From positions 273,663 through 337,662 of the forward strand of contig CAWIZL010000002.1 of assembly GCA_963840645.1 (NCBI GenBank): a DNA stretch of 64,000 nt. The letters are read 5' to 3'. Positions 1 through 64,000 of the stretch are shown piece by piece. Made by a program: the position numbers and the translations under genes. The notes beneath the pieces are model-generated. The model ran no database searches. It was not told the DNA's origin and was given only the letters and a program-made list of their open reading frames with translations. Positions within the stretch are counted from its first letter, which is position 1. Each line of letters starts with the position of its first letter. This DNA comes from Candidatus Doudnabacteria bacterium (GTDB lineage: Bacteria; Patescibacteriota; Doudnabacteria; UBA920; VMFF01).

Positions 1-949
1 GGTTTGTTAGGTGTACGGCAAGTCCGTACTTGCGTGACTCTGACATCATGCTGATGAACGCGTCCGTGAGCACGTTTTGGAACTCATCCACGTAGAGGTA
101 GCACGGTGCGCGCAGCGACTCTGGCAGAGCTGCGCGACCCAGAACTGCTGCCTGTAGCTTTGCCATGAGGATGAGGCCGAGCATCTGCGAGTTTGTCTCG
201 CCAATTTTTCCCTTGCACAGGTTGATGAGTACAATCTTCTCGTTGGCAATGGCATCGGCAATGCTGAACGCAGAGCTCTGCTGGCCAATGATGTTCGCCA
301 TGGTCGCGTTCGAAACGAAGCGCCCAAACTTTGATGAGAAGTAGTTGAGCATCTCAGAGCGGTGGAAGTCTGACGTCTTTGCCATTTGCCTATCCCAGAA
401 ATCTAGCACGGCTGGGTCTGTGACGTGGCTCACCGCCTGGCGCTCGTACTGCCTATCCACGAACAGGCGCGGGATGTCGAGCAGCGTGCCGCCACCTGGC
501 TGTGCCATTACGGTGAGGGCTGCACTGCGCATCCAGTGCTCGAACTGCGGGCCAATCACGCCGGTTTGCTCTGGGTCAAAAATTTTGTAGAAAATTTGAA
601 TTGCCTCAGAGACCAAAAAATCTTTTTCGTCCGGCGTGCGCCACTCGAGCAGGTTCATGCCGGTGGGTGTTTCCACGTTCGATGGATCGAACAGCACGAC
701 ATCGTCAATGCGGTTCTGCGGAATTACAGACAGTAGGTAGTCAATGGCCTCGCCGTGCGGGTCAACGAACACCACGCCACACCCGGCGCGAATGTCCTGC
801 AGCGCCATGTTCTGGTACAGCGTTGACTTGCCAACGCCAGTTTTGCCGATCATGTACGCGTGGCGGAAGCGGTCGGCGTGCGCCACCCCAACGAGCAATT
901 TTTTTTCTCGAACGTGGGCTACGCCCAGCTCGACCTCAAAGTTTGCCAT
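1..949 (-). CDS. VirD4/TraD-like coupling ATPase (FtsK/HerA superfamily), partial; the C-terminus lies beyond the left window edge
   Basis: Absent from the ORF track because there is no stop in the window. My own translation from the ATG at 949 gives MANFEVELGVAH..YMIGKTGVGKSTLYQN (Walker A)..CYLYVDEFQNVL (Walker B)..SESRKYGLAVHLTN and stays open to nt 1. Confidence 0.7.
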   Translation of the reverse strand, partial: MANFEVELGVAHVREKKLLVGVAHADRFRHAYMIGKTGVGKSTLYQNMALQDIRAGCGVVFVDPHGEAIDYLLSVIPQNRIDDVVLFDPSNVETPTGMNLLEWRTPDEKDFLVSEAIQIFYKIFDPEQTGVIGPQFEHWMRSAALTVMAQPGGGTLLDIPRLFVDRQYERQAVSHVTDPAVLDFWDRQMAKTSDFHRSEMLNYFSSKFGRFVSNATMANIIGQQSSAFSIADAIANEKIVLINLCKGKIGETNSQMLGLILMAKLQAAVLGRAALPESLRAPCYLYVDEFQNVLTDAFISMMSESRKYGLAVHLTN

Positions 950-954
950 GGCTT

Positions 955-1188
955 TCAGTCAATGCGAATTACCTTGGGCAGCATGTGCCGCTCCTCGAAC
1001 GTGTCGCGGGGGAGTGCCTGCGCAACATTTTCCCTTGCTGCTCTTGCACCCCGTGCGCCGTGCACAGCTCTTGTGTGCGCTTCTTCTGCGTGCAGTTTTT
1101 CCTGAATGGCATTGTAGCTCTTCAGTGAAATGAACTGCTTCACAGACTCGAGCTGCTCTAGGCGGCTCTGTGAGTTAATCTGTGTCAT
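955..1188 (-). CDS. Small hypothetical protein (77 aa)
   Basis: Track ORF. Its ATG overlaps the upstream Clp-like stop as ATGA (1185-1188), and it ends 5 nt before the VirD4-like ATG, which suggests translational coupling within one operon. Confidence 0.5.
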   Translation of the reverse strand: MTQINSQSRLEQLESVKQFISLKSYNAIQEKLHAEEAHTRAVHGARGARAARENVAQALPRDTFEERHMLPKVIRID

Positions 1189-2782
1189 ACGCTCTGGCTC
1201 ACCTTAATTTCAATCAAGCCCTCGCACGTCTGTTCAATGAACCGTTTTATTGGCCGAGCACCCATTCGTGGGTCTGCGAGCTCTTTAACCTTGGCGAGGA
1301 GCAGGCCAGGGTCAATGTTAAATTTAATGTTGTGCTGGGCAGTGCGCTCCTCAATTTTTTTAATCTCTAGCAGGGCAATGTTCAAAAGGCTTTCGTTCGT
1401 GAGAGGCTTGAATACAACAATCCCGTCAAAGCGGTTCAGAAACTCTGTTCTGAAGTACTTCTTCAGCAGGGGCATCAGGTCTTGTGCAGTTTCTGCACCC
1501 CGCACAATTTGCTCAATGCCAATGTTTGAGGTCGCAATAATGGTGGTATTTGTGAAGTTAACCGTTTTTCCTGATCCGTCCGTGAGCCTTCCGTCTTCTA
1601 AGACCTGTAGAAAAATATCGAACACGCGGGCGTTGGCCTTCTCAATTTCATCTAAGAGCACGAGAGAGTAGGGTTGAGATTTAATCGCGTTCGTGAGCTG
1701 GCCGCCATATTCGTGGCCAACGTAGCCGGGGGGGGCGCCCACTAAGCGCTGCACGGTGTGCGCCTCTGCAAACTCGCTCATGTCTATGCGCGTGAAGCTC
1801 CGCTCTGATCCGTAGACAAGGTCTGCGAGCACGCGCGAAAGCTCTGTCTTGCCGACGCCAGATGGTCCCAGGAACAGGAACGAACCGTACGGCCTGTTCG
1901 GGTTGCGCAATCCAATGCGGCTGTGGCGGATGACCTCAGCCACGACCTGCACAGCGTGCTCCTGGCCAATGACGCGCCTGTTCAGTTCAGCTTCTATGTG
2001 TAGAGGGGCAGCGGTGTTTGGTATGCCAGTTTTTTCTGAGAAGGCTGATTCAACGCTGCGTACGTCCAGCGTAACCAGCCCAGACATTTTTGCGTAGGCG
2101 AGCGATTCATCGAGCAGGTGCATGGCGCGCAGCGGCTGTGCCCTTTCACTGGTCATGCGGGCCTGACAGTTCTGCCGCACGCTGCACTGCGTCAGCTGGA
2201 ACCGCAATGCCGTAGCTTGTGCGAACGACGCCGACAGCGAACTAAAATTTCTGCTGTCTGTGCGCCGTCAGCTTCTGCCAGTTCAATGTCCTCAAAGTTT
2301 TGGAAGAACGCTGCGTGCTGCAGCGCGAGCTGCGCTGTACGCTGCATCGTTCACGGTCATGAATGAGGGAAATGCCCGGCGTGGCGAGCAGTGGCCCAAA
2401 CACTTGGCTCACCTCAAAGAGCTTGCGCTCTGGCACGACGCTCGCAAAGTCATCTATGAACACAATGGTGGCACGTGGAATTCTGCTGAACGCCTCATGC
2501 ACAGCGTGGCTAGAGTTCCCAGCCAGGAGGGTTTTGAGCTCTGCTGGTATCAAGTTTAACAATGGCCGTTTCCCCAAAGCCGCTAATTTTTTGCGTGGCA
2601 ACGCGGTACGCAAAACCCTCGACGAGCGCTGTCTTGCCAGTGCCGCTCTTGCCGCGCACGAGCACGTTGCCGTTGTACTGCCGCTGGAGGGTTCGGGTAA
2701 TCCTGCGCAGCTCTGCCTCACGGCCAGCAACGTTGCCGATAGCCTTGCGCAGCGCCTCTTTTTTTAGGTCGTAGTAGAGCAT
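1185..2782 (-). pseudogene. ClpA/ClpB/ClpC-like two-domain AAA+ ATPase without N-domain or long M-domain; the D1 domain is broken by about 4 frameshifts
   Basis: D1 Walker A is GKSGTGKTALVEGFAYRV (ORF 2510..2782) and Walker B is IVFIDDFASVV (ORF 2242..2730). The arginine-finger region ..FFQNFEDIELAEADGAQTAEIL lies in a third frame. D2 is intact (1185..2207: GQEHAVQVV..FLFLGPSGVGKTE..LVLLDEIEKA). Confidence 0.7.
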
Positions 2783-2789
2783 TTATTTT

Positions 2790-3593
2790 TTAGGCAGCCT
2801 GGCGAAGCTCTTGGAGCGCAGCGTAGGCTTCTTCAAGAGAGGTACCTGACTCACCATCGTTAGCTACGTCTTCTTGGGGGCTGAGCGCGTACGCCTGCAT
2901 AGTTGATCGCGCCTCGGGTTGCTCTGCCTCTGTTCTAGGGGCAGCCTCAGTTGTTGAGGGAAGTCCTGCTAGGCCAATGCCTGCTCTGCGAGCTTCAAAA
3001 ATTCTGCGGCCTTCTTCTACTGAGACAACTTTTGGCTCGCTGGTTTCGTGTACGGCCTCTTCGTGGTGGAAAAATTCTGGCGTAGAGGTTGCCATGTTCC
3101 AAGCTGCTTCCACCTTGGCATCCTCTGCCTTCTTCGCAAGCTCAGCGGGGGATAGCCCGCCCAGTTTTTTTTCGTTGCCGTTCTTCGCGATCTCTTTTGG
3201 CACCTCTCTTACTTCAATTGTAATTCTGTCTCCAGAAGAAGTGATGGTGTGCTCAAAGTGGGTGAAAGCATTTTCCGGGTTGTCGACGTGGCGGACAACT
3301 TTACCGTCAAGGGCTTTTATGTAGAGCGATAGAACTTTCTCGATAGGCGCACCGCCTGGCATTGCCTCACACGCAGCGCGCATTGACCCTGCATTGCTCA
3401 TGTAGTCTACGACGACTCCGTGCTCGTTGCGAATGAGAATGCCGTGGTACTCCTTACCTGGTGTGTCGTGGAACTCGTACGTTGGCTGCGGTGGTAGTTC
3501 CTCAATTCGATTCTCCACCTCGAAAAGTTTTTCGTTTACAGCCTCTTCTGTTTCTAGTTCTTCTGCAAGTGCAGTGCCCGTTGCTTCTGCCAT
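2790..3593 (-). CDS. Hypothetical acidic protein (267 aa)
   Basis: Track ORF with an ATG start, located 7 nt upstream of the Clp-like gene. I recognised no family. Confidence 0.55.
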   Translation of the reverse strand: MAEATGTALAEELETEEAVNEKLFEVENRIEELPPQPTYEFHDTPGKEYHGILIRNEHGVVVDYMSNAGSMRAACEAMPGGAPIEKVLSLYIKALDGKVVRHVDNPENAFTHFEHTITSSGDRITIEVREVPKEIAKNGNEKKLGGLSPAELAKKAEDAKVEAAWNMATSTPEFFHHEEAVHETSEPKVVSVEEGRRIFEARRAGIGLAGLPSTTEAAPRTEAEQPEARSTMQAYALSPQEDVANDGESGTSLEEAYAALQELRQAA

Positions 3594-3613
3594 AATTTTT
3601 GTGTTAAAAATTA

Positions 3614-3635
3614 GCGTACCCTGTGCAGGGTGCGC
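3614..3635 (-). terminator. GC-rich hairpin followed by a U-rich run, 20 nt upstream of the 3593 start codon (terminator or attenuator)
   Basis: GCGTACCCTG..CAGGGTGCGC forms a 10-bp stem with one G-U pair. In minus sense it is followed by TAATTTTTAA. Confidence 0.35.
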
Positions 3636-3817
3636 TGACGTTTGCCAGTGACCTTCCTGCTCGGGAAAAGTTTACAAGTTTGGTATCTGACTTCTCTCGC
3701 TGCTCTCAGCGCTCGAGTTACAGTTGCGGCACAGTCCCGGAATTTGAGCGTTGGCCCATCACCGGAGTTCCCAAATATTTTCTTACACTGGCATCATACG
3801 CCCTAGCTTTTTTCGTG

Positions 3818-4306
3818 TCAATCGAACAGCTCTCTGAGGCCGTCAGTGTTGTTGATGCTCTCAATGGTGATGAGCCTCACGAACAGCTTCTGCGACAGCT
3901 CTTTGAGCTCTTGCTCCACTTCCTGCGGCAGGGTGTACGGCGTGATCCATGTGCTGTGCTGCCACTTCTTGAAGCCGAGCTGCTTAATCTTGCTCCTTAA
4001 GTAGTCTCGCGTTGAGCGCTGCGATTCTGGAATATCGAACACAATCATTCTCCACTTGCCATCTCTGGTGCGATCAGCAGCTGAAATTGCTGCTTTTCCC
4101 TTTGGTGATACACGTACGTACTCAAGGTCTTTGTGCATGTACCGCTCTAGGTAGCCTCTTTTTTCAAGCTGGTAGAGCTGCGTGTACACTTTCCTGTACG
4201 ATTCAAATTTGTAGTGCGTCTTAATGAATGCGTAAATTGTTGATTTTCCCTCGTTTTCAACGATTTGGAGCATCTTTATTGAGTCTGATGACAGCTTTTG
4301 AGACAT
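3818..4306 (-). CDS. PaaX-like transcriptional regulator (winged HTH plus Cas2/VapD-like ferredoxin-fold C-terminal domain)
   Basis: The C-terminal motif GKWRMIVFDIPESQRSTRDYLRSKIKQLGFKKWQHSTWITPY is typical of the PaaX/Cas2-like fold. The N-terminal segment YTQLYQLEKRGYLERY resembles a wHTH. Confidence 0.6.
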   Translation of the reverse strand: MSQKLSSDSIKMLQIVENEGKSTIYAFIKTHYKFESYRKVYTQLYQLEKRGYLERYMHKDLEYVRVSPKGKAAISAADRTRDGKWRMIVFDIPESQRSTRDYLRSKIKQLGFKKWQHSTWITPYTLPQEVEQELKELSQKLFVRLITIESINNTDGLRELFD

Positions 4307-4461
4307 GTTGAACGTTTTCTTTTAATTACTGGTCTAATTATATTACGTATAGTGAACGTTCGTCAATAGTTTTGGAATAGTGCGCACAGTTTATACACAG
4401 ATTAACGCTTACGTTCGTAGATTAAAAAATTAAATTATTATCCTTAATCTTCGCACGGAGG

Positions 4462-4510
4462 CATTAAATTTTAATGTGTTCACGAGCGTGATTAAATTTA
4501 TTTTAATCAC
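4462..4510. promoter_or_regulatory. Two perfect AT-rich inverted repeats (candidate operators)
   Basis: CATTAAA-T-TTTAATG at 4462-4476 and GTGATTAAA-TTTAT-TTTAATCAC at 4488-4510. Confidence 0.45.
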
Positions 4511-4798
4511 TTTTCTAATTTATACTTCCGGTTAACATTTTCTGAAAAGTATTTGTACTCAAATGCAATCAAGCTTATGAAATAAAGTGATTACTTTTTC
4601 AAATATTACGAGAAACAACTTGAACTATTTTTAAAAAAATCGTGCAACACTACTTTTTCTTGCGTGGCACATTGAGGCAATACTGTCGCGCTGTTTTCGT
4701 TCATTTTGTTTCAAAAAAATGTTTCTAAAACTGTACACAATTTTCGCCGAAATTTCCTTGAGAAATTGAATGACTGCATATATAATTTAAGTGTTATT

Positions 4799-4822
4799 GG
4801 ATATCCGATATCGGAACGTTCC
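4799..4822. promoter_or_regulatory. Three overlapping perfect palindromes upstream of the giant gene (candidate operator over the -35 region)
   Basis: GGATATCC (4799-4806), CCGATATCGG (4805-4814) and GGAACGTTCC (4813-4822). A TGaTATAAA extended -10-like box sits at 4839-4847, with the GTG start at 4856. Confidence 0.45.
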
Positions 4823-4855
4823 ATCAATAAAACTGAGCTGATATAAAAACAAAAA

Positions 4856-6211
4856 GTGTCCGAAGAAAAATCTGAGAACAATTTAATTTCACTCTCGCAG
4901 GCGAGCGAGATAACGGGGTACAACCAAGACTACCTCGGGTTCTTGGCGCGCACTGGAAAACTGCAAGCTCAGAAGATTGGACGCAACTGGGTGACGAGTA
5001 TTTCTGCTGTGAATTCACTTCTGGGAAACAATTCTGAAGCTGGTACAAAAACGAGTGGTGCTGTGCGAGAGTCGGGAGCGCAACTGCCTTTGGCAGTTCC
5101 CACACAAGAAGTTCCAGTTGCACTAAGCAGAGAAGACTTTTTTATTGTTCCACCAAAGCTCAAGGTTTCTGCTGAACCACTCCCACCTGCGGCACCAGAA
5201 GGTTTTGCAGAATCAAACTTACTTGCAGTTAAGCAGGCAGCACAGGCAGAGCAGAGAGTTTCTGATGAGCAGCACGAGGCAGCAATGCGCGCGAGCATTG
5301 CAGCGGGTGTTGCCAGCAAGCTTGAAAATTTTCAGAAAGATTTTAAGGCTGAGCTCGGCGCGGTTGTAGGAACAGTTGTTGCAGAAAAAACCGCAGAGAG
5401 GTTTGCCGCAGACGCAGCACGTGCAGCTGCAATCGAGCAGGCAGCACAGCAAGAGGCAGCGCAGGCTGCGAAAGAAAAATCAAACGTTGCGTTCAGGAAC
5501 GCATCTGGTGCAGTTGAGGTTCTGCCGCTCGCGGCTGGAGTTGCAGCAGCGCGCTCTCTCGATACGGCAAAAATTTACAAGAGCTTCCAGAAAAATTTAT
5601 CGGCGCAGCAGGTGCGCTACGGCATCGCAGGTGCAGCCGCATCAGTGGCGATTGTGGCGCTCGCAATTTTCTTTGGGTACAGAACACTGAACACTGGAAT
5701 TCAAAAGCAGTTCGCCTCCCTGCCCGTTCGCACGCAGCAGCTTGTCGCTGTTCAACCTGAACCCCAGCAGCCGCAAACTGAGCAGCCACAAAAAATTGTT
5801 TACATCCAGGGTTCGCAGACCGTGAAGTACGTGCAGGGGCCTGGCCGGCGCAGCTGCCGCAGGGTTTGCCCAGGACAGCAAGGCCCAGCTGGGGCAGCTG
5901 GCTCGCCAGCCCAAGCGGGTGTGTTCAACCCGTCCAATGGGCTCATTGCATCTCCGTACGCTCCATCGGGCAACACAGCAAACGTGCCGGTTTCTCCAAA
6001 TAGTGGCCCGCAAACAATTTTTTCATCAGGCCAAGGTTCGTTCAACTCGGTGACAACGAACGATCTCACGGCCAACGATCTCACGGCCAGCACGGCATCG
6101 CTCCAGTCTGCAAGCATTCCGAGCCTGAACGCAGGCACGGAGAACGTTTCTGGCGCAGCGATATTCAGCCGGTCCTGTGGTGTTCACAGGTTCTGTCACC
6201 GGGCTACCTAG
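4856..6211 (+). CDS. Giant surface protein, N-terminal fragment: excisionase-like HTH, coiled/Ala-rich segment, one TM helix, Gly/Pro collagen-like patch
   Basis: ISLSQASEITGYNQDYLGFLARTGKLQAQKIGRNWVTS (HTH); YGIAGAAASVAIVALAIFFGY (TM). The frame breaks near 6170 and continues in ORF 6177..12485 (..NVSGAAIFS / PVVFTGSVTGLPSG..). Confidence 0.7.
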   Translation: MSEEKSENNLISLSQASEITGYNQDYLGFLARTGKLQAQKIGRNWVTSISAVNSLLGNNSEAGTKTSGAVRESGAQLPLAVPTQEVPVALSREDFFIVPPKLKVSAEPLPPAAPEGFAESNLLAVKQAAQAEQRVSDEQHEAAMRASIAAGVASKLENFQKDFKAELGAVVGTVVAEKTAERFAADAARAAAIEQAAQQEAAQAAKEKSNVAFRNASGAVEVLPLAAGVAAARSLDTAKIYKSFQKNLSAQQVRYGIAGAAASVAIVALAIFFGYRTLNTGIQKQFASLPVRTQQLVAVQPEPQQPQTEQPQKIVYIQGSQTVKYVQGPGRRSCRRVCPGQQGPAGAAGSPAQAGVFNPSNGLIASPYAPSGNTANVPVSPNSGPQTIFSSGQGSFNSVTTNDLTANDLTASTASLQSASIPSLNAGTENVSGAAIFSRSCGVHRFCHRAT

Positions 6212-9200
6212 CGGGTCAAGTTCCCTCATCAGCACGACCACGCCACAGCTCACGGCAGGCTACGATACCGCGCACGAGTGGTCAGCGTCTACGAACAGCG
6301 CTGGCGAAACGACGTTCACGCCATCGGTAGACAGTGCGTCAGCCTTCACGTTTACCTCATCAAACGGCACGCCACTCATTAGCGTGAATACCTCAGGCAA
6401 CGTGCTCACGGCGAGCGGCAACGTCACGCTCAGCAGCGCGACACCTGTGGTAGACAGCCCGAACGGCACGCTCGACATCAACACGGTCACGAACCAGCCT
6501 GTGACATTTGGCACTGGCACAATCACCTCAAACGGTGCAGTGGCCATCAGCGAGAACGCCGACGCTGGCAATGGACACACGTCCACTGGACTGAACGTGA
6601 ACATCACTGACAACACCACCGGCAGCGGCGCGTACACTGGGCTGGCTGTCACGGCAACCGGTTCTGGCGTTGGCACTGGCAGCAAGTACCTGCTCGACCT
6701 CACGCCCACGAACGCTTCCAACGAGGTGGTGTTTGACAACTCTGGCTCGCTCCACCCAACTGCGTCGCTGAGTTCAAACACAGCTTCCATTGGCTCGCCG
6801 TCAGACTACTTCAAGAATGGGTACTTTGACACCATCACCGCAAACAACATTCAGGGAACCGTGGTGAGCACCTCAACGTCTTCAACGAGTTGGACTATTG
6901 GGTCAACGCAAACTGGTGACGTGAATGAGTCAGTCATCTTCCAACGCGACAGCGGATTGAACAACGCCGAACTCCAGTGGAATGCTGGCAGCGGTGACCA
7001 GCGCTACCTGGGCGTGAACTACCCATTCAACGCAACGTACACCATCAGCAATTCGTCTATCGGCACAACTGCAAACCTGTACTCAGGTACGCTGACGAAC
7101 AACACAACGTCAGGCACGCAAAATTTATTGTCGCTGACTAACGCCGGCACGGGCACGACTGCCAGTGGCATCTACCTGAACAACACTGGCACGGGAACCA
7201 CTGCGCTGGACATTGCGGGCACGTGGACGAACGGCATTGTGACGAACGGTAACTCTATCAGCGCAGGTTCTGGCAGCATCAGCGCGGCAAACATTACGCT
7301 GTCTGGTCTGACCGCAAACACGTTTGTGTACTCTGGTGCTGGCGGCGCAATCACGGCTACGTCTGCGCCGACGAACGGCCAAGTACTCATTGGCTCAACG
7401 GGCACCGCGCCAGTTGCCGCTGCATTAAACACGGGCAACAATATTTTAATCACGGACGGAGCTGGTTCAATTACGGTTGCGACAGTGAACAACCCAGTGT
7501 TCTCAACGTCTGTGACCACGCCGCTGCTCACGAGCACAGCCACGTTGACCGTTGACTCTGGCTCTGGCAGCCCACTGGACATTGGCCCAGCGAACGCATC
7601 TGCGGTGAACATTGCCCAGCTCGGCGTGGCGACCAACGTGCTCGGCTCACTTGCCGTGACCAGCAACGTGACTGGCGGCACGTACAACACTGCCACAATT
7701 TCGGGCGGCACGTTGAGCGGCGGTTCATTAACTGCAACAACAGTTAATGGCGTAACGACCGCAAACATTTTGACAACAGGAACAGCATTTAGCGGAGATT
7801 TAACCGGCACGTACAATGCCTTAACCTTGAACACGGTCAACACCAACACCGGCAGCTTTGGATCCTCGACGGCAATTCCTACCTTCACGGTCAACGGCAA
7901 AGGCCTCATCACCGCAGCTGGCACGGCAGCGGTTGTTGCACCAGCTGGCACGCTCACAGGCACAACGCTCGCCTCGAACGTGGTGTCGTCTTCGCTGACC
8001 TCTGTTGGCACCATTGGCACTGGCACGTGGCAGGGGACGCCAGTTGCGCTGCAGTACGGAGGCACGAACGCCAACCTAACTGCATCGAACGGGGGCATCT
8101 TCTACTCAACAGGTTCTGCCGGCGCCATCTTGTCTGGCACGGCAACGCCAAACCAGGTGCTCTTGTCAGGGTCAACTGCTGCGCCATCGTGGTCAACGGC
8201 AACGTACCCTGCCACCACCACGGCGAACCAAATTCTGTACTCGTCATCGGCGAACACGCTGGCAGGCCTCGCAACTGCAGCGAGCGGCGTGCTCGTCACG
8301 TCGTCAGGTGGAGCACCTTCGATATCGTCAACTCTACCAGCTGCGGTGCAGGGCAACATTACCCAGGTCGGCAACGTGGCTGGCGGCACGTACAACGGCA
8401 ACACCATCACCACGGGCACGGGCACGCTCACGCTGAACGCAAACACGCTCACGGTTTCTGGCACATCGAACATCAACCAGGACGTGACCACAACGGCAAG
8501 CCCGACCTTTGCTGGCGCAACGCTCTCTGGCCAAACTACGAGCCAGGGCATTCTGCTGACGAGCAGCGCGGGTGCCATTTCAGAAACAGCGCAGGGAGCA
8601 GCAAACCAAGTTTTGACTGGACAGGCTGGATCCACGCCGACGTTCGAGAACATCTCAGCGCTCCTCAGCGCAGGCAACGACATCCAGGCAATCTCGGGCG
8701 CAACGCCGACCATAGCCGTTTCAACCACGCCGACGTTCACGAGCGTGAACGGCCTGGCAATCACGAACAATGGCACGAACACGTTAAACATTGCGGCAGG
8801 CAAGACATTAACGGTGAACAACTCGCTCGCCTTCTCTGGTACTGACGGAACCACGTTCACGTTCCCCGGATCGTCAGATACAGTTGCCACGCTCGGCGCA
8901 ACCCAGACGCTCACGAGCAAAACCTTGACCACGCCGCGCATTGGCACGTCAATTTTAGATGCAAACGGCAACACTATCCTCGGCCTCACGGCAACTACGT
9001 CGGCGAACAACTCTATCACGCTGGCCAATGCGGCGAATGGTTCAAACCCGAACATCAGCGTTGTGGCAGGCAGCGATGCAAACGCTGGCCTCAACCTCAC
9101 CACGAAAGGCACGGGCAGCTTCAACGTGAACTCAACTACCGCAAACTCGGCGACCATTGCCATTGCCCCGCAGGCTGGCGCGTCAGACTCAGCCACCATC

Positions 9201-12200
9201 CAGAACGCAGCCATCACCGCAAACCGCACGTACACCCTGCCAGACCAGAGCGGCACGTTCGCGGTTGCGGCAACAGGGCCAGTGCAGCTTTCAGCTGCTG
9301 GCACCATCACGTGCCCAACCTGTCTCGTGTCAGCTGGCAGCATCTTCACGCTGGCTGCTACCTCTGGTTCAAGCTCCACAATCAACCAGGGTTCAACGGC
9401 GACCATAGCCCAGGGCACGAACATCACGACCACGAGCAATGGCTCAGGCCAGGTGACTGTGGCGACAGTTGCAAACCCAGCGTTTGCAACATCGGTGACC
9501 ACGCCGCTCGGCATTGGCTCGACCAGCGCCAACGGCACGCTGACGCTCCAGGGCAACTCGGCGACCTCGGGCAACACTGGCACGAATGCAGCCATCAGCC
9601 TGAACGTGGGTAACTCTGGCGCCACGAATGCGCTCACAGCCCTCAATAACGGCGACGTCGGCGTTGGCACAAGTTCTCCGTCAGCACTGTTCTCGGTGGG
9701 CAGTGGCTCGCCGCTCCAGGTGGATAGCTCAGGCAACCTCTCAACATCGGGAAATATTTCGACTAGTGGATCAGGTACCACAACTTCAGCAGGCCTCTTG
9801 ACTGGCCAAGCTGGCCTCACGGTCACAGGTGCTGCCACGAATCTGAATGTTTCTTCAAACTTTGGGACAAACATCAACACTGGCAGCTCGAACGGTGCTG
9901 TCTCCATCGGCAACTCGTCAGCGGGGGCAGTCGCCATTGCCTCAGGCGCAGCCTCATCGTTTACGGTCACCTCAGCTGGCCTAACCCTCCAGACGGCGAC
10001 CTCGGGCACGCTCGCCGTTACCTCAGCTGGCGCACTGAACCTGACTGGGGCAGCAGCCTCGACGCTCGCGCTTCCGTCAAACACCGCGAACGCCCTGAAG
10101 GTGACTGACGGTACGAACGGCTACCTGACCTTGGACACGAGGACTACACACAGTGGCTCTTCGGCTTTGACGTTCGCCGTTGGCACGGCGCCGACCATTG
10201 CCTCAGCCTCAGGTGCCCAGTACATTGGCACCACCAGCACCCCGGGCACGTTCAACTTTACTGGTACAACGTCTCTGACTGGCACAGGCACAGGGGCAAC
10301 CATTGGATCGCTCTTCAACCAGCCCACGGTGAATGGCAACAACACGTTCACGGTTGCCGAAACAGACAACGTGCTGGTGAGCGGCCCAGCTAAGGCCACG
10401 TCGTCATCTGGCACAGAAACCATAACGAACGCGTACGGCCTCAACGTCCTCGCTGGCGCTGCCCTCAACGGTTCTGGCGGAGCAGTCACGAACGCGTACG
10501 GCCTCTCGGTGAACGCGCCGACTGGCGCCTCGGGCAACTACGCTGCTGTGTTCCAGGGTGGCAACGTCGGCATTGGGACGGCAACGCCAGCAGCACTCCT
10601 GTCGGTTGGTTCTGGCTCGCCGTTCCAGGTGAATGGCTCGGGCACCATTACCGGTGCATCGCAAACCCTCACGGCAACAACCAACCAGCTCACGCTCGGC
10701 ACAACGAACACCACCACCATCAGCGCCACGGCACCAGCAGCATCCCGTACGTACACCATTCCCGACGATTCGGCAGCGAGCGTGAACTTCGTGCTCGCGC
10801 CGACCTCTTCAACAGCCACGCAGGCGCTCTTCGCCACGACTACTTCAGGCTCGCCAGCATACCGCGCCATTGCAACCACAGATTTACCAAGCTCAGTGGT
10901 CACCGCCATCACCAACGGCACGAACGTGACAGGCAGCATCTCGGGGCAGACGCTCACCCTCGGCTTCACTGGACAGCTCGGCGTGGGGTCTGGCGGCACG
11001 GGCGCGGTCAGCATTACAGGTCTCGTCAAGGGCAACGGTGGGTCAACGCCATTCTCGGCAGCTGTACCTGGCACAGACTACCAGGTGCCGCTCACGTTCT
11101 CGTCTGGCCTCACGAACACCTCGAACACGGTCACCAATAACCTCAGCACAGGTATCAGCGGCAACCAGACCGTGCTCGGCTCGACCTCTGCCAACGGCAC
11201 GCTGACCCTCCAGGGCGACTCGGCGAGCGGCGGCAACACGGGGACGAACGTTAACGTGCAGTTCAATGTCAGCGACTCGGGCAGCACCACGGCCCTCGCC
11301 ATCACCAACAACGGCGATGTGGGCATCGGTACCTCAACCCCAACCGCAGCCGGTCTCGTCGTTGCCACAGCTGGGGCTGCCTCGCTCTCGGGCGAGGACG
11401 TTACCGGTGCCTGGTTCACCGTGGGCGGCAACGCGACCACTACGAAGCCGCAGCTCTTGGTTGAGCCAGCGGGCACAACTTCGGCCGCTTGGTCGACCTC
11501 AGGCACAGGCCTCGGCGTAAACGCTGGTTCCAGCTTTACGGGCAACCTAGTCGATCTCCAGGTTGGCGGCACGAGCGAGTTCACGGTGAACGCCTCAGGC
11601 GATGTCACGAACGGTACGTGGCAGGGTCAGGCAATCGGGGCGTCCTACGGTGGCATGGTTTACCCTGGCTCGGGCATTCCGAACTCAACTGGATCGGCTT
11701 GGGGTACGTCGTACACGACCACGGGTGGAGGCACGATCTTAGCTCTGAGGAACTCGCCGACTTTCGCAACCCAGGTCACTGACCCACTGCTCATTGGTGC
11801 GGCCGCGGCCAACGGCACCCTGACGTTCGAGGGCAACTCGGCGACTTCGGGCAACACGGGCACGAACTCGGCTATCAGTTTCAACGTTGGGAATTCGGCG
11901 AGCACGAATGCAATCACGATACTCAACAACGGCGACGTGGGAGTTGGCACGGCCACAGCGGGCGCAAACCTCGACGTCGAGTCCACGACGACCTCGGGCA
12001 CCATCATCCAGGGCGCCGCCCCCTCCGCGGTCACCCTCGCCGGCACGCTCACCGGCCTGAACCTGAACCTCTCGACCAACGTGACGGCCACGGGCGAGTC
12101 GGTCACCGGCGCCGCCGTCACCCTGCCCGCGGTCACCAACACGGGGGCATCCACGTACACGTACAACGGCCTCTCGGTCACCGGCAGCGCCATCGTCCAG

Positions 12201-12485
12201 AACACGGGCGCCGGCACCGACAACTGGAACGGCTTCGCCATCGCCATGCCGAACCAGACCCAGACCACCGGCACGGTCACCTCGACCGGCATCGCCATCA
12301 CCGGCGGCACGGTGACGTCCGGCACGGCGTACGCGCTGACCACGTCGCTCTCGGCCGGCGCCGTCGGCTTCGGCACCACGGCCCGGGCGCCCGCCTCGAC
12401 GTCGAGTCCACGACGACCTCGGGCACCATCATCCAGGGCGCCGCCCCCTCCGCGGTCACCCTCGCCGGCACGCTCACCGGCCTGA
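6177..12485 (+). CDS. Giant surface protein, central fragment (2102 aa; Thr/Ser/Gly/Asn-rich, tail-fibre-like beta-repeats)
   Basis: Uninterrupted 6.3-kb ORF. A recurring ~70-aa module ..ANGTLTLQGNSATSGNTGTNAAISLNVGNSGATNALTALNNGDVGVGTSSP.. occurs 3 times. The GNVGIGT..P motif is typical of tail-fibre/adhesin proteins. Confidence 0.8.
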   Translation: MVFTGSVTGLPSGSSSLISTTTPQLTAGYDTAHEWSASTNSAGETTFTPSVDSASAFTFTSSNGTPLISVNTSGNVLTASGNVTLSSATPVVDSPNGTLDINTVTNQPVTFGTGTITSNGAVAISENADAGNGHTSTGLNVNITDNTTGSGAYTGLAVTATGSGVGTGSKYLLDLTPTNASNEVVFDNSGSLHPTASLSSNTASIGSPSDYFKNGYFDTITANNIQGTVVSTSTSSTSWTIGSTQTGDVNESVIFQRDSGLNNAELQWNAGSGDQRYLGVNYPFNATYTISNSSIGTTANLYSGTLTNNTTSGTQNLLSLTNAGTGTTASGIYLNNTGTGTTALDIAGTWTNGIVTNGNSISAGSGSISAANITLSGLTANTFVYSGAGGAITATSAPTNGQVLIGSTGTAPVAAALNTGNNILITDGAGSITVATVNNPVFSTSVTTPLLTSTATLTVDSGSGSPLDIGPANASAVNIAQLGVATNVLGSLAVTSNVTGGTYNTATISGGTLSGGSLTATTVNGVTTANILTTGTAFSGDLTGTYNALTLNTVNTNTGSFGSSTAIPTFTVNGKGLITAAGTAAVVAPAGTLTGTTLASNVVSSSLTSVGTIGTGTWQGTPVALQYGGTNANLTASNGGIFYSTGSAGAILSGTATPNQVLLSGSTAAPSWSTATYPATTTANQILYSSSANTLAGLATAASGVLVTSSGGAPSISSTLPAAVQGNITQVGNVAGGTYNGNTITTGTGTLTLNANTLTVSGTSNINQDVTTTASPTFAGATLSGQTTSQGILLTSSAGAISETAQGAANQVLTGQAGSTPTFENISALLSAGNDIQAISGATPTIAVSTTPTFTSVNGLAITNNGTNTLNIAAGKTLTVNNSLAFSGTDGTTFTFPGSSDTVATLGATQTLTSKTLTTPRIGTSILDANGNTILGLTATTSANNSITLANAANGSNPNISVVAGSDANAGLNLTTKGTGSFNVNSTTANSATIAIAPQAGASDSATIQNAAITANRTYTLPDQSGTFAVAATGPVQLSAAGTITCPTCLVSAGSIFTLAATSGSSSTINQGSTATIAQGTNITTTSNGSGQVTVATVANPAFATSVTTPLGIGSTSANGTLTLQGNSATSGNTGTNAAISLNVGNSGATNALTALNNGDVGVGTSSPSALFSVGSGSPLQVDSSGNLSTSGNISTSGSGTTTSAGLLTGQAGLTVTGAATNLNVSSNFGTNINTGSSNGAVSIGNSSAGAVAIASGAASSFTVTSAGLTLQTATSGTLAVTSAGALNLTGAAASTLALPSNTANALKVTDGTNGYLTLDTRTTHSGSSALTFAVGTAPTIASASGAQYIGTTSTPGTFNFTGTTSLTGTGTGATIGSLFNQPTVNGNNTFTVAETDNVLVSGPAKATSSSGTETITNAYGLNVLAGAALNGSGGAVTNAYGLSVNAPTGASGNYAAVFQGGNVGIGTATPAALLSVGSGSPFQVNGSGTITGASQTLTATTNQLTLGTTNTTTISATAPAASRTYTIPDDSAASVNFVLAPTSSTATQALFATTTSGSPAYRAIATTDLPSSVVTAITNGTNVTGSISGQTLTLGFTGQLGVGSGGTGAVSITGLVKGNGGSTPFSAAVPGTDYQVPLTFSSGLTNTSNTVTNNLSTGISGNQTVLGSTSANGTLTLQGDSASGGNTGTNVNVQFNVSDSGSTTALAITNNGDVGIGTSTPTAAGLVVATAGAASLSGEDVTGAWFTVGGNATTTKPQLLVEPAGTTSAAWSTSGTGLGVNAGSSFTGNLVDLQVGGTSEFTVNASGDVTNGTWQGQAIGASYGGMVYPGSGIPNSTGSAWGTSYTTTGGGTILALRNSPTFATQVTDPLLIGAAAANGTLTFEGNSATSGNTGTNSAISFNVGNSASTNAITILNNGDVGVGTATAGANLDVESTTTSGTIIQGAAPSAVTLAGTLTGLNLNLSTNVTATGESVTGAAVTLPAVTNTGASTYTYNGLSVTGSAIVQNTGAGTDNWNGFAIAMPNQTQTTGTVTSTGIAITGGTVTSGTAYALTTSLSAGAVGFGTTARAPASTSSPRRPRAPSSRAPPPPRSPSPARSPA

Positions 12486-13670
12486 ACCTGAACCTCTCGA
12501 CCAACGTGACGGCCACGGGCGAGTCGGTCACCGGCGCCGCCGTCACCCTGCCCGCGGTCACCAACACGGGGGCATCCACGTACACGTACAAGGGCCTCTC
12601 GGTCACCGGCAGCGCCATCGTCCAGAACACGGGCGCCGGCACCGACAACTGGAACGGCTTCGCCATCGCCATGCCGAACCAGACCCAGACCACCGGCACG
12701 GTCACCTCGACCGGCATCGCCATCACCGGCGGCACGGTGACGTCCGGCACGGCGTACGCGCTGACCACGTCGCTCTCGGCCGGCGCCGTCGGCTTCGGCA
12801 CCACGGCCCGGGCGCCCGCCTCGACGTCGAGTCCACGACGACCTCGGGCACCATCATCCAGGGCGCCGCCCCCTCCGCGGTCACCCTCGCCGGCACGCTC
12901 ACCGGCCTGAACCTGAACCTCTCGACCAACGTGACGGCCACGGGCGAGTCGGTCACCGGCGCCGCCGTCACCCTGCCCGCGGTCACCAACACGGGGGCAT
13001 CCACGTACACGTACAATCGCTCTCGGTCACCGGCAGCGCCATCGTCCAGAACACGGGCGCCGGCACCGACAACTGGAACGGCTTCGCCATCGCCATGCCG
13101 AACCAGACCCAGACCACCGGCACGGTCACCTCGACCGGCATCGCCATCACCGGCGGCACGGTGACGTCCGGCACGGCGTACGCGCTGACCACGTCGCTCT
13201 CGGCCGGCGCCGTCGGCTTCGGCACCACGGCCCCGGGCGCCCGCCTCGACGTCGAGTCCACGACGACCTCGGGCACCATCATCCAGGGCGCCGCCCCCTC
13301 CGCGGTCACCCTCGCCGGCACGCTCACCGGCCTGAACCTGAACCTCTCGACCAACGTGACGGCCATGGGCGAGTCGGTCACCGGCGCCGCCGTCACCCTG
13401 CCCGCGGTCACCAACACGGGGGCATCCACGTACACGTACAATGGCTTCTCGGTCACCGGCAGCGCCATCGTCCAGAACACGGGCGCCGGCACCGACAACT
13501 GGAACGGCTTCGCCATCGCCATGCCGAACCAGACCCAGACCACCGGCACGGTCACCTCGACCGGCATCGCCATCACCGGCGGCACGGTGACGTCCGGCAC
13601 GGCGTACGCGCTGACCACGTCGTCGTCTGCTGGCAACGTTGGTTTTGGAACAACCACACCACTGGCAGCC
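11968..13670 (+). repeat. Four near-identical tandem copies of a 426-bp (142-codon) unit inside the giant gene
   Basis: TCGACGTCGAGTCCACG recurs at 11971, 12396, 12821 and 13246, giving an observed period of 425. Only the third junction has ACGGCCCCGGG and stays in frame; the first two have ACGGCCCGGG. Track ORFs 12506..12910 and 12931..13164 are repeat fragments. Confidence 0.9.
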
Positions 13671-15656
13671 CTCGACGTGAACGGATCCATTGTTCAAACC
13701 TCTGCTGTCTTTGCCACAGAGACGTTGGCGACAGCTACCCAAACGGGCGGTTGCTCTGGCGTGGGCACCACGATCACGACTACGCAGGCAGTGTTCCAGG
13801 ACAACACGCACGTGCCGCTGACCTCTCAGATTTACTACAACACGACCAGCGGCAAGCTGCTCCACGCCACGATCAACGCAGTGGTAACCTGCACTGACGG
13901 CAGCTCGAACAAGTGGTACGTGCTCACGCTCGGCAATGCAGTGGCATCGCAGGCTGCCACAGACACCGCAACCCTGTACACGCCAGCGGGCAACCTCGGC
14001 AACGCAACGTCTGGCTTCACGAACAACCTGTACGCGGTAAACGGCCACTTCGTGACAGCTACAACGAGCGGCGGCTTCGACATTGCAGAACAGTACCAAA
14101 CAGCTGATGCAACCATGGGCGCTGGGGACGTGGTGAGCGTTGATCCTGCGAACGCTGACTACGTTGCAAAGTCTGGAACCGGATACGACAGCAGCACCAT
14201 TGGCGTTGTATCAACGACACCTGGTTTGACGCTCGGTGCAAACCTCGGCAGCACGTGGCAGAAAGTTGCGCTGACTGGGCGCGTGCCTGTGCTCGTGAGC
14301 GATGAGAACGGTGTACCTGAGCCTGGCGATTTCCTGACTTCATCTGCGAGCTTGCCTGGCTACGCCATGAAGGCAACGCGATCTGGGAAGGTGATTGGCG
14401 AGGTGCTTGACTCGTGGGCAGCTGGCGAGCAGCAGACGCAAAATGTGAATGGCCTGACCATTCATACTGAAAACCTGGACGTTGACCTGCACGTTGGGTG
14501 GGAAAATATTGGCAACACGTTTGTGATGGGTGAACAGGATCCTGTTGCCGCACTGGCGAGCACGCAGCAGAGCACTGGCAGTGGCGCCGCTGGCCTGGAC
14601 GCCTCACCAGACTCTGACACGTTCATCATCCGCCAGAACTTGGCGACTGGTGCGCCGCTGGCTGACATCCTGCAGCTGCAGTCTGGCAGTGTCACGCGCC
14701 TGATGGTTGCATCGTCTGGTGCGACCACCATAAACGCGAGCGTGGCTGATACGAGCGCCAACGTGTTTGCCATCAGCAACAACGGCACGAGCGACTTCAC
14801 CATAAGCGCGAGCGGCAACGTGTTTGTTGCAGGCACGCTGGTCGTGCAGCAGGACATTGCCAGCTTGGGCGAGGTGCTGGGCAGCACGGCAATCTTGGCG
14901 CAGAACGCTGACACAGCTGCGCTGCACCAGGGCGAGGTGGTAATGCTGAGCGGTGCTACGGCAACGCCGGTTGTTGGCAGTAATCCTACTATTACCGTGG
15001 TGGCTGCTGTTGCGCCTTCGGGCAGTTCTCCTGCCGAGCCCGTGGTAATTGGAGTTGTGGATCGTAACCTGTCTGAGTTCAACATTCCAGGTGCGCCAGC
15101 TGCATCTGGCTCGGACGTGACTGTGGTTGCGCCGGGCGAGTACGCTGATGTGGTGACAGCTGGCACGTACGCTGACCTCGACGTTGATGCGAGCTCTGCT
15201 GCAATCAGCGTTGGCGACCGCCTGACAATTTCCTCTCATGCCGGCTACGTCCGCAAGCTGGTGTTGCCTGCAGACGCTGGCATGCCAGTGGTGGGTGTTG
15301 CCCTCGATGCCCTGGCAAGTGGCACTGGCCACGTGCGCGTGTTGCTGACGCTCGGAGCTGGCGCAGGCTTTGGTGGCAGCGGTGCGAGCGGTAGCTCTTC
15401 GACCGGCACATCTGGCACGCAGGGTCTGGATCCATCAACGTACGGACAGGGTTTTGGCTGGGCACCTGGCCAGACTGGATCAAGCTCTCCAACGCCAGCG
15501 CCGACCGATGCGCTAGTCCCGACCACAACCCCTACACCTTCACCGACCGATGTCCCTACGCCAACGGATACACCTGCCCCAACCGTGTGCCCAACCCCAA
15601 CGCCAGCTGCAGCGCCAACGCCCGTGCCTACCGATACGCCAGCAGCAGGTCAGTAG
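13095..15656 (+). CDS. Giant surface protein, C-terminal fragment (last repeat, tailspike/peptidase-G2-like region, Pro/Thr-rich tail)
   Basis: The segment GFDIAEQYQTADATMGAGDVVSVDP..YDSSTIGVVSTTPGLTLG resembles the C-terminal autochaperone regions of tail spikes. The protein ends PTPAPTDALVPTTTPTPSPTDVPTPTDTPAPT. Confidence 0.75.
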   Translation: MPNQTQTTGTVTSTGIAITGGTVTSGTAYALTTSLSAGAVGFGTTAPGARLDVESTTTSGTIIQGAAPSAVTLAGTLTGLNLNLSTNVTAMGESVTGAAVTLPAVTNTGASTYTYNGFSVTGSAIVQNTGAGTDNWNGFAIAMPNQTQTTGTVTSTGIAITGGTVTSGTAYALTTSSSAGNVGFGTTTPLAALDVNGSIVQTSAVFATETLATATQTGGCSGVGTTITTTQAVFQDNTHVPLTSQIYYNTTSGKLLHATINAVVTCTDGSSNKWYVLTLGNAVASQAATDTATLYTPAGNLGNATSGFTNNLYAVNGHFVTATTSGGFDIAEQYQTADATMGAGDVVSVDPANADYVAKSGTGYDSSTIGVVSTTPGLTLGANLGSTWQKVALTGRVPVLVSDENGVPEPGDFLTSSASLPGYAMKATRSGKVIGEVLDSWAAGEQQTQNVNGLTIHTENLDVDLHVGWENIGNTFVMGEQDPVAALASTQQSTGSGAAGLDASPDSDTFIIRQNLATGAPLADILQLQSGSVTRLMVASSGATTINASVADTSANVFAISNNGTSDFTISASGNVFVAGTLVVQQDIASLGEVLGSTAILAQNADTAALHQGEVVMLSGATATPVVGSNPTITVVAAVAPSGSSPAEPVVIGVVDRNLSEFNIPGAPAASGSDVTVVAPGEYADVVTAGTYADLDVDASSAAISVGDRLTISSHAGYVRKLVLPADAGMPVVGVALDALASGTGHVRVLLTLGAGAGFGGSGASGSSSTGTSGTQGLDPSTYGQGFGWAPGQTGSSSPTPAPTDALVPTTTPTPSPTDVPTPTDTPAPTVCPTPTPAAAPTPVPTDTPAAGQ

Positions 15657-15677
15657 TCTACAAATGAAGCTTTTTCT

Positions 15678-15706
15678 TTGACATTAAAGGACTTTGAGGC
15701 TAACAT
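15678..15706 (+). promoter_or_regulatory. Sigma-70-type promoter
   Basis: TTGACA (15678-15683), a 17-nt spacer, then TAACAT (15701-15706). This argues that the track start at 15678 is not a start codon. Confidence 0.5.
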
Positions 15707-15776
15707 GAAGACGTACAGAGCACTCAGAAACCACTCTCTAAAACGCCGCAGTTCACGCGTGCCTTTCCAGAATAAA

Positions 15777-16415
15777 ATGAAACAAACGTTTGCTAAAATT
15801 TTCGGTTCTACGGCTATTGTTGCTCTGCTGGCAGCGCAGTTTTCGTTTCCATCAATGGCTGCTAAGGCTTCCACCGGAGTTGCTATTTTGCCGCCTGCCG
15901 TGGCAGCCCTAGCCCATTCTGCCACAGTCTCACAGCTTTCCATTCACTCTGTATATATGAGTGGAGGTATTCAGACAGCGCTGCCTCTGCCAGTTGGCAC
16001 AGTCCAGTACGCTGGAAATGGCACGCTCATACAGGGTTCAGGTACAGAGGTGGACAGTATCTTGGGTGCCACTGTTGCAGTATCGGCGGCGAGCCAGCTT
16101 TCCGATGCTGGTGCGCTCTTGCTCGACACTGGTGCAAGTGGCGCACAGCGCACCATTGCCGTTGCCCCGCCCTTTTCACAAATCGCCATCAACGTTGTGG
16201 TACCTCTCGTTGCAGCAGGGCAGCTCCACTACACCAGCTTTGAGCCTACGCGCACTGGTTCAACAGCAGCCTTAGCTGTTGTTGAACAGCAACTTGATCT
16301 GCCTCAACCCGAGCTGCACATTTTTGCAGCGCGGTCTTTCACAGGCATCGCAGCACGGAAAGCACCACGACCGCAAGCCTTTCGTAGCGCATTAACTCTT
16401 AATTTGCTCTGTTAA
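15777..16415 (+). CDS. Secreted hypothetical protein (signal peptide)
   Basis: Internal ATG at 15777 gives MKQTFAKIFGSTAIVALLAAQFSFPSMAAKA. The track ORF 15678..16415 is trimmed because of the promoter above. Confidence 0.55.
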   Translation: MKQTFAKIFGSTAIVALLAAQFSFPSMAAKASTGVAILPPAVAALAHSATVSQLSIHSVYMSGGIQTALPLPVGTVQYAGNGTLIQGSGTEVDSILGATVAVSAASQLSDAGALLLDTGASGAQRTIAVAPPFSQIAINVVVPLVAAGQLHYTSFEPTRTGSTAALAVVEQQLDLPQPELHIFAARSFTGIAARKAPRPQAFRSALTLNLLC

Positions 16416-16493
16416 AATTTAATGAACTGATTAAGTTAACGGGTTAATGAAGCAGTTAATGAATAAATAATTACTAGCGAAAGGTAAACTTAC

Positions 16494-17169
16494 ATGCAGG
16501 TACCAGTTCAGCAAAACCAGTCACAGCCAATACCCAGCAAACCAAACCCAGTGTACTCGCCAATGGCTGAGCCAAGCCAGAGCCCAAGCCAGAGCCAAGT
16601 GACACAGCGCAGCAGCAAGACCCCGTGGATCGTCCTCATCGTCGTGGTCATTCTCGCGCTCGGCGCGCTCGGCTACCTGTTGTTCCGCGGCAAGTTCATG
16701 AAGCAGAGCACGCAGGGGCTCTCAGGCTACCAGGCAGTGTTCCTTACAAATGGCCAGGTTTACTTTGGCAAACTGGGGTCAGGTAATTCGCAGTACGCGA
16801 CCCTCACCGATATTTTCTACCTCCAGGTGAACCAGCCACTCCAGTCTGGAACACAGACCGCGGCACAGCAGGCAGCTGCAGCAGCAGCTGCCCAGGCAAA
16901 CCCACAGCTCTCGCTCGTGAAGCTCGGCAACGAGCTGCACAGTGCCGCAAGATTTGATGTACATCAACCGTGACCAAATTTTGTTCTACGAGAACATGGA
17001 GGCGAGCGGCAAGGTGGCACAGGCAATTGCAACGTACAAGGCGGGCAGTGGCACTGGAAGCACAGGAGGCGTACAGGCTCCAGCCTCCAGCAGCTCACAG
17101 CTACAGAATCCTGCAACAACAGGTCAAGGCGCTGGCTCGAGTGTAGCAGCTCCAGCAGCTGGACAGTAA
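16494..17169 (+). CDS. Membrane-anchored hypothetical protein, split by a 1-nt indel near 16945
   Basis: ORFs 16494..16973 and 16942..17169 join as ..LVKLGNELH / PQDLMYINRDQILFYEN... One TM helix: WIVLIVVVILALGALGYLLF. Confidence 0.6.
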
Positions 17170-17202
17170 AAAGGGTTTCTAGATCTAGGGTCGAGCAAAA
17201 TA

Positions 17203-17228
17203 AAGAGCCACCGGTAAAGGTGGCTCTT
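17203..17228. terminator. Bidirectional hairpin between convergent genes
   Basis: AAGAGCCACC-GGTAAA-GGTGGCTCTT, a perfect 10-bp stem. Confidence 0.6.
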
Positions 17229-17252
17229 CGTTAAATTTTCTGTGCTGGCGAA

Positions 17253-17599
17253 CTACTTCACCACTTCTTGTACCAGCTGCGTAAACTTTTCTGGCATCTG
17301 GATGGCGAACTCTGCGAGCATCTTGCGGTTGATCTCAATTTTTTCTGCCTTGAGCATGCCAGCAAACTTGCTGTAGCTAATGCCATTGTCGCGGAGGGCA
17401 GCGTTGAGCCTGATGAGCCAGAGGGCCGCATGTCGCGCTTCTTGTTGCGGCGGTCACGGTACGCGTACTTGTCTGCGTGCAGCAGTGCCTCGCGCGCTGC
17501 CACAAAGTTTGTGCTGCGGCGGTTCTCAAAGCCCTTTGCGCGGGCAATGACGTTCTTTCTTCGCTTGAGTGCGGCAACGCCGCGCTTGATTCTTGTCAT
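17253..17599 (-). CDS. rplT: 50S ribosomal protein L20, with a 1-nt indel near 17425
   Basis: MTRIKRGVAALKRRKNVIARAKGF..YAYRDRRNKKRDMR, then after a shift at CGGCCCTC: LWLIRLNAALRDNGISYSKFAGMLKAEKIEINRKMLAE..QEVVK, with the stop at 17253. Confidence 0.85.
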
Positions 17600-17701
17600 G
17601 GGGGTCAGTAGTTAGTATGAATAGTTAGTAGTCGGATCCGCAAATTTCTCTTATCTATTGGTAGGCGCGATAGTAGTTTGGCTATTGAATACTCATACTA
17701 A
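17600..17701 (-). repeat. Structured intergenic element E1 (~100 nt), rpmI-rplT spacer
   Basis: A 14-bp perfect stem pairs AGTAGTTAGTATGA (17607-17620) with TCATACTAACTACT (17693-17706). The core contains GGATCCG and CTATTGGTAGGCG. Confidence 0.7.
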
Positions 17702-17896
17702 CTACTTGTAGGGGATGAGCTGTCCGAGCTTTGGGTTGGACTTCGTGAGGGTGTTGTCGCGGCGCTTGCGCGTGCCAACGTTGCCCGAGTTGCGAGAGTT
17801 GAAGTGGTCTTGGCCAGTGTGGCGAACCATTATTTTTCCAGTCCCTGTTTTCTTGAGGCGCTTTGCCGCGCCCTTGTGCGTCTTAATCTTTGGCAT
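17702..17896 (-). CDS. rpmI: 50S ribosomal protein L35
   Basis: MPKIKTHKGAAKRLKKTGTGKIMVRHTGQDHFN.. Confidence 0.95.
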   Translation of the reverse strand: MPKIKTHKGAAKRLKKTGTGKIMVRHTGQDHFNSRNSGNVGTRKRRDNTLTKSNPKLGQLIPYK

Positions 17897-18004
17897 GTCA
17901 GTAGTTAATAGGTAATAGTTAATAGATGGATCCGAACAGTTCGCTTTCTATTGGTAGGCGGCTCGTAGTTTAGCTATTGTCTACTAACTATTAACTACTG
18001 AACA
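17897..18004 (-). repeat. Structured intergenic element E2 (~105 nt), infC-rpmI spacer
   Basis: By my manual alignment roughly three quarters of positions match E1. A 13-bp stem pairs CAGTAGTTAATAG (17899-17911) with CTATTAACTACTG (17988-18000). It has the same GGATCCG and CTATTGGTAGGCG core. Confidence 0.7.
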
Positions 18005-18533
18005 CTACTTCCCATCCAATTTCGCTGTCATTTTCCCCCGCGTGAGTAAGACTGATATCGTGTTGCCCTGCTTCTTTGCAGGTGATTCAATCTCGACGCT
18101 CGGCAGTGATGCAATGAACGTCTTCATGACCTCAAAGCCTCGCTCTGCAAAAGCCTGTTCGCGTCCGCGCATCATGAGGTCAACTTTCACCTTGTCGCCG
18201 TCATCGAGGAACCTCTCAGACTGCTTGGCCTTGATGCCCATGTCGTGCTCTGAAATTCGTAGTGAGAGGCGAATGTTCTTCACCTCAATCTTCTTGACCT
18301 TTTTCTTCTGCTGCTGCTCCAGTTTCTTCTGGTGGTAGCGGAACTTGTCAAAGTTGGTGAGCTTGGTGACCGGTGGCACTGCCTGCGGTGAAACCTCAAC
18401 GAGGTCTAGCCCACGGTCCATGCGCCAGTGCGATTGCGTCGGCAATCGCCATGATGCCGAGCTGGCCTCCGTCTTCGTCAATGACGCGAACCTCTGGAAC
18501 GCGTATTTGTGCATTTACCCTTGATTTCTGCAA
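18005..18533 (-). CDS. infC: Translation initiation factor IF-3, with an indel near 18422
   Basis: The upstream frame reads ..QKSRVNAQIRVPEVRVIDEDGGQLGIMAIADAIALA and joins ..DRGLDLVEVSPQAVPPVTKLTNFDKFRYHQKK... The probable start is the TTG at 18533. Confidence 0.85.
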
Positions 18534-18619
18534 ATCGGACTTTTTAAATTTTGGTCATGTGAATTTGATTAGATTATAGCCATTTTACTGGATTTGGTCA
18601 AATGGTGTAGAATGGGTAC

Positions 18620-18784
18620 ATGGCACTCATAGTAGTAGTTGTTGCATTGATCCTCCTAGGTGTTTTTGTTTTGATATTCCATGGAGCCTTGGCGTTTGGC
18701 TACAAACGTGGGGGGGTTTGGGGTCTTTTCAGAATGGCTGGAGCTGTTATTTTTCATGAATTCATGGTTATCTTTTTTCACTAG
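18620..18784 (+). CDS. Candidate 54-aa hydrophobic peptide (below the track cutoff)
   Basis: ATG at 18620 gives MALIVVVVALILLGVFVLIFHGALAFGYKRGGVWGLFRMAGAVIFHEFMVIFFH, with TAG at 18782. There are two hydrophobic stretches. A TGtTAGAAT box ends 10 nt upstream. Confidence 0.3.
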   Translation: MALIVVVVALILLGVFVLIFHGALAFGYKRGGVWGLFRMAGAVIFHEFMVIFFH

Positions 18785-18810
18785 ACTTTTGTGGCTTTCT
18801 GTGCTAGAAT
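18782..18810 (+). promoter_or_regulatory. Putative ssrA promoter
   Basis: TAGACT, a 17-nt spacer, then TGcTAGAAT. The -10 box ends 9 nt before the mature GGGG 5' end. Confidence 0.4.
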
Positions 18811-18819
18811 CAGTTCCTT

Positions 18820-19214
18820 GGGGATGACGGATCTTGACAGTGAACAGATCCACGCAAGTACGCAAGCCGGGCACTCTCAGAACCCCGTAACATTACTGAG
18901 AAAACTCCAACTGGCAACTTTGTTGCTAAGGTGAAGAATGCGTTCGCTCCGGCGTTCGCCTTCGCACCTGCTATGGCCTAGTCACTAGGTCGTAGCGCGC
19001 GACCTCGGCGTGCCTCGCGCCTTGGCCACCGCGCTTTATATAGAGGCTCACCTTGCTGGATGTGCACGCGACAGCAGGGGACACCACAGCGCGCAGACCT
19101 GCTGGTTAGTTTGTCCGTTTGTTAGCGTGCAGGCACTCAAAGCGGACTAAGCTTGTGATCAACTCGTGTGGTGACAGTCGCTGAGACCCAGTTTAACTCT
19201 CGGCATCTCCACCA
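18820..19214 (+). ncRNA. ssrA: tmRNA (transfer-messenger RNA)
   Basis: The 5' end GGGGATGACGGATCTTGACAG pairs with the 3' end CATCTCC-A-CCA, including a G3-U pair. AACTGGCAAC parallels the Bacillus resume region. The tag ORF is GGC AAC TTT..GCT ATG GCC TAG. Confidence 0.85.
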
Positions 19215-19216
19215 AT

Positions 19217-19245
19217 AAAGAACCACCCTAAAAGGGTGGTTCTTT
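19217..19245 (+). terminator. Rho-independent terminator of ssrA
   Basis: AAAGAACCACCC-TAAAA-GGGTGGTTCTTT. Confidence 0.75.
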
Positions 19246-19329
19246 GAATGTCGTGGCGAGGTACGAGCCAGACGTTTTTATAGATGAGATGCAGGTGGCC
19301 GAGTGGAGCGAGCCACCTGCGCCACCATT

Positions 19330-19599
19330 CTAATTTCCGTACTGTTGCTTGAGCTTTACAATTTTATTGTAGGCTGAAGTGTGTTGCCCGTTTTGCAATG
19401 TAGTTGCAACAGAAGAATCGTACTGAATGTTGGACACGCTGTCAGGACTTGGAGGGTAGCCATAGTAAAAGTAAGCTGTTGTCCAGAAGGGATCAATGGA
19501 AGTGAAGCTATTTGCGGAAGCGTAGTCTGCCACAAAATCGAGCCATTGCTGATCTGTTGGAGCAAGTTGGCCATTGCCATTGTCCGCGATGTATCTCAT
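19330..19599 (-). CDS. Hypothetical protein (89 aa)
   Basis: Track ORF in a lower-GC patch. No family recognised. Confidence 0.45.
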   Translation of the reverse strand: MRYIADNGNGQLAPTDQQWLDFVADYASANSFTSIDPFWTTAYFYYGYPPSPDSVSNIQYDSSVATTLQNGQHTSAYNKIVKLKQQYGN

Positions 19600-19720
19600 C
19601 TTTTACAATTAAAAAACTTGTTTCTATTTAAAGGTTGTGGATAAACTCAAATAGAAATTTGCATTTTTAAAATGGTGCTATAATAATTATAGTGTTAAAT
19701 AAGCATTAACGATAAATTGT

Positions 19721-20137
19721 ATGACTGAAGAAAATACAATGGGTAAGCACGCTCCTTTAGGGGTAAAAATTCTATCAATACTGGAGTATGTAGCCGGAGC
19801 ATTTTGGATTATAATTGGCGTAATCGCTTTCTCTCGTTCTGCTAGGATTTATGAACTCATAGGTTACAGGCACGGCGTCGTGGTAACTGCTGGACATCCC
19901 GTTTTGGGACTTATCTTTATTGTCCTTGGCATTATCCATTTATTCTTGGGAAGTGGCCTGTGGCAAGGAATGCACTGGGCTTACATTTGGACTGTTGTTG
20001 TCAGCGTACTGTACGTTTTACTGGAGATGGCTATGCTAATAAGGAATGGCTACACCAGCTACGTTAGCTTAGCGTTGAATGTTATCATCCTGGTTTACCT
20101 GTGGTCCAGTCCAAAGGCTAAAGCTTACCTAAGTTAA
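19721..20137 (+). CDS. Small integral membrane protein (4 TM, DUF2127-like)
   Basis: Four hydrophobic helices. A TGcTATAAT box lies at 19676-19684 upstream. Confidence 0.55.
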   Translation: MTEENTMGKHAPLGVKILSILEYVAGAFWIIIGVIAFSRSARIYELIGYRHGVVVTAGHPVLGLIFIVLGIIHLFLGSGLWQGMHWAYIWTVVVSVLYVLLEMAMLIRNGYTSYVSLALNVIILVYLWSSPKAKAYLS

Positions 20138-20138
20138 C

Positions 20139-20747
20139 GTGGAGTCCAGTACAGATAGTTTCCCAATGTCGAGGATTGACTCCTTTAGCGACTGCGTTTT
20201 TGCTTTTGCTATTACCTTACTGGTCATTAACTTAAGGCTCCCGGCAACAGCACTAACTGGCGCAGAGTTAAATGCTTACCTGTTTAACCTCTGGCCAATA
20301 CTTGCAGCTTTCCTGTTGAGCTTCTGGGTTATTTACCGGTTTTGGAGTTCCCACGTGAGAGTGCTCAGCTACTACAAAGAAGTCAACAGCACTTTCTTGA
20401 GCCTGAACGCTTTCCTGCTGCTGTTCATTGTAGCCATGCCTTTCACGACAGATGTGCTAAGCCTGCACCCCCATGACGGTGGTGGAGTAGTTTTGTACGC
20501 TGTGGTGTTTAGCGCCGCCGCTTTTTTGGAAGCTGCACTGTGGCAGTACACAAAAAAGCATCCAGAGCTGCTGCGTAAAGCTGTGGATGAAGGAGAGGTT
20601 GATTCCTATCGTGGAAATGTCTTAATGTCAGGAATTATTTTTGCCTGTTCCATCCCACTTGGTTTTTTCTTCCCTTTCCTCACGGAGCTTGCGTGGCTGG
20701 TTGCTTTGCTGATAAGGCGGCGACACCAGCACCCAAAAGTTTCGTAA
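20139..20747 (+). CDS. TMEM175/DUF1211-family potassium channel-like membrane protein
   Basis: The signature RIDSFSDCVFAFAITLLV sits near the N-terminus, followed by 6 TM helices. The true start may be the ATG at 20166. Confidence 0.7.
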   Translation: MESSTDSFPMSRIDSFSDCVFAFAITLLVINLRLPATALTGAELNAYLFNLWPILAAFLLSFWVIYRFWSSHVRVLSYYKEVNSTFLSLNAFLLLFIVAMPFTTDVLSLHPHDGGGVVLYAVVFSAAAFLEAALWQYTKKHPELLRKAVDEGEVDSYRGNVLMSGIIFACSIPLGFFFPFLTELAWLVALLIRRRHQHPKVS

Positions 20748-20754
20748 GCCAGCT

Positions 20755-21444
20755 TTACTTTGAGAGCACCAGCGCAATCTTCTGCGTTGAGATTATGCTC
20801 TGCGTCGCCTCGTCCCAGTTTGCAGATGCTGCCTGCAGCACGCTGAACGGGTACGAGTTGCCGTCGCCACCGGTGATTCCCGGATCGTTCACCACAAAGG
20901 TGTCACCCTTGAAGCCACGGATGACGATCATGTGGTAGAGTGGTGCATCGTGCACGTACTGCGCGTTGCCGAGCTTTACCGCGTTCACCGGCAACAGCAC
21001 TGGCATGTGGTCTGCGATGGCCTGCTTCAGGTCTGCCTCTGTGAAGTTTGGAATTTGCTGAGCCTTCAGGCCAAATGCGCCCTCAGCCATTCTGCTGGTT
21101 GAGTCTGCACCAGTGTTTGCATTGTAGCCGAGGTTTGCCTGCTCCCACGCCTTTAAATTGTTGATGGCGTTCTGCGCCGCGAGGGGCGGCAGCTTGTCCT
21201 CTGTTGTGCCTGTGAGGTACGCGTTCGCCATTGTCACGCTCGTTTCCTCACAGTCCTCGTTGCCTGTCCAGCTATCGTCAGGTGCCTGCGTGCTGAACGG
21301 CACTGGCAGTACGAGGCTCTGTGGAATTGAGGGCGTTGCGATTCTCTTGCCGATGACAGCGCCAACAATGAGCGCTGCCACAATGAGCAGCACCATGACG
21401 GCACCTGTCCACAGCTCGATTTTTTCGAACAAGGGGATTTTCAT
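20755..21444 (-). CDS. Membrane-anchored peptidase C39-like (C39_2) domain protein
   Basis: An N-terminal TM helix, then VPFSTQAPDDSW..CEETSVTMANAY..YHMIVIRGF..VNDPG. Confidence 0.7.
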   Translation of the reverse strand: MKIPLFEKIELWTGAVMVLLIVAALIVGAVIGKRIATPSIPQSLVLPVPFSTQAPDDSWTGNEDCEETSVTMANAYLTGTTEDKLPPLAAQNAINNLKAWEQANLGYNANTGADSTSRMAEGAFGLKAQQIPNFTEADLKQAIADHMPVLLPVNAVKLGNAQYVHDAPLYHMIVIRGFKGDTFVVNDPGITGGDGNSYPFSVLQAASANWDEATQSIISTQKIALVLSK

Positions 21445-21462
21445 TTTATTTTTTGCGCTAGG

Positions 21463-22224
21463 CTACTTTGAGACAACAATCATCTCGTGCTGGTTGCTGT
21501 TGATGGTGTTTGTGGTGTGGTTCCAATCAGCGCCAGCAGCGTAGAGCGTGGCAAACGTGTACGGGTAGTTTTGCCCACGCTTTGTGCCTGGATCGTTCGA
21601 GATGAGCTCTGTTGGCGTGTACCCGCGGATGACGAGCATGTGGTAGATTGGCCCAGGCTGCGTGTAGAATGGGTTGCCAATTTCTTGGCCATCAACTGGT
21701 ATGATCACGACTTCGTGAGCGTTGATGTCAGCCTCAATGTCTTGCAGGGTGTAGTTTTCCACAACAGTGGCATTCAGGCCGTAGAAACCCGTAATCATCT
21801 GCGCCGTCTCTGCTGCTGTTGTGTCGAGGTGGTAGCCAAAGTGCTGGTCTTCCCACGTGGTGAGCTCTGAAATTTGCGCCTCCACTTGGGCAGGTGGCAT
21901 GGCAATGTCTCTGTCGCCGGTGAGGTACGCGTTCGCCATGATAGACGTTGCCTCTTCGCACGCTTCCTCGTGCAGCTGGTCCCAGTCACCAGTTGGTGCC
22001 TGCGGCGTGAAGGGGATTGGCAGGTTCACTGTGCCAGACGCTGACACTGTCGGTGTTGCAGTTGGATTTGTTCCAGTTAGCTGCGATGTCGGTGTGGCTG
22101 ACGCAGGTGCCTGAGGCACAACTACGGGTGTTTTTTCGTGGATCATATTTAAGAGCACAACTGTTCCCGCAATTGCTACGGCAACAATGGCAATACTGTA
22201 CCAGGATACTTTGGTTGTCTTCAT
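21463..22224 (-). CDS. Membrane-anchored peptidase C39-like domain protein (tandem paralogue)
   Basis: IPFTPQAPTGDW..CEEATSIMANAY..YHMLVIRGY..SNDPG. Same architecture as the gene at 20755..21444. Confidence 0.7.
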   Translation of the reverse strand: MKTTKVSWYSIAIVAVAIAGTVVLLNMIHEKTPVVVPQAPASATPTSQLTGTNPTATPTVSASGTVNLPIPFTPQAPTGDWDQLHEEACEEATSIMANAYLTGDRDIAMPPAQVEAQISELTTWEDQHFGYHLDTTAAETAQMITGFYGLNATVVENYTLQDIEADINAHEVVIIPVDGQEIGNPFYTQPGPIYHMLVIRGYTPTELISNDPGTKRGQNYPYTFATLYAAGADWNHTTNTINSNQHEMIVVSK

Positions 22225-22335
22225 GTATTCATTACATACCTATTTATGGTTTTAGGGAAGAGCTGCTGTGCACAGGTGCCCTGGTTTGACTTTGCGTTTG
22301 CACTCTGCAATTATGCCAACAGGAGGAGTTGGTGT

Positions 22336-22686
22336 ATGGCGATCTCCATTTCTTCATCAGAAGTTGGCACTGTTAGCATCGTGGTGGTTCGCGGTCGTAT
22401 CACCTTTTGTGATGGCGTGGGCACTCTGCGTGCCTACCTTGATGGGTTAGCTCACCAGGGAAAGAAGAAGATCATGCTCAGGCTCAAGGATCTTGAGTTC
22501 ATTGATGCCTTTGGGCTGAAGGAGCTCATTGGGATCGTGGCACTGTCAAGGCCAGGTGGGGAGCTGAAAATTTTGGATGCATCTCCGCAGATTCACTCCG
22601 TATTCGAGATGGCGAAAATGCACGAGCTCCTGGAGTTCTTTTCAAAAAAGCCTGCTACTGTTGCAGGGACTCCTACTCCTAAGTGA
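22336..22686 (+). CDS. STAS-domain protein (anti-sigma-factor-antagonist fold)
   Basis: AGGAGG lies 9 nt upstream of the ATG at 22336. VVVRGRITFCDG..LKDLEFIDAFGLKELIG carries Ala where the phosphorylatable Ser of SpoIIAA-type proteins sits. Confidence 0.65.
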   Translation: MAISISSSEVGTVSIVVVRGRITFCDGVGTLRAYLDGLAHQGKKKIMLRLKDLEFIDAFGLKELIGIVALSRPGGELKILDASPQIHSVFEMAKMHELLEFFSKKPATVAGTPTPK

Positions 22687-22720
22687 TTAGGCGCCTGTGC
22701 GTAACGAGCACTGCCACAAA

Positions 22721-22757
22721 CTCGCAGGTACCCCTACCTGCGAGTTCTTTTTTTGAC
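22721..22757 (+). terminator. Rho-independent terminator
   Basis: CTCGCAGGTA-CCCC-TACCTGCGAG followed by TTCTTTTTTT. Confidence 0.75.
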
Positions 22758-22787
22758 CCAGCACGAGCGGCAACGTATACTGTTACC

Positions 22788-23480
22788 ATGCTGCAAATTT
22801 TAATTGCAATCCTCGCTGGAATTTTGACCATTGCATCGCCGTGCGTGCTGCCGCTCTTGCCAATTCTACTTGGGGCATCTGTTGGCCAGACCAGCAGAGC
22901 ACGCCCAATCTTCATTACGCTCGGCTTTGTTTTGACGTTCGGCATTATCGGCGTGGTCATTTCAGTGCTCAGCCAGCGCTCTGGCGTGCCGAGCCAGGTG
23001 ATCCGTGATGTGGCAGCTGCGGTGCTGCTGGTGTTCGGCGTGCTCATGGTGTTCCCTGCACTCTTTGAAAAAATTTCACCTTTGCTGTCGCGGCTCACGT
23101 CTGGTGCAAGCAGCGGTGCAGGCTCGGGAAACCTGGGCGGCTTCATTTTAGGTGTGACCCTCGGCTTTGTGTGGACGCCGTGTGCAGGTCCTGTGCTGGC
23201 ATCAATTCTGGCTCTCGTGGCAACCCAGCGCGACATTGCTGCATCAATTATCCTGCTCGTGGCGTACTCTGTAGGTGCTGGCGTGCCAATGCTCCTCATT
23301 GCGTACGGCGGACAGTACGCAACAGAAAAGGTGCACAGCCTCGCGCGCTACACGCAGTTCATCCAGCAGGTGTTCGGCGTTCTCGTCATTGCAATTGCGC
23401 TCGCCATTTACTTCCAGCTCGATACCCAGTTCTACGCGTGGCTGCTCCAGCGCTACCCGAGCTTCACCCCGCACTACTAA
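22788..23480 (+). CDS. ccdA: Cytochrome c biogenesis / thiol-disulfide transporter CcdA (DsbD family)
   Basis: MLQILIAILAGILTIASPCVLPLLP.. and ..WTPCAGPVLASIL carry the two conserved Cys motifs. Start trimmed to the ATG at 22788. Confidence 0.85.
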   Translation: MLQILIAILAGILTIASPCVLPLLPILLGASVGQTSRARPIFITLGFVLTFGIIGVVISVLSQRSGVPSQVIRDVAAAVLLVFGVLMVFPALFEKISPLLSRLTSGASSGAGSGNLGGFILGVTLGFVWTPCAGPVLASILALVATQRDIAASIILLVAYSVGAGVPMLLIAYGGQYATEKVHSLARYTQFIQQVFGVLVIAIALAIYFQLDTQFYAWLLQRYPSFTPHY

Positions 23481-23508
23481 ACTTGCACGTCATTAACTTC
23501 TGCGTACG

Positions 23509-24561
23509 ATGAAAAAAATTTGGCCGTACCTGCTAGCGCTCGTTGTCCTGCTCGTTGTGGGTGGCATTTACCTTGACTACTCAAAAACTGGCATGGACTT
23601 GGCAAACTTGGGTGCTAGCCAGCCGAACCAGGCTAGCTCAGGAGCCTCGGCTTCAGTAACGCCAAACTTGAAAAACTACGGACCTGCGCCAGACTTTACG
23701 GGCATCACGAACTGGATAAACAGTCCACCTCTGACCATGGCGAGCTTGAAGGGCAAGGTTGTGCTCGTGGATTTTTGGACGTACTCGTGCATCAACTGCC
23801 TGCGCACGCTGCCGTTCGTCACTGGCTGGTACTCAAAGTACAGCGCAGATGGGCTCGTGGTTGTCGGCGTGCACACGCCAGAGTTTCCGTTCGAGCAGGT
23901 GCCGGCAAACGTTGAGGCTGCCGTGAAAAGGCTGGGCGTCACCTACCCAGTTGCGCAGGATAACAACTACGGAACGTGGAACGCGTACCAAAACGAGTAC
24001 TGGCCAGCAGACTACCTCGTAGACCAGAACGGCAACGTAGTGTACGAGTCGTTCGGCGAGGGCGACTACGTGCAGACAGAGAACGCCATTCGTTCGCTGC
24101 TCAAGTTGCCGCCGCTCACCAGTGGCAGCAGTGGCAATGGGCAAGACCTGTCCCAGGTGAATTCACCTGAAATGTACTTTGGCACAGCGCGCCAGGAGTA
24201 CCTGACGCAGACCCAGAAAGTATCGACATCGCCAACAGCGTACACGCAGCCTGCCAAGCTCAGCGTGAACACGTTTGCACTTGGCGGCACGTGGCAGTTC
24301 AATAGTGACAACGCAGTTTTGGACTCTGCCACTGGCAGCGTGCAGCTCAGCTTTGATTCTGCAAAGCTGTACATGGTGGCTGCTGCAGGTGCTTCACCTG
24401 TGACGCTGAGCATTACAGTTGATGGGGTTGCGCAGCCAGATGTAACAGTCACAGGTTCACAGCTGTACACTTTGTTTAATTCGACGAGCTACACAAACCA
24501 CACGGCCGTAATTACCGTGACAGGTGCAGGGTTCCAAGCCTATACGTTTACGTTCGGTTAA
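23509..24561 (+). CDS. Membrane-anchored thioredoxin-like protein (DipZ C-terminal-like)
   Basis: GKVVLVDFWTYSCINCLRTLP (CxxC)..VVGVHTPEFPFE..YWPADYLVDQNG. Confidence 0.8.
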   Translation: MKKIWPYLLALVVLLVVGGIYLDYSKTGMDLANLGASQPNQASSGASASVTPNLKNYGPAPDFTGITNWINSPPLTMASLKGKVVLVDFWTYSCINCLRTLPFVTGWYSKYSADGLVVVGVHTPEFPFEQVPANVEAAVKRLGVTYPVAQDNNYGTWNAYQNEYWPADYLVDQNGNVVYESFGEGDYVQTENAIRSLLKLPPLTSGSSGNGQDLSQVNSPEMYFGTARQEYLTQTQKVSTSPTAYTQPAKLSVNTFALGGTWQFNSDNAVLDSATGSVQLSFDSAKLYMVAAAGASPVTLSITVDGVAQPDVTVTGSQLYTLFNSTSYTNHTAVITVTGAGFQAYTFTFG

Positions 24562-24575
24562 TTAAAAGATTAAGT

Positions 24576-25133
24576 ATGGAAAATGTTAAACTTGAGACAG
24601 CAACTTTTGCAGGTGGCTGCTTCTGGTGCACAGAGGCAATCTACACGCGGCTGCGGGGCGTTGCATCGGTTATGCCTGGGTACGCAGGTGGACGATCAGA
24701 TTTGCCAAACCCAAGCTACGAGCAGGTGAGCACTGGCAACACGGGCTACGCCGAGGCTGCGCGCGTTGAGTTTGATCCAGCCGTAATTTCGTACGAAACG
24801 CTGCTGGATGTTTTCTGGGCAACCATTGACCCAACAACTTTGAACCGGCAGGGGAGCGACGTTGGCACACAGTACCGCTCAGCTATTTTTTACCACAGCA
24901 ATGCACAGCGTGAAGCCGCAGAGAAATCTAAAGCAACTTTGGCTGCGAGTGGCAAGTACACCAACCCAATTGTCACCGAGGTCGTGCCGTTCACCAACTT
25001 CTACGAGGCCGATGAATCTCATCGAGAATTCTACGATCGTAATAGAGAATACGGCTACTGCAGGCTGGTAATTGATCCAAAGATCCAGAAGCTGTACAAG
25101 GGGTTTTCAGATAAGCTTAAAGAAGAGGTTTAA
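24576..25133 (+). CDS. msrA: Peptide-methionine (S)-S-oxide reductase
   Basis: ATFAGGCFWCTEAIY..GYAGG..NPSYEQV..GYAEAARVEFDP. Confidence 0.95.
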   Translation: MENVKLETATFAGGCFWCTEAIYTRLRGVASVMPGYAGGRSDLPNPSYEQVSTGNTGYAEAARVEFDPAVISYETLLDVFWATIDPTTLNRQGSDVGTQYRSAIFYHSNAQREAAEKSKATLAASGKYTNPIVTEVVPFTNFYEADESHREFYDRNREYGYCRLVIDPKIQKLYKGFSDKLKEEV

Positions 25134-25224
25134 ACAAAAAAGAACGTTCCAGGAGCTTCGAGTTTCATTTCTTTCGCGGGGCGAAAGCCAAGAAACGAGC
25201 GCGAGGGGAGTGTTCTTTTTTTGT
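25134..25224. repeat. Long palindromic intergenic element, copy A (bidirectional terminator-like)
   Basis: Outer arms AAAAAAGAACGTTCC and GGAGTGTTCTTTTTT. Inner core CTTCGAGTTTCATTTCTTTCGCGGGGCGAAAGCCAAGAAACGAG. Confidence 0.6.
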
Positions 25225-25233
25225 TTGAGCTGG

Positions 25234-26205
25234 CTACTTTAAGGTATTGATCGGAGAACCGTTTATGAATGCTGCAATTTCATCAGTGGCCGTCTTTATA
25301 ATGGCATCTTTTGCCTCAACGCTGAAAAACGCAATGTGTGGCGTGATGTAAACGTTCGGGTGGGCAATGAGCGCCTTGACTGCTGCTGCCTCTGGCGATG
25401 CCGGGTTGTTCTCGAACGCAGTCTCACCCTCAACCACGTCCAGGCCTACAGCGCGCAGCTGGCCACTGTCGAGCCCTGCAATGAGCGCTGCTGTCTCTAC
25501 AATTTCGCCGCGCGCTGTGTTCACGAGCAGAGCGCCGTGCTTGAGCTTTGAAATATTTTCCGTGTTGATGAGGTGGTGCGTGCTCGGCATGTACGGCACG
25601 TGCACGGTGATCACGTCAGACTGGGCAAGCAGCTCATCGAGCGTGACGTACTTGAAGCCGAGCGCTGTTGCCTGTGCCTCATTTGGGAACGCATCGTTTG
25701 CAATGACGTTCACCTCAAAGCTGCGGGCGAGCTGGGCAACGTTCAGGCCAATCTTGCCAGTGCCGAGGATGCCCAGTGTCTTGCCCTTGAGGTCAAAACC
25801 TTCAAAGCCGGCAATGCTGAAGCTGCCTGTTTCTTGAACCTGCTCAGCACCTTTGATGGTGTTGCGGCACAGGTCTAGGATGAGGCTGAACGCAAACTCT
25901 GCCACAGCTCGTGCGTCGTACGCAGGCACGTTGCACACGGCAATGCCCTTTGAAATTGCGTGGGCAACGTCAACGTGGTCAAAGCCAGCTGAACGCGTGA
26001 TGAGCAGCTTTGTCTTTGGGAGCTGGTCGAGGATTGGCGCGCTCAGGTCTGAGTGGATGAAAGTTGATACAATCTCTGCGTCTGCTGCCGTGGCAACATT
26101 GGCAGCTGTCAGGCGGTCAGCTGTGTACGTTGCCTCAACTGAGGTGAGGAGGGGCGTTAACTTTTTAATGTCTTCTTCATCACACTCGTAGAATGCTGCT
26201 TTCAT
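25234..26205 (-). CDS. D-isomer-specific 2-hydroxyacid dehydrogenase (D-lactate dehydrogenase-like)
   Basis: GKTLGILGTGKIGLNVAQLARSF (NAD-binding fold)..LLVNTARGEIV..ITPHIAF. Confidence 0.9.
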   Translation of the reverse strand: MKAAFYECDEEDIKKLTPLLTSVEATYTADRLTAANVATAADAEIVSTFIHSDLSAPILDQLPKTKLLITRSAGFDHVDVAHAISKGIAVCNVPAYDARAVAEFAFSLILDLCRNTIKGAEQVQETGSFSIAGFEGFDLKGKTLGILGTGKIGLNVAQLARSFEVNVIANDAFPNEAQATALGFKYVTLDELLAQSDVITVHVPYMPSTHHLINTENISKLKHGALLVNTARGEIVETAALIAGLDSGQLRAVGLDVVEGETAFENNPASPEAAAVKALIAHPNVYITPHIAFFSVEAKDAIIKTATDEIAAFINGSPINTLK

Positions 26206-26248
26206 TACGTTTTCATTAAATTTTAATGTGTGTATCCAAATGGTAACA

Positions 26249-26791
26249 TTATTTGTACTTCTCGTATACCTCGTTGAAAATTTTTAGGTACGCATCGTGA
26301 ATTGACCTGACGTACCCAATCTCTAGAACTTCATCGTTGTACTCTGTGGCAGATGCTGTCCAGTTGAAGCTTCCTGATGCGTACGAATTTTCAGTTACCA
26401 GAATTTTCATGTGCACAATGCCAGTGGTCTGCTGTGGAATCTCGAGCGGAATGCCGTACTTCTGCAGGAGTTTGACTATGGGTTTTTCCTGGGCAATAGT
26501 TGCCTGGCTTGGGTCGAGCACGCCTCGAACGTCCACGCCGCGGAGCTTGGCGGCGACGAGCGCGTCGGCAATGTCAGTCTTGGTGAACGTGTACACCACG
26601 AAGTACGCGTACAGGTGGGCTGCGTTGATCTGCGTGATGAGGGCTACGTCAGCCGGCGTGTCCTGGTTGTAGATCACGCTTGTCTGCGCGTACGCGTTTG
26701 CGGTAATGCGCTGGTACTGCGCAACGTTGCCGTACGCGAGCGCGGCAATGAGGCCGCACGCTACGGCGACGGTTTTTGGGTTGATGTCCAT
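26249..26791 (-). CDS. Phospholipase D-family (HKD) nuclease-like protein
   Basis: HKD motif: VHMKILVTENSYASGSFNWTASA. N-terminal signal/TM. Confidence 0.75.
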   Translation of the reverse strand: MDINPKTVAVACGLIAALAYGNVAQYQRITANAYAQTSVIYNQDTPADVALITQINAAHLYAYFVVYTFTKTDIADALVAAKLRGVDVRGVLDPSQATIAQEKPIVKLLQKYGIPLEIPQQTTGIVHMKILVTENSYASGSFNWTASATEYNDEVLEIGYVRSIHDAYLKIFNEVYEKYK

Positions 26792-26878
26792 CGCCCCATT
26801 GTACAGGGTGCACGTTAAGTTTGGATTACGTTCTGAAGATTTGGGCTTGCCTTGGAAACTAGAATATGCTAGAGTAGT

Positions 26879-27385
26879 ATGGTAGTGGCGAGGAGGATTT
26901 CCATGATTTCCATGTCGCAGAAGAACTTGCCAGATTGGAAAGACACTGAGTCTGGCAAAAACGTTTTACGCATAAACGGCAACCCCACGCAGAAAGTGTC
27001 TGCTTGCAACGCGGTCATTTTGTTCACCGTAGCCATCGTTGGCTGCGATGCGCTGAAAGTATTGGTGTTCGGTGGTAGGCCGTCACTCGTGCTCGATGGC
27101 TGCGTGCCGTTCTTCATTCTGGTGGCTGCAGTTGCCATCAGGTACCAGTATGCCACCAGCCTGAAGAGGTTGGACGCCGTTGTAATACGGCTACGCAACG
27201 AGAACCCGCACCAGGACCTGTACGTATTGTTTCAAGCTGCCAAGGAAGCATGGTTGAGGTACTCCATCCGACAGATGTATGGGTTCGTGCACGCTCCCAT
27301 CGCTGAGGACATCGAGGCTCTTTTCGCGGGAAACAGTACCCGCAAACAGTCGTTCTTCAGTCTCTGGCCGCACCCCTCTTGGTAG
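26879..27385 (+). CDS. Hypothetical membrane protein
   Basis: Track ORF followed directly by a strong terminator. I preferred it over the overlapping antisense ORF 26869..27198. Confidence 0.4.
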   Translation: MVVARRISMISMSQKNLPDWKDTESGKNVLRINGNPTQKVSACNAVILFTVAIVGCDALKVLVFGGRPSLVLDGCVPFFILVAAVAIRYQYATSLKRLDAVVIRLRNENPHQDLYVLFQAAKEAWLRYSIRQMYGFVHAPIAEDIEALFAGNSTRKQSFFSLWPHPSW

Positions 27386-27395
27386 GCTTTTAAAA

Positions 27396-27434
27396 CCCCG
27401 TGCGCAGCGCTGCTGTCGCACGGGGTGATTTTTT
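27396..27434 (+). terminator. Rho-independent terminator
   Basis: CCCCGTGCG..CGCACGGGG followed by TGATTTTTTAT. Confidence 0.7.
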
Positions 27435-27870
27435 ATCCTACAACTTTTCTTATTCTCCGCTCAACGTCACGCTTCTTTATAGACTCACGCTTATCGTACT
27501 TTTTCTTGCCGCGGCCAATGCCAATGCGGAGCTTCACGAGCCCGTGGCCAGCTGTAAAAATGTTCAACGGAATGATTGTCGTGCCGCGCTCTGCGCCGAT
27601 GAGCGACATGATCTCGTTTTTTTTGAGCAGCAGTTTCCTGTCTCTGTCTGGGTTGTAGCCAACTTCTTGCGCAGCGTACTTGTACGGCGTGACGTGCGCC
27701 TTCACGAGCCACGCTTCGCCGCCGCGGATGCTGACGTACGCACCTGTGAGTGAACCTTGGCCAGCTTTCAGTGATTTAACCTCGCCACCAGTCAATGCTA
27801 AACCAGCGACCATTTCATCTGAAATGGCGAAGTCGTGGACTGCTTTTCTGTTGCTGACGAGCGTTGGCAT
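27433..27870 (-). CDS. smpB: SsrA-binding protein
   Basis: NRKAVHDFAI..GGEVKSLK..YNPDRDRKLLLKKNEI..GIGRGKKKYDKRESIKKRD. Confidence 0.95.
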   Translation of the reverse strand: MPTLVSNRKAVHDFAISDEMVAGLALTGGEVKSLKAGQGSLTGAYVSIRGGEAWLVKAHVTPYKYAAQEVGYNPDRDRKLLLKKNEIMSLIGAERGTTIIPLNIFTAGHGLVKLRIGIGRGKKKYDKRESIKKRDVERRIRKVVG

Positions 27871-27898
27871 GCATGTATTCTATGGTATAATTGACGAT

Positions 27899-29633
27899 AT
27901 GAAAAGCTACGTGCGGAAGTTAACTTCAGAGGCGCTGGGCACCATGTTTGAGCGTGGCCAGATTTTTGCCATCCCGGAGTTTGACTTAGACGTGCCGAAA
28001 AATTCAAAGAGCGGCTTTGGCGACTATTCCACGAACGTGGCATTTTCGATTGCGCGCGAGATTAAAGTTAATCCGCAGGAAGCTGCTGAGATTTTGGCGA
28101 AAGAGATTAAATCTCTCGACCAACGTGGCTTGTTTAATGAAGTCGTGGCAGTTAATGGCTTCATTAACTTTTCATTTACAGTGAAGGCGCTCGCAGAGGC
28201 AGCCTCAGACATTAAAATTGAACAGTACGGCGTAGGCAAGAAAGTTCTATTTGAGTACTCAAGCCCAAACACGAACAAGCCACTGCACATTGGGCATACC
28301 CGCAATGATTTGCTCGGCATGGCATGCATACATTTGCTCAAGGCGACGGGCCATGGTGTTGTCAGTGGAGAAGTGGTCAATGACCGCGGGGTACACATCA
28401 TGAAGAGCATGCTCATGTACATGAGGCACGGTGGCGGCTCAACGCCAGAGTCTACCTACACAAAGGGAGACCACTTCATTGGCAAGTACTACCAAATGTT
28501 TGCCACAGAGTGTTCTGTGAGCCAAGAGGCAAAAGTAGAGCTAGAAGAATCAGCTCAAGAGCTCCTCCAGAAGTGGGAAGCAGGGGATACTGAGGTACGC
28601 GAGCTGTGGCATAAAATGAATGCGTGGTTCTACGCGGGCATCAAAGAAACGTACGACCGTGAAGGTTCTCACTTTGATTTTGTTGACCACGAGAGCGATG
28701 TGTACGACAAGGGTCGTGACCTTGTGCTCGTTGGAGTGGAGAAGGGCATCTTCCAAAAAGAAGAAGACGGCAGCGTGTCAGTAGATTTGACGAGCGAGAA
28801 GCTCGACAAGAAGTACCTGCTGCGCAAAGATGGCACAACAATGTACATCACGCAGGACATGTACCTGTGGGATTCTCGCAACACCCGCTACCACCCTGAT
28901 CTGACAGTTGCAACTGTCGCCTCTGAGCAGGCGTACCACTTCCAGGTTCTGGCAAATATTTTCAAGCTGCTCGGCTACGAGTGGGCTGACAAGTTCATGC
29001 ACCTCTCGTACGAATTTGTATTCTTGGGTAAGACAAAAATTTCCTCGCGGTCTGGCAACACAGTTTCAGCTGATGCTCTATTCGACATGGTGAAAGAAAA
29101 AGTGCGCGAGACAATGCGGGCATCGCAGAAGGTGCGCGCTTCTGTTGACGATGGTGCGCTCGTCGAAGCTATTGCATTTGGTGCCATTAAGTACGGCTAC
29201 TTAAAGTACGACCGCAACACCAAAATTTACTTTGATATTGACGAGACAGTTGCCGTTGAGGGCAACACAGTGTCCATACCTGCAGTACGCGTACGCGCGC
29301 ATCAAGAGCGTGCTGCGGAAGTCTGGCGTCGATGTTCAAAGGCTTCCTTTGCCTGAAAAACTATCAGAGCAAACAGAGCTCGATGTTCTGAGGTTCGTCA
29401 GCCACTACCCAGAAATCGTTGCAGCGGCCAGCAAAGAGATGAAGCCAAATCTCGTGTGCAGCTACCTGTACGAGCTGGCACAAAAGTACAATGCATTCTA
29501 CGACCAGGTTTCTATCCTACAGGCAGAGGATGAGGCAGTGAAGCTGCAGCGCCTGAGCCTGTGCGCGTGCACTGCGAACGTGCTGGCACACGGTCTGGCG
29601 TTGCTCGGAATAAAGACTGTTGAAGAGATGTAG
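27899..29633 (+). CDS. argS: Arginine--tRNA ligase, with a 1-nt indel near 29272
   Basis: Start trimmed to the ATG at 27899 (MKSYVRKLTSEAL). SSPNTNKPLHIGHTRN (HIGH). ORFs 27680..29356 and 29232..29633 join as ..VEGNT / PYLQYAYARIKSVLRK. Confidence 0.9.
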
Positions 29634-29635
29634 CC

Positions 29636-30016
29636 ATGCTCTGTGTCGAGACAAAAATTGCCGCGAGTAACGTTCAAGGCATTGGTCTTTTTGCGAACCA
29701 AGCAATTCCACGAGGCACAGTTGTCTGGCGGTTTATGCCAGGCTTTGATCTGCTGATGCCAAAAGAGAGCATTGAAAAACTATCAGAGCCAGCTAAGAAA
29801 CAATTTTACAACTACGCTTACTTAGATAAAGCTCACGGTGAGTACCTACTGTGTTCTGATGATGCCCGTTTCTTTAACCACAGCGACCAGCCAAACTGTG
29901 ATGATGGTAAGGAGGATGTGACGATCGCCATGCGAGACATTCAACCTGGCGAAGAGCTGCTCGTGAACTATAAAGATTTCTATGGGGATATAAGTGACCA
30001 TACAGAGATAGGTTAG
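29636..30016 (+). CDS. SET-domain protein (putative lysine methyltransferase)
   Basis: GIGLFANQAIPRGT..ARFFNHSDQPNC..GEELLVNY. The ATG lies 2 nt after the argS stop. One sampled 60-nt line (29761) is 33% GC. Confidence 0.8.
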   Translation: MLCVETKIAASNVQGIGLFANQAIPRGTVVWRFMPGFDLLMPKESIEKLSEPAKKQFYNYAYLDKAHGEYLLCSDDARFFNHSDQPNCDDGKEDVTIAMRDIQPGEELLVNYKDFYGDISDHTEIG

Positions 30017-30072
30017 TCGTGGTACAGTGCATACGTATTGACAAAGATTTTTTACAGGTGTATCGTTACCTT

Positions 30073-30157
30073 GTGCTTGCGGGGCGTCAGCCCTATTCGG
30101 CAATCAGCTGATACAAGCACACAAAAGTAACCACAAAAGTGGTTCTTTTTGTTTTTT
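30073..30157 (+). ncRNA. Candidate small RNA (promoter, stem-loop, terminator)
   Basis: TTGACA (30038-30043), a 17-nt spacer, then TATCGT (30061-30066). This is followed by an 8-bp stem TGTGCTTG..CAAGCACA, then AACCAC-AAAA-GTGGTT plus CTTTTTGTTTTTT. Confidence 0.3.
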
Positions 30158-30164
30158 AATCTAT

Positions 30165-30674
30165 CTATTGCGAACCATCCTTCATTGTGGAAAATAGTTT
30201 AGCATCGCGTTGTTTGCTGGTTATCCATGCAGGTATAACGCTCCAAAACTGTTTCCGCGCACCTTCTCCAGCCTGTTTGATGACAACCTTAATTTTTCTA
30301 TCATCGATAATGGCAATGAGACCCCAAAATTTTACAATTCGTTTTTCTTTTCTACGTCTTTTATGATCCATTTTGCCAAATTCTTGCAGCCTTTCTTCGT
30401 ATTCTTGGTGAGTCGTGGTAATTTTTATCAAGTGCAAAGCTTGTGGAAGTAGCTTAAACCTTGCGATTTGAACTCGCTTGTCTCTTTCTATGTGTCTTCC
30501 TTTGTGAATGAAGTGTTTGAAGCCACCTGCGTTTAAAGTGACCTCTGATGCAAGAGCTGGGCAGTATACTGTATTTGCTTGACCATAGAGAGCCATTGCC
30601 TCGGCTTTTATTTCTTCATAATCATGTGTATCAGTCATCCGCAAAGTGTAGCAGCGTCTCGAAAAAAATAGCAA
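30165..30674 (-). CDS. Hypothetical protein (the start may be the internal MTDTHDY at 30638)
   Basis: Track ORF in low-GC sequence. No family recognised. Confidence 0.5.
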   Translation of the reverse strand: MLFFSRRCYTLRMTDTHDYEEIKAEAMALYGQANTVYCPALASEVTLNAGGFKHFIHKGRHIERDKRVQIARFKLLPQALHLIKITTTHQEYEERLQEFGKMDHKRRRKEKRIVKFWGLIAIIDDRKIKVVIKQAGEGARKQFWSVIPAWITSKQRDAKLFSTMKDGSQ

Positions 30675-30716
30675 AAAAGTTAATAAAATTTTAATAGCTA
30701 AAGGGAAAAATTGAGT

Positions 30717-30744
30717 TTGCTAAATTTGTTCGCAGTGCTATACT
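30717..30744 (+). promoter_or_regulatory. Promoter of the ileS leader
   Basis: TTGCTA (30717-30722), a 16-nt spacer, then TGcTATACT (-10 box at 30739-30744). Confidence 0.55.
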
Positions 30745-30749
30745 CTATG

Positions 30750-30945
30750 TACAAGCGCTTGACCTGCCATCAGCAGGGAAGTGGCAAGTAAGTAGCAAGC
30801 CACGCGTCGGTAGAAGAAATTTTGTCTCAAGAAGACAAGGCGAAAAACTAGACCTACCCGAGAGCCTCTCGTAACAGGCACAATTGAGCACCAATCAAGA
30901 TGGTACCGTCTGCACAGGCAGGCTCTTGAGACACGGTGTTTTTTA
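30750..30945 (+). promoter_or_regulatory. T-box riboswitch leader (Ile) upstream of ileS
   Basis: Antiterminator: TCAAGA (30895-30900), bulge TGGTACC, GTCTGC-ACAG-GCAGGC, then TCTTGA (30924-30929). The T-box core TGGTACCG is present. The alternative pairing ACCGTCT/AGACACGGT is followed by TTTTTTATTTTT. Confidence 0.6.
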
Positions 30946-30966
30946 TTTTTATTTAACCAGAAATAT

Positions 30967-33954
30967 ATGCCAGACGAAAAAGATGTGCCAGCAAAAGTTC
31001 ACCCAGCAATAGAAGCAGAGCTAGAGGTGCTCGCGCACTGGGACGACCACAAGATTTTCCAAAAGTCGCTCGAGAAGACGCGCGAAGGCAAGCCCTACGT
31101 GTTCTACGATGGCCCGCCGTTCGCAACAGGCCTGCCGCACTACGGCAGCATCTTGCCGTCAGTGGTCAAAGATGCAATCCCGCGCTACTGGACAATGAAG
31201 GGCTACAGCGTTCGCAGGCGCTGGGGTTGGGATTGCCACGGCCTGCCAATTGAGCAGCTAGTAGAGAAAAAGCTTGGCATCTCTGGCAAGAAGCAGATTG
31301 AAGAAATTGGCATCGCAAAGTTCAACGAGACGTGCCGCGAGAACGTGCTCGGGTACGTGCACGAGTGGGGCAAGACAATCCACCGCATTGGCCGCTGGGT
31401 TGACTTTGACAACTCGTACAAGACAATGGACTCAACGTACATGGAGTCTGTGTGGTGGGCGCTCAAGCAAATTTGGGAAAAAGATTTGGTGTACGAAGGC
31501 CGCAAGGTGCTGCTGTTCTGCCCGCGCTGCGAAACCCCGCTCTCAAACTTTGAGGTTGCCATGGACAACTCGTACGGCGACGTCACGGAAGAATCGCTCT
31601 ACGTGCAGGTTCCGATTGTAGAATCGAGCTTAGAAAACCTCCACTCGCCGTTTGCAGAAAAGTTGAAGAGCCTGAATGAAACTGCCAGCTTCATTTTCTG
31701 GACAACAACTGCGTGGTCTATTCCAGGCGACGTTGCCCTCGCGGTGGGCAACGAAGTTTCGTACTCGCTGGTGCGGGACAGCCGTGGCCTATTCATTGTT
31801 GCCTCAGAAAAAGTCGAGACACTCTTTGATGGCGCAGAAGTTCTGTACACCGCAAAAGGTTCAGAGCTTGTTGGCATTGCGTACACGCCGCCGTTTGATT
31901 TGCCAGACCTGCGCTCAGAAAAATCTTTCAAAGTGTACGACGCAGACTTCGTGACAACAGAAGACGGCACTGGCATTGTGCACACAGCAGTCGTGTACGG
32001 CGAAGACGACTACAACTTAGGTCTGCGAGTTGGGCTGCCAATCGTGCCAATGATCACGCAGAACGGGCTCTTCAACGATGCGGCACCAGAGTTTCTGCGC
32101 GGAAAGTACTACCGCAAAGGCGAGCCGTTGATCATGGAGCAGCTCGAAGCCAACGGTAGCCTATTCAAGCGTGAACCTTACACGCACTCCGTGCCGCACT
32201 GCTGGCGCTGCAACACGCGCCTGTTCTACAACGCAATTCCAGCGTGGTTCATCAACATTCAAAAAATAAAGCTACAGCTACAAGAGGCAAACCGTGACGA
32301 GGTGAACTGGTACCCGCACCACTTAAAAGAAGGACGCTTTGGTAAAGGCCTAGAGACTGCACCAGACTGGAACATTTCGCGCAACCGCTACTGGGCAACG
32401 CCACTGCCATTCTGGAAGTGCACCAGCAAGTCGTGCGGCCGCGTGAGGTGCATTGGCAGCCTCGAAGAGCTCGCAGACTCTGCCGTAAACTTTGATGAAG
32501 TCTACGCGTCGCGCGACATCAAATTTGTTGACCTGCACAGGCCGCAGATAGATCAGGTGAAACTACAGTGCGCAGTGTGCGGCAACGAAATGCAGCGCGT
32601 CGAAGAAGTCGTTGACTGCTGGGTTGAGTCTGGCAGCATGCCGTTCGCAGAGCTGCACTACCCGTTTGAGAACAAAGGTGTGTTCGCTAGCCGCTACCCA
32701 GCGCAGTTTGTCGTGGAGTACATTGCCCAGACGCGCGCGTGGTTCTACGTCATGCACGTTGTGGGCACGTCGCTCTTTGGCCACGCGCCGTTCCAGAACG
32801 TGCTCACCACGGGCGTTGTCGCTGGCACTGATGGCGGCAAAATGTCAAAGTCAAAAAATAACTACCCAGATCCAGCGGTGCTCTTTTCAAAGTACGGCGT
32901 TGATGCCATGCGCTTCTACATGCTCACGTCGCCTGTGATGCTCGGTGAAAACTTGAACTTCAGCGAAGAAGACGTAGACGAGGTGTACAAGAAGCTGGTC
33001 CTCATGCTGCACAACGTGCTCGCGTTCCTGCGAACGTACAGCGCTGAGAAGTTTGAAGCGGGCAGCGCGCCAGAGCCTCGGCACGTGCTCGACCGTTGGA
33101 TTTTGGTTCGCCTCCACCAGCTCCAGGCGAACGTCACAGAAAATTTGGACAGGTACGACACTGTTCGCGCTGGCCGCCCAATTCTAGATTTTGTGAATGA
33201 CCTGTCAACCTGGTACGTGCGGCGCAGCCGCGATAGAATGCGCTCGTCTCCAGACGAGGTGAAGGTGCTGGCGCACGTCCTCACTGAACTGGCAAAGCTG
33301 CTCGCGCCGTTCACGCCGTTCATTGCAGACTACCTCTACCGCGACCTGACGATAGGCGAGAGCGTTCACCTGGAAGACTGGAGTGCCGATGCTGCTTCAG
33401 CACCGTTCACAGAAGACGAGACAGCACTCATGGCCTCAATGGCCAGCGTGCGAGCTGTCGTAGAGCTTGGCCTGTCAGCCCGCAAAGAGGCCAGCATGAA
33501 GGTGCGCCAGCCGCTGCAGTACGCGTCGTACACTGGCACGCCGGAGCTTGGAGCAGAGTTGAATACGGTCATTGCAGAAGAGCTGAACGTCAAAGAGGTT
33601 GCCCACGCACCAGAGCTAGGGCTGATCGAAGATTCAGTGCTGCGCGAGGCAGGGGATTTGAAAGTTCTGCTGAGCACTGCCATCACGCCAGAGCTGAAAG
33701 AAGAAGGGTACGCTCGCGAGCTGGAGCGCCAGGTGCAAGATTTGCGCAAGCGCTTTGGCCTGAACGTGGGGGACATGATTGACGTGTACTACAACACGCA
33801 GGACACGCTGCTCGAAATGGCCATCGTCAACAGCTTTGACCGCAAGAAAACGTTCACCGTGCAGGTGAAAAAAGAGCTGGAGGTTGAGGCAGATTTTGAG
33901 GCGCAGGTTGAAGTAGACGGCAGGCCAATTTGGCTGGGCATAGTGAAAGTGTAA
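30967..33954 (+). CDS. ileS: Isoleucine--tRNA ligase
   Basis: 995 aa. PFATGLPHYGSI (HIGH-like), GGKMSKSKNN (KMSKS), and CWRCNT / CAVCGN zinc motifs. Confidence 0.97.
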   Translation: MPDEKDVPAKVHPAIEAELEVLAHWDDHKIFQKSLEKTREGKPYVFYDGPPFATGLPHYGSILPSVVKDAIPRYWTMKGYSVRRRWGWDCHGLPIEQLVEKKLGISGKKQIEEIGIAKFNETCRENVLGYVHEWGKTIHRIGRWVDFDNSYKTMDSTYMESVWWALKQIWEKDLVYEGRKVLLFCPRCETPLSNFEVAMDNSYGDVTEESLYVQVPIVESSLENLHSPFAEKLKSLNETASFIFWTTTAWSIPGDVALAVGNEVSYSLVRDSRGLFIVASEKVETLFDGAEVLYTAKGSELVGIAYTPPFDLPDLRSEKSFKVYDADFVTTEDGTGIVHTAVVYGEDDYNLGLRVGLPIVPMITQNGLFNDAAPEFLRGKYYRKGEPLIMEQLEANGSLFKREPYTHSVPHCWRCNTRLFYNAIPAWFINIQKIKLQLQEANRDEVNWYPHHLKEGRFGKGLETAPDWNISRNRYWATPLPFWKCTSKSCGRVRCIGSLEELADSAVNFDEVYASRDIKFVDLHRPQIDQVKLQCAVCGNEMQRVEEVVDCWVESGSMPFAELHYPFENKGVFASRYPAQFVVEYIAQTRAWFYVMHVVGTSLFGHAPFQNVLTTGVVAGTDGGKMSKSKNNYPDPAVLFSKYGVDAMRFYMLTSPVMLGENLNFSEEDVDEVYKKLVLMLHNVLAFLRTYSAEKFEAGSAPEPRHVLDRWILVRLHQLQANVTENLDRYDTVRAGRPILDFVNDLSTWYVRRSRDRMRSSPDEVKVLAHVLTELAKLLAPFTPFIADYLYRDLTIGESVHLEDWSADAASAPFTEDETALMASMASVRAVVELGLSARKEASMKVRQPLQYASYTGTPELGAELNTVIAEELNVKEVAHAPELGLIEDSVLREAGDLKVLLSTAITPELKEEGYARELERQVQDLRKRFGLNVGDMIDVYYNTQDTLLEMAIVNSFDRKKTFTVQVKKELEVEADFEAQVEVDGRPIWLGIVKV

Positions 33955-33967
33955 GCTGCGTGTTTCC

Positions 33968-34717
33968 ATGCTCGCCGTTATCTTGAAGAAAAATATTTTT
34001 GCAGAGGGGAGCGAGGTCGTGACCCTGTACTCGCGTGACGAGGGCAAGGTGCGCGCCGTCGCCCGCTCTGTGAAGAGCGCAAAGAGCAAGCTGTCTTTTG
34101 GGCTGCAGGATTTATTTCTGTCAGACGTTGAGGTGGCCGTGAGCAGTGGAGCTATGCGCTCGCACAGCCTGCCCGTGATCACCGGCGTGAAACCCCTGAA
34201 TACTTTCATGCACCTGCGCGAGAGCGACGTTGCCGTGCACCTCGCGCTGTACGCAACAGAGCTGCTGCTCAAGTCAACACCAGACCACGAGCCGCAGCCA
34301 AGCCTGTACGAGCACTTTGTCTCGTACCTTGAGCACCTGGATAGCGTGCACGCGCACCCGATGTGCCGCACCTGCTACACGCTGAAGTTTTTAGAGCTGA
34401 TTGGGTACGGCTTGGATTTGGAGCACTGCGCTGCGTGCAAGAAACGTTTGCCAGAGGATTCATCTGACACTGCCTACTTCAGCACTGCCAAGAGCGGCTT
34501 CGTGTGTGCTGCTGATGCGGCGAATTCGTTTGGAGCAAAGCCTGTGAGCGCTGCTGCCCTGCGCTTGCTCGCGAGCACCGCTGCGCAAGGTTTTGCTGAG
34601 CAAGATGCTGCGGCGGAAAGTTTGCCAGAGCAAGACCTGCACGCAGTGAGCAGTGTCATTCAAGACTTTGCCATCCACGTAATAGAGCGCGAGCTGAAGA
34701 CGGTGAGGTACCTGTAG
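33968..34717 (+). CDS. recO: DNA repair protein RecO
   Basis: An N-terminal OB-like region (ILKKNIFAEGSEVVTLYSRDEGKVRAVARS) and a C-terminal CAAC zinc motif. Confidence 0.8.
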   Translation: MLAVILKKNIFAEGSEVVTLYSRDEGKVRAVARSVKSAKSKLSFGLQDLFLSDVEVAVSSGAMRSHSLPVITGVKPLNTFMHLRESDVAVHLALYATELLLKSTPDHEPQPSLYEHFVSYLEHLDSVHAHPMCRTCYTLKFLELIGYGLDLEHCAACKKRLPEDSSDTAYFSTAKSGFVCAADAANSFGAKPVSAAALRLLASTAAQGFAEQDAAAESLPEQDLHAVSSVIQDFAIHVIERELKTVRYL

Positions 34718-34775
34718 CTCTACAGTTTGACTGCCTCTCGGTGCCATGCTAACGTTCTGCTAGAAGTGGAGGATT

Positions 34776-35207
34776 ATGGAACAAACGGAAAGCGCGCAGT
34801 TTTTCGGTACAGAAATCCAAGCCAGTGGTTTCGACAGGGCAGAGATCAGCCTGCCCCTCGGTGAGTTTCCACTGGCAGATCCAAAAGCCCTGATCACAGA
34901 GTTTAGCGTGCACGGGCTCAGTTCGCTACTCATAGCGGCGACTGCTGAGCCTTTCTACTCTGGCAAGAAACTCGTACCGCCAATTCCCGCCCTGCGGTAC
35001 GTGCGCGAAAGGTACCCTCTCAGCGGGGGACGGCGCGAGTTCACCGTGGTCTCGGTTTTCCCCGTGAGGGGTGTTCTCTGGGTCATGGCTCAGAGCGAGC
35101 GTGAAAGCGTGAGGTCTATAAAGGTAGATGAAGTTCGAAGACTGTGCGCTGCTACAGGCATCAGTTCAGACACGAGCACCTGCACGTTGCTGCTCTTCGT
35201 GGATTAA
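34776..35207 (+). CDS. Hypothetical protein (143 aa)
   Basis: GGAGG lies 4 nt upstream of the ATG, and a terminator follows. Confidence 0.5.
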   Translation: MEQTESAQFFGTEIQASGFDRAEISLPLGEFPLADPKALITEFSVHGLSSLLIAATAEPFYSGKKLVPPIPALRYVRERYPLSGGRREFTVVSVFPVRGVLWVMAQSERESVRSIKVDEVRRLCAATGISSDTSTCTLLLFVD

Positions 35208-35236
35208 GACCCAGCACCTCCGCGTTTGTCACTCTC

Positions 35237-35269
35237 GCCCCGCAAAAAGTTGCGGGGCTTTCTTTTTTT
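35237..35269 (+). terminator. Rho-independent terminator
   Basis: GCCCCGCAA-AAAG-TTGCGGGGC followed by TTTCTTTTTTT. Confidence 0.8.
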
Positions 35270-35302
35270 GTCATTTCCCCGAAAAACGCGTACAATAGGC
35301 TC

Positions 35303-37120
35303 ATGCAAGACTACTCAGTTCCAGTGAGGGTGGTACAACCTAACATGCCCCAGCGCCAAAATAGCGGCAACGCTTTCAGAGATTTTTACGAGAAGAACAA
35401 GATTGCCGTGTGGGCAATTGTTGTGTCGCTCGCGGTCATTGGGGCCATCCTCTTGGTCATTTTCCACAGGCCAGGTGCTGTGGTGCCGCCAAAGGTTACG
35501 CTGCAGATCAGCGCACCTGCACAAATCTCAACGGCAACAGCTACCGTGTACCAGCTCACGGTCACAAATTCTGACACGTCGCCCATCAGCAACGTCTCAA
35601 TAGACGTGCTGTACCCATCTGGCTTCACGTTCCAGTCGAGCTCGCCACCGGCCTCAAGCTCAGACGGCACCACGTTCAACAACATCACGCAGCTCGGCCC
35701 AGGACAGAACGCCGTCATTGCAATCAAGGGCAGCACAGCTGGCAACAATGGCCAGGTGCAGCAGATCAACGCGGTCATGCACTACCAGTTCGCAAGTGCA
35801 TCCACAGATTTTGTGGCGCAGGCTTCCTCGCAATCGACCATCAGCAACTCTGGCATTGCGCTGCAGGTTTCTGGACAGGAGCAGGTGAACAACGGGCAGG
35901 TGACCACGTACACGTTTGGCTACACCAACACAACTGCGAACGCCGTTAGCGACATGGCCATGACCGTGAACTTGCCAGCTGGCTTTACGCCAACATCGTA
36001 CGTTCCAAATCCAGCTGCTCCGCTCGGCCAGGGCAACAGCACTCTTACCTGGAACCTGCCGAGCCTGCCGGCGAACGGCACTGGCTCTGTGCAAATCGTA
36101 GGTGCATTTGCGGGTCTCAGCACTGGTACCCAGGGAAATTTTGCCGTTCAGATTGATGGCACAGTGGCTGGTGCTACGCCAACCCCAACAGTGGGTTCCT
36201 CTGTGAACACTGCTCCTGCTGTGCTCGCATCGACAACGTACCAGGTTACCGTTGTGGTGAACCCAATTTCTGCGACGCTCACCCTCCAAGCTCCGACGAG
36301 CGTTGACCCAGGCACGCAGCTCTCGTACCAGCTTGCGTACCAGAACAGTGGACAGACCGCGGCAACCGGCATCAACATCACCGTCACGCTCGTTGGCGAT
36401 GCGTACGACCTCACCACGCTCTCTGCGCCAATGTCGAGCATCACGGGCAACACAATTACGTGGAACGGCTCCCAGGTTCAGCAGCTGGCAGACCTTGGCC
36501 CAAACCAGCAGGGGACCCTCAGCTTTACCATTGGCGTGAAGAACCCTGCCACGAGAGGCGACGTAGAGAACATGACAGTTACAGCTACACCTTCGATTGA
36601 GAGCGACCAGTTCCAGCAGCCGTTCAGTGGCACCCCAATTTCTACAAAAGTAAATACGCAGCTCGTGCTCGATGAGACTGCAGCGGTGAGCAGTGGCCCA
36701 AACCCTCCGACAGTTGGCCAGCAGACAACGTACACTGTCGTGCTCGGCCTGCGGAACACCACGAACGATGTGAACGGCGTGGTGGTCACCGCGAGCCTGC
36801 CAGAGGCGTACAACTTTGACCCAACGCTCGTCACGTTCGTAGAGCAGAAGAACGTGACGTACGATCCCGGTACGCGCATGCTTACCTGGAACGTGGGAAC
36901 AGTGCCCGCGCAGACCGGCGACTTCAACCCCGTGCGCAGCCTTACGCTCACGGTGGTGGTCTTGCCAGACCAGTCAAACATTGGCCAGCAAATGTCGCTC
37001 CTCACGAACGTTGCCGTGACCGGCACAGACGCCTTTACCGGAAACCAAATTTCACTCACCGGCAGCAAGCTCACAACGTCTGCTGACCCAGGTGGCAATG
37101 GAACCGTGGTAGCGCAATAA
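35303..37120 (+). CDS. Membrane-anchored surface protein with about 5 DUF11/CARDB-like Ig-fold repeats
   Basis: Start trimmed to the ATG at 35303 (MQDYSVPV..). TM helix IAVWAIVVSLAVIGAILLVIF. Repeated ~100-aa modules such as YQLTVTNSDTSPISNVSIDVLYPSGFTF and YTFGYTNTTANAVSDMAMTVNLPAGFTP. Confidence 0.65.
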   Translation: MQDYSVPVRVVQPNMPQRQNSGNAFRDFYEKNKIAVWAIVVSLAVIGAILLVIFHRPGAVVPPKVTLQISAPAQISTATATVYQLTVTNSDTSPISNVSIDVLYPSGFTFQSSSPPASSSDGTTFNNITQLGPGQNAVIAIKGSTAGNNGQVQQINAVMHYQFASASTDFVAQASSQSTISNSGIALQVSGQEQVNNGQVTTYTFGYTNTTANAVSDMAMTVNLPAGFTPTSYVPNPAAPLGQGNSTLTWNLPSLPANGTGSVQIVGAFAGLSTGTQGNFAVQIDGTVAGATPTPTVGSSVNTAPAVLASTTYQVTVVVNPISATLTLQAPTSVDPGTQLSYQLAYQNSGQTAATGINITVTLVGDAYDLTTLSAPMSSITGNTITWNGSQVQQLADLGPNQQGTLSFTIGVKNPATRGDVENMTVTATPSIESDQFQQPFSGTPISTKVNTQLVLDETAAVSSGPNPPTVGQQTTYTVVLGLRNTTNDVNGVVVTASLPEAYNFDPTLVTFVEQKNVTYDPGTRMLTWNVGTVPAQTGDFNPVRSLTLTVVVLPDQSNIGQQMSLLTNVAVTGTDAFTGNQISLTGSKLTTSADPGGNGTVVAQ

Positions 37121-37179
37121 TTTAATTCAGGCAAACAGAAAGAGAACAGCACGAGGGTATTTTTATGCTAAGTGTACTC

Positions 37180-37277
37180 GAGACAAAAAGAAGAAGCCCT
37201 AGCTCAGCTGAATGCTGTCTTTTCTTTCAGAAAAGAAACGGATTCAGAAATCGCTGCGGGCTTCTTCTTTTTGTCTC
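37180..37277. repeat. Long palindromic intergenic element, copy B (bidirectional terminator-like)
   Basis: Perfect 20-bp arms GAGACAAAAAGAAGAAGCCC and GGGCTTCTTCTTTTTGTCTC. The inner core is the reverse complement of the copy A/C core (..CCGTTTCTTTTCTGAAAGAAAAGACAG..). Confidence 0.65.
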
Positions 37278-37285
37278 TGGATAGC

Positions 37286-38590
37286 TTAGTAAATGAACCC
37301 TCTGATGACCGGTGATGCAATGCCGATCGTCCTGGTGTCAGTAATGCCCAAGCCCTTGTAGTTCATTTCAGTGACCGTGAACGAGTCTTTGCTGACGCTG
37401 TCCACGACGGCAACGTGGCCGTAGCGGCTCTCGTCAGTTACCACAATGGCTCCAGGAATTGGCGTGCGGCCTTCTTTTGCGCCGAGCGCTGCTGCGTTCG
37501 CCAGCCAGTTTCGCGCGTTGCCGCCCCACGTCACGTGCCGCACCTCAGCCACGTAGTACGTGCACTGTCCCCACGGGAACTCGTGCTCAGAGCCCGGCAA
37601 GTCTTGAATGCCTGGAGGTGCAGGCTCGTAGTACACCTTGCCGCCAACGGTCAGCTTCACCTTTGCAGGCGCTGGCTTTGCCGCGGGCTTTGGCGCTGGC
37701 ACTGTGCCACCTGGAATAATCAAAATGTCACCTGGGTTGATGTCGCTCTCGTCCGCGAGGTTGTTGTAAGAAATAATCTGGTTGACGTCAGCGCTGAAGT
37801 AGCTGGCAATGTCTGGCAGCGTGTCGTTGGCTGTCACCTTGTGCAGGACGCCGCTCGTCGGCAGGATGAGCAGGTCCCAGCCAGGCTGAATGGTGTTGCT
37901 CGGCAGGTTGTTCGCCCACACAATGGTGTCTGGGGTGATGCCGTACTTCTGCGCAATGCTGTCGAGCGTATCACCCGGCTGCGTGACGTACACTTTAATC
38001 TGCTCGAGCACGAGCGTGCGTGCGCTGCTCGTGTCAACTTTCGTGATGCTGTTGCCGTCAGACACAGCTGCACCAGACTGGTTGTCAGGGTCTGAGCTAT
38101 CGTCACCTGTGCCTCCGCTGCTGTCGCCTTCCACAGAGTCTGCCGTGATGACAGTGTCTGCATCAGCGGTCTGGATGAACACGTTGCCGTTAGACTGAGC
38201 CACGACGGTCTTCACGGTGGTAGCTGCTGCGTACAAATTTTCGTTCTGGCCAGGGTGGAACGACAGCTCTTTTGCGAACAGGTTGCTGCTGTTGAAGGCT
38301 GCCAGAACCTGCGTGCCGGTGAAGTTAATGCCAATTACAATGAAAGACAGCACCAGAACAACGAGCTCGGTGCTGAACTTGAACGTGTAGTCAATGTGAT
38401 CCATCTCCACTGAAGAGTGGTGGGCGTGGAACGTGCTGAAGTGCTTCGCAATGCGTGCGACAGTGGCTCTGAAATTGGCTGCAAGCTTTACTGCAGTTTC
38501 TCGCAGCTTATGCAGCTGCTGCGTAATGTACGCTAGGGGAGGTTGAATGCAAACTCCTGTAACACCGCGTAACCGAACGTTTCTTCGCAT
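37286..38590 (-). CDS. Peptidoglycan hydrolase: TM, 2 x LysM, CHAP amidase/peptidase domain
   Basis: LysM: YVTQPGDTLDSIAQKYGITPDTIVWANNL and HKVTANDTLPDIASYF..IISYNNL. CHAP: FPWGQCTYYVAEV..YGHVAVVDSV. Confidence 0.85.
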   Translation of the reverse strand: MRRNVRLRGVTGVCIQPPLAYITQQLHKLRETAVKLAANFRATVARIAKHFSTFHAHHSSVEMDHIDYTFKFSTELVVLVLSFIVIGINFTGTQVLAAFNSSNLFAKELSFHPGQNENLYAAATTVKTVVAQSNGNVFIQTADADTVITADSVEGDSSGGTGDDSSDPDNQSGAAVSDGNSITKVDTSSARTLVLEQIKVYVTQPGDTLDSIAQKYGITPDTIVWANNLPSNTIQPGWDLLILPTSGVLHKVTANDTLPDIASYFSADVNQIISYNNLADESDINPGDILIIPGGTVPAPKPAAKPAPAKVKLTVGGKVYYEPAPPGIQDLPGSEHEFPWGQCTYYVAEVRHVTWGGNARNWLANAAALGAKEGRTPIPGAIVVTDESRYGHVAVVDSVSKDSFTVTEMNYKGLGITDTRTIGIASPVIRGFIY

Positions 38591-38802
38591 CCAGAACTAC
38601 CGTAGAAACGCAAGCGTACGTGGGCTAAGTTGATAGGCTGAGTAACCGCTAACGTAACGATTCTACTTCATGCTGGCGCATGGGTCAAGAGCCTGGAAGC
38701 CCCATAAGTATAATGTGCCTTAGACATGGGTTTTTTTTTCCACATTTGGCTTAGGTAAAAGGTTTTTTAGTACATTTTTCAGAGTTTGCTATACTGACCT
38801 AC

Positions 38803-40930
38803 ATGGCTGAAACACAAAAAATAATTCCCCAATCGCTGCTCACAGGCTTAAACAGCAAGCAGGCTGAGGCTGTCACAGCCCCGCTCGGCCCGCTCCTCGT
38901 TTTGGCTGGTGCTGGCTCTGGAAAAACAAAGGTGCTCACCAGCCGCATTGCGTACCTCATTGCAACAGGCCGGTTTGCCAGCGGCAACATTTTGGCACTC
39001 ACGTTCACCAACAAGGCAGCTAAAGAAATGCTCACCCGTGTGCAGGCGCTCATTGGCGCCAGCGCGGGCAAGTCTGCTGGCATGCCAACCATGGGCACGT
39101 TCCACTCTGTGTGTGCGCGCATTCTGCGCCAAGAAATTTCAGCGCTCGGCTACGGCGCGAGCTTTGCCATCTACGACGACGATGACCAGTCTAAAATTTT
39201 GAAAGAAATTTGCAGCCAGGTTGGCGTGCCGGCACGGTTTTCCCCGAACGTGTTCCGCAGCTACATTTCAACGGCTAAGAACTTGCTCCAGACACCCGAT
39301 GAGCTGAGCCTGGGCATTGATCCAGTGCTCCTCGGCTTCACCCGTTCTATATACACCGCGTACCAGAGCTACCTGTTCAAGCAGAACGCGCTCGATTTTG
39401 ACGACCTGCTCATGCTCACGGCCCGCCTGCTGCAGCACTTTCCAAATGTTTTGCACAAGTACCGCGAGCTCTTCAAGTACATTTTGGTAGACGAGTACCA
39501 GGACACGAACCACGCGCAGTTCGTGCTGCTCTACCTTTTGGCAAACCACGGCGAGCGCAACATTTTTGTTGTCGGCGACGACGCGCAGGCAATCTACGGT
39601 TTCCGCGGCTCAAACTTGAAAAACATTTTAGACTTTGAGGTGAACTTTCCTGACGCCGTTGTCATCAAGCTGGAGCAGAACTACAGGTCAACTAAAAATA
39701 TTCTAGACGTTGCGCAAGAGGTGATTGACCTGAACCCAGAGCAGAAAAAGAAAAAGCTCTGGACAGAGAACGTGGCCGGTGAAAAAATTCAGCTCGTCGA
39801 GGTCGCGGATGAGGGTGAGGAGGCGCGGTACGTTGCGCGGTGCATTGTGAAGGCTGCGTCCCCAGACACTGGCGTGACGTACGAGCCTGACGAACAAGCA
39901 GAAGAACAGCCTGAGGTTGCTCACACGTTTTCAATTCTCGACCAGTTTTTAAAAAAGCAGCAGAGAGGCAACCGCCGCGGACAATTCAGCGGCGGCTTTG
40001 GCGTGCCGGTCTTGCCAGCAGACCACGCCAGCCTCAAAGGGTTTGCGGTGCTGTACCGCACGCACGCACAGTCGCGCGCCATTGAAGAAGTTTTTTTACA
40101 GGCCAGATCCCGTACCAAATTACTGGCGGCGTGAAGTTCTACCAGCGCCGTGAAATTAAAGACGTGCTCGCGTACCTGCGGCTCGTGGTGAACCCTCGCG
40201 ATTTGGTGTCGCTGCAGCGCGTCATCAACGAGCCGCCACGTGGCATTGGCGAGAAGTCTCTCGAGCCAATCAAAGGTTTCTTGCTCGAGCACGACACAGC
40301 CGCAGCGGACTTTGCCAAGATCCATGCAGCGAAGCTCGGCCTCGGCGCGCGCCAGCTCGCAGGCGCCAAGACGTTCTTTGGCCTGCTCGCAGATTTTGCC
40401 AGCCTCAGCCCCGCTGAGAGCCTCACGTCTCTCATCCGCCTGGTCATCAAGAAGTCTGGGTACGAGCAGCACCTCCGCGATGGCAGCACAGAGGGCGAGG
40501 CACGGTTCGAGAACGTCCAGGAAATTTTCAACGTCGCGGAAAAGTACGATAGCCTGCCGTGGCCACAAGGCCTAGGTGAGTTCCTGCAGGAGGTTGCCCT
40601 CATGACAGACGCAGACACCAGCCGCGGCGAGAAAGACTGCGTCACCATGATGTCTCTGCACCAGGCAAAGGCCTTGAGTTTGACACGGTGTTTCTGGTTG
40701 GCCTCGAAGAGGGGATTCTGCCGCACTCTCGCTCGCTCCTCAACCCTGAAGAGCTGTCTGAAGAGGTTCGCCTCGTGTACGTTGGCATCACGCGAGCGCG
40801 GAAGTCGCTGACGCTCCTGTACGCGCAGTCCCGCAGGATGTACGGGACTGTCCAGAGCTTTGCGCCATCGAGGTTCCTGCGCGCGCTGCCAGAAGAAAAA
40901 ATTAACAAAAAGTTAATCAGCCGGTATTAA
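38803..40930 (+). CDS. pcrA: UvrD/PcrA-type ATP-dependent DNA helicase, with 1-nt indels near 40105 and 40670
   Basis: [40 protein letters not shown]. The three track ORFs join as ..EEVFLQA / [19 protein letters not shown] and ..SLHQAKG / [18 protein letters not shown]. Confidence 0.9.
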
Positions 40931-40956
40931 ATGATTAAATTTAATATTTAACGTTA

Positions 40957-41772
40957 ATGAAAAAATCTAACCTCACGTTCGACGTTAACTCTGACATTAA
41001 AAATTTCTTGAGCCGCTACGGCTTCACGCCAAACCAGCTGCTCGGGCAAAATTTTTTGGTCGACGAAGTGGCTCTCGAAAAAATTGTTGCGGCAGCAGCC
41101 ATTAAGCCCAAAGATGAAGTCCTCGAAATTGGTCCTGGCATTGGCAACCTCACCGCGCTCCTCGCGAAGAAGACAGAGCACGTGCTCGCAGTCGAGAAAG
41201 ACGAACGCTACGCTGACATGCTGAAGCTGGAGAACGTGCGCGTTGAGTACGCAGACGTTACCCGCTTCAACTTCCAGGCAATTCTGAAGCCCGGGTACAA
41301 AGTTGTGGCGAACATTCCGTACTACATCACGGGTAAAATTATTGAGATGCTCGTGACGGCGCACGTGCGCCCGTCGCGCATCGTGCTGCTCGTGCAGAAA
41401 GAGGTCGCAGAGCGCATCGTGGCAAAGCCGGGGGCGCTCAGCATACTGGCAATCTCGGTGCAGCTCTGGTGCAGCGCAAAGATCGTTGGGGACGTGCCGA
41501 AAGAATCGTTCTACCCGCAGCCAAAAGTTGACTCTGCCATTCTGCAGCTCGACGTCCTGCCGAAAATGCGCATCGCGGTAGAGGAGAATAAGTTTTTCAG
41601 CATTGTTCGCGCAACGTTCGCAGGCAAGCGCAAGCAGCTGCGCAACACGCTCAAGTCAAACCTGAAACTGGACGAATCATCCCTTGAGAAAGTTGGCAAA
41701 GTGGTGGACCTCACCCTCCGCCCGCAAGACTTGACCTTTGAACAGTGGCTCGCCATTTACCAGAGGGTCTAG
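40957..41772 (+). CDS. rsmA: 16S rRNA (adenine1518/1519-N6)-dimethyltransferase
   Basis: LGQNFLVDE..VLEIGPGIGNLT..VVANIPYYITG. Confidence 0.92.
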   Translation: MKKSNLTFDVNSDIKNFLSRYGFTPNQLLGQNFLVDEVALEKIVAAAAIKPKDEVLEIGPGIGNLTALLAKKTEHVLAVEKDERYADMLKLENVRVEYADVTRFNFQAILKPGYKVVANIPYYITGKIIEMLVTAHVRPSRIVLLVQKEVAERIVAKPGALSILAISVQLWCSAKIVGDVPKESFYPQPKVDSAILQLDVLPKMRIAVEENKFFSIVRATFAGKRKQLRNTLKSNLKLDESSLEKVGKVVDLTLRPQDLTFEQWLAIYQRV

Positions 41773-41794
41773 GTGTGCTATAGTATTGGCACGT

Positions 41795-42439
41795 ATGGAC
41801 GCAGCAACAGCAGACAATCAAAGCAAGAGAGCATTCCACGGTGGCCATTTTTCACTGATGGCAGGTTCAGCTTTCGTGCTGCTCGTTTTGGCTATTGCGC
41901 AGGCGCCGTCGTTCTGGCACGTAGACTCCTTCCTTAAAAAGTACAGTGGCAACAACCTGTACTCGAACGCAAACACGTCGCAGCTCCCGAGCGTAGCCTA
42001 CACGCAGGCTACCCTCAGCCAGCAGCAAGACCTCGCAGCTGAAGAAACTGGGGCAAGCACGGGCGAAGCAGTGCTCGGTGCATCAACGTACGACAAGTCT
42101 GTTCCAGCTCAATTTTCAAGCTTGCAAATTGCAACGTCGCAGGACAACTCCGCCGCGGCGATTCAATCGTACGCAACCCAGGTGAACGTCGTCATTGCAG
42201 ATGAGGTTACGAAAAATTCGACCCCAGCGCAGTTCCAAAAGCTTGCGTCAGACCTCCAGGCGATTGCAGTGCCGAGCAGCATTGAAGACTACCAGCGCCT
42301 GCTCGTCGAGAGCGCTATTCTGGCGTCCACCGGTGACCCGCAAGACTTAATGGCAGAGATTACGCCGGTGATGCAGACCATTAGCGCGGCGGTGCAGGGG
42401 AGCACGAACGTTACGTTGCCGGTACTCGGCAGCAGCTAG
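41795..42439 (+). CDS. Membrane-anchored hypothetical protein (first gene of the T4SS-like operon)
   Basis: ATG at 41795 follows TGcTATAGT (41776-41784). TM helix LMAGSAFVLLVLAIAQA. The track ORF starts earlier (41738), inside rsmA. Confidence 0.5.
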   Translation: MDAATADNQSKRAFHGGHFSLMAGSAFVLLVLAIAQAPSFWHVDSFLKKYSGNNLYSNANTSQLPSVAYTQATLSQQQDLAAEETGASTGEAVLGASTYDKSVPAQFSSLQIATSQDNSAAAIQSYATQVNVVIADEVTKNSTPAQFQKLASDLQAIAVPSSIEDYQRLLVESAILASTGDPQDLMAEITPVMQTISAAVQGSTNVTLPVLGSS

Positions 42440-42486
42440 CAGCGCTCAGCGCAACGTAGCGCAAAAATAAAAAAACGAAAAGCAGC

Positions 42487-43497
42487 ATGGAACTAGATAG
42501 GCAAAAAATTTACATAATTTCTGGAGTCGTTGGACTGGTGATTGTCATGGTCATCGGGTTCTTCTACTACAACTCTGTCGTTTCAAAAAATAAACTCGCG
42601 ACAACCACTGGCACGGGTCCTTCTACCTCGGGCAGTGGAGGCCTCGGCACGCTGCCGCCCCTGCAGACAACAACGCCGCCAACTCGGCCATCGCCGCCAG
42701 TGCTCCACACAGATGCGAGCCAGCCGTACGCAACAATCTTGCCGCGCGAGAGCCAGCCAGCGCCGTCACCAACCCCAGTGGCCACCAGCACAGCCCCAGT
42801 GCAGCCAACGCCCGCGCAAGCCGTGAACTCTGCGGGCATGGATAGCTCCATGGCGTTCCAGTACAATGACCTCGCGTCTCTGACGGAAGACCAGCTCATG
42901 GCAAAGTACGACCCAAACTACCAGAGCGTTGAGCAGAACTTCACGCCACCTCCGAGCAGCGTGGATGGCATTGCCGCAAACGGCACTGACGGCGTCGTGA
43001 CCGTGCCTGCCACGCCACCGCTCACGTCTATTCCAACCGTGCCACTGCCAAACGGCGTGACCTTCACCGTGAACCAGGAGAACGATCCGCAGTCACTGCA
43101 GAACTACCTAACCACGCTGTCCAGCACTGTGGCTCCTTTTGATATTTCAAACCCAAACAACAGCAGCCTGGTGTCTTCAGCTGTCACCGATGCAATATCA
43201 AACCCTGCAAAGTACAAGGCAGACCTTGCAGCTGGGAAGAGCATGCTCACCCAGATCCAGGCGCTGCCAGTGCCGAGCGACCTAGCTGGCCTGCAGGATT
43301 CCTACTACAACCTCTACAGCCAGTACGTGACGCTCGTCGGCGATGCAGGTAGCGTATCGAGCAGCAACCAGACAACGGCAGTTGCCGCTGACTCAGCCGT
43401 GCAGCAGGATGCCGCCCAGTTTGGAAGCTCGCTCGAGACAACGCTCAATGACCTCAACGATTCCCAGACCGTTGTGCAGAATGCCGCAAGCCAATGA
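42487..43497 (+). CDS. Membrane-anchored Pro/Thr-rich hypothetical protein
   Basis: TM helix IYIISGVVGLVIVMVIGFFYY followed by a Pro-rich linker. The C-terminal domain shows motif-level resemblance to the previous ORF. Confidence 0.55.
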   Translation: MELDRQKIYIISGVVGLVIVMVIGFFYYNSVVSKNKLATTTGTGPSTSGSGGLGTLPPLQTTTPPTRPSPPVLHTDASQPYATILPRESQPAPSPTPVATSTAPVQPTPAQAVNSAGMDSSMAFQYNDLASLTEDQLMAKYDPNYQSVEQNFTPPPSSVDGIAANGTDGVVTVPATPPLTSIPTVPLPNGVTFTVNQENDPQSLQNYLTTLSSTVAPFDISNPNNSSLVSSAVTDAISNPAKYKADLAAGKSMLTQIQALPVPSDLAGLQDSYYNLYSQYVTLVGDAGSVSSSNQTTAVAADSAVQQDAAQFGSSLETTLNDLNDSQTVVQNAASQ

Positions 43498-44353
43498 AGA
43501 ACGCACATAAAAAAATTCAGGTAGCAGTTGTTGCCCTCGCGCTCCTCATTGGCGGCACGTACGCAGATACTGCGCACGCGGTGCTTGGCCTCGGTGACAT
43601 TGTGGTCGCAGACATCGCGCACGACATCACGGTTGAAATTCCAGCCATCATTGAGCAGGTCATCCTCACCGCAGTCAATGACTCGGCGAACCTTGCGCTG
43701 CAGAGCGCGCTCCAGCCGAGGAAAATTACAGACCACGTGAACTACGCCCTAAACCTCACGAACCAGATATACGTCAGCCACGCAATGGTCACGAGCAACG
43801 ATTCAAACAGCGCCCTCACGCTGGCGGCATCTCGCAGATACAGAGGTTGCCAGGCGGTGCGCCAAACTCAGGCCAGATTGCCCAGCAGCGTGCAATGACA
43901 GCGTTCAACCCTTACAGCATCAACCCGCAGATCGGCAACCCGAGCATGTCTATCGTGGACGTGTTGGCTCCTGCGTCATCGCCAAACGCAAACATTTCGT
44001 ACCAGACAGAGGCAATGTACGGCAATGCGACCACGGTGCTGGCTCTCGCGCAGCAGGGCGCGAACAAGGACGTTGCAGCTGGGGCTGGGTCTAAGTCAAC
44101 GTACAGCGCGCCCACTGGTGGCCAATCGAGCGGCGGCTTGAACGTGAACAGTGCTGCGAAAGAGGTTGATACAGCGCTCGATGGCATTGTGTCGTCCTCA
44201 TTTGGCAACCAGCAGAAGCCGCAGAACAACGTGTCCGCAATGTTCCTGGCAATTGCAGACGTGTTCATAAAGACCCTCAACCAAAAGCTGGTGGGAGCTG
44301 CTGCTGGCACGCCGATCAGCAACGGTTCAGCATCGTACTCGCCCACGCACTAG
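43494..44353 (+). CDS. Secreted hypothetical protein, split by an indel between about 43800 and 43850
   Basis: Signal peptide MKNAHKKIQVAVVALALLIGGTYADTAHA. ORFs 43494..43898 and 43847..44353 are contiguous in adjacent frames. Confidence 0.5.
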
Positions 44354-44374
44354 CGTGCTGGGTGGGCAGGCAAA

Positions 44375-44408
44375 GACCTCAGGGGCAGCAAGCTCTGAGG
44401 CCTTTTTA
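44375..44408 (+). terminator. Weak internal terminator followed by a promoter (TTGCGT-17-GATAAT, 44424-44452)
   Basis: CCTCAG (44377-44382)..CTGAGG (44395-44400) followed by CCTTTTTAT. Confidence 0.45.
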
Positions 44409-44463
44409 TACACAGCAGAGCGTTTGCGTATTGACCCTGCGTGTGCGATAATTTAAGCAAAGT

Positions 44464-45627
44464 ATGCACACTGAAGAAACAAAAAGAAGCATAAAATTTG
44501 GGGTCAAAAAATGGGCGATTTTTGCTGCGACAGTTTTTGTTTTCTCGGCTGTTGTGGTAGCAGGGTACGCGCCTGGAAGTGCGATGGCAGCAGGTACTGT
44601 TGCCGCTGGTGGCCAGTGTCCAACTGGGAATGAGTGTACATCAGGTCTTACGTGTACGCAGGGCTACTGCTTGCCACCTAGTCTCACCAAGACGTGCAAC
44701 ACAACATCTAGCACTGCAGATGGCTGCGATGATGCGGATGGCTACGTCTGTATGTCTGGAACGTGTTTCAACACTTCAACTCAAACCGTCCAACCTGTCT
44801 CGAGCACGGCAGCGACACTTGGGACGCTTGGAATTTTTGTTACGGGTGAAACTGGTAACAGCGATGCCTCTTTGGCTTTTGGTGTATCGCCAACCTACTC
44901 GATGACAGCCACTGTTGGAGGTATTGGCGCTAACTATGCTTGTACACAGGCAACTTGTGGTAACTATAAATTTGCTTGGACAGATAATGGAAAACCTATA
45001 AACGGATGTTCGAATAACTACACGTGCTCTGATACCATACAGAATCCCACGTCTACTTCAAGAGATTCTGTAATGTACGTTTTGACCGACAGTAACGGTG
45101 GTACCCACAACAGTGCAGCAATAAACTTGACGCACGATACGAATACGGGAGACAACAGCGGCCTATCTGGTGGTGGCTTGAGCTTCGGCATTGTTGTGGT
45201 CAGTGAAGATGTCACTGTTAATCCGTCACCCTTCAACTTGTCGGCAACAGTTGGCGGCGTAACGTGTAACAACGCCAACAATAATCCCTCAGCAACGCCA
45301 CCTACAAACCTCTGCGGTGTGTACGGCATGGCTTGGTCTGCGAACAACACTCCAATACCAGGCTGTTCGAATACGTGGAACTGTAATTACAGCAGCCCAG
45401 ATTTAAATGATTCTGTTACGTACACGGTAACGAGCAATGGCACTGTGATCGGCACGAGCGGTGTTTTAAAAATTACACCAAACACAACTAATGGAAGCTC
45501 AGAGCGGTGGGTCTGGTGCATTGGCACCTGCAACGGCACAGCAAATAGCGAGTGCCGGGGCGGGTACAGTAACACCATGCCAAGACTCAGGCTGAGCACT
45601 GTCCAATCGTGGATATTATTACAGTAG
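44464..45627 (+). CDS. Secreted Cys-rich protein with an internally duplicated ~110-aa domain
   Basis: TM/signal WAIFAATVFVFSAVVVAGYA, then a Cys-knot-like CPTGNECTSGLTCTQGYC. Two repeats: ..MTATVGGIGANYACTQATCGNYKFAWTDNGKPINGCSNNYTC.. and ..LSATVGGVTCNN..LCGVYGMAWSANNTPIPGCSNTWNC.. Confidence 0.6.
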   Translation: MHTEETKRSIKFGVKKWAIFAATVFVFSAVVVAGYAPGSAMAAGTVAAGGQCPTGNECTSGLTCTQGYCLPPSLTKTCNTTSSTADGCDDADGYVCMSGTCFNTSTQTVQPVSSTAATLGTLGIFVTGETGNSDASLAFGVSPTYSMTATVGGIGANYACTQATCGNYKFAWTDNGKPINGCSNNYTCSDTIQNPTSTSRDSVMYVLTDSNGGTHNSAAINLTHDTNTGDNSGLSGGGLSFGIVVVSEDVTVNPSPFNLSATVGGVTCNNANNNPSATPPTNLCGVYGMAWSANNTPIPGCSNTWNCNYSSPDLNDSVTYTVTSNGTVIGTSGVLKITPNTTNGSSERWVWCIGTCNGTANSECRGGYSNTMPRLRLSTVQSWILLQ

Positions 45628-47564
45628 TCACCAACATTGCCACGACGTTTCTCACGTGGATATTCACGGCGATAATTTTGCCGATGATGCTCATCTTGCT
45701 CACGCTCCAGCCTCACACGCTCGCGTTCTCTGCCGTGATACTACAGGGTTGGGTTGTCGTGCGAAATGTTCTGAACATTGTGTTTGTTCTCGCGCTGCTT
45801 GCTGTTGGCCTCATGACGCTCTTTCGCCTGGGCAACTTTGATCCACAGCAGTGGCTCGTCAAAATTGTGACGAATGCGATCCTGGTAAACTTCAGTCTTG
45901 TCATTGCGCAGGCAATTCTTGGCGTGGCAGACACGTTGCAGGCACAGTTTCTGCCCGCAAATTCTGATGCCCTCAAAGTTATTGGCAGCACGCTCATTGG
46001 TTTCTCAGGCAAGGTATCCTTTACGGGCGCGCTTGCCCCAACGGGTAATTTTTCGCAGGCTATAGCGGCTATTCTAGGTGTCGTTGTGTCATTCTTCGTT
46101 GTGCTCGTGATGGTGATAATTACGGCGATGCTCGCGTACAGAATTGTAATGCTCTGGATTTTGCTCTTGCTGTCGCCAGCAGCCTACGCACTGAAAGTTT
46201 TGCCCTTTGGTGGTTTAGACAAGCAGGCCGCAAGGTGGTGGAAGGAATTTTTGTGCTGGTCGTTCTTCACGCCAATCATGGCACTCGGCCTTACCTTGAC
46301 CGTTGTAATATCTCAGACAGTCCAGCAATTTTTGCAGAGCCGGGCAAACCTTGCGTTCCCAGGTTCGCCGAGTGCTGCAACCAGCGCAGCCGCTGCCCTC
46401 ACGTACAACATTTTAATTATCTGCGTCGTGCTCGGCCTCTTGTACGGCTTTGAGAAAGCTGCGAAGGGGGGTTCGTGCGGGGGAGCAGGTGTAATTGTTG
46501 ACAAGGTTTCGAGCTTTGGCCACCAGACGTTGAAGGGTAAGGGCGCGTTCACAGCTGCGAACACCGTAAGGAACAAAGCTGCGGGTGCGAGTGCTGGGCT
46601 TGGGGCGAAACTTTCATCGAGCAACAATCAGTTTTTGAAAGATCTAGGCGCGGGTTTGACAGGAACTGCCGGTGCCCTGAAGTATGATCAAAAATTGAAG
46701 GATAAGTACGTTACCAACACTCCAGGTTTGAGGCTCCTCACTAAAGAGGGTAGAGAAAAAGCGCACGCGGAGAACGAGGCAGCGTTGAAAGATATCCACG
46801 AGAAGCGCATGACAGGTGTGAACGCAACCGAGAATTATAAGAAAGTTCAGAAGACCCGTGCAGACGAGGCAATTGCAAAGTACCAAAACCAATCGGCAAA
46901 GGATATATACGAAAAGTTTTTGCCAAATGCAAAACCAGAGGAACGAGAGGTTATCATGAGGTCAATCGCAGAGACAGGTAAAATGCCACAGGTTCTCAGG
47001 CAAATACCTACTGGAACACCTGAGGCGAGAGAAGCAGCGATTAAGGCTGGATACACTTTGGATGCTAATGACAAAGTTATATTCAACGAAGAAAATGTAC
47101 GCCAGTTCATCAAGGATCAGTCCCATGGAGATGCTGATACATTTAGCAGGATGACCAAAGCTGTTAGCGGCAAAGCTAAGAAAATAAATCAGATGGTTAA
47201 CGTGGGTGTCGATAAGGATACCGAAGCAGCATCTGAAAAGGCAAAGGTAGAGCATTTTGATAGTCTATCCGACCAAGATATGATGAAGATTAATGTGGAT
47301 GGGTTGAACCTTATCATGGGGCCATATAAGCGCGAAGAAGACGATCTTAAGACAGATGCTAATGGTAAACCGTATGATCCAATAATCCCTAAGGGTAAAA
47401 AACTCAAACCAGGTGATCCTATTCCTCCCGAGTATATTCCTCGTAGCAGAAGAGGTGCAGATAGGGAACTAGTTGAGAAGTTCCGAAAGGCGTATTTTGC
47501 ACAGAGCAGAGCTGAACAAAATAAAGTTTCTTCTAAGGTCAAAGACTGGGCAGGTGTAATGTAA
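45609..47564 (+). CDS. VirB6/TrbL-like polytopic membrane protein with a ~300-aa charged C-terminal extension
   Basis: The first ~300 aa hold 6-7 TM helices (for example AIAAILGVVVSFFVVLVMVIITAMLAYRIVMLWILLLLSPAAYAL). The Lys/Glu-rich tail is lower in GC. Confidence 0.6.
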   Translation: MDIITVVTNIATTFLTWIFTAIILPMMLILLTLQPHTLAFSAVILQGWVVVRNVLNIVFVLALLAVGLMTLFRLGNFDPQQWLVKIVTNAILVNFSLVIAQAILGVADTLQAQFLPANSDALKVIGSTLIGFSGKVSFTGALAPTGNFSQAIAAILGVVVSFFVVLVMVIITAMLAYRIVMLWILLLLSPAAYALKVLPFGGLDKQAARWWKEFLCWSFFTPIMALGLTLTVVISQTVQQFLQSRANLAFPGSPSAATSAAAALTYNILIICVVLGLLYGFEKAAKGGSCGGAGVIVDKVSSFGHQTLKGKGAFTAANTVRNKAAGASAGLGAKLSSSNNQFLKDLGAGLTGTAGALKYDQKLKDKYVTNTPGLRLLTKEGREKAHAENEAALKDIHEKRMTGVNATENYKKVQKTRADEAIAKYQNQSAKDIYEKFLPNAKPEEREVIMRSIAETGKMPQVLRQIPTGTPEAREAAIKAGYTLDANDKVIFNEENVRQFIKDQSHGDADTFSRMTKAVSGKAKKINQMVNVGVDKDTEAASEKAKVEHFDSLSDQDMMKINVDGLNLIMGPYKREEDDLKTDANGKPYDPIIPKGKKLKPGDPIPPEYIPRSRRGADRELVEKFRKAYFAQSRAEQNKVSSKVKDWAGVM

Positions 47565-47568
47565 TCTC

Positions 47569-48603
47569 ATGCCAACACAAGACCTCGAACAAATTACCAC
47601 AGACATTTCCGACGCCCTCTGGAACGGCACGCTGGCTGATCGACAGGAAACTGCTGATCAGCTCATGGCGTACCTGACGAGTGCACCTGGCCAAGACCTG
47701 GCACGCTCGAATTCTGCGCAGTACGACCAGCTCATCAAGCAGTGGGTGCTGCTCAGCTTCAGCGCGTTCACCATCTTGCCGCAGGACGAGCAGCAAGACC
47801 TGCTCAAGACGCGCTTGCTCGTTGCCATTCAAGCAGGCTACAAGGCTGAAGATTTCACGCAAGCGTTCTTTGATATGTACGAGACAGATGAATTTCTGGC
47901 ACCAATGTTCACAGGTTTCGCGGCACTCCTCCAGCAGAACACAGAGACCCTCGGCGCAACGTCTTTAGACGTTGGCGGCACAAAGTACCTGCCGCAGGTT
48001 CGCTACTGGCTGCTCGACTACGCAAAGTTCCCATCGCAGTCTGCGCGCCGCAACTCTATAGACCGCCTCAACTACGTGAACACGAGTCCAAACGGACGCC
48101 AGCTCACGCAGGTGCAGCGCAACCAGCTCTTAGAAATTTTGAAGCTGAACGATGCGCTGAATTCAGTTGATCGTCCAGCAGAGCCAGCACCACGGGTGCA
48201 GCAACCTGCTCCGCAGCCCGTCCCACAACCCAAGCCGCAGTCTGCTGCGCCTCAACCACAGTCGAAACCAGTAGTGCCTACGCCACCACCAGCGCCCGTA
48301 CAACAGCCACCGCCAATGCCAAAGCCTCCAGTGCCAGCACCAGTCCCACCTCCGCGGCCACCGCAGCCTGTTCCAGTGAGTCCAGTGAGCATTCCTCAGA
48401 ACCCGCAGAAAGATTTACCGCGTGGCTTGCCAGTGTACGAGAAAGATCTGCCTCCTCCGCGACCACAGCCGCCTGTTCAAGCGCCACCTCTTGCTCCTGC
48501 GCCAGTTGCACCACCCGCACCACCAGTCCCGCTCATGCCAACCATAGACATAGACCAGAAGCTCCGCGACCTCGCCAGCAGAGCAGGAAAGGAGCCCACA
48601 TGA
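47569..48603 (+). CDS. Hypothetical protein with a long proline-rich C-terminal region
   Basis: Track ORF; ..PAPQPVPQPKPQSAAPQPQSKPVVPTPPPAPVQQPPPMPKPPVPAPVPPPRPPQPVP.. Confidence 0.55.
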   Translation: MPTQDLEQITTDISDALWNGTLADRQETADQLMAYLTSAPGQDLARSNSAQYDQLIKQWVLLSFSAFTILPQDEQQDLLKTRLLVAIQAGYKAEDFTQAFFDMYETDEFLAPMFTGFAALLQQNTETLGATSLDVGGTKYLPQVRYWLLDYAKFPSQSARRNSIDRLNYVNTSPNGRQLTQVQRNQLLEILKLNDALNSVDRPAEPAPRVQQPAPQPVPQPKPQSAAPQPQSKPVVPTPPPAPVQQPPPMPKPPVPAPVPPPRPPQPVPVSPVSIPQNPQKDLPRGLPVYEKDLPPPRPQPPVQAPPLAPAPVAPPAPPVPLMPTIDIDQKLRDLASRAGKEPT

Positions 48604-49366
48604 ACAGTGCAAACTTAGGCAAGGTGCGCAGCCTCATTGCCACAACGCAGCTTTTGAACGACCAGGAAAAAGCTGAGTGGACACAGCACTTGGCGAGCAT
48701 GAACGACCAGCAGGTTGAGAGCCTCATCGCGTTCCTCACGCCAAAGGACAAAGTTGCGCCACCACCAGCGCCATCTCCTCCACCACCAGCAGCACCAACG
48801 TCCCTCGAAAAAGTTATGGCGAGCGTTGTTGCCGCACACGCCGAGAGCCAGAGTCCAAAGGTGTCGCAACCAATCCCACAGCCAATCCCAGCGCCATCTC
48901 CAGCACCGCCGCAGCCAGTGCCGCCACCATCTCCAGCACCACAGCCAGTGCCAAAGCCCCAGCCGCTCAAGCCCCTGCAGTCTGCACCGCCACCAGCAGC
49001 ACCCACCGGAAAGATGGCGCAGCCAAAGCTTGCCGAGTACTCAGACCAGCTCGTGCACGACGGCTCATTGCACGTCTCAAGCAGCCTCAAGATTTTGCAA
49101 AGCTGTCTACGCAGGACATCCACTACACGCACCCTGAAAAAGTTTTCACAGCCGTCTACCAGCACACCGTAGAGATGGTGAAGTCGCAGCCAGGTTGGAC
49201 AATCGTGCAGAGCCTTGAGTCTAGCCCGCTGTACCAAGCGTACATCGACACAGGCCACCTCCTGCTCAACGACGCGAACGCTGACACGAGCCGCTTTGAC
49301 ATGTCAAAAGAAGAGTTTGAGGCGTTCGCGGATTTCCGCAGGAGCATGAACGCAATTGGTGGGTAG
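48600..49366 (+). CDS. Hypothetical proline-rich protein, split by an indel near 49062
   Basis: ORF 48600..49172 joins 49175..49366 through an adjacent frame: ..YSDQLVHDG / LIARLKQPQDFAKLSTQDIHYTHPEKVFTAVYQHTVEMVKSQPGW.. Confidence 0.5.
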
Positions 49367-49392
49367 GCCGCGCTATACTGTATACTTTCACT

Positions 49393-49830
49393 ATGCTCCA
49401 ATTCAACGTCCCACAGTTCATTGATGTCGAGGATAAAATTATTGGGGTGCTCACCATCAAGCAGTTTGCGTTCATTGCCGCTGGCGGCCTGCTCGACGTT
49501 GCCCTGTTCAAGCTCTCGTACCCGAACGCTGCGTTCTGGTTCGGCGTTTTCCCAATCACGGGCATTGCGGCGTTCATGGCGTTCTTCAAGTTCAATGGGC
49601 GCCCAATCTACAGCTCGCTGCACATCCTCACAGACTACGCCAGCCAGAGCAAGCTCTACGTTTTCAAGCAGAACCCACAGCACCTCGACGCGAGCATCCT
49701 GAAGCAGGCGCCACCCCAGGCAAAGGCTGCGCCAGTTGACACCAGAGAGCAGAAGGGGAGCCAGCTCAAGCAGATTGCCGCTCTGCTCGACAGCAAGAGC
49801 GCAGAAGAGAGCGACACACTAAAAATCTAG
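49393..49830 (+). CDS. PrgI-family (VirB3-like) small membrane protein
   Basis: MLQFNVPQFIDVEDKIIGVLTIKQFAFIAAGGLL.. matches the PrgI N-terminal pattern (vP.fid.EdKiiG.lt.kQf). Two TM helices. Confidence 0.6.
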   Translation: MLQFNVPQFIDVEDKIIGVLTIKQFAFIAAGGLLDVALFKLSYPNAAFWFGVFPITGIAAFMAFFKFNGRPIYSSLHILTDYASQSKLYVFKQNPQHLDASILKQAPPQAKAAPVDTREQKGSQLKQIAALLDSKSAEESDTLKI

Positions 49831-49832
49831 CA

Positions 49833-50528
49833 ATGCCAGACAAAGAGCCAAAACCAAAGTCACAGCTCCACGCGAAGAGCACCCAGTCGTTCCTCAAGGT
49901 TGCAGAGGTGCGCTCTGACACCATGATTTTGGAAGACGGCAAGTACTGCGCAATCCTCGCCGTGGCGAGCACGAACTACGCCCTCAAGAACCCAGAAGAA
50001 CAGAAGGCGCTCATCTTTGGCTACCAGAACTTTCTGAACCAGCTCGAGTTTGACATACAGATCCTCATGCAGTCGCGCAAGATGAACATTGACTCGTACC
50101 TCGAGGAGCTGCGCAAGGTGATGGAGCAGCAGACCAACGAGCTGCTGCGCGTGCAGACAGCAGAGTACATAGAGTTCATCGGCAAGCTCATCGAGAGCGC
50201 GAGCGTCATGAACAAGAGCTTCTACGTCATTGTGCCGTACTGGCCAGGTGGGGCTGCAACCGCAAAATCAGCTGGTGGGTTGCTCTCCCTTTTTTCTCGT
50301 GGCAGCGCAAAGCAGGAAATTACCGACAGGCTGAAGAACTTTGAAGCCTCAAAGGCAAAGCTCGACCAGCGCGTGGCCACTGTGGCTGGTGGCTTCAGCT
50401 CGATAGGGCTCAAGAGCGTGCAGCTCAACACGCAGGCAATCATTGAGCTCGTGTACAACTCGTACAACTTTGAGGCTGGCCCGCTCATTGACGCGAGCAA
50501 GCTGGCAGACATTAAATTGGACACCTAG
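49833..50528 (+). CDS. Stand-alone VirB4-N-terminal-domain-like protein
   Basis: FLKVAEVRSDTMILEDGKYCAILAVASTNYALKNPEEQKALIFGYQNFLNQLEFDIQILMQSRKMNIDSYL parallels the N-domain of the following VirB4-like ORF. Confidence 0.45.
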   Translation: MPDKEPKPKSQLHAKSTQSFLKVAEVRSDTMILEDGKYCAILAVASTNYALKNPEEQKALIFGYQNFLNQLEFDIQILMQSRKMNIDSYLEELRKVMEQQTNELLRVQTAEYIEFIGKLIESASVMNKSFYVIVPYWPGGAATAKSAGGLLSLFSRGSAKQEITDRLKNFEASKAKLDQRVATVAGGFSSIGLKSVQLNTQAIIELVYNSYNFEAGPLIDASKLADIKLDT

Positions 50529-50530
50529 CC

Positions 50531-52378
50531 ATGCCAACCACAGTACCGCCAACAGCTGAAGAGCTGGCTGGAGCAGCGACAAAGCACGATGACCAGGCAA
50601 CCACAAAGAAGGTCATTGAGGTCGAGGAAGAGTACCGCCGCGGCATTGTCTCGCTGCGCGACATTCTGGCGCCATCTGCGCTCAAGTTCGATGCGTCGTA
50701 CTTTACCCTCAACGGCAAGGTTGGCCGAACGTTCTTCGTGCTCGCGTACCCGCGCTTCCTTTCGGCTGACTGGCTCTCAGAGGTCATCACGCTCGAGACC
50801 CCGCTCGACATGTCAATGTTCATCTACCCAATTGACTCAGCTGATATTTTAAAGAAGCTGCGCTCAAAGGTTGGGCAGATCGGCTCGCAGATTGCCATAG
50901 ACCAAGAAAAGGGCAACGTGCGCGATCCAGTTCTGGAAACTGGGTACAAGGACGTTGAGTTCTTGCGCGACGCGCTGCAGCAGGGCACAGAGCGCTTCTT
51001 CCGGTTTGCCCTCTACTTCACCCTGTACTGCGATGACGTTGCGCAGCTCGACAAGTACTCGAGCATCTTAGAGTCAACATTGTCGGCTCGCCTCGTGGTG
51101 ACCAAGCGCGCCATTCTGCAGACGCAGGCTGGCCTGAACTCCACGTTGCCCGTTTCTTCAAACGAGCTCGACATCTCAACGAACATGAACACGTCGCCGC
51201 TCTCGACAACGTTCCCGTTCGTGTCTGCAGAGCTATCTGCGAACGAGGGCATCCTGTACGGCATCAACCGCCACAACAACTCGCTCATCATCTTCGACAG
51301 GTTCAAGATGGAGAACGCAAACTCTGTGACGTTCGCAAAGTCTGGCGCTGGCAAGTCGTACTCCGTGAAGCTGGAGGTTCTGCGCAGCATGATGATTGGC
51401 ACTGACGTGATCATCATTGACCCTGAGAACGAGTACCAGCACCTGGCAGACGCGGTAGCCGGCGCGTACCTGAACGTGTCTTTAAATTCCGAGTCGCGCG
51501 TGAACCCGTTCGACCTGCCGCTCCCAATCGAGGGCGACGACAACGCGGACATCTTAAGGAGCGCCATCATCAACGTGCTCGGCCTCATGAACCTCATGGT
51601 GGGCAAGATGAACGCCACAGAAGAGGCCATCATGGACAAGGCCCTGTGGCAGACGTACGCAAAGAAAGACATTACAGAGACGAGCGACTTCCGCAGCATT
51701 GTTGCGCCGACCATGGGCGACCTGGTGGAAATTCTCAGCGGCATGGTTGGCGGTGAATCGCTCGCCCAGCGCCTCACCAAGTACACTGACGGCACGTTCG
51801 CGGGCATCTTCAACCAGCAGTCAAACATTGTGCTCAACAACCAGCTCGTGGTGTTCTCGATTCGCGACCTGGAAGATTCGCTGCGGCCAATTGCCATGTA
51901 CGTAATCTTGAACTACGTGTGGAGCATTGTGCGCTCTACTTTGAAGCGGCGTATCCTGGTGCTCGACGAGGCGTGGATCATGATGCAGTTTGAAGACTCA
52001 GCGCGCTTCCTGTTCGGCATTGCAAAGCGCGCGCGCAAGTACTACCTGGGCGTGTCCACCATTACGCAGGACGTGAACGATTTCATGAGCAGCCCGTACG
52101 GCAAGCCTATTGTCACGAACTCTTCTATACAGCTCTTGCTCAAGCAGTCGCCAGCTGCAATTGACATCATCTCGCAGACGTTCTTCTTGACCGAAGGCGA
52201 GAAGTACCTGCTGCTCGAGAGCGACGTTGGCGAAGGAATTTTCTTTGCGGGCCTCAAGCACGCGGCCATTAAAATTTACGCGTCGTACGTTGAGGGCCAG
52301 ATTATTACCACAGACCCGAAGCAGCTTTTGGAGCTGCAGCAAGCGAAGGCGAGCGCGAGCGTAGAGGGCAGTAGTTAG
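50531..52378 (+). CDS. VirB4/TrbE/PrgJ-like type IV secretion ATPase
   Basis: VTFAKSGAGKSYSVK (Walker A), RILVLDEAWIMM (Walker B), RKYYLGVSTITQD. N-domain: GKVGRTFFVLAYPRFLSADWLSEV. Confidence 0.88.
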   Translation: MPTTVPPTAEELAGAATKHDDQATTKKVIEVEEEYRRGIVSLRDILAPSALKFDASYFTLNGKVGRTFFVLAYPRFLSADWLSEVITLETPLDMSMFIYPIDSADILKKLRSKVGQIGSQIAIDQEKGNVRDPVLETGYKDVEFLRDALQQGTERFFRFALYFTLYCDDVAQLDKYSSILESTLSARLVVTKRAILQTQAGLNSTLPVSSNELDISTNMNTSPLSTTFPFVSAELSANEGILYGINRHNNSLIIFDRFKMENANSVTFAKSGAGKSYSVKLEVLRSMMIGTDVIIIDPENEYQHLADAVAGAYLNVSLNSESRVNPFDLPLPIEGDDNADILRSAIINVLGLMNLMVGKMNATEEAIMDKALWQTYAKKDITETSDFRSIVAPTMGDLVEILSGMVGGESLAQRLTKYTDGTFAGIFNQQSNIVLNNQLVVFSIRDLEDSLRPIAMYVILNYVWSIVRSTLKRRILVLDEAWIMMQFEDSARFLFGIAKRARKYYLGVSTITQDVNDFMSSPYGKPIVTNSSIQLLLKQSPAAIDIISQTFFLTEGEKYLLLESDVGEGIFFAGLKHAAIKIYASYVEGQIITTDPKQLLELQQAKASASVEGSS

Positions 52379-52408
52379 TATGAGTATTCAGTAGACAACT
52401 ACCCACCT
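52366..52408 (+). repeat. Truncated third copy (E3) of the E1/E2 element
   Basis: CAGTAGTTAGTATGAGTATTCAGTAGACAACTAC compared with the mRNA-sense E1 AAGTAGTTAGTATGAGTATTCAATAGCCAAACTAC. It starts in the VirB4-like stop codon and ends at the next ATG. Confidence 0.6.
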
Positions 52409-53170
52409 ATGCCTGTTGCTGACATTGACGAAGAGAATGAAATTGACCTAGAGGACGTTCCAACTGACGACGCTGAGCGCGCAAGGTCTGTTGATGGCGT
52501 TGTCCCAAAGCAAGTTTTTAAAAGTGAGCGAGACATTCCCGAAGCAGCTGTTACGGCTGAGGCGGTGCCTGTCGAGGGAAACCTGTACGGCAGGCAGGCT
52601 GCGCCTGGTGCTGGCTACTACGGTGAGGGCAGAGACCTCCACCCAGGCAAGGAGGCTGCGAGACCTGTTGGCAGTGGACAAGGCGGACAAACTGGAGGTG
52701 AAAACGAAGGTGAGGTTGGTGACGAAGAGGTGGGCAGCGCGGGCTACGCGTACCAGGGTGATGATGTTGAAGGTGGTGGTGGCGTTCTGCGTGAGCAGGG
52801 CCAAGTGCAAGGACCAGATGCTTTTGCCTACGACGAGACCGGTGATCAAACTGTTGGCCAGCCTCGAGAAAGCAGGACAGTGAGCGTTGCGAAAAATATT
52901 GCAGAAGAGGCTCTCGAAGACGACGCACGTGAGGCCTTGGCAGTTGAAACTGCTGGTGCGTCTGAGCTCGCGCTCTGGATAAAGAAGCACCCAACAGCCA
53001 CGGTGGTGATTGTTTGCGCTGCGCTCCTCGTGCTGCTGTTGGCCATTGTCCTGATCATAGTCCTCCTCGGCGAGTTTGCGTGCAACAGCACTGTCAGCAG
53101 TGTGACCTCTTGGATATACGGACACATTGGGGGCACAGACTACTGCTCAATGCTGCCAAAGATCACCTGA
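52409..53170 (+). CDS. Acidic, Gly-rich protein with a C-terminal TM anchor
   Basis: Track ORF; ..ATVVIVCAALLVLLLAIVLIIVLLGEF near the C-terminus. Confidence 0.5.
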   Translation: MPVADIDEENEIDLEDVPTDDAERARSVDGVVPKQVFKSERDIPEAAVTAEAVPVEGNLYGRQAAPGAGYYGEGRDLHPGKEAARPVGSGQGGQTGGENEGEVGDEEVGSAGYAYQGDDVEGGGGVLREQGQVQGPDAFAYDETGDQTVGQPRESRTVSVAKNIAEEALEDDAREALAVETAGASELALWIKKHPTATVVIVCAALLVLLLAIVLIIVLLGEFACNSTVSSVTSWIYGHIGGTDYCSMLPKIT

Positions 53171-53267
53171 AGCTGGATAGCTCTATCCACAGCAAAGCCT
53201 TGCGCGGGCCGCAGATTTTATGCATAATGTATGCAGGTAGCTTACTCAAGTAAGAGAAATAAAAACA

Positions 53268-54435
53268 ATGAACAAAAAGGTTTACATTATCCTGGGTGGA
53301 ATTCTGCTGCTCATCATTGTGGTTGTTGTTTTTATTTTTTTCTTAAAATCTAAGGGTACGCCGAGCACCCCAAGCACCACTGTCACGACCACTGGCACCA
53401 CGCCCACTGCTACGCCGACATCTACGGCTCTGGCAACCCCGACGCCAACCCCAACGGGAACCTCTGTCCTCACAAAGTTTAGCTCAGTGCCCAGCCATTA
53501 GCCCTGCGTTCTCGTACGATAACCTATCAATGTGGTACTTCAGCCCAGATGGCCACCTGTACAAGGTGAGCCTGCAGACAGGCCTCGAGCAAGAGTACCC
53601 GCTCCCATCTAACAGCCAAACCAGCAGCGTCATTTGGCCGCTCGTCGGCAACGACTTCATCACGGTGAGCACCACGTCCGGTGGCGTGAACACGTTCAGC
53701 TACTACAGCAGCGCGAACAAGACGTTCACGCAGTACCCATCCAACGTCACGTCTGTTGATTTCTTGCCAGACGGCGTGCACGTTGCGTACGAATGGGTGA
53801 ACGCAGCCGGCAAGGGAGAGCTGCAGGTCGCCAACTCAGACCTCACGGGCTACAAGAACATTGTTGCCCTGCCAGATCCAGACGACGTCATCCAGGTTTC
53901 GCCGCTCGGCAACAAGGTGCTCGCGTACAGTGCCTCAGCGCCGACGAACGGCAAGCTCTACCTCATCACGCTCGACACTGACCAAATCTACACGTTGCCA
54001 ACTGCTGCCAGCAACCAGGCAATCTGGGCGCCGAGCGGCGAGAACTTCATTTGGAACAAGAACGTAACGTCGCCCGTTGTGGCAAGCTCGTCGCAGGACG
54101 AGTACTACGGCGACCTGACAACTGAGAAGGATACTGACCTGAAAATTCAGACCCCGGTTGCGAAAATGACTTTTGATAGCACTGGACAGAACATGTACTA
54201 CGCAGTGGCATCTACGGGCGGCGCTGGCGACACTCTCTACAAGATGAATTTACAGACGTTCATCGCTACGCCCATCTTGACCAGCGCGCAAGCTGGGACG
54301 CAGCTGAGCGCGTACGACCTGCTCATCTCGCCTAACGGCAACACAATCTACTTCAAGAACGTAGCTGATGGGGGTCCTGTACGGGGCGAGTGTTGGCAGT
54401 GCTTCTTCCACGAGCGGGAGCTAGTTAAATTCTAG
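53268..54435 (+). CDS. Membrane-anchored TolB-like beta-propeller protein, split by an indel near 53490
   Basis: TM helix VYIILGGILLLIIVVVVFIFF. Repeated PD40-like motifs SPDGHLY, LPDGVHVAY, SPLGNKVLAY, APSGENFIW and SPNGNTIYF. ORFs 53268..53501 and 53530..54435 are contiguous in adjacent frames. Confidence 0.6.
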
Positions 54436-55146
54436 CAGTGTTATAAGTGGGTAGCGGTACATTTTGTACTGCCTGCCAAAGCTTCGCGTTTCAGTTTTTT
54501 CCATTACATCTGAAATGTGCGTGAGCGTGAAGCCAGCTGCAATGCTGGCCTCAATCATTTCTGGCAGCGTGTAGAAGTACGACGTGTTGCCGCTGTGCCA
54601 CTTGAACGAGCGGTCTTTGCTGCGTGCAAGTGCTCCGTAGTCGCGCGTCTTGAGGTTTGCCTTGCGGTTGAGGATTCTCCCGATGAGTCCGCGCTTCCAC
54701 GTGCCAACTGGAAAACTGTAGTACGGGTTTGCAACTGTCACGAGTAGCGTGCCGTTTGGCTCTAAGAGCGAGTGCAGGTTTTTGAGGACAGCGGGCATGT
54801 CTGCAAAATCGTGCAGTGCCATGTTCAGCACCACTGTCGAGAAGCTCGCAGCTGCGTACGGTAGATTTTTTTCCAATAGATCTGCCACATCAAAGTGAAC
54901 GTTTGGGTACGAGGCACGGGCAGCTTCAATGAGCGAGGCTGATGCATCACAGGCAGAGACCTTGAATTTTTCTCCAGCGAGCTTCCCGGCAAACCACCCT
55001 GTGCCACAGGCTGCGTCTAAAACATTGCCGCCTTTCACGCACGGAAAAACAGCTTCCCACACCAGCCGCTGCTGGGTTTCGCCCTCTTCAGATTCCATGA
55101 AGCTTGCGTAGCTGGCTGCGTTTTTAGGTTCGCTGTACGAATTCAT
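54421..55146 (-). CDS. Class I SAM-dependent methyltransferase
   Basis: VLDAACGTGWFAGKLA (motif I)..VVLNMALHDF. Confidence 0.85.
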   Translation of the reverse strand: MNSYSEPKNAASYASFMESEEGETQQRLVWEAVFPCVKGGNVLDAACGTGWFAGKLAGEKFKVSACDASASLIEAARASYPNVHFDVADLLEKNLPYAAASFSTVVLNMALHDFADMPAVLKNLHSLLEPNGTLLVTVANPYYSFPVGTWKRGLIGRILNRKANLKTRDYGALARSKDRSFKWHSGNTSYFYTLPEMIEASIAAGFTLTHISDVMEKTETRSFGRQYKMYRYPLITLLEFN

Positions 55147-55168
55147 GCATCTATTATACCATTAGCCT

Positions 55169-56548
55169 ATGGCTTTGAAGGCAACCACAAAATCTAGCGC
55201 ACCAAAGATGGTGTTCCGCTGCTCAACGTGCTCAGCTGTGTACCCGCGGTGGCAGGGCAAGTGCACGTCGTGCGGTAGCTGGGATACGTTGGTAGAAGAG
55301 CGTCAGCAGACAGCTGCGAACTTTGGCATTGGCGGCAACATTGGCACAGGAAGCCGGGGCAATAGCTCTGCAAACGTACACAAGCTCTCTGACGTTGACG
55401 ATGCCCACACAGTCCGCATCCCATCTGGCATGGCAGCGTTCGATGAAGTGCTCGGCGGCGGCATTGTGCCTGGGTCTTTAATTTTACTCGGCGGTGATCC
55501 AGGCGTTGGCAAGTCAACGCTCGCGCTCGAGATTGCCAGTATCTTAAAGGTGAAAACGCTGTACGTGACAGGCGAAGAGTCGCTCCACCAGCTCAAGATT
55601 CGCGCAACGCGCCTCGGCACTGGCGCCAATTTGTACGCGTACGCTGAGACACAGTTGAACTCAGTCCTCGATGCTGTTGCAGCGACACAGCCAGCAGTCG
55701 TTATCATAGACTCGATCCAGACAATGTACGCTGACGTTGCAACTGGCGTTGCCGGCAGCGTGTCGCAGGTGTCATTCATCACGCAGGTCATCATGCGCCT
55801 GGCAAAAGAGGCGAACATCACGTTCGTGCTCATCGGCCACGTTACCAAAGAGGGTTTCTTGGCAGGGCCAAAGACGCTCGAGCACATGGTGGACACAGTG
55901 CTGTACTTAGAGGGCGAGCGCTTCACGTCGTTTCGAATTCTGCGCGCTGTGAAGAACCGCTTTGGCACCAGCAACGAGGTTGCGATTTTTGAAATGACAG
56001 GCCGCGGCATTCATCCCGTTGCAAACCCGTCTGAAATGTTCTTGCAAGAAGGGGATCGCGAGGCACCGGGCAACGTTGTCACGGCTGTCATTGAGGGAAG
56101 CCGCGCACTGCTCTTAGAAATTCAGTCGCTCACGTCGAAGACGAGCGTCAGCTACCCAAAGCGCACTGCATCTGGTTTTGACTTCAACCGTTTGCAGCTC
56201 ATTGCCGCGATAATTTCTAAGCGGCTGAACCTGAGCCTATCGATGTACGACATCTACGTCAACGTTGTTGGCGGCATGAAGATTTCTGATCCATCAGCTG
56301 ATTTGGCTGTTGCGCTGGCAATAGTTTCGAGCGTCAAAGATCTATCACTGAAGGGAACCGTTGCCATTGGCGAGCTCGGGCTATCTGGCGAAATTCGCAC
56401 AGTGCCAAACTTGGAGAAGCGCGTTCGCGAGGCAGAGAAGCTCGGCTTCAAGAAAGTATTGGTGCCATCAGGCACAAAGGTCACGTCTACAAAAACTGAA
56501 ATTGTGAAAGCTAAAAATTTGACTGATGTGGTGAGGCTGCTGAGCTAG
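55169..56548 (+). CDS. radA: DNA repair protein RadA/Sms
   Basis: CSTCSAVYPRWQGKCTSCGSW (zinc finger), GGDPGVGKSTL (Walker A), KNRFG, and a Lon-like C-terminal domain. Confidence 0.95.
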   Translation: MALKATTKSSAPKMVFRCSTCSAVYPRWQGKCTSCGSWDTLVEERQQTAANFGIGGNIGTGSRGNSSANVHKLSDVDDAHTVRIPSGMAAFDEVLGGGIVPGSLILLGGDPGVGKSTLALEIASILKVKTLYVTGEESLHQLKIRATRLGTGANLYAYAETQLNSVLDAVAATQPAVVIIDSIQTMYADVATGVAGSVSQVSFITQVIMRLAKEANITFVLIGHVTKEGFLAGPKTLEHMVDTVLYLEGERFTSFRILRAVKNRFGTSNEVAIFEMTGRGIHPVANPSEMFLQEGDREAPGNVVTAVIEGSRALLLEIQSLTSKTSVSYPKRTASGFDFNRLQLIAAIISKRLNLSLSMYDIYVNVVGGMKISDPSADLAVALAIVSSVKDLSLKGTVAIGELGLSGEIRTVPNLEKRVREAEKLGFKKVLVPSGTKVTSTKTEIVKAKNLTDVVRLLS

Positions 56549-58576
56549 CTACTCCAAGTGTACGAACTTTTCTTTCACCTTTGCCTTTAAATCTGGGTAG
56601 CTCGCGAGCTTTGGATCAACGCTGAGTAAAGCGATTGCCCACTCTTTGGCTGCCTTGTTCAAGTCTGCGTGGTCTGCGAGCGAGAAGAACCTGAATGAGT
56701 AGAAGCCTGACTGCTGGTCACCAAACACGTCGCCACTGCCGCGAAGCTGCATGTCGAGCTCTGCAAGCTGGAAGCCATCTTGGATGTGCACAAACTTTTC
56801 TAAGCGTTCACTCGGCGCGTTCGCAAACAGCATGCAGAACGACTGGTGGTCTGCGCCAGCAGCTCGTCCGCGCAGCTGGTGGAGCTGCGCAAGGCCAAAG
56901 CGGTCAGCGCCCTCAACGACCATGACGCTCGCGTTCGGCACGTCAACGCCAACTTCAATGACAGACGTGCTCACCAGGATGTGCGTTTTGTTCGCCAGGA
57001 AGTCTGCCATTGCAGTTTCCTTTGCAGCGCTGCTCATCTTGCCGTGGAGCAGGCCAATTTTATACTGCGGAAAAATTTTCTTGAGGTTCTCAAACTCTGT
57101 TGTCGCAGATTTGGACTCCGCAGATTCTTCGATGAGGGGCGTGACCACGAACGCCTGGCGACCCTTTGCAATTTCACTGGAAATGAAATTGTACGCGCGG
57201 CTGCGATCCTCTGGCTGGATAAGTTTTGTAACCACAGGTTTGCGGCCAACGGGCTTCTCGCGAATGGCAGAAACTTCTAGGTCGCCGAACATGGCAAGCC
57301 TCAGCGTGCGGGGGATTGGCGTTGCCGTCATTGAGAGCAGGTGAGGGTGCGTTTTCCCGTTGCCGAGTGCAGCCCGCTGCCTCACGCCAAACCTGTGCTG
57401 CTCGTCTATGACCACCAGCGCTAAATCCTTGAACGTGACGTTTTTTTCGAGCGTTGCGTGCGTGCCAATGACGAGGTGCGGGCCGCCGTGCGCAATCTCT
57501 TCCAGCACTGTTTTCTTGGCCACGTCTGTGCCATTGAGCTTTGCTGTTTTTCCGGTGAGCAGAATGCAGCTTACGCTTGGGTACCCTGCAAACCTTTCGA
57601 GCGCAGAAGCATAGTGCTGCTGCGCCAGAATTTCTGTTGGACAGAGAATTGCTACCTCGTTGCCTTGCTGAAGAGCCTCGAGGGCTGCTGCAAACGCCAC
57701 TAAGGTTTTTCCAGACCCAACATCCCCCTCGAGCAGCCTGTTCATTGGCGTTGTTTTTTCTAAATCTTTCAGGATGTCCCACAGTGCCTTCTTTTGCCCG
57801 AGCGTCAGGGTGAACGGCAGTGTACCTAAGAACTCTTTTACCAGTTTCTGATTAAATGCAATCTGCAGTGCTCGCTGTCCGCGCAGCTGGGCCTTGTGCT
57901 GCGCCACAGCTAACTGCACAACGAGAATTTCTTCAAACGCCATGCGGCGCTGGCTAGCAGCAAGCGCAGCTCCATTTTCTGGAAAGTGTAAATTCTTGAC
58001 TGCCGTGCGAATGAGCGGCAGCTTGAGCTCCCGCAGTGCATCGCCAGGCAGGTTTTCTGAAACCTCATCGAGTTCACGTAGTGCCGTGTGCACCAAGTCG
58101 CGCAGTGCCTTCTGTGGCACCCCAGCTGTGACGTGGTAGATTGGCACAATGCGCCCAGCGTGGATTCGCTCTTCGGTAACTTTCTCGTACTGCGGGTTCA
58201 TGAGCACGAGGTGCCCTGAGTACTGAACAGTGCCAGACAGAAACAGCTCATCTCCCTTTGCGATTTGCTTTGCAACCCACGGCTGGTTGAACCACGTCAC
58301 TCGGATAGACCCAGTATCGTCTGACACGACGGCCTCTGTTCGCCCCATGTGCCTGCCAAAGCGTGGTGTTGCCTTGACCTGTTTCACCGTGCCCCTGATG
58401 GTGGTGGATTCGTCAGCTTTCAGCTCAGCAACCTTCTGCACGTGCGAAAAATCTTCGTACCTAAACGGAAAATGCCAGATTAAGTCCAGGGTAGTTTTAA
58501 TGCCAAGCTTCATTAACTTTAGCGCGTAACGAGTATTTAATTGACCACTTAATGCCGTCCGTGAAGGTGTTGCCAT
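56549..58576 (-). CDS. recG: ATP-dependent DNA helicase RecG
   Basis: LEGDVGSGKTLVA, VIDEQHRFGV, MTATPIPRTL, QLHQLRGR. Confidence 0.95.
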   Translation of the reverse strand: MATPSRTALSGQLNTRYALKLMKLGIKTTLDLIWHFPFRYEDFSHVQKVAELKADESTTIRGTVKQVKATPRFGRHMGRTEAVVSDDTGSIRVTWFNQPWVAKQIAKGDELFLSGTVQYSGHLVLMNPQYEKVTEERIHAGRIVPIYHVTAGVPQKALRDLVHTALRELDEVSENLPGDALRELKLPLIRTAVKNLHFPENGAALAASQRRMAFEEILVVQLAVAQHKAQLRGQRALQIAFNQKLVKEFLGTLPFTLTLGQKKALWDILKDLEKTTPMNRLLEGDVGSGKTLVAFAAALEALQQGNEVAILCPTEILAQQHYASALERFAGYPSVSCILLTGKTAKLNGTDVAKKTVLEEIAHGGPHLVIGTHATLEKNVTFKDLALVVIDEQHRFGVRQRAALGNGKTHPHLLSMTATPIPRTLRLAMFGDLEVSAIREKPVGRKPVVTKLIQPEDRSRAYNFISSEIAKGRQAFVVTPLIEESAESKSATTEFENLKKIFPQYKIGLLHGKMSSAAKETAMADFLANKTHILVSTSVIEVGVDVPNASVMVVEGADRFGLAQLHQLRGRAAGADHQSFCMLFANAPSERLEKFVHIQDGFQLAELDMQLRGSGDVFGDQQSGFYSFRFFSLADHADLNKAAKEWAIALLSVDPKLASYPDLKAKVKEKFVHLE

Positions 58577-58671
58577 TAAATAAATACTACCATTTAACGT
58601 CCTGCACCAAAAGTTAATGGAAAAGTGTATAATGGGTAAGCATACCTAACTCTGATGGAAGGACTTGATTC

Positions 58672-59488
58672 GTGGCTGAAGATGTGGGCTCGCTAAAAAA
58701 TATTCAAAAGGCACCTGGCTGCATCCGTGTCGCTACGTTCAACGTGCACTTTGGCAGGAACCCGACAGCTATTGCTCAGCTCTTTAAAGCCAATGAAAAC
58801 CTTGCGCAAGCTGATGTGGTGCTGCTGCAGGAAATAGAGCACCGCACCAGGGAGAAGCTGGCCCGCACCGCAAAGGTGGCTCGCGCAATGAAGTGGAACT
58901 ACGTGTACATCCCAAACAGGGGAGCTCCCCAAAGACCGCGGATCGCACGGCATTGCCGTGCTCAGCCACCTGCCAATTCAGAACGTTGAATCAATCCAGC
59001 TGCCGTTCTATCCAACGCCCCAGCCTCGTCCGCGCGTGGCCGTGGGTTTTGAGGTGAACGTCAATGGCACAGCCGTGAAGATTTTCAACGTGCACCTGAG
59101 CGGTGCACTGAACTTCGGAGAGCGCATTGAGCAGCTCGACGCAGTGGTGCAGAGCGCGGGCAGCGCGGGAAGCGGGCCAATCATACTCGGCGGCGACTTC
59201 AACACAATTCCGCTGCTCATGCTCGGCCGCACGGTGCCAGTATTTTTTTCAAACCAGAAAGAGAAAGTTTACGAGTACCTCGAGGGTGCAGGGTTTGAGA
59301 CGCGGCAGAGCCGAGAGGCGGGGCACACCTTCAGGAAGAGCATTGCGCGCTTCCAGCTCGACGGCGTGTACACCAAGAATGCGAGCGTCGTGCAGTGCGG
59401 CGTTGAGCGCAGCACAAAGATTTCAGACCACTTTCCACTGTGGGCTGACGTGCAGGTAGAGCAGGTCAACTCACAGGTAGCAGCATGA
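58672..59488 (+). CDS. Endonuclease/exonuclease/phosphatase (EEP) family protein, with an indel in the G-run near 58920
   Basis: IRVATFNVHFG..VVLLQEI.. joins ..GSHGIAVLSHLPI..ILGGDFNT..ISDHFPLWADV. Confidence 0.8.
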
Positions 59489-61377
59489 CGCGGCAAGACC
59501 TGCTCGCAAACCTAAAGCGCTACGCGCAAGTTGCGTGGCTGCCAGTGGTGCTCACCATTCTTTTGGTTGTCGAAGTGTACCTGTTCAACCGCTGGCTGAA
59601 CATCATCCCATCTTTTTACTTTTTCCGGCGCACAGCTGCAAACGTCAGCCTTGGCGCGTTCATCTTTGGTTCAGCAATTTTTTTCAGGAGAAAGTCCAGC
59701 CGCTACATGTGGCTGGTCACGGCGTCTGTGTTCGTTGCGCTCGTATGCATCTCGCAGTACCTGTACTACGAGTACTCCGGTGGATTTCTGCAGGCATCTG
59801 CGCTCTCGTACGCTGGCCAAACAGGCGAGCTCGCTGGCACGATAAAGGCCCTGCTCACGTGGAAGCTGCTGCTCTTCATCAGCCCGCTGGCCGTAATCAC
59901 TGCAGGCTACTTTGTGATGAAGACCCAGCAGGCTGCAGCTCATATTTCTGGCTTCAAAGAAAAATCAATTGCCGCACTCATCCTCGTTACCCTTGTCTGC
60001 TCAGGCTACGGCGTACTGCTCGAGCTCGAGAAGCACGACTGGGGCGATACGTCGCGCCTCTTCGGCAGAATTTACGACGTGGCAACGCTGGAGGGGAAAA
60101 TTGGCATTGTGAACTACTACCTAGAAGACTTGGTGAAGTACGCGCTCTTGCCGCACAGCGCAACTCCGCAAGATACGGCTCTCGTGCAGAGCTTTGCAAA
60201 GGCCCAGGTGCAGCCAGTGCCACAGCCGCCAGCTAAGGGAGGAGACTTCGGCGAGCTCAAAGGTCGCAACCTGATCTTTCTACAAATAGAGTCGCTTGAG
60301 AACTGGGTGATTGGGTACAAAATTAACGGTCAGCTCGTGGCGCCAAACCTTACAGCCCTGGCAACACAAGGCAAGTACTTCCCAAACTACTACTCGCAGA
60401 TTGGCCCAGGCAACACTGCTGACGCGGAGTTTTCCACCCTGAACTCGCTCTACCCGCTGCCAGATGAAGTGGCTTTCATCACGTACGCCCAGCACCAGTA
60501 CACGGCGCTTCCATCGCTCTTGGATAGCAACGGCTACACCACAGCTGCAATGCACGGTGACGTGGCAACGTTCTGGAACCGCTCGAACGCCTACCCAAGC
60601 ATGGGCTACCAAAAAATTATCAGCCAGCAAGACTACACAATCCCACGGCCAATTGGCTTTGACAACCTAGGCGATAGCGACTTCTTCCAGCAGTCACTGC
60701 CAAAGGTACAGGCGCTGAAGCAGCCGTTCATGGCAACCCTCATCACGCTCAGCACGCACACGCCGTTTGAGCTGCCGCAAGATTTGCAGACCCTCAGCAT
60801 TCCGAGCAACACCACCCTCACGCCAACGCAGCAGCAGTACCTAGAGACTGTGCACTACAGCGACGCAGCCATTGGCAGCTTCATTGCAGGCCTGAAAGCT
60901 GATGGCCTCTACGACAATTCGCTCCTAGCAATTTACGGAGACCATGAGGCGTTCATTGGCACGCCAGACTCGCAAACAAACCACGTGCCGCTCATTCTGC
61001 TCGCGCCAGGTGCCGAAAACTTTAGCGGAACAGATACCACGCCTGGGAGCCACCTAGACCTGTACCCAACAGTTGTAGACTTGCTCGGAATCACGCCGCC
61101 AAAGAGCATTCTCGGCCAAGACCTGCTCACCACGAAGACGCCCGTAGTCACGCAGCGCGTGCTCGGCACTGGCGCCATCAAGTTCATTATAAGCTCAACG
61201 CTTAGGTACAATGGATCTGCAGACGGCGTGTTTGGGAATGGCACGTGCCAGTCGTGGCCTGCTGGGGCGAGCCTCCCAGTTTCAAACTGCCAGGCGCTGT
61301 ACAACCAGCAGCTTGAGACAACCGAAGTTTCTGATACTGTGGTACGCTACAACTTAGTGAACTCACTGAACCCTTAA
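59485..61377 (+). CDS. LTA-synthase-family sulfatase/phosphoglycerol transferase (5 TM plus extracellular alkaline-phosphatase-fold domain)
   Basis: NLIFLQIESLENW..GPGNTADAEFSTLNSLYP..HGD..TLSTHTPF..YGDH. The ATGA start overlaps the EEP stop. Confidence 0.85.
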   Translation: MTRQDLLANLKRYAQVAWLPVVLTILLVVEVYLFNRWLNIIPSFYFFRRTAANVSLGAFIFGSAIFFRRKSSRYMWLVTASVFVALVCISQYLYYEYSGGFLQASALSYAGQTGELAGTIKALLTWKLLLFISPLAVITAGYFVMKTQQAAAHISGFKEKSIAALILVTLVCSGYGVLLELEKHDWGDTSRLFGRIYDVATLEGKIGIVNYYLEDLVKYALLPHSATPQDTALVQSFAKAQVQPVPQPPAKGGDFGELKGRNLIFLQIESLENWVIGYKINGQLVAPNLTALATQGKYFPNYYSQIGPGNTADAEFSTLNSLYPLPDEVAFITYAQHQYTALPSLLDSNGYTTAAMHGDVATFWNRSNAYPSMGYQKIISQQDYTIPRPIGFDNLGDSDFFQQSLPKVQALKQPFMATLITLSTHTPFELPQDLQTLSIPSNTTLTPTQQQYLETVHYSDAAIGSFIAGLKADGLYDNSLLAIYGDHEAFIGTPDSQTNHVPLILLAPGAENFSGTDTTPGSHLDLYPTVVDLLGITPPKSILGQDLLTTKTPVVTQRVLGTGAIKFIISSTLRYNGSADGVFGNGTCQSWPAGASLPVSNCQALYNQQLETTEVSDTVVRYNLVNSLNP

Positions 61378-61389
61378 CAGCCGTTTTTT

Positions 61390-62145
61390 ATGGAGCCAAT
61401 GATTTTTCTGCTGACGCTCGTGTTCGTGGTGCTGCTCTTTGCCGTGTGCGGCAGGAAGGGGTTTCGCTCTTTTCTTTCTCTGGCAGTTACCGTGCTGGCA
61501 CTGGTGTGGGTGGTGACGCCGCTCATTGTGCACGGCTACAACCCTGTCGTGGTAACGCTCGTGTTGGCGCTGCCAATTCTGCTGCTCATCGTGTACCTCA
61601 CGGAAGGGTTCACCACTGTGTCGCACGTGTCTGTGGTTGCCGTAGCCCTGAACTTTTTGCTCACGAGCACCCTCACGTACTTTGCCGTTTCAGCCAGCCA
61701 CCTCACCGGAATTATTTCTGACGATGCCAGCTTCTTGGGGTTGACTGGAATAAACCTGCAGCAGCTGCTCATTGCGGGCATTATGCTGGGCACGCTCGGC
61801 ATTCTCACTGAAATGGTTGTCACGCAGGTTGCTACAGTGGCCGAGTTTGTGGAGGCATCGCCAAACGCGAGCCGCGCGCAAATTTATCGCCAGTCGTACA
61901 ACGTGGGCATTGCACACTTGGGGTCTATTATAAACACGCTGTTCTTGGTGTACGCTGGCGTATCGTTTCCGCTGCTCATCATTTACGCTGGCAGCAGCGC
62001 ATCGCTCTACAGCGCACTGAACTACGAGCCGCTCGCCAGCGAGGTCATCCGCACGCTCTGCGGCACCATTGGATTGATTGTTGCCATGCCAACCTCAACG
62101 TTGCTGGCCACGTGGTGGATTAAAAGGGAAAAGTCCGATTTTTAA
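61390..62145 (+). CDS. YibE/F-family membrane protein
   Basis: Polytopic; ..GIMLGTLGILTEMVVTQVATVAEF..YNVGIAHLGSIINTLFLVYAG.. Confidence 0.7.
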   Translation: MEPMIFLLTLVFVVLLFAVCGRKGFRSFLSLAVTVLALVWVVTPLIVHGYNPVVVTLVLALPILLLIVYLTEGFTTVSHVSVVAVALNFLLTSTLTYFAVSASHLTGIISDDASFLGLTGINLQQLLIAGIMLGTLGILTEMVVTQVATVAEFVEASPNASRAQIYRQSYNVGIAHLGSIINTLFLVYAGVSFPLLIIYAGSSASLYSALNYEPLASEVIRTLCGTIGLIVAMPTSTLLATWWIKREKSDF

Positions 62146-62171
62146 AAACACCAGCAGTGTTTTTTAGGAAA

Positions 62172-62258
62172 GCCGAGAGAACTTTTTAGGATCTTCGAAT
62201 TCCGTTTCTTTTGCGGAGCAAAAGACAGGAATGGGCGATCATAAAAAGTTCTCTCGGC
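62172..62258. repeat. Long palindromic intergenic element, copy C
   Basis: Perfect 17-bp arms GCCGAGAGAACTTTTTA and TAAAAAGTTCTCTCGGC. Core CTTCGAATTCCGTTTCTTTTGCGGAGCAAAAGACAGGAAT. Confidence 0.65.
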
Positions 62259-62267
62259 TCTTACTCT

Positions 62268-62344
62268 TGGTGACCTCGACAGGGTTCGAACCTGTGACCT
62301 TCAGCTCCGCAAGCTGACGCTCTATCCAGCTGAGCTACGAGGCC
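62268..62344 (-). tRNA. tRNA-Arg (anticodon GCG), CCA encoded
   Basis: GGCCTCG-TA-GCTC..GAGC-G-TCAGC-TTGCGGA-GCTGA-AGGTC-ACAGG-TTCGAAC-CCTGT-CGAGGTC-A-CCA. Confidence 0.9.
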
Positions 62345-62374
62345 TCGGGTGTGTGGCCACTAACAGACGCGGAT

Positions 62375-62839
62375 TTAAAACCTCAGGAACCTTCCAATTT
62401 TTGCAGACAGAGCCTCGTGGTTCATTGATCCCTCGCGCACGTAGCGCTTCAGCACGTCACGCACAACATCTGGGTTCTGCCCGTTGAAGTTGATGACGCG
62501 GTAGTGGTTCAGGTAGCCAGTTGTCTCAACGTGGAGCGCGCTCGCAGCATCGTGGTCAACTATCCAGAAGCGCTTGATGTTGCCGTACGGAACCATGAGC
62601 GTGCCGAGCAGCATGCCCTGGTCGCTGATGCTCACGTGCATTGGGCGCGGGCGCTGCTTCGTGATGAACCACACAATGCCTGCAATGAGCAGGAACGTGA
62701 CTGCCGCAAAAATGTCGCGCAGGATGACCTCGTACACGATCAGCGCAATGGCAATGAACCAGAACGTGAAGTACCACGCAGCATCTTTTTCGCGGTGCTC
62801 GTACTCGAACGTGTCCCACTGGAGCAGCTCTCTCGGCAT
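62375..62839 (-). CDS. Hypothetical two-TM membrane protein
   Basis: Start trimmed to the ATG at 62839 (MPRELLQWDTFEYEH) because the track N-terminus overlaps tRNA-Ser. Confidence 0.6.
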   Translation of the reverse strand: MPRELLQWDTFEYEHREKDAAWYFTFWFIAIALIVYEVILRDIFAAVTFLLIAGIVWFITKQRPRPMHVSISDQGMLLGTLMVPYGNIKRFWIVDHDAASALHVETTGYLNHYRVINFNGQNPDVVRDVLKRYVREGSMNHEALSAKIGRFLRF

Positions 62840-62881
62840 ACGTTTGGTGTTAGTTTTCTGTGGTGAACTCAAAAGCTTTGG

Positions 62882-62971
62882 TGGCGGTGGGGGAGGGATT
62901 CGAACCCTCGAGAGATTCATCACCTCTACTAGTTTTCAAGACTAGCTCGATAGACCACTCCGACACCCCAC
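62882..62971 (-). tRNA. tRNA-Ser (anticodon UGA), long variable arm, CCA encoded
   Basis: GGTGGGG..CTAGT-CTTGAAA-ACTAG-(variable arm TAGAGGTGATGAATCTCTC)-GAGGG-TTCGAAT-CCCTC-CCCCACC-G-CCA. Confidence 0.9.
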
Positions 62972-63029
62972 CAGGTTTTGCCCCTGGTAAAGCTGAGTAA
63001 ATTGTAACACAGCGCGGCTGTTTGCACAA

Positions 63030-63061
63030 ATGAAATGCCCGCCAGTCTTGCGACGGCGGGC
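63030..63061 (-). terminator. Hairpin terminator after the 63070 gene
   Basis: GCCCGCC (63037-63043)..GGCGGGC (63055-63061). In minus sense it is followed by ATTTCATTTGT. Confidence 0.45.
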
Positions 63062-63069
63062 GAGTGGGG

Positions 63070-63470
63070 CTAGTGGACTACCTCTTTAGGGATTGCCTGC
63101 TCCTGTATTTCTTTGAGCACTGCCCGCACAGCATCATCCGCAGCTTTTTTTGCTGCCGGTCTTCTGAAGGCGGCGGTCCTGAAAAGCTTTACGACTCTCA
63201 GCCACCTGTTGTCGGGCAAGAGAAGCTCCAGTTGTTTTTCCACCTCTTTCAACAGCAGACCTTCATTGAGAAGGCTCCTTTTCTTGTGGACGTGTCCTTT
63301 CATAGTCTCGCATCATCCGTCGGATGGCTTCTGGTGTTGCCCCGAGGTTTGTCAGGTGGGGAATGATCCGTTCGTACACCTTATAGTCGATTCCCAGAAG
63401 TGACCTCGGCCACCCTTCGATGCTTTTCTTTCAGAGCCTTTTCAGCCAATTTTTTTTCAGACTTAGCCAC
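63070..63470 (-). CDS. Hypothetical protein, apparently broken into 3 frames
   Basis: GGAGGA lies 4 nt before the GTG at 63470 (MAKSEKKLAEKALKEKHRR..). It continues in other frames as ..GWPRSLLGIDYKVYERIIPHLTNLGATPEAIRRMMRDY.. and then as track ORF 63070..63303. Confidence 0.4.
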
Positions 63471-63505
63471 AGTATCCTCCTCGAACCTATTCAAAAACTT
63501 CATAC

Positions 63506-63534
63506 ATTCTACAACTAAAAATATATTTTGTCAA
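63506..63534 (-). promoter_or_regulatory. Near-consensus sigma-70 promoter
   Basis: In minus sense: TTGACA (63534-63529), a 17-nt spacer, then TAGAAT (63511-63506). Confidence 0.6.
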
Positions 63535-63546
63535 CAGCAGCCACTG

Positions 63547-63577
63547 AAAAGAAAAAACTCCAGCGTGTAGCTGGAGT
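63547..63577 (-). terminator. Rho-independent terminator
   Basis: In minus sense: ACTCCAGC-TACAC-GCTGGAGT followed by TTTTTTCTTTT. Confidence 0.8.
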
Positions 63578-63593
63578 CTTAATCTATCGAATT

Positions 63594-64000
63594 TTAGTTC
63601 TCAAATATCACGCCGCCGTACGTATCATTTGGCTTAACGGGAATTGCGGGGACAGTAGTTTGCTGGGTGGCTGTTGTCGTCACTGGCATTGTGAGGAGCG
63701 GTGCGCCACTCGCCGACGTGGTGGTCGTTGGCGTCACTGTTGGCGTTGATGTAGGTGTTGGTGCGGCAGGAGCTTGGCTAATGATGGTGATGACGTTCAC
63801 CAAGTTCGTGTTGTCAGGCTGGGTCTGCGCGCTAATCTTCACGGTCTCGCCAACTGCGAGTGCCGCGAACGACAAGTTGAACCCATCTGTGTCCGTAATT
63901 TTTATGTTGCGTGGGTCAATGGTGAACTTGTTTGTGTCAACGGTAACGCTGCCGTTTGCAATTGCCACAAGCTTGCCTGTGACGCTAACCGTTGCCGGTG
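63594..64000 (-). CDS. Hypothetical Thr/Pro-rich (probably secreted) protein, partial; the N-terminus lies beyond the right window edge
   Basis: The track ORF frame stays open upstream to nt 64000 (..PATVSVTGKLVAIANGSVTV..). Stop at 63594. Confidence 0.55.
   Translation of the reverse strand, partial: PATVSVTGKLVAIANGSVTVDTNKFTIDPRNIKITDTDGFNLSFAALAVGETVKISAQTQPDNTNLVNVITIISQAPAAPTPTSTPTVTPTTTTSASGAPLLTMPVTTTATQQTTVPAIPVKPNDTYGGVIFEN

Follow-up and report, generated by a model that had tools for sequence, protein, structure and literature searches.

The left end of the window (the whole 64-kb stretch of DNA analyzed here) carries four consecutive minus-strand genes, which the initial annotation had described as an operon linking a Clp-like AAA+ gene to a VirD4-like coupling ATPase. 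The ORF listing bears out their positions, given here in operon order, which on the minus strand runs from 3593 to the edge.

2790..3593, minus strand: acidic protein, first gene of the operon (ORF; 267 aa, pI 4.75, ending ...LRQAA)
1185..2782, minus strand: two-ring Clp/Hsp100-like AAA+ gene (tblastn against an intact orthologue, Pfam, and family alignment)
955..1188, minus strand: 77-aa helical protein, a conserved member of the cassette (ORF)
1..949, minus strand: soluble T4CP-like (VirD4/TrwB-like) ATPase, running off the left edge (translation, Pfam, and fold)

The sequence itself also shows the junctions as described. The acidic gene ends in TAA, 7 nt before the ATG of the Clp-like gene, whose stop overlaps the start of the 77-aa ORF as ATGA; the 77-aa ORF ends in TGA, 5 nt before the ATG of the ATPase. 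Relatives, too, generally have tight or overlapping junctions, with median gaps of 1 and 4 nt. A full-length Clp-like gene lay directly upstream in 55 of 56 related loci found via the ATPase (counting short-form ATPase loci whose upstream DNA extends for 2.3 kb or more), and a reciprocal search with the Clp-like D1 found the ATPase no more than 900 nt downstream in 31 of 32 loci. Clp-like and ATPase distances are correlated (Mantel r = 0.93), i.e., the two proteins co-diverge. Because it recurs in ~100 loci, all of them MAGs or metagenome contigs that are phylogenetically non-independent, the arrangement is far beyond chance. The cassette was found once per locus and was not found in IMG/VR viral contigs; its surroundings in the window are housekeeping genes. 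The proposed pairing is thus kept in related genomes. It is real and obligatory, part of a four-gene operon that is present across many ultra-small Patescibacteria and has been kept, apparently by vertical inheritance, in several of their classes.

The window holds the N-terminal 316 of the 417 aa of the ATPase, and the left-hand completion that the initial annotation lacked was obtained as P0001 (417 aa, a 100% match to the window part). The absence of an N-terminal transmembrane (TM) segment holds for the complete protein, which has no hydrophobic segment anywhere; Walker A begins at residue 35. Three Pfam models scored above their cutoffs, namely, TrwB_AAD_bind (36 bits; cutoff, 20.5), TraG-D_C (25.4 bits; cutoff, 22), and T4SS-DNA_transf (22.6 bits; cutoff, 20.1). 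DUF87/HerA remained under its gathering score, and NCBIfam T4CP models scored far under their cutoffs. With an AF2 model (pLDDT 88.6) as the query, the best full-length Foldseek matches were TrwB (TrwB-deltaN70; E 1e-14, TM 0.60), Cagbeta (TM 0.68), and DotL (TM 0.61). HerA structures were nearly equal in E value (4e-14 to 4e-13), and on this model Foldseek cannot separate T4CP from HerA cleanly. HerA structures were covered in part only (TM normalized to target, 0.36 to 0.54), and the model has no HerA HAS barrel, with two short strands only before Walker A. Taken together, the predicted fold and Pfam speak for a T4CP rather than an FtsK or HerA protein, with a narrow margin in the case of HerA. 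Both outcomes that would have spoken against the initial annotation, a HerA/FtsK-type ATPase and a pairing absent from relatives, were looked for, and neither was found. Mean identity of the ATPase across classes is unusually high (66%). Its closest sister form is TM anchored and 52 to 60% identical, which suggests that this ATPase domain may act at the membrane; Patescibacteria hold thousands of other TM-anchored T4CP-like proteins.

The Clp-like gene matches Pfam AAA_2 (4e-56) and ClpB_D2-small and aligns to ClpB residues 167 to 400 and 533 to 834 only (PDB alignment). The protein is without N-domain, M-domain, and ClpP-docking loop, and the family alignment shows a D1 that is degenerate across the whole family and a canonical D2. 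It had been reported that the gene is frame-broken, and it is, by five single-base changes rather than one or two: near 2545 (+1), 2350 (-1), 2243 (-1), 2217 (-1), and 2163 (+1). The broken region accordingly extends over 2160-2550 and not 2240-2570. Reconstruction against the intact orthologue (551 aa) gave a protein of 532 aa. The five breaks are probably assembly errors in an operon that is intact in the organism, because the reconstructed D1 is without excess divergence (64% identical to the orthologue versus 69% for D2, a D1/D2 ratio of 0.93 compared with 0.75 to 0.89 in intact pairs) and because two breaks also interrupt a PcrA/UvrD gene of the window. All five changes are of ±1 nt, and clustered ±1 breaks in unrelated genes, here extending to an unrelated core gene, are typical of a locally unpolished assembly. 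D1 is also unbroken in every relative, with L082 as a possible exception. It is improbable, given these points, that the gene is a true pseudogene here, or that the D2 half alone is expressed from an internal TTG at 2207, with the module decaying or being rewired. That reading does draw on the clustering of all five changes in the D1 half, on a whole and intact D2 half (1185..2207, a 340-aa ORF), on numerous large ORFs in other parts of the window that are unbroken, so that errors are not uniform, and on the family-wide catalytic degeneracy of D1.

The acidic protein is hypervariable versus the conserved ATPase. First-gene proteins of relatives are likewise acidic and vary in length; the N-terminal region of the window's protein is homologous to a 597-aa protein in the same position at one related locus (L001), and a search of 5.8 billion proteins left it an orphan. 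What is conserved is the extreme C terminus, in the form ...[RK]xAA-COOH. Of 55 loci, 36 have a terminal Ala-Ala, compared with 9 of the 738 other frames (p = 7e-40); taken singly, position -1 is Ala in 46 of these loci and position -2 in 42. The Ala-Ala recurs in 13 of 23 members of an independent metagenome set. It is written by many different synonymous Ala codon pairs and lies 1 to 145 nt from the next start codon. Acidic proteins beside Clp-less T4CP-like genes were not found to carry a GITLRRAA-type tail. Manual reading of the organism's own tmRNA tag gave an -AMA ending instead of -AA. To judge from sequence, such a tail, conserved at the very end of a hypervariable protein, has the look of a signal for translocation or engagement, and the acidic protein is a candidate client or substrate. 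As for the 77-aa protein, an ORF of at least 60 aa that aligns to it lies between the Clp-like and T4CP-like genes in 57 related loci. Its motifs are FISLK.Y..I.EKL and a C-terminal YF.QK.L, and it had no match in Pfam, NCBIfam, or PADLOC.

The operon is preceded by a structured leader and, in the same orientation, a regulator gene.

3606..3643, minus strand: terminator-type hairpin plus T-run, the latter at 3610..3606 (inverted repeat and fold)
3654..3667, minus strand: invariant element TTCCCGAGCAGGAA between the aptamer and the terminator hairpin (alignment of 8 leaders)
3661..3813, minus strand: cobalamin riboswitch aptamer in the operon 5' leader (Rfam RF00174)
3793..3821, minus strand: sigma-70-like promoter TTGACA-17-TATGAT (consensus scan, 11/12 matches)
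3818..4306, minus strand: PaaX-like regulator with wHTH and Cas2-like PaaX_M (Pfam PaaX_M, 2.5e-21)

The aptamer spans the full model (positions 1 to 189) at 30.0 bits, 1.5 under the gathering score of 31.5 (E 5.5e-6 locally and 8.8e-4 over the whole window). In relatives, the leader reaches the gathering score of Cobalamin, AdoCbl, or AdoCbl-II in 15 of 26 loci tested. Ahead of 76 cassettes there is a leader match, in every case a single one per locus and in the same orientation, and a cobalamin leader is present in ~81 of 87 related cassettes; Clp-less long-form loci had none (0 of 21 by nhmmer and 0 of 8 by Rfam). The hairpin, 13 nt ahead of the ATG of the acidic gene, is predicted to serve the riboswitch as a terminator-type expression platform. 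Among 67 distinct leaders of relatives, 51 have, ahead of the start codon, a hairpin (-8 kcal/mol or lower) with a T-run directly after it, and the stem sequences differ. Candidate roles for TTCCCGAGCAGGAA are a kissing loop or an anti-terminator. The promoter-like site is directly upstream of the aptamer, with both hexamers conserved in L001; sigma-70-like sites in the region do not exceed chance in number, so that its support comes from position. The PaaX-like gene precedes the cassette in 4 of 5 distinct contexts and 12 of 80 genome loci and is tied to it in a subset of lineages only. The riboswitch leader and the Ala-Ala tail, both absent from the initial annotation, are the strongest functional clues at the locus. 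In the literature searched, no paper was found that ties such genes, or Patescibacteria, to cobalamin riboswitches, or that describes the combination of a B12 riboswitch, a Clp/coupling-ATPase operon, and an Ala-Ala acidic protein.

Genes resembling type IV secretion system (T4SS) components lie on the opposite strand.

45609..47564, plus strand: VirB6-like 7-TM protein (hydrophobic segments)
49833..50528, plus strand: 231-aa ORF within the T4SS-like cluster
50531..52378, plus strand: VirB4-like ATPase (Pfam P-loop_TraG, 6e-24, and AAA_10)

They are indeed far from the coupling-protein operon, at 44.7 to 49.6 kb, slightly more than the 40 kb first given. The earlier idea of a coupling protein and an unfoldase forming one T4SS delivery module stands for the T4CP class and the pairing; the T4SS link fares worse, as VirB4-, VirB6-, or TrsD-like genes were found within 4.5 to 8 kb in 0 of 131 related loci. 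T4CP genes far from virB4 have already been reported as the norm in Patescibacteria (PMC12102498). That this cluster is the exit route for the operon's cargo is a guess.

We tentatively propose, with a probability of roughly 0.4, that the locus is a cobalamin-repressed operon that unfolds the acidic protein and translocates it via a T4SS. Transcription would halt at the leader terminator when B12 is plentiful, and the operon would be made when B12 is scarce. The D2 pore of the Clp-like protein would grip the Ala-Ala C terminus, as modeled on ClpX and ClpA engaging ssrA tags, and unfold the acidic protein without degrading it. The 77-aa protein may bridge the Clp-like ring to the T4CP-like hexamer, which would receive the unfolded chain and hand it over to a membrane channel, most plausibly the VirB4/VirB6 T4SS encoded 45 to 50 kb away. 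Once exported, the acidic protein might serve cobalamin acquisition or host exploitation. Several observations count against this reading. The operon encodes no membrane protein, and no T4SS gene was found near its relatives. Cobalamin riboswitches normally govern B12 synthesis, B12 transport, or B12-independent isozymes, yet in profile searches none of the four operon proteins resembled a known B12 transport, biosynthesis, or bypass family. A conserved ATPase with a hypervariable putative client fits a conserved nucleic-acid or core partner as well as an effector, and recognition of the Ala-Ala tail could fall to the ATPase or to no protein of the operon. Finally, the window's riboswitch falls short of the Rfam gathering score, and the -AMA tmRNA tag differs from the tail.

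It is possible, if somewhat doubtful, that the same parts under the same B12 control instead form a T4SS-independent, cytoplasmic machine that compensates for B12 shortage. The T4CP-like ring could be a DNA or nucleic-acid translocase that supplies deoxynucleotides when a B12-dependent ribonucleotide reductase stalls. Another option is that a B12-related protein is remodeled, or relieved of its cobalamin, by the Clp-like ring. Under both versions, the acidic protein would not be secreted cargo but would act as a regulator, a DNA mimic, or an adaptor. This would agree with the missing T4SS neighbors, with an ATPase that has neither a TM segment nor a membrane partner in its operon, and with its mean identity, which is seen more typically in motors that work on DNA or core substrates than in effector receptors. 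The classical role of B12 riboswitches includes turning on B12-independent bypasses (metE and nrd regulation). Exaptation of patescibacterial T4CPs has also been raised before (PMC12102498). However, the closest sister form of the ATPase is membrane anchored, the conserved tail resembles a translocation or engagement signal, and profile searches found no nuclease, nucleotide-metabolism, or B12-binding signatures in the operon proteins.

A reading closer to the initial annotation leaves B12 aside and takes the ATPase as the organism's T4SS coupling protein, with the unfoldase readying general T4SS substrates. The T4CP-type fold and Pfam domains, the VirB4/VirB6 cluster in the same window, the reported separation of T4CP genes from virB4, and the fact that the unfoldase of T4SSs is acknowledged to be unknown (PMC6362355 and PMC5826034) all speak for it. 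We nevertheless regard it as unlikely, as a B12 shut-off in >90% of lineages is unexpected for a general coupling protein and the TM-anchored patescibacterial T4CP-like proteins are better candidates. In S. epibionticum, moreover, the T4SS is essential and its T4CP homologue is not (PMC12102498), although that organism carries long ATPase forms only.

It is highly improbable that the module is an anti-phage defense or conflict system in which an AAA+ protein partners a HerA/FtsK-type ATPase: weak domain-level PADLOC matches (mad8, 5e-12, and HerA, 1e-8, for the ATPase; PDC-M37B, 1.6e-37, and DolB for the Clp D2), the near tie of HerA with TrwB in Foldseek, and a hypervariable first gene are outweighed by a co-diverging module found once per locus, its housekeeping setting and absence from the viral contigs searched, the lack of a nuclease, Sir2, or other effector domain and of the HAS barrel, and control by a vitamin riboswitch, which to our knowledge is not a feature of known defense systems.

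Among known systems, HerA translocases (HerA-NurA and Sir2-HerA defense) share the ATPase superfamily, but the window's ATPase has no NurA or Sir2 partner, in addition to the missing N-terminal barrel and the subthreshold DUF87. T4CPs such as TrwB of R388, VirD4, Cagbeta, and DotL share the FtsK/HerA-superfamily P-loop domain with an inserted all-alpha domain, at only ~15% sequence identity, and the known TMD-less T4CP subfamily (TraJ of pIP501) is a precedent for an anchor-free ATPase (PMC7434980). Unlike T4CPs, however, the ATPase is not near a T4SS or relaxase gene, has no adjoining small membrane partner, is much more conserved within its family than is usual for them, and always accompanies an Hsp100-type ATPase under a B12 riboswitch. 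B12 regulons (btuB/btuFCD, cob/cbi, metE, and nrd) have in common with the operon leader a cobalamin-clan aptamer with a B12-box-like core and a terminator-type platform directly upstream of the first gene, whereas the genes controlled here are two ring ATPases, a small helical protein, and an acidic orphan.

With class-I Hsp100 proteins (ClpB/Hsp104, ClpA, ClpC, and ClpV), the Clp-like protein shares tandem AAA+ modules and a D2 that is 50 to 60% identical to that of ClpB, with canonical Walker A/B, GYVG pore loop, sensor motifs, and D2-small. It differs in lacking Clp_N and the IGF/IGL ClpP-docking loop, in having a 10-aa linker in place of the M-domain (ClpB 400 to 533), in a D1 without the catalytic Glu (ID[DNGS]F instead) or the pore-loop Tyr, and in its length (~550 aa versus 750 to 870). 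Like ClpV, which serves secretion by the T6SS, it is apparently dedicated to one machine and not to general proteostasis. The acidic protein, encoded immediately upstream of this AAA+ unfoldase, in turn resembles substrates with ssrA-type degrons (...LAA-COOH, recognized by ClpX and ClpA) in its free C-terminal Ala-Ala after hydrophobic or basic residues. In contrast to ssrA, the tail is genomically encoded rather than added by tmRNA, and no ClpP partner is implied, so that the putative outcome would be unfolding or translocation instead of degradation.

Positions 1..4306 read, in gene order, from a PaaX-like regulator to an ATPase resembling type IV coupling proteins (T4CPs), and genes resembling those of a type IV secretion system (T4SS) lie on the other strand.

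Features of the cassette region and the T4SS-like genes of the window
4306..3818, minus: PaaX-like regulator, first in gene order
224 nt between the PaaX-like regulator and the acidic gene, minus: leader
3593..2790, minus: acidic protein, 267 aa, pI 4.75
2782..1185, minus: Clp-like gene
1188..955, minus: 77-aa ORF
949 to beyond the window's left edge, minus: T4CP-like ATPase
45609..47564, plus: VirB6-like 7-TM protein, 44.7 kb from the T4CP-like gene
50531..52378, plus: VirB4-like ATPase, 49.6 kb from the T4CP-like gene

The initial annotation had described the four cassette genes, from acidic protein to ATPase, as joined by gaps of 7 nt, an ATGA overlap, and 5 nt, and these junctions were confirmed. 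It had also set the ATPase 40 kb from the T4SS genes; the two are indeed far apart, with the distance being 45 to 50 kb instead. The complete ATPase is a 417-aa public protein (P0001, on a contig of 407,690 bp), whose best match among GTDB representatives (one genome per species) is 69%. Beyond the cassette, 4856..15656 (plus) holds very large ORFs of 451 aa, then 2102 aa (35-nt overlap, in another frame), then 853 aa, and its G+C rises to 69% at 12 to 14 kb versus ~54% elsewhere; these may encode surface proteins of giant size, and a further frame break is possible around 6180 to 6210. Two adjacent Peptidase_C39_2-like genes (20755..22224, minus) lie beside a gene for a TMEM175-type K+ channel (20139..20747, plus).

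The Clp-like gene is frame-broken, as had been noticed from the sequence, and alignment to the intact 551-aa ortholog at a related locus (L001) implies five single-base frame changes, near 2545, 2350, 2243, 2217, and 2163. The six frame segments that align to this ortholog join into a collinear 532-aa protein, which is 64% identical to it in the half carrying the first AAA+ module (D1) and 69% in the half carrying the second (D2). The D1/D2 ratio of 0.93 is not below the 0.75 to 0.89 found between intact ortholog pairs, and there is therefore no sign of relaxed selection on the window copy. Similar clustered breaks, with at least two frameshifts near 40130 and 40720, occur in the PcrA/UvrD gene (38803..40900, plus), where the conserved motifs of the helicase carry on in another frame, which suggests a locally unpolished assembly. 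Because selection does not appear relaxed and the same type of break is seen in PcrA/UvrD, the breaks in the Clp-like gene are most probably local assembly errors, and these would explain the apparent pseudogene. Alternatively, the gene may be a very recent pseudogene, or a D2-only product may be expressed. In a public MAG (L082:6454-7662), the cassette Clp-like ORF is only 402 aa long, with tblastn spanning query residues 146 to 554; the short ORF may reflect a truncation or a further frame break.

The co-occurrence of the Clp-like gene and the ATPase in related genomes, raised in the initial annotation, was borne out by searches from both sides. All five contexts of homologs with 64 to 82% identity contain, in this order, an acidic or unknown protein, an intact Clp-like gene (~550 aa), a small ORF, and the ATPase. 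PaaX lies upstream of the cassette in four of the five; a PaaX-like regulator is linked in a subset of lineages only and was rejected as a core part of the cassette. Scanning one genome per GTDB species gave 80 loci, from Doudna-, Kaiser-, Nomura-, Magasanik-, and Berkelbacteria, Paceibacterota, and others. Of the 56 loci with enough DNA that encode the short, soluble form of the ATPase (414 to 434 aa), 55 carry a full-length Clp-like gene immediately before it, and the sole exception has a 402-aa ORF in that position. The Clp-like gene was never near the long form (811 to 869 aa, with an N-terminal transmembrane [TM] segment) in flanks of up to 8 kb on each side. In the reverse direction, a metagenome search with a six-sequence alignment of D1 as the query found a short ATPase no more than 900 nt downstream in 31 of 32 loci, and the only exception was a distant Clp. 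The pairing is obligatory, the composition and order of the cassette are conserved, and the two ATPases co-diverge (r = 0.93 between their distances). No relatives occurred in the viral contigs searched. The comparison loci are all MAGs or metagenomes, with some doubtful taxonomic labels, and the locus counts do not represent independent events, because the loci are phylogenetically related.

A HerA/FtsK-type ATPase had been named as the competing classification, and when the comparison was run, the T4CP Pfam models and a TrwB fold were favored. The absence of an N-terminal TM segment was likewise upheld: the sequence contains no hydrophobic stretch, and Walker A is reached at residue 35. The protein has an FtsK/HerA-superfamily P-loop domain, in which GKTGVGKS (35-42) and YLYVDEF vary little or not at all across 43 family members. 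Pfam models above gathering were TrwB_AAD_bind (36 bits; cutoff 20.5), TraG-D_C, and T4SS-DNA_transf; DUF87/HerA scored 22.2 bits, just under its cutoff of 23.2, and the NCBIfam TraD models 41 bits (cutoff 366). Sequence searches of solved structures gave weak matches, with TrwB first (E 9e-4) and HerA at 0.02. An AF2 model built from 43 homologs (pLDDT 88.6) places an all-alpha insertion at about residues 106 to 235 between two core strands and superposes full-length on TrwB-deltaN70 (Foldseek, E 1e-14, TM-score 0.60), with Cagbeta (0.68) and DotL as further matches. HerA is close behind TrwB in E-value, but its structures are covered only in part; the HerA N-terminal HAS beta-barrel is missing from the model, which has two short strands before Walker A, and FtsK is not in the top 50 structural matches. 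On these grounds the ATPase is predicted to be of TM-less T4CP type, told apart from HerA by architecture, with no score being decisive. A T4CP subfamily without a transmembrane domain is already recognized (PMC7434980). At E<=1e-30, 4,468 clusters (50% identity) contain the domain, nearly all of them 700- to 2000-aa proteins, and the ~420-aa form accounts for a handful.

The Clp-like protein is built of tandem AAA+ modules, each with a Walker A motif (GKSGTGKT in D1 and GPSGVGKT in D2), and the intact ortholog matches Pfam AAA_lid_9, AAA_2, and ClpB_D2-small. D1 aligns to ClpB residues 167-400 and D2 to 533-834, and the score with the NCBIfam ClpB model is 339 bits, where the cutoff is 1232. 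D2 has the canonical features (Walker A and B, LLDEIEKA, a GYVG pore loop, and a D2-small domain), and D1 keeps Walker A while the family consensus ID[DNGS]F replaces the catalytic Glu. By inspection, an IGF/IGL-type ClpP-docking loop is absent: the segment after ATSNIG (…IEQIVRGAETAQDLMPLLKKYFRTEFLNR) is of ClpB-like length and holds no [ILV]G[FL]. Given these domain states and the missing docking motif, the protein appears to be a ring of the unfoldase type that works alone rather than as the partner of a protease.

The small protein belongs to a conserved family with the motifs FISLK.Y…EKL and a C-terminal YF.QK.L. In 53 of 55 loci, the protein upstream of the Clp-like gene is acidic (pI about 4 to 5). 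Its length varies between 237 and 1134 aa, and hardly any of it can be aligned outside an N-proximal domain of ~100 aa. Its window member is an orphan, in that a homolog search of 5.8 billion proteins returned only itself; a profile of the conserved N-proximal domain matched two proteins, there was no match in Pfam, NCBIfam, or PADLOC, and a single-sequence AF2 prediction gave a pLDDT of 48. The tails follow the consensus N-G-I-T-L-[RK]-[RIM]-A-A, with Ala at -1 in 46 and at -2 in 42 of the 55 loci. A free C-terminal Ala-Ala is found in 36/55 loci compared with 9/738 other long frames of the same loci (p = 7e-40), and in 13/23 of an independent metagenome set; the window protein ends …LRQAA. 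The terminal pair is encoded by many different synonymous codon pairs, located 1 to 145 nt before the next start codon, and the constraint is therefore on the protein level. The tail motif is absent from acidic proteins adjoining the Clp-less long-form ATPase, which is indirect evidence that the axial pore of the AAA+ partner may recognize it. A YSPPQND motif upstream of the tail was rejected as a general feature, as it occurs in only 6 of 55 proteins. The window also contains a tmRNA gene at 18820..19214 (plus; Rfam RF00023, 67.8 bits); ARAGORN reported no tmRNA in the window, even at relaxed thresholds. Its tag, read by hand from the model-aligned resume codon, is GNFVAKVKNAFAPAFAFAPAMA, and the predicted -AMA ending speaks neither for nor against tag mimicry by the Ala-Ala tail.

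A predicted cobalamin aptamer fills 3813..3661 at full length with 30.0 bits (E 5.5e-6), 1.5 bits under the Rfam gathering threshold of 31.5. Upstream of it is a TTGACA-17-TATGAT site, and downstream a hairpin with a T-run (3643..3606) ends 13 nt before the ATG. The window and L001 leaders share near-identical blocks, and in eight aligned leaders the aptamer core GGGAA..CCGGTG..TCCGG..CTGTGCCGCAACTGT and AAGTCAGATACCAA, with a B12-box-like element included, is invariant or nearly so. Just 3' of the Rfam aptamer, TTCCCGAGCAGGAA (3654..3667, minus) is invariant in all eight; the Rfam model reaches only its first bases, and it may be a regulatory kissing-loop or anti-terminator strand. Among relatives, cobalamin-clan (CL00101) models pass gathering in 10/18 and 5/8 loci (15/26), homologous leaders score 34.8 to 67.3 bits, and the Rfam matches always lie just upstream of the acidic gene. 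By iterated nhmmer, 76 cassettes are preceded by the leader, which occurs a single time at each locus and in the orientation of the cassette. Most of the cassettes missed by this search are without upstream DNA, and together with Rfam it places the leader in ~81/87 cassettes. A hairpin and T-run 5 to 40 nt before the start codon, with differing stem sequences, is present in 51 of 67 distinct leaders. Long-form loci have no leader (0/21 by nhmmer and 0/8 by Rfam). Because the aptamer recurs in the window and its relatives, on a terminator platform and with no match in the long-form controls, the operon is predicted to be part of the B12 regulon, and it is most likely switched off by cobalamin via transcription termination. 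No cobalamin riboswitch tied to Patescibacteria or to such genes was found in the searchable literature, outside which subscription-only papers lie.

As for T4SS genes, tblastn of six T4SS-region window proteins gave no match in 131 related loci, and none of these loci contains VirB4-, VirB6-, or TrsD-like genes. Upstream of the VirB4-like gene, 42487..49172 (plus) encodes several Ser/Thr/Pro-rich or Cys-rich proteins with a single N-terminal TM segment, and two proline-rich proteins lie at 47569..49172 (plus); none has a Pfam match, and the proteins of this stretch are possibly pilin- or adhesin-like T4SS accessories. In the long form, carried by other Patescibacteria, the ATPase domain (52 to 60% identical) makes up the C-terminal half of a ~850-aa protein with an N-terminal TM segment. 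That this sister form is membrane-anchored argues that the domain may work at the membrane. Its neighbors are another T4CP-like protein with a TM anchor (~1040 aa) and a Sigma70_r4/HARE-HTH protein. Loci of this type include L047 (6780-9317 and 11087-14209), L031, L061, L071, and others, and L047-type loci have neither a Clp-like gene nor a riboswitch. Upstream of the long-form gene at L031 is an acidic 774-aa protein (L031:3593-5917) with a GrpE-like domain (Pfam 1.5e-7), which would be another chaperone-type module beside a T4CP-like ATPase.

Patescibacteria have thousands of T4CP homologs away from virB4, and exaptation has been raised for these with no mention of Clp/AAA+ partners (PMC12102498). 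According to Wang et al., S. epibionticum has an essential T4SS in which no coupling protein is recognizable. A "nonessential T4CP" in Tn-seq data from that species was rejected as evidence on the cassette, because the annotation table of Wang et al. lists long TM-type T4CP-like proteins only (SEML1_0142 and SEML1_0293) and a nonadjacent Clp-like protein (SEML1_0700), so the result does not transfer.

In the favored reading, when B12 is scarce, the D2 ring of the Clp-like protein would engage the acidic protein by its Ala-Ala tail and unfold it; the T4CP-like ring, with the small protein as a possible bridge, would then translocate it. The window T4SS would be the obvious channel, but no cassette is linked to T4SS genes, and a T4SS-independent, B12-sparing role in the cytoplasm is nearly as likely. 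A bolder reading is a form of vitamin piracy, to which we assign a probability of roughly 15%. Here a tandem Hsp100-T4CP motor, active under B12 starvation, would recognize the tail of a fast-evolving acidic "cobalophore," unfold it, and drive it through the T4SS onto or into a host cell to capture cobalamin. A defense system, to which PADLOC matches of generic domains only could point, was rejected because the two ATPases co-diverge, the window copy sits among housekeeping genes, a predicted riboswitch precedes the operon, and no relatives occur in viral contigs.

If vitamin piracy were true, a T4SS-type pathway would for the first time have an unfoldase that is dedicated to it and genetically identified, and for the first time be controlled by a vitamin riboswitch. 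Published work acknowledges as an open question which ATPase does the unfolding of type IV secretion substrates (PMC6362355, PMC5826034), and a T4CP-type ATPase obligatorily and translationally coupled to a putative Hsp100 unfoldase makes that question testable. With a candidate client bearing a defined C-terminal tag beside the ATPase pair, the cassette offers a minimal system for in vitro reconstitution. It also provides a lead on "orphan" T4CPs, of which one conserved soluble branch is split off and given a regulatory context. The predicted riboswitch connects the module with a shortage of B12, in organisms that live on other cells and are unable to make the vitamin. This would extend the B12 regulon by genes not expected there and point to an unrecognized route of vitamin acquisition or bypass.

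Compared with a typical T4CP, the window ATPase has no N-terminal transmembrane anchor and is not genetically linked to T4SS genes. Relative to ClpB/Hsp104, the Clp-like protein lacks the Clp_N domain, with nothing before ClpB residue 167, and ~10 residues replace the coiled-coil M-domain (ClpB 400-533). Its D1 differs from that of class-I Hsp100 proteins in having no KYRG-type loop or pore-loop Tyr, and unlike ClpA, ClpC, and ClpX, the protein carries no ClpP-docking tripeptide. The tail of the acidic protein shares its free C-terminal Ala-Ala with ssrA-like degrons.

Follow-up and report, generated by a model that had tools for sequence, protein, structure and literature searches.

Repressors of the MarR family bind palindromic operators that lie in an intergenic region shared with the target gene and overlap the -35/-10 elements or the transcription start. 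PaaX sterically hinders transcription from its own promoter and controls divergent promoters via inverted repeats of the form TGATTC-N27-GAATCA (PMC9493321). Almost nothing is known about transcriptional control in CPR bacteria (Patescibacteria) because they are largely uncultured, and we found no papers on PaaX in Patescibacteria or on a Cas2-like PaaX. Here, we describe the region between the gene of a PaaX-like regulator and the divergently oriented gene of a giant surface protein in an uncultured CPR bacterium, using a 64-kb window (the whole stretch of DNA that was analysed) and a comparison set of about 25 related loci from uncultured Patescibacteria. Judged by sequence comparison, this AT-rich gap is a real control region that has been conserved in evolution and contains two predicted promoters placed back to back. 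Its conserved predicted protein-binding sites are mostly other than those named in the original prediction, which had been made from the sequence of the window.

Results

The gap between the two genes (Table 1) is, as had been proposed, both the longest and the most AT-rich intergenic region of the window: it is the longest ORF-free stretch at 549 bp, the runner-up of 455 bp being the tmRNA gene, and has a GC content of 30% compared with about 55%. Homologous AT-rich spacers, measuring 230-940 bp from the regulator start to the HTH-coding start, are found in all relatives examined, and their central 300 bp vary in both length and sequence. At third codon positions, the regulator gene shows an identity of 0.31-0.40 to orthologues with approximately 62% identity and of 0.51-0.61 to the closest relatives. 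Because such neutral (synonymous) sites are saturated, blocks that are conserved in the spacer indicate selection. The existence, position, spacing and conservation of the elements described below were established directly, and the proposed control region between divergent genes is real. Three other candidates were rejected. Small ORFs in the spacer (32-46 aa) were ruled out as conserved coding sequences by indels among relatives; a sigma-54 promoter at 4666-4681 (TGGCAC...GGCA) has a spacing that is one off and is not conserved; and the position of a CodY-like palindrome at 4537-4550 is not conserved in relatives.

Table 1 Coordinates of the control region, its predicted elements and the flanking genes in the window
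Feature	Position	Strand	Description
Regulator gene	3818..4306	-	162-aa PaaX-like protein: winged HTH and Cas2-like PaaX_M
Intergenic control region	4307..4855	.	549 bp, 30% GC
GAACGTT	4310-4316		beside the regulator start codon
Regulator promoter	4337..4366	-	-35 TTGACG (4366-4361), 18-nt spacer, -10 TATAAT (4342-4337)
GAACGTTC	4354-4361		second GAACGTT copy of the original prediction
O1 ACGTTCGT	4356..4363	.	CGnnCG overlapping the last -35 bases and the spacer start
Box R CACAGTTTATACACA	4385..4399	+	perfect DnaA-box-like TTATACACA at 4391-4399
Extra ACGTTCGT copy	4411..4418	.	55 bp from O1; lineage-restricted
O3 TCGCACGG	4451..4458	.	CGnnCG, 95 bp from O1
Inverted repeat CATTAAATTTTAATG	4462-4476		
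O2 TCACGAGCGTGA	4480..4491	.	palindrome, core ACGAGCGT, 126 bp from O1
Inverted repeat GTGATTAAA-TTTAT-TTTAATCAC	4488-4510		
Block G	4707..4740	+	TGTTTCA (4707-4713), TGTTTCT (4720-4726), CTGTACACAA (4731-4740)
Giant-gene promoter	4758..4786	+	-35 TTGAGA (4758-4763), 17-nt spacer, -10 TATAAT (4781-4786)
M2	4794..4813	.	TTATTG-GATATCC-GATATCG, about +1 to +20
Palindrome GGATATCC	4799-4806		overlapping perfect palindrome
Palindrome TCCGATATCGGA	4804-4815		overlapping perfect palindrome
Palindrome GGAACGTTCC	4813-4822	.	overlapping perfect palindrome; 10-mer adjoining M2, lineage-specific
Giant surface-protein gene	4856..15656	+	GTG start

The domain content of both proteins was likewise read directly from profile and structure comparisons. 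The regulator matches PaaX_M (PF20803) at residues 80-153 with an E-value of 2.5e-21 (76 bits, cut-off 24). Its AF2 model (pLDDT 84.8) consists of a winged HTH with helices H7-19, H24-31 and H37-49 and a beta wing at 53-66, followed by a beta-alpha-beta-beta-alpha-beta domain, and its best fold match in the PDB is E. coli PaaX (8a39, E = 7e-5), which bears out its earlier description as PaaX-like; many MarR-family structures are also among the matches. Of the PDB searches, only the fold search gave matches; a search of PDB sequences with the regulator profile returned none. In Pfam, the N-terminus gave a weak LexA_DNA_bind match only and no match to the PaaX N-domain, and TIGR02277 scored 30.7 bits against a cut-off of 264.55, with a match that spans positions 35-160 of the 279 in the model. 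The chain stops at residue 162, and no C-terminal helical effector-binding domain was found. The regulator is a truncated PaaX-like protein without an effector domain. No paa catabolic genes lie near it, its neighbours encoding a ClpB-like ATPase, a TrwB-like protein and the giant surface protein, and neither TGATTC nor GAATCA, the arms of the PaaX-type operator, occurs in 4251-4900.

The giant protein carries a predicted N-terminal HTH_17 (residues about 9-57), one transmembrane helix (a hydrophobic 21-mer, 255-275) and a Thr/Ser/Gly-rich repetitive region. In the window protein, HTH_17 (PF12728) reaches 16.2 bits (E = 0.013), below the cut-off of 27; at the same residues, orthologues reach 40.7 bits (L003) and 21.0 bits (L002). 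An HTH followed by a single transmembrane segment 150-260 residues further on was observed in 12 of the 18 proteins tested, and homologues with an N-terminal HTH reach 3148-4888 aa. A word-index homologue search with the HTH N-terminus returned only two matches; an exhaustive search, which yields family size and lengths only, returned 2392 homologue clusters of the HTH_17 subtype with E-values up to 0.001. The predicted divergent arrangement holds up well: the pairing of the regulator with an N-terminal-HTH gene is kept in more than 24 loci, down to a regulator identity of 33-40%. The giant envelope protein is probably involved in attachment (a CPR pilus preprint proved unrelated). In this assembly, its gene is interrupted at about 6170 and inside a tandem repeat of 3.9 copies of a 425-bp unit (11969-13622), and given these frameshifts, the regulatory circuit may be decaying in this strain.

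Both predicted promoters reached 11 of 12 matches in the promoter scan, and their predicted transcription starts, near 4330 for the regulator and near 4793 for the giant gene, are about 460 bp apart. On the regulator side, CGTCAA (TTGACG on the coding strand) is present in all 25 spacers, located +48 to +67 from the regulator ATG and at +113 in the L003 group, and the -10 is overlapped by TATTAC (GTAATA when read on the regulator's strand), which shows no variation in alignment A4. The predicted binding sites here share the form CGnnCG. At offset 0 (O1), all 14 sequences from the orthologous clade, representing about 11 independent lineages, have this motif; at offset 94-97 (O3) it occurs in 10 of 14, with its second CG invariant in alignment A4; and at offset 126-127 (O2), as ACGnnCG, in nine of 14. 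Only 0.2-1.4 occurrences per spacer are expected by shuffling. The copy at offset 55 is confined to the window and L085. O3 and O2 lie upstream of O1 by distances equal to 9 and 12 helical turns, respectively, and no CGnnCG is present at the giant-gene promoter. Upstream of the regulator's -35, 29-30 nt from CGTCAA, the box CACAGnTTATnCACA is found in every orthologous lineage; on the regulator's strand, box R of the window reads TGTGnATAAnnTGTG, that is, two TGTG copies 11 bp apart. The probable ligand of this conserved upstream box is a second factor, which may be an activator, a response regulator or DnaA. In L081 and L085, the conserved downstream cluster ends with a gene for an OmpR-type response regulator, which lies beyond the window.

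On the giant-gene side, the -10 matches TAnnnT and keeps its position, with TG in front of it in several relatives. Upstream of the -35, block G combines direct repeats with a second TnCACA box; its AATGTTTCTAA occurs in each of the six lineage groups tested, alignment A3 shows no variation in GTTTCTAA, and the motif is unique within the 64-kb window. M2, a predicted palindromic operator with the clade consensus GATATCGGATATCCGATATC and the half-site AT[AC]TCGGAT, starts 5-8 nt past the -10, most often 7 nt, across 11 lineages. Because it begins 7 nt after the -10 in the window, it covers the predicted transcription start and does not lie upstream of the -10. Within the window, M2 occurs a single time. 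The exact half-site was matched 31 times in 256 kb of gene-pair loci, nearly always in the spacer, compared with nine times in 718 kb of other loci, which is about the chance rate and an approximately tenfold lower density. M2 is also present in the distant loci L100, L104, L109 and L112, and at promoters of HTH_17 genes in other arrangements (L056, L077).

The palindromes, GAACGTT copies and hairpins that had been listed for this region are all present in the sequence (Table 1). Perfect palindromes of at least 8 nt number eight, compared with 4.2 +/- 2.0 in dinucleotide shuffles (P = 0.07), three of them falling inside 24 nt has a P value of 0.05, and that for hairpins is 0.11, so that palindrome density in the spacer is only marginally above chance for such AT-rich DNA. 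The recurrence of GAACGTT/AACGTTC is non-random, with five strand-counted matches in 549 nt versus 19 in the remaining 63 kb and three copies reached by 0.3% of shuffles; the GGAACGTTCC 10-mer adds to this within-genome excess. Relatives keep GGATATCC/CGATATCG from the palindrome run, and CGTTCG from the copy at 4354. The copy at 4310, the GGAACGTTCC 10-mer and both hairpins are not kept, the 10-mer being absent at the equivalent position from all relatives. The proposed GAACGTT operator shared by both promoters is private to this genome. Only the copy at the regulator -35 is conserved, and its conserved form is CGnnCG rather than the palindrome GAACGTTC, most of which is taken in by O1; O2, for its part, overlaps the left arm of the hairpin at 4488-4510. 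Autoregulation of the repressor, as originally proposed, finds a conserved predicted site overlapping the regulator -35, as it would require, but not with GAACGTT as the operator. In the window, GAACGTT-N38-AACGTTC brackets the regulator -10 and start; inspected by eye, relatives have no inverted repeats bracketing the regulator promoter, and this arrangement is unique to the window. The private copies (4310, 4354, 4814), whose recurrence is statistically non-random, could be real regulator sites linking both promoters.

Two further proposals did not survive the comparison. The palindrome run had been placed just upstream of a -10-like box of the giant gene, which we take to be TATAAA at 4842-4847; this element is not conserved in relatives, and the run is located at about +1 to +30 of the conserved promoter. 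On/off switching had also been suggested, but the intergenic region has neither short repeats nor the signature of an invertible element: tandem repeats are absent from the spacer, whose longest homopolymer is A7, the sole imperfect inverted repeat around M2 is 76% complementary, and no recombinase gene is found among the flanking genes examined.

Discussion

We regard two back-to-back sigma-70-type promoters, each with its own conserved predicted sites, as the best explanation of this region, with a probability of roughly 0.7. For the regulator side, we propose that (i) the PaaX-like regulator binds the CGnnCG sites as a dimer or higher oligomer; (ii) on O1, it would block access to its own -35, and binding would be cooperative or loop the DNA between O1 and O3/O2; and (iii) the outcome would be negative autoregulation comparable to that of E. 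coli PaaX at Px. At the giant gene, the TGTTTC[AT] direct repeats and the TnCACAA box of block G would probably serve activator recruitment, and a protein on the 20-bp M2 palindrome would block open-complex formation or promoter escape. The preferred candidate for this protein is the cytoplasmic N-terminal HTH_17 of the giant protein, in which case the membrane-inserted product would feed back onto its own very costly gene; the second candidate is the PaaX-like regulator. The direction of regulation, like the assignment of proteins to sites, is inferred in this model, and conservation patterns slightly favour HTH_17 on M2 and the regulator on CGnnCG.

According to the original prediction, the divergent PaaX-like protein would be a single repressor acting at both promoters through GAACGTT-type sites and/or M2, thereby controlling itself and the giant gene. 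The conserved divergent pairing and the over-representation of GAACGTT in this spacer are consistent with such a scenario, and the GAACGTT-N38-AACGTTC arrangement resembles the TGATTC-N27-GAATCA layout of PaaX operators. In L107 and L145, moreover, an M2 half-site is flanked by a PaaX-like gene and a gene for a secreted protein without an HTH, an arrangement to be expected if M2 is bound by the regulator or by a factor encoded elsewhere; in the distant loci L109 and L112, a half-site is also found upstream of the regulator -35, as expected if the regulator controls both promoters, and a recognition-helix residue of the regulator (Tyr versus Phe) tracks the presence of M2 in distant clades. However, the GAACGTT copies at 4310 and 4813-4822 are missing from every relative, and the giant-gene promoter lacks CGnnCG and carries a different conserved motif, M2, at its predicted transcription start, which speaks against one operator shared by both promoters. 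The same M2 is kept across lineages in which the DNA-binding domain of the regulator is only about 22% identical, whereas HTH_17 is roughly two-thirds identical (hand count), so the regulator is not the sole M2 candidate and perhaps not the best one. In addition, where the HTH_17 signature differs (KIGNNWVI, L003 group; KIGDSVVV, L091; RNW[FY]T, short-spacer clade), M2 departs from its canonical form or is lost, although the recognition helix of the regulator is unchanged in the L003 group and differs by one substitution in L091; this covariation comprises about three independent events and is confounded by phylogeny. Taken together, we consider a single repressor at both promoters unlikely. 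That the giant surface protein regulates its own gene through a membrane-tethered cytoplasmic HTH_17 on M2, with its PaaX-like neighbour controlling only its own operon via phased CGnnCG sites, is a tentative proposal from these patterns, possible rather than probable.

Three further readings of the region fare worse. M2 could work in RNA, where a hairpin at the 5' terminus (8-bp stem, AUAU loop) would make the long mRNA more stable or govern its translation. It is located at the predicted 5' end of the transcript, its consensus could form the 8-bp stem, and one A-U pair is changed to C-G on both sides in two of the 11 sequences. An RNA leader is nevertheless a very unlikely explanation, since the proportion of paired cells (79.3%) equals the shuffled mean, the covariation score is 0.095 versus 0.102 in shuffles, and folding of the leader is no better than that of shuffled sequence (z = -0.42). 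No Rfam family was matched at threshold (best E-value 0.28), searches for known RNA families and RNA folding gave nothing on either strand, the stem is broken by uncompensated changes in L081 and L085, and isolated half-sites occur in promoter spacers and at untranscribed positions (L007, L085, L109, L112, L056). The region might also be a chromosomal oriC or a DnaA-titrating locus, with TTATnCACA as DnaA boxes and the AT-rich DNA as the unwinding element. This would account for the perfect TTATACACA in box R, which has no or one mismatch to the DnaA consensus in most orthologous lineages, for the second TnCACA box in block G, for the boxes lying nearly all on the same strand in the window clade (the L003 group adds opposite-strand matches with one mismatch) and for the very AT-rich DNA between divergent genes. 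We judge it highly unlikely, as the region has one box with at most one mismatch and no DnaA-box cluster, the whole window contains 33 such boxes against 37.6 expected by chance, and six-frame translations of the window show no dnaA signature. Every box keeps its distance to a promoter element, the conserved form of box R, TGTG-N7-TGTG, goes beyond the needs of a DnaA box, and the central 300 bp are variable. No GC-skew switch is visible here, although the left flank measures only 4 kb, and the boxes are missing from distant relatives that share the gene pair. Another stretch rich in DnaA boxes, at 44.2-45 kb, encodes only membrane or secreted proteins. Finally, the palindromes could be chance products of an AT-rich spacer without specific function, consistent with palindrome and hairpin totals that exceed dinucleotide shuffles only marginally (P = 0.07 to 0.11) and with two hairpins and two of the three GAACGTT copies that are not conserved. 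But several blocks are invariant across lineages with saturated synonymous sites, spacings are conserved and M2 is strongly enriched, which makes chance scarcely credible. It is already contradicted for the predicted elements O1, O2, O3, box R, block G and M2, and it is the best description of the hairpins at 4462-4476 and 4488-4510.

If self-regulation by the giant protein holds true, the amount of product already inserted in the envelope would throttle transcription of this gene of over 10 kb, and the protein would represent a new class, a membrane-tethered autoregulator fused to an adhesin-like giant protein, that could be widespread in CPR bacteria given the size of the HTH_17 subtype. Binding to its own operator would explain why so many large CPR membrane proteins start with HTH_17. 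If the regulator binds M2 instead, the locus would be a clean case of a PaaX relative without an effector domain being re-used for the control of a surface protein. In either case, it offers a conserved gene pair together with a defined set of promoter and operator elements validated by evolution, with predicted sites that are short and specific enough for direct tests with two small recombinant domains.

In comparison with known systems, the regulator shares with E. coli PaaX (Px, Pz/Pa and Ppga operators) the order of a winged HTH at the N-terminus and then a Cas2-like middle domain. It differs in its length of 162 aa versus about 305-316, in lacking the C-terminal phenylacetyl-CoA-binding domain, in the conserved CGnnCG at offsets of 0, 95 and 126 bp in place of TGATTC/GAATCA, and in its setting in an uncultured CPR bacterium with no paa genes nearby. 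Like divergently encoded, autoregulated repressors of the MarR type, it belongs to the small dimeric winged-HTH proteins; however, its second (dimerisation) domain is a Cas2-like ferredoxin fold and not the helical dimer interface of MarR, and the spacer is unusually long (549 bp) with two unrelated motif sets. The upstream boxes invite two comparisons. Pho boxes have the layout CTGTCAT-A/T-rich-CTGTCAY. On the regulator's strand, box R (CTGTGTA-TAAA-CTGTGCG) resembles this layout, with repeats spaced approximately 11 bp, as for boxes of PhoB/OmpR-family response regulators, but is situated upstream of an intact -35 and not in its place. With DnaA boxes (TTATNCACA) of oriC and of DnaA-regulated promoters, it shares the perfect 9-mer at 4391-4399, kept in relatives, and a second similar box inside block G; unlike in oriC, there is no box cluster and no dnaA/dnaN was seen nearby, and the boxes are locked to promoter positions with an extra conserved TGTG 11 bp away. 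The giant protein resembles the membrane one-component regulators ToxR, CadC and TcpP in its cytoplasmic N-terminal DNA-binding domain, single TM helix and extracytoplasmic C-terminal part, and in the conserved predicted operator at a promoter of its locus. In contrast to these proteins, its DNA-binding domain is of the HTH_17/excisionase type rather than an OmpR-type winged helix, its outer part consists of over 3000 aa of repetitive sequence rather than a sensor domain, and its predicted operator lies at +1 to +20, suggesting repression over activation.

Composition and conservation of the divergent spacer

The spacer between the regulator gene and the giant surface-protein gene spans 549 bp (4307-4855) with 30% GC, against a window mean of about 55%, and is the longest ORF-free stretch in the window; the second longest (455 bp) is the tmRNA gene (18820-19214; Rfam 67.8 bits, not reported by ARAGORN). 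The original prediction was largely correct in its observations; this length and AT-richness, and every palindrome and repeat that it listed, were recovered (see table). Its description of the region as palindrome-dense is only marginally supported: compared with dinucleotide-preserving shuffles, the spacer holds 8 perfect palindromes of at least 8 nt versus 4.2 ± 2.0 (P = 0.07), with P = 0.05 for three palindromes within 24 nt and P = 0.11 for hairpins. The recurrence of GAACGTT is non-random, with 5 strand-counted matches in the spacer versus 19 in the remaining 63 kb, and three copies were attained in 0.3% of shuffles. Since these statistics come from one genome, they are suggestive at best, and conservation is the real test.

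Conservation was mapped from three spacer alignments (A2, A3 and A4) and by k-mer tracking. Third-codon-position identity in the regulator gene is 0.51-0.61 to the three closest relatives and 0.31-0.40 to orthologues of about 62% identity, which is essentially saturated, and spacer blocks surviving at this distance are therefore constrained. The central ~300 bp of the spacer is not conserved, and its length among relatives varies from about 150 to 500 bp. Neither the GAACGTT copy adjoining the regulator ATG nor the GGAACGTTCC 10-mer is conserved in the relatives' spacers, which speaks against the proposed shared GAACGTT operator; the hairpins at 4462-4476 and 4488-4510, the latter overlapping O2 with its left arm, are not conserved there either. 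Chance is excluded as the source of the conserved blocks, yet it is still the best description of these two hairpins. The palindrome run had been placed just upstream of the giant-gene -10, which we take to mean TATAAA at 4842; this hexamer is not conserved, the -10 that is conserved in position lies at 4781-4786, and the earlier promoter placement is not supported.

Features of the spacer between the regulator gene and the giant gene
Feature	Position	Strand	Sequence or layout	Basis or conservation
GAACGTT	4310-4316		GAACGTT	read from sequence
GAACGTT copy	4354-4361		GAACGTTC	read from sequence
Regulator promoter	-35, 4366-4361; -10, 4342-4337	-	TTGACG, 18-nt spacer, TATAAT	scan 11/12
O1	4356-4363		ACGTTCGT; CGnnCG overlapping regulator -35	14/14 orthologous-clade sequences
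Box R	4385-4399		CACAGnTTATnCACA	always 29-30 nt from regulator -35
O3	4451-4458		CGnnCG at +94 to +97	10/14 sequences
Hairpin	4462-4476		CATTAAATTTTAATG	read from sequence
O2	4480-4491		TCACGAGCGTGA; CGnnCG at +126 to +127	9/14 sequences
Inverted repeat	4488-4510		9-bp stem	read from sequence
Block G	4707; 4720; 4731-4740	+	TGTTTCA; TGTTTCT; TnCACAA
Giant-gene promoter	-35, 4758-4763; -10, 4781-4786	+	TTGAGA, 17 nt, TATAAT	scan 11/12
M2 operator	4794-4813		TTATTGGATATCCGATATCG	consensus GATATCGGATATCCGATATC
Palindrome run	4799-4822		GGATATCC, TCCGATATCGGA, GGAACGTTCC	read from sequence

The regulator and its proposed sites

The regulator gene (3818-4306, minus strand) encodes 162 amino acids with a PaaX_M (Cas2-like) domain (Pfam 2.5e-21). 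Its confident AF2 model (pLDDT 84.8) comprises an N-terminal winged HTH followed by a ferredoxin-like domain, and the best PDB fold match is E. coli PaaX (8a39), with many MarR-type proteins next. The C-terminal domain of PaaX is missing, the PaaX equivalog model is failed (30.7 versus 264.55 bits, covering model positions 35-160 of 279), and no paa genes were found among the neighbouring genes examined; "PaaX-like" therefore fits the fold, but the protein is not PaaX. All relatives come from uncultured Patescibacteria (CPR) labelled Doudnabacteria, Saccharibacteria and others. At the very end of the gene lies a strong promoter-like site, TTGACA-17-TATGAT (3793-3821, minus strand, 11/12), so the downstream cluster may be driven by a promoter of its own, with the regulator possibly monocistronic.

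The regulator -35 hexamer was found in 25/25 spacers. CGnnCG occurs only 0.2-1.4 times per spacer in shuffles, and O1 extended by CAA (ACGTTCGTCAA) occurs once in the 64-kb window. Measured from O1, the 95- and 126-bp spacings correspond to 9 and 12 helical turns. Autoregulated repressors that act by cooperative binding or DNA looping classically show such an arrangement, with one site on the -35 and phased partners upstream of it. E. coli PaaX represses its own Px promoter by steric hindrance (PMC9493321). Because of this layout and precedent, we assign O1, O3 and O2 to the PaaX-like regulator, which would bind all three. A single observation favours this assignment: within the motif, the first CG is confined to the clade carrying the recognition helix of the window regulator. 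The earlier interpretation is partly supported, in that a control region with an autoregulated regulator is plausible.

Box R matches a DnaA box; read on the regulator strand it is TGTG-N7-TGTG, a direct repeat with an 11-bp period and a layout that presumably resembles OmpR/PhoB-type sites. Together with block G, in which AATGTTTCTAA is invariant across the relatives' alignment, it probably provides sites for additional factors. That the region is instead a replication origin is very improbable: allowing up to one mismatch, it holds a single DnaA box, fewer such boxes occur in the whole window than expected by chance, and the window has no dnaA signature. Furthermore, the boxes are locked to promoter positions, the middle of the spacer varies, and the boxes are missing from distant relatives that have the same gene pair. 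Elsewhere in the window, four DnaA-box-like 9-mers (at most one mismatch) lie within 700 bp at 44262-44948, flanked by ORFs (42.5-47.8 kb) that look membrane or secreted rather than replication-related, and a perfect TTATCCACA (19636-19644) falls in the second most AT-rich spot (19.4-19.7 kb).

The giant gene and its neighbourhood

The giant gene starts divergently with GTG at 4856. The first ~57 residues of its product form a putative HTH_17 (excisionase/MerR-type) domain, scoring 16.2 bits in the window copy, under the cut-off of 27, and 40.7 bits in the orthologue of locus L003. A single hydrophobic helix (residues 255-275) is followed by a Thr/Ser/Gly-rich repetitive region with no Pfam match. 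In a protein library, this HTH_17 subtype has 2392 homologue clusters at E ≤0.001 (490 at E ≤1e-10), many of about 300 aa with two matched stretches and a minority being giants of 1500-4900 aa with an N-terminal HTH. Homologues whose HTH begins at residue 1 are as long as 3148-4888 aa.

The ORFs 4856-6211, 6177-12485 and 13095-15656 are pieces of one giant gene. A one-base frameshift at about 6169-6171, where no homopolymer was found, separates the first two: the related locus L087 has an intact ORF across this junction, aligning in frame 2 up to 6169 and in frame 3 from 6171. The second break falls in a 425-bp tandem repeat (11969-13622; 3.9 copies, 99% identical, 70-72% GC). As the unit length is not divisible by three, the reading frame rotates from one copy to the next; the stop at 12485 lies in copy 2, three extra copies restore the frame, and the two flanking ORFs share a common frame. 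Either assembly has produced the repeat artificially, or a recent amplification has inactivated the gene. If the repeat is real, copy-number change would switch the gene off and on, making it a candidate on/off switch independent of the spacer, which itself offers nothing to suggest the switching once proposed for it.

Loci were gathered by exact-protein look-up, a scan of species-representative genomes and a metagenome scan. A search with an HMM of the HTH domain placed the HTH_17 gene next to the PaaX-like gene, in divergent orientation, in more than 24 loci, including ones whose regulators are only 33-40% identical to that of the window. The conserved cluster downstream of the regulator (1-4306, minus strand; 6001-12514 in related locus L081) encodes a variable low-complexity protein (X), a ClpB-like AAA+ ATPase, a 79-aa protein and a TrwB/VirD4-like coupling ATPase, ends with an OmpR-type response regulator in L081 and L085, and may form the machinery that exports or assembles the giant protein. 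In the window, the ClpB-like gene (1185-2782, minus strand) is broken into two or more ORFs (2510-2782 and 1185-2207); L081 has it intact (551 aa), and in L085 it is fragmented as well. Taken with the breaks in the giant gene, this points to indel-prone sequencing or to gene decay.

What binds M2

M2 begins 5-8 nt, most often 7, after the giant-gene -10, and a protein bound there, at predicted +1 to +20, would prevent transcription from initiating or the polymerase from escaping the promoter. M2 and the block-G motif each occur once in the window, in the spacer. Paired loci contain the half-site AT[AC]TCGGAT at about ten times the density of other loci (31 exact matches in 256 kb, nearly all in spacers, versus 9 in 718 kb, roughly the chance rate).

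We propose, with a probability of about 45%, that M2 would be bound by the giant protein's own HTH_17 domain. An identical M2 occurs in lineages whose regulator wHTH domains are only ~22% identical and whose HTH_17 domains are roughly two-thirds identical (hand count), and canonical M2 is altered exactly where the HTH_17 signature changes: to DYVTY and KIGNNWVI in the L003 group, KIGDSVVV in L091 and RNW[FY]T in the short-spacer clade. In the more distant loci L056 (4150-4860) and L077 (5270-6700), the HTH_17 gene is rearranged, co-directional with a PaaX_M gene 1-1.5 kb upstream, and its promoter carries an M2-like site (TTGATATATCGGATG...TATAAT and TATAAT-N6-ATCGATACCC...ATCTCGACCCTCGAGAT, respectively), which counts for HTH_17 as the binder.

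Binding by the PaaX-like regulator is a doubtful alternative, favoured by the conserved divergent pairing itself, by a Tyr/Phe difference in its recognition helix that also tracks M2 in distant clades, and by an M2 half-site upstream of the regulator -35 in two loci (L109, L112). It is also favoured by L107 (1700-2000) and L145 (1350-1640), where PaaX-like genes are divergent from non-HTH signal-peptide proteins of 201-212 aa with no HTH_17 gene and the half-site (ATCTCGGAT or ATATCGGAT) persists in the spacer. That another factor binds M2 is unlikely. Action of M2 in RNA, as a leader element, is very improbable given no Rfam match, a leader folding z of -0.42, covariation equal to shuffles and half-sites in non-transcribed positions.

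Comparison with known systems

E. coli PaaX binds inverted hexamers 27 bp apart (PMC9493321), and its operator, TGATTC-N27-GAATCA, has a layout like that of GAACGTT-N38-AACGTTC (4310-4361) in the window. No other inverted 7-mer pair in the region contains G+C and has a spacing of 15-59 nt. The window pair encloses the regulator -10 and predicted start, and was found in none of the relatives' spacers. In itself, a divergent promoter region carrying operators is nothing unusual. We found no literature on three aspects, which are new: the pairing of an effector-domain-less PaaX relative with a giant membrane protein bearing its own HTH, the presence of two unrelated operator systems within a single spacer, and the possibility that a giant protein throttles its own gene.

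Follow-up and report, generated by a model that had tools for sequence, protein, structure and literature searches.

The window, the whole 64-kb stretch of DNA that was analysed, carries on its minus strand an operon with the gene order infC, rpmI, rplT, in which both spacers are filled by hairpin elements of about 100 nt, denoted here E1 (rpmI-rplT spacer) and E2 (infC-rpmI spacer). The features of the locus, listed along the direction of transcription and with the arms named in the mRNA sense, are:

18573..18601, minus strand: promoter-like site TTGACC-17-TATAAT (11/12), 5' of infC
18005..18535, minus strand (upper end at about 18535): infC (IF3), first gene of the operon, from ORFs and frames
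17897..18004, minus strand: E2, hairpin element of 108 nt that fills the infC-rpmI spacer, from alignment, arms and fold
17974..18001, minus strand: E2 5' arm, with the words TTAATAG, TTAGTAG and ACAATAG and stops in three frames
17926..17973, minus strand: E2 core, C/A-rich in the mRNA sense, with AAACTAC, CCTACCAATAGA and GGATCC
17898..17925, minus strand: E2 3' arm, made of 7-nt words of the CTATTAA type
17702..17896, minus strand: rpmI (L35, 64 aa), an ORF with E1 and E2 on either side
17600..17706, minus strand: E1, hairpin element that fills the rpmI-rplT spacer, the stem taking in the rpmI stop (17702-17704)
17682..17706, minus strand: E1 5' arm, AGTAGTTAGTATGAGTATTCAATAG, with stops in three frames
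17632..17681, minus strand: E1 core
17607..17631, minus strand: E1 3' arm, with the linker GACCCCC between it and the rplT AUG at 17599
17253..17599, minus strand: rplT (L20), last gene of the operon, from ORFs and frames
17202..17229, minus strand: terminator-like GC-rich hairpin with a T run, 3' of rplT

The genes are recognized by Pfam matches of the orthologues from related contigs (IF3_N/IF3_C, which match the orthologue on contig L001, Ribosomal_L35p and Ribosomal_L20), and the L35 of the window is 100% identical to a protein (P0001) with Pfam Ribosomal_L35p. Relative to the intact orthologues, the window copy of infC has a 1-nt insertion near 18420, and that of rplT is missing 1 nt near 17426. 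The promoter-like site leaves infC with a short leader, and the terminator-like hairpin is bidirectional, being common to rplT and a convergent plus-strand gene. No terminator-like site is found at E1 or E2, and the sole plus-strand promoter-like match nearby, which overlaps E2, is weak (9/12). Given a promoter-like site upstream of infC, a terminator downstream of rplT and none at either element, E1 and E2 should be internal to a single tricistronic mRNA. An intrinsic terminator or attenuator, that is, a G+C-rich stem with a U run, was rejected as an identity for the elements, the terminator of the operon lying instead at 17229-17202.

Architecture of the spacer elements

The homology of the two elements, noticed in the original prediction, holds in both alignments that were made, with a mean column identity of 85% in MAFFT and 70% in a stricter global alignment. 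Each element consists of two complementary arms that enclose a core of about 50 nt, which is C/A-rich in the mRNA sense and which the predicted mRNA fold leaves mostly unpaired. The arms are 25 nt long and 84% complementary in E1, and 28 nt long and 86% complementary in E2; the perfect, stop-codon-rich terminal inverted repeats that had been described come to 14 bp in each element (AGTAGTTAGTATGA in E1, TCAGTAGTTAATAG in E2). The expected conserved centre is likewise present, in the form of TCTATTGGTAGGCG, which is exact in both copies, and of GGATCCG. The elements are 61–62% A+T and have folding z-scores of -3.1 to -5.6 relative to shuffled sequences; for E2 in the mRNA sense, the minimum free energy is -35.0 kcal/mol (z = -5.0).

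Tandem Repeats Finder resolves the arms into short arrays of a 7-nt word, which in the mRNA sense reads TTAGTAG or TTAATAG in the 5' arm and CTACTAA or CTATTAA in the 3' arm. The arm word occurs 8 times at ≤3 mismatches, compared with 0.57 expected occurrences, and this count is reached in 0 of 100 shuffles; in spacer 1 of the related contig L002, the 3' arm comprises 5.7 copies of CTACTAA with a 93% match. It is because the arms are such arrays that they are made of stop-codon-rich words, and the 5' arms of both E1 and E2 contain stop codons in all three frames.

The arms lie, as anticipated, at the upstream stop codon and the next AUG. In the mRNA sense, 7 nt separate the end of the E1 stem from the rplT AUG, whereas E2 starts 3 nt past the infC stop and ends 1 nt short of the rpmI AUG (17896). 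Except for a 5-nt overlap of E1 at the rpmI stop, the arms and cores are non-coding with respect to the three gene ORFs.

A third, truncated copy had been placed near virB4, and a short one is indeed present, downstream of a virB4-like gene:

52370..52408, plus strand: partial copy with the linker CCACCT, identified by a blastn-short match to the 5' half of E1

The 33 nt of this copy (52370-52402) match the 34-nt 5' half of E1 in 31/34 positions, with one gap in the copy, and the first 21 nt are identical to the E1 5' arm in the mRNA sense. The copy is oriented as E1 relative to transcription, and its region extends between the TAG stop (52376-52378) of the virB4-like gene and an AUG at 52409. 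The junction is 30 nt long in the window compared with 3 nt in the orthologous contig L093, which forms one scaffold with L096. The fragment supports the earlier argument against a function confined to ribosomal proteins. That the copy is a diverged but complete element, the end of which has been partly taken up by the following gene, was considered and rejected, since its tail is no more similar to the element than shuffled sequences are.

Insertion and sequence turnover among relatives

Elements occupy both spacers in four lineages, namely the window, contigs L001/L003/L106, L002 and L102/L103. Within the close clade, defined by L35 at least 90% identical (a 90% cluster that has four members beyond L001/L003 and L002), the L35 protein is unchanged on L001/L003 and L002, and two members are free of elements: L096, where infC and rpmI overlap and the second spacer is 27 nt, and L100, with spacers of 25 and 21 nt. 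The IF3 and L20 proteins of these two are 82–91% identical to those of element bearers. The more distant L004, L007, L010 and L091 are also element-free, with gene overlaps or spacers of 1–45 nt, as is L092, the spacers of which (61 and 95 nt) consist of unrelated A/T-rich sequence. In a scan of genome contigs for L35, the nearest GTDB species representatives, which are Patescibacteria MAGs, have an L35 only 64% identical, and the named VirB4 matches are from Doudnabacteria.

An exact-pattern scan of genome contigs for the window-type core and a scan of metagenome and viral contigs with a broader core pattern both gave 0 matches; blastn against plasmids and phages found no match to the elements; and a profile search of the window together with all loci examined by then (634 kb) recovered the operon copies only. 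In the roughly 100 kb of element-bearing sequence (the 64-kb window and about 37 kb of related contigs), blastn-short for dispersed copies found only the 33-nt fragment at 52370. An arm pattern of the L001 type has two metagenome matches, both of which are in unrelated AT-rich sequence and are attributed to chance.

The sequence of the elements turns over rapidly. Between the window, L001 and L002, the flanking genes are 90–95% identical at the DNA level, compared with 51–75% for the spacers; and between L001 and L002, 4-fold degenerate sites are 78% identical whereas the spacers are 51–57% identical, so that the elements change at or above the neutral (synonymous) rate. The core diverges among the elements (CGCCTACCAATAGA / CGCCGAGCAATCAA / ACATGCATCAATCAG), and what is retained is the hairpin geometry only, not the primary sequence. 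E1 and E2 are thus clade-restricted, young, fast-evolving insertions rather than a conserved regulator of ribosomal proteins. An orthologous signature, ...AAACTAC-A-CCGCC..., nevertheless persists in spacer 1 of the window, L002 and L001; such surviving signatures argue for descent from an ancestor with both elements and against repeated re-insertion.

The arms, in which 168 of the 197 aligned positions are Watson-Crick pairs, change together. RNAalifold on the MAFFT alignment of the eight elements recovers only 9 pairs, and column-wise covariation is ill-defined because the arms are 7-nt arrays with a shifting register; covariation was therefore measured by a matrix of arm-by-arm duplexes with a permutation test. 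A 5' arm forms a duplex of about -20 kcal/mol with either 3' arm of its genome, whether from its own spacer or from the other, compared with about -11 kcal/mol with arms of other lineage types. The self duplexes average -21.8 kcal/mol, compared with -14.8 kcal/mol when the pairings are permuted (p=0.0003); at the level of genomes, the actual pairing comes first of 24. Covariation of the arms is accordingly found within genomes and not between lineages, which implies that all four arms of a genome evolve in concert. Such complementarity could be maintained without selection, by quasipalindrome template switching or gene conversion.

In a neighbour-joining tree of the three genes, the element-free L100 groups with L102 (90% bootstrap), and monophyly of the element bearers is seen in 0.3% of the bootstrap replicates, although three lineages lie at near-equal distances from one another at 4-fold sites (0.58–0.65). 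If the bearers are not monophyletic, a single ancient insertion requires loss in L100. Loss by deletion is favoured by the resemblance of L100 spacers to the inner parts of elements, namely of L102 spacer 1 (TACGTAAC-GAACTACCCA, p=0.005) and of E1 of the window (CCACACAG-TAAGAGAAA, p=0.003); this is tempered by the fact that L100 spacer 2 also resembles a spacer of the outgroup L096.

Relation to known repeats and regulatory structures

By form, E1 and E2 are closest to bacterial MITE-like repeats and to intercistronic palindromes of the REP type. MITE-like repeats that are co-transcribed with genes include Correia/NEMIS, ERIC, RUP and the Rickettsia RPE (PMC3184786, PMC2229807). In common with these, E1 and E2 are about 100 nt long and non-coding, have terminal inverted repeats around a core, form a long hairpin, are intergenic within transcription units, and vary in presence or absence among close relatives. 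Unlike these repeats, they are low-copy (two full copies and one 33-nt fragment in 64 kb), lack a target-site duplication, have no similar sequence in the searched collections and no known cognate transposase, possess arms that are microsatellite-like arrays of 7 nt, and have termini that coincide with a stop and a start codon. No target-site duplication is seen at the filled versus empty junctions that were compared: the flanks are AAGTAG|...|GACCCCC-ATG for E1 and TAG-TGT|...|C-ATG for E2, and the sequences adjoining the arms are complementary rather than direct repeats. The idea of a MITE-like insertion, one of four options between which the original prediction did not choose, therefore stands in part: the elements are absent from the same spacers in L096, L100 and the distant relatives, but the target-site duplications of a strict MITE are missing, as are its dispersed copies in the roughly 100 kb of element-bearing sequence, and only its terminal inverted repeats are present.

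REP/BIME sequences (Higgins et al. 1982 and Stern et al. 1988, cited in PMC3184786) are, like E1 and E2, palindromes between cistrons inside operons that are able to affect the expression of flanking genes post-transcriptionally. The REP units differ in their length of about 35 nt, their G+C richness, their hundreds of copies and their association with RAYT transposases. An assignment of E1 and E2 to REP/BIME (REPIN) was rejected given their 61–62% A+T, length of about 100 nt and two to three copies. Integron attC sites were also rejected, the R'' (RYYYAAC) and R' (GTTRRRY) motifs being absent from both strands of E1 and E2. A further candidate, GGATCC (GAATTC in L001 spacer 1) as a kissing-loop or protein site, was dropped as well, since the hexamer is lost in L001 spacer 2 and in L102. 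What is new in E1 and E2 is the combination of a low-copy palindrome, no target duplication, arms built of 7-nt arrays, and ends that coincide with stop and start codons.

By likely mode of action, as judged from predicted folds, the elements are probably closest to translational-coupling hairpins. In the RNA-unfolding model of coupling, described for genes VII/IX of phage f1, coat/lysis of MS2 and rpmI-rplT of Escherichia coli (PMC12548453), a structure is opened by the ribosome that finishes the upstream cistron; gene IX of f1 is preceded by a long hairpin, and E. coli rpmI-rplT is coupled across a +52-nt spacing (PMC12548453). The structures predicted for E1 and E2 would likewise cover the downstream start and be opened by the ribosome that completes the upstream cistron, and rpmI-rplT, the gene pair that flanks E1, is the textbook case of coupling in E. 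coli. In contrast to the known coupling hairpins, E1 and E2 are inserted elements that supply both strands of the putative inhibitory helix, have the stop at one foot and the start at the other foot of a single predicted hairpin of about 100 nt, and occur in an apparently Shine-Dalgarno-less genome.

Ribosomal-protein leaders offer a poorer comparison. At the gathering threshold, no Rfam family matches the window; at E≤10, the sole overlap within 17200-18700 is a miRNA model that scores 25 bits, its gathering score being 90; and neither L20_leader (RF00558) nor the other Rfam ribosomal-protein leaders give a covariance-model match to E1 or E2. A match to a known leader family, named beforehand as one of the results that would refute the prediction, is thus not what the Rfam scan returned. 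The E. coli operators for L20 comprise a pseudoknot and a stem-loop (PMC1865079, PMC1888825). E2 shares with L20 leaders and operators its place in the same operon, upstream of rpmI; the differences are that E1 and E2 are not conserved among relatives with the same L20, that a duplicate lies upstream of rplT, and that a related fragment lies at an unrelated operon.

Stop and start geometry and the coupling hypothesis

For each of the eight elements, the stem predicted in the mRNA starts at the upstream stop or a few nucleotides from it, and ends 0–20 nt before the AUG. Few genes in the window are preceded by Shine-Dalgarno-like motifs, so that initiation probably needs an unpaired start region. 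The predicted accessibility of positions -15 to +5 around the AUG is 0.11–0.79 with elements, compared with 0.67–0.81 at element-free junctions. When a ribosome footprint is placed in silico on the upstream stop, the accessibility increases to 0.40–0.85 in five of the eight elements; in the remaining 3/8, the modelled ribosome gives no rise.

This geometry fits a translational-coupling device, another of the four options raised at the outset, and our preferred reading, which we hold tentatively, is that E1 and E2 represent a palindromic insertion, specific to the lineage and transcribed together with the operon, that forms hairpins coupling the Shine-Dalgarno-less downstream cistrons to upstream translation. 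The two elements would be paralogous copies of a non-coding palindromic insertion born in a narrow clade of Patescibacteria, the closest named relatives of which are Doudnabacteria. The insertion sites would have been two gene junctions that overlap or span ≤27 nt in the nearest element-free relatives. Transcribed within the infC-rpmI-rplT mRNA, the stem would conceal the region in which the downstream cistron starts, and a ribosome terminating at the upstream stop would melt the foot of the stem and free that region. This coupling step is one that we infer from modelled folds: in the manner of the RNA-unfolding model, rpmI and rplT would remain translationally coupled across a gap of 100 nt. 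The palindromic shape may then be the very reason why an insertion was tolerated in an essential, tightly coupled operon, and the element would not be a regulator specific to ribosomal proteins.

The strongest rival, which overlaps with the preferred reading on the origin of the elements, is that these are palindromic DNA, neutral or selfish, that plays no part in expression and is simply tolerated, the arms being renewed by slippage, template switching and gene conversion. We regard it as unlikely, even though a good part of the data agrees with it: sequence change no slower than at synonymous sites, the absence of elements from L100 and L096 without visible consequence for the operon, the variable length of the arm arrays (5.7 copies of CTACTAA in L002 spacer 1), and the homogenization of the four arms of a genome, as gene conversion between copies 300 nt apart predicts. 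The mismatches point the same way. In the inner part of the elements, they are mostly A·C in the mRNA sense (60 versus 19 G·U), an excess that makes the mRNA hairpin weaker relative to the antisense one; in the arms proper, the bias (13 versus 6) is not significant (p=0.17). Against neutrality, a stem of 17–28 bp set against a Shine-Dalgarno-less start in an essential operon would hardly be without an effect on translation, and the stop/start geometry is retained not only by eight elements but also by the mini-copy that follows the virB4-like gene.

Somewhat less probable still is an intercistronic signal for RNA processing or stability, whereby RNase III cuts or a block to 3'-exonucleases would divide the tricistronic mRNA and set separate levels of IF3, L35 and L20. 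The early RNase III sites of phage T7 are an example of such intercistronic processing. The stems, with 13–17 perfect bp that reach 25–28 bp when mismatches are included, and the position of the elements exactly between cistrons would suit this role, and there are precedents in REP sequences, which are intercistronic and affect mRNA stability (PMC3184786), and in an RNase III substrate inside a bicistronic transcript (bioRxiv 10.64898/2026.09.18.752551). It is countered by several mRNA-sense stems that are short or interrupted (z = -1.7 for L002 spacer 2 and z = -0.9 for L102 spacer 2), by the lack of conserved sequence at the putative cleavage site, and by the dispensability of the element in close relatives.

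A more elaborate form of the coupling hypothesis would make the hairpin an evolved re-initiation bridge of a Shine-Dalgarno-less bacterium. With the stop at one foot of the stem and the start at the other, the ribosome would be handed over across 100 nt in a shunt-like manner; the stop-codon arrays would provide fail-safe termination in three frames; long-range pairing between the arms that E1 and E2 have in common would loop rpmI out and adjust the L35:L20 ratio; and the concerted arms would reflect selection rather than gene conversion. In its entirety, this form is quite improbable.

Two further explanations carry very little weight. One is that the antisense (window plus) strand is the functional one, as a structured antisense RNA or a strand-specific hairpin in single-stranded DNA: this strand folds 6–19 kcal/mol more stably than the mRNA strand in 7/8 elements and has an excess of antisense-only G·U pairs (60 versus 19), but the asymmetry is gone in the arms proper and the z-scores against shuffles are similar for both strands, so that it is mostly compositional, the core being C/A-rich in sense and G/U-rich in antisense; the weak promoter-like site on the plus strand (9/12) and the absent attC core sites also stand against it. 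The other, equally implausible, is the autoregulatory L20/L35 structure suggested originally, the core of which would mimic the rRNA site and repress translation of rpmI and rplT, for which the location of E2 where the E. coli L20 operator acts (PMC1888825) and a leader before infC too short for an L20 leader of the Bacillus type can be cited, and which is disfavoured by the lack of a Rfam match at E≤10, the missing elements in L096 and L100 despite near-identical L20 and L35, the free divergence of a poorly conserved core and the partial copy in the unrelated operon of the virB4-like gene. Among the options proposed at the outset, insertion and coupling geometry thus agree with the data and an L20/L35 leader does not.

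If the coupling is real, the locus is a natural experiment in which about 100 nt were inserted into two formerly contiguous junctions of an essential coupled operon, and the insertion would have survived because it is hairpin-shaped; it would then bear on translational coupling at a distance and in bacteria without Shine-Dalgarno sites. If it is not, the elements are a small piece of clade-restricted junk DNA, useful mainly as a strain marker, and a warning against taking every hairpin in a ribosomal-protein operon for an autoregulatory leader. Apart from function, E1 and E2 provide a case of a low-copy palindrome in which four arms evolve in concert while the sequence turns over faster than synonymous sites. 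The short copy after the virB4-like gene can itself form a 6-bp stem, GUAGUU/AACUAC, in an arrangement like that of E1 and E2, which is matched in part by its predicted fold.

Arm arrays and operon spacers

The arms of the hairpin elements in the infC-rpmI-rplT operon consist of 7-nt tandem arrays, and in L002, a related contig bearing elements in both spacers, the 3' arm of spacer 1 (1320-1359) has grown to 5.7 copies of CTACTAA, exceeding its 5' partner, so that ~20 nt are left unpaired ahead of the AUG. This expansion is direct evidence of array slippage. The short spacers of two close relatives that lack the elements, L100 (610-634 and 830-850) and L096 (10196-10222), are similar to one another as well as to internal parts of the elements (p=0.003-0.005); they may be deletion remnants, or the element core may derive from the ancestral spacer.

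The operon genes and their ends

Compared with the intact orthologues (115 and 175 aa, respectively) in L002 and two further element-bearing contigs, L001 and L003, rplT has one base fewer near window position 17426 and infC one base more near 18420, and both are thereby frameshifted. Either the assembly is in error at these sites, or two essential genes have undergone pseudogenisation. The terminal codons of infC, rpmI and rplT are all AAG TAG (Lys-stop); the rplT end (window 17253-17262) reads AAGTAGTT, and the identical 8 nt open E1, the element in the rpmI-rplT spacer.

Other structured features of the window

The window also contains an RNA gene and two inverted repeats:

18820-19214, + strand: tmRNA gene (Rfam RF00023, 67.8 bits)
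37180-37277: perfect 20-nt inverted repeat, GAGACAAAAAGAAGAAGCCC / GGGCTTCTTCTTTTTGTCTC, arms 58 nt apart
62171-62259: imperfect 40-nt inverted repeat, 78% complementary, 9-nt loop

The tmRNA gene is divergent and closely precedes the infC promoter; a more distant element-free relative, L010, has smpB near the same operon. Neither inverted repeat is related to E1 or to E2, the element in the infC-rpmI spacer. The perfect one, which has no Rfam match, sits between convergent genes (35303-37120, + strand, and 37286-38590, - strand), and the imperfect one directly adjoins a tRNA gene (62271-62344, - strand).

Gene signals and content across the window

Among ~56 crude gene calls covering the whole window, Shine-Dalgarno-like motifs are rare upstream of genes, and TAG is the most frequent stop codon (27, with 17 TAA and 12 TGA). 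TGA does serve as a stop codon, and TAG-NN-ATG is the arrangement at many operon junctions.

A type-IV-secretion-like cluster (43000-53200), with synteny kept in an 87%-identical relative, includes VirB4 (Pfam domains DUF87/AAA_10/P-loop_TraG); PrgI-like and TraC-like genes are neighbours in L093, which belongs to the same scaffold as L096. The gene 3' of virB4 encodes a low-complexity, fast-evolving protein with different N-termini in the window genome and the relative.

The G+C content reaches 63-69% at 10000-14000, compared with ~53% in the remainder, and ORF 13095-15656 encodes an 853-aa Thr/Gly/Ala-rich product with an internal direct repeat (MPNQTQTTGTVTSTGIAITGGTVTSGTAYALTTS, present twice).
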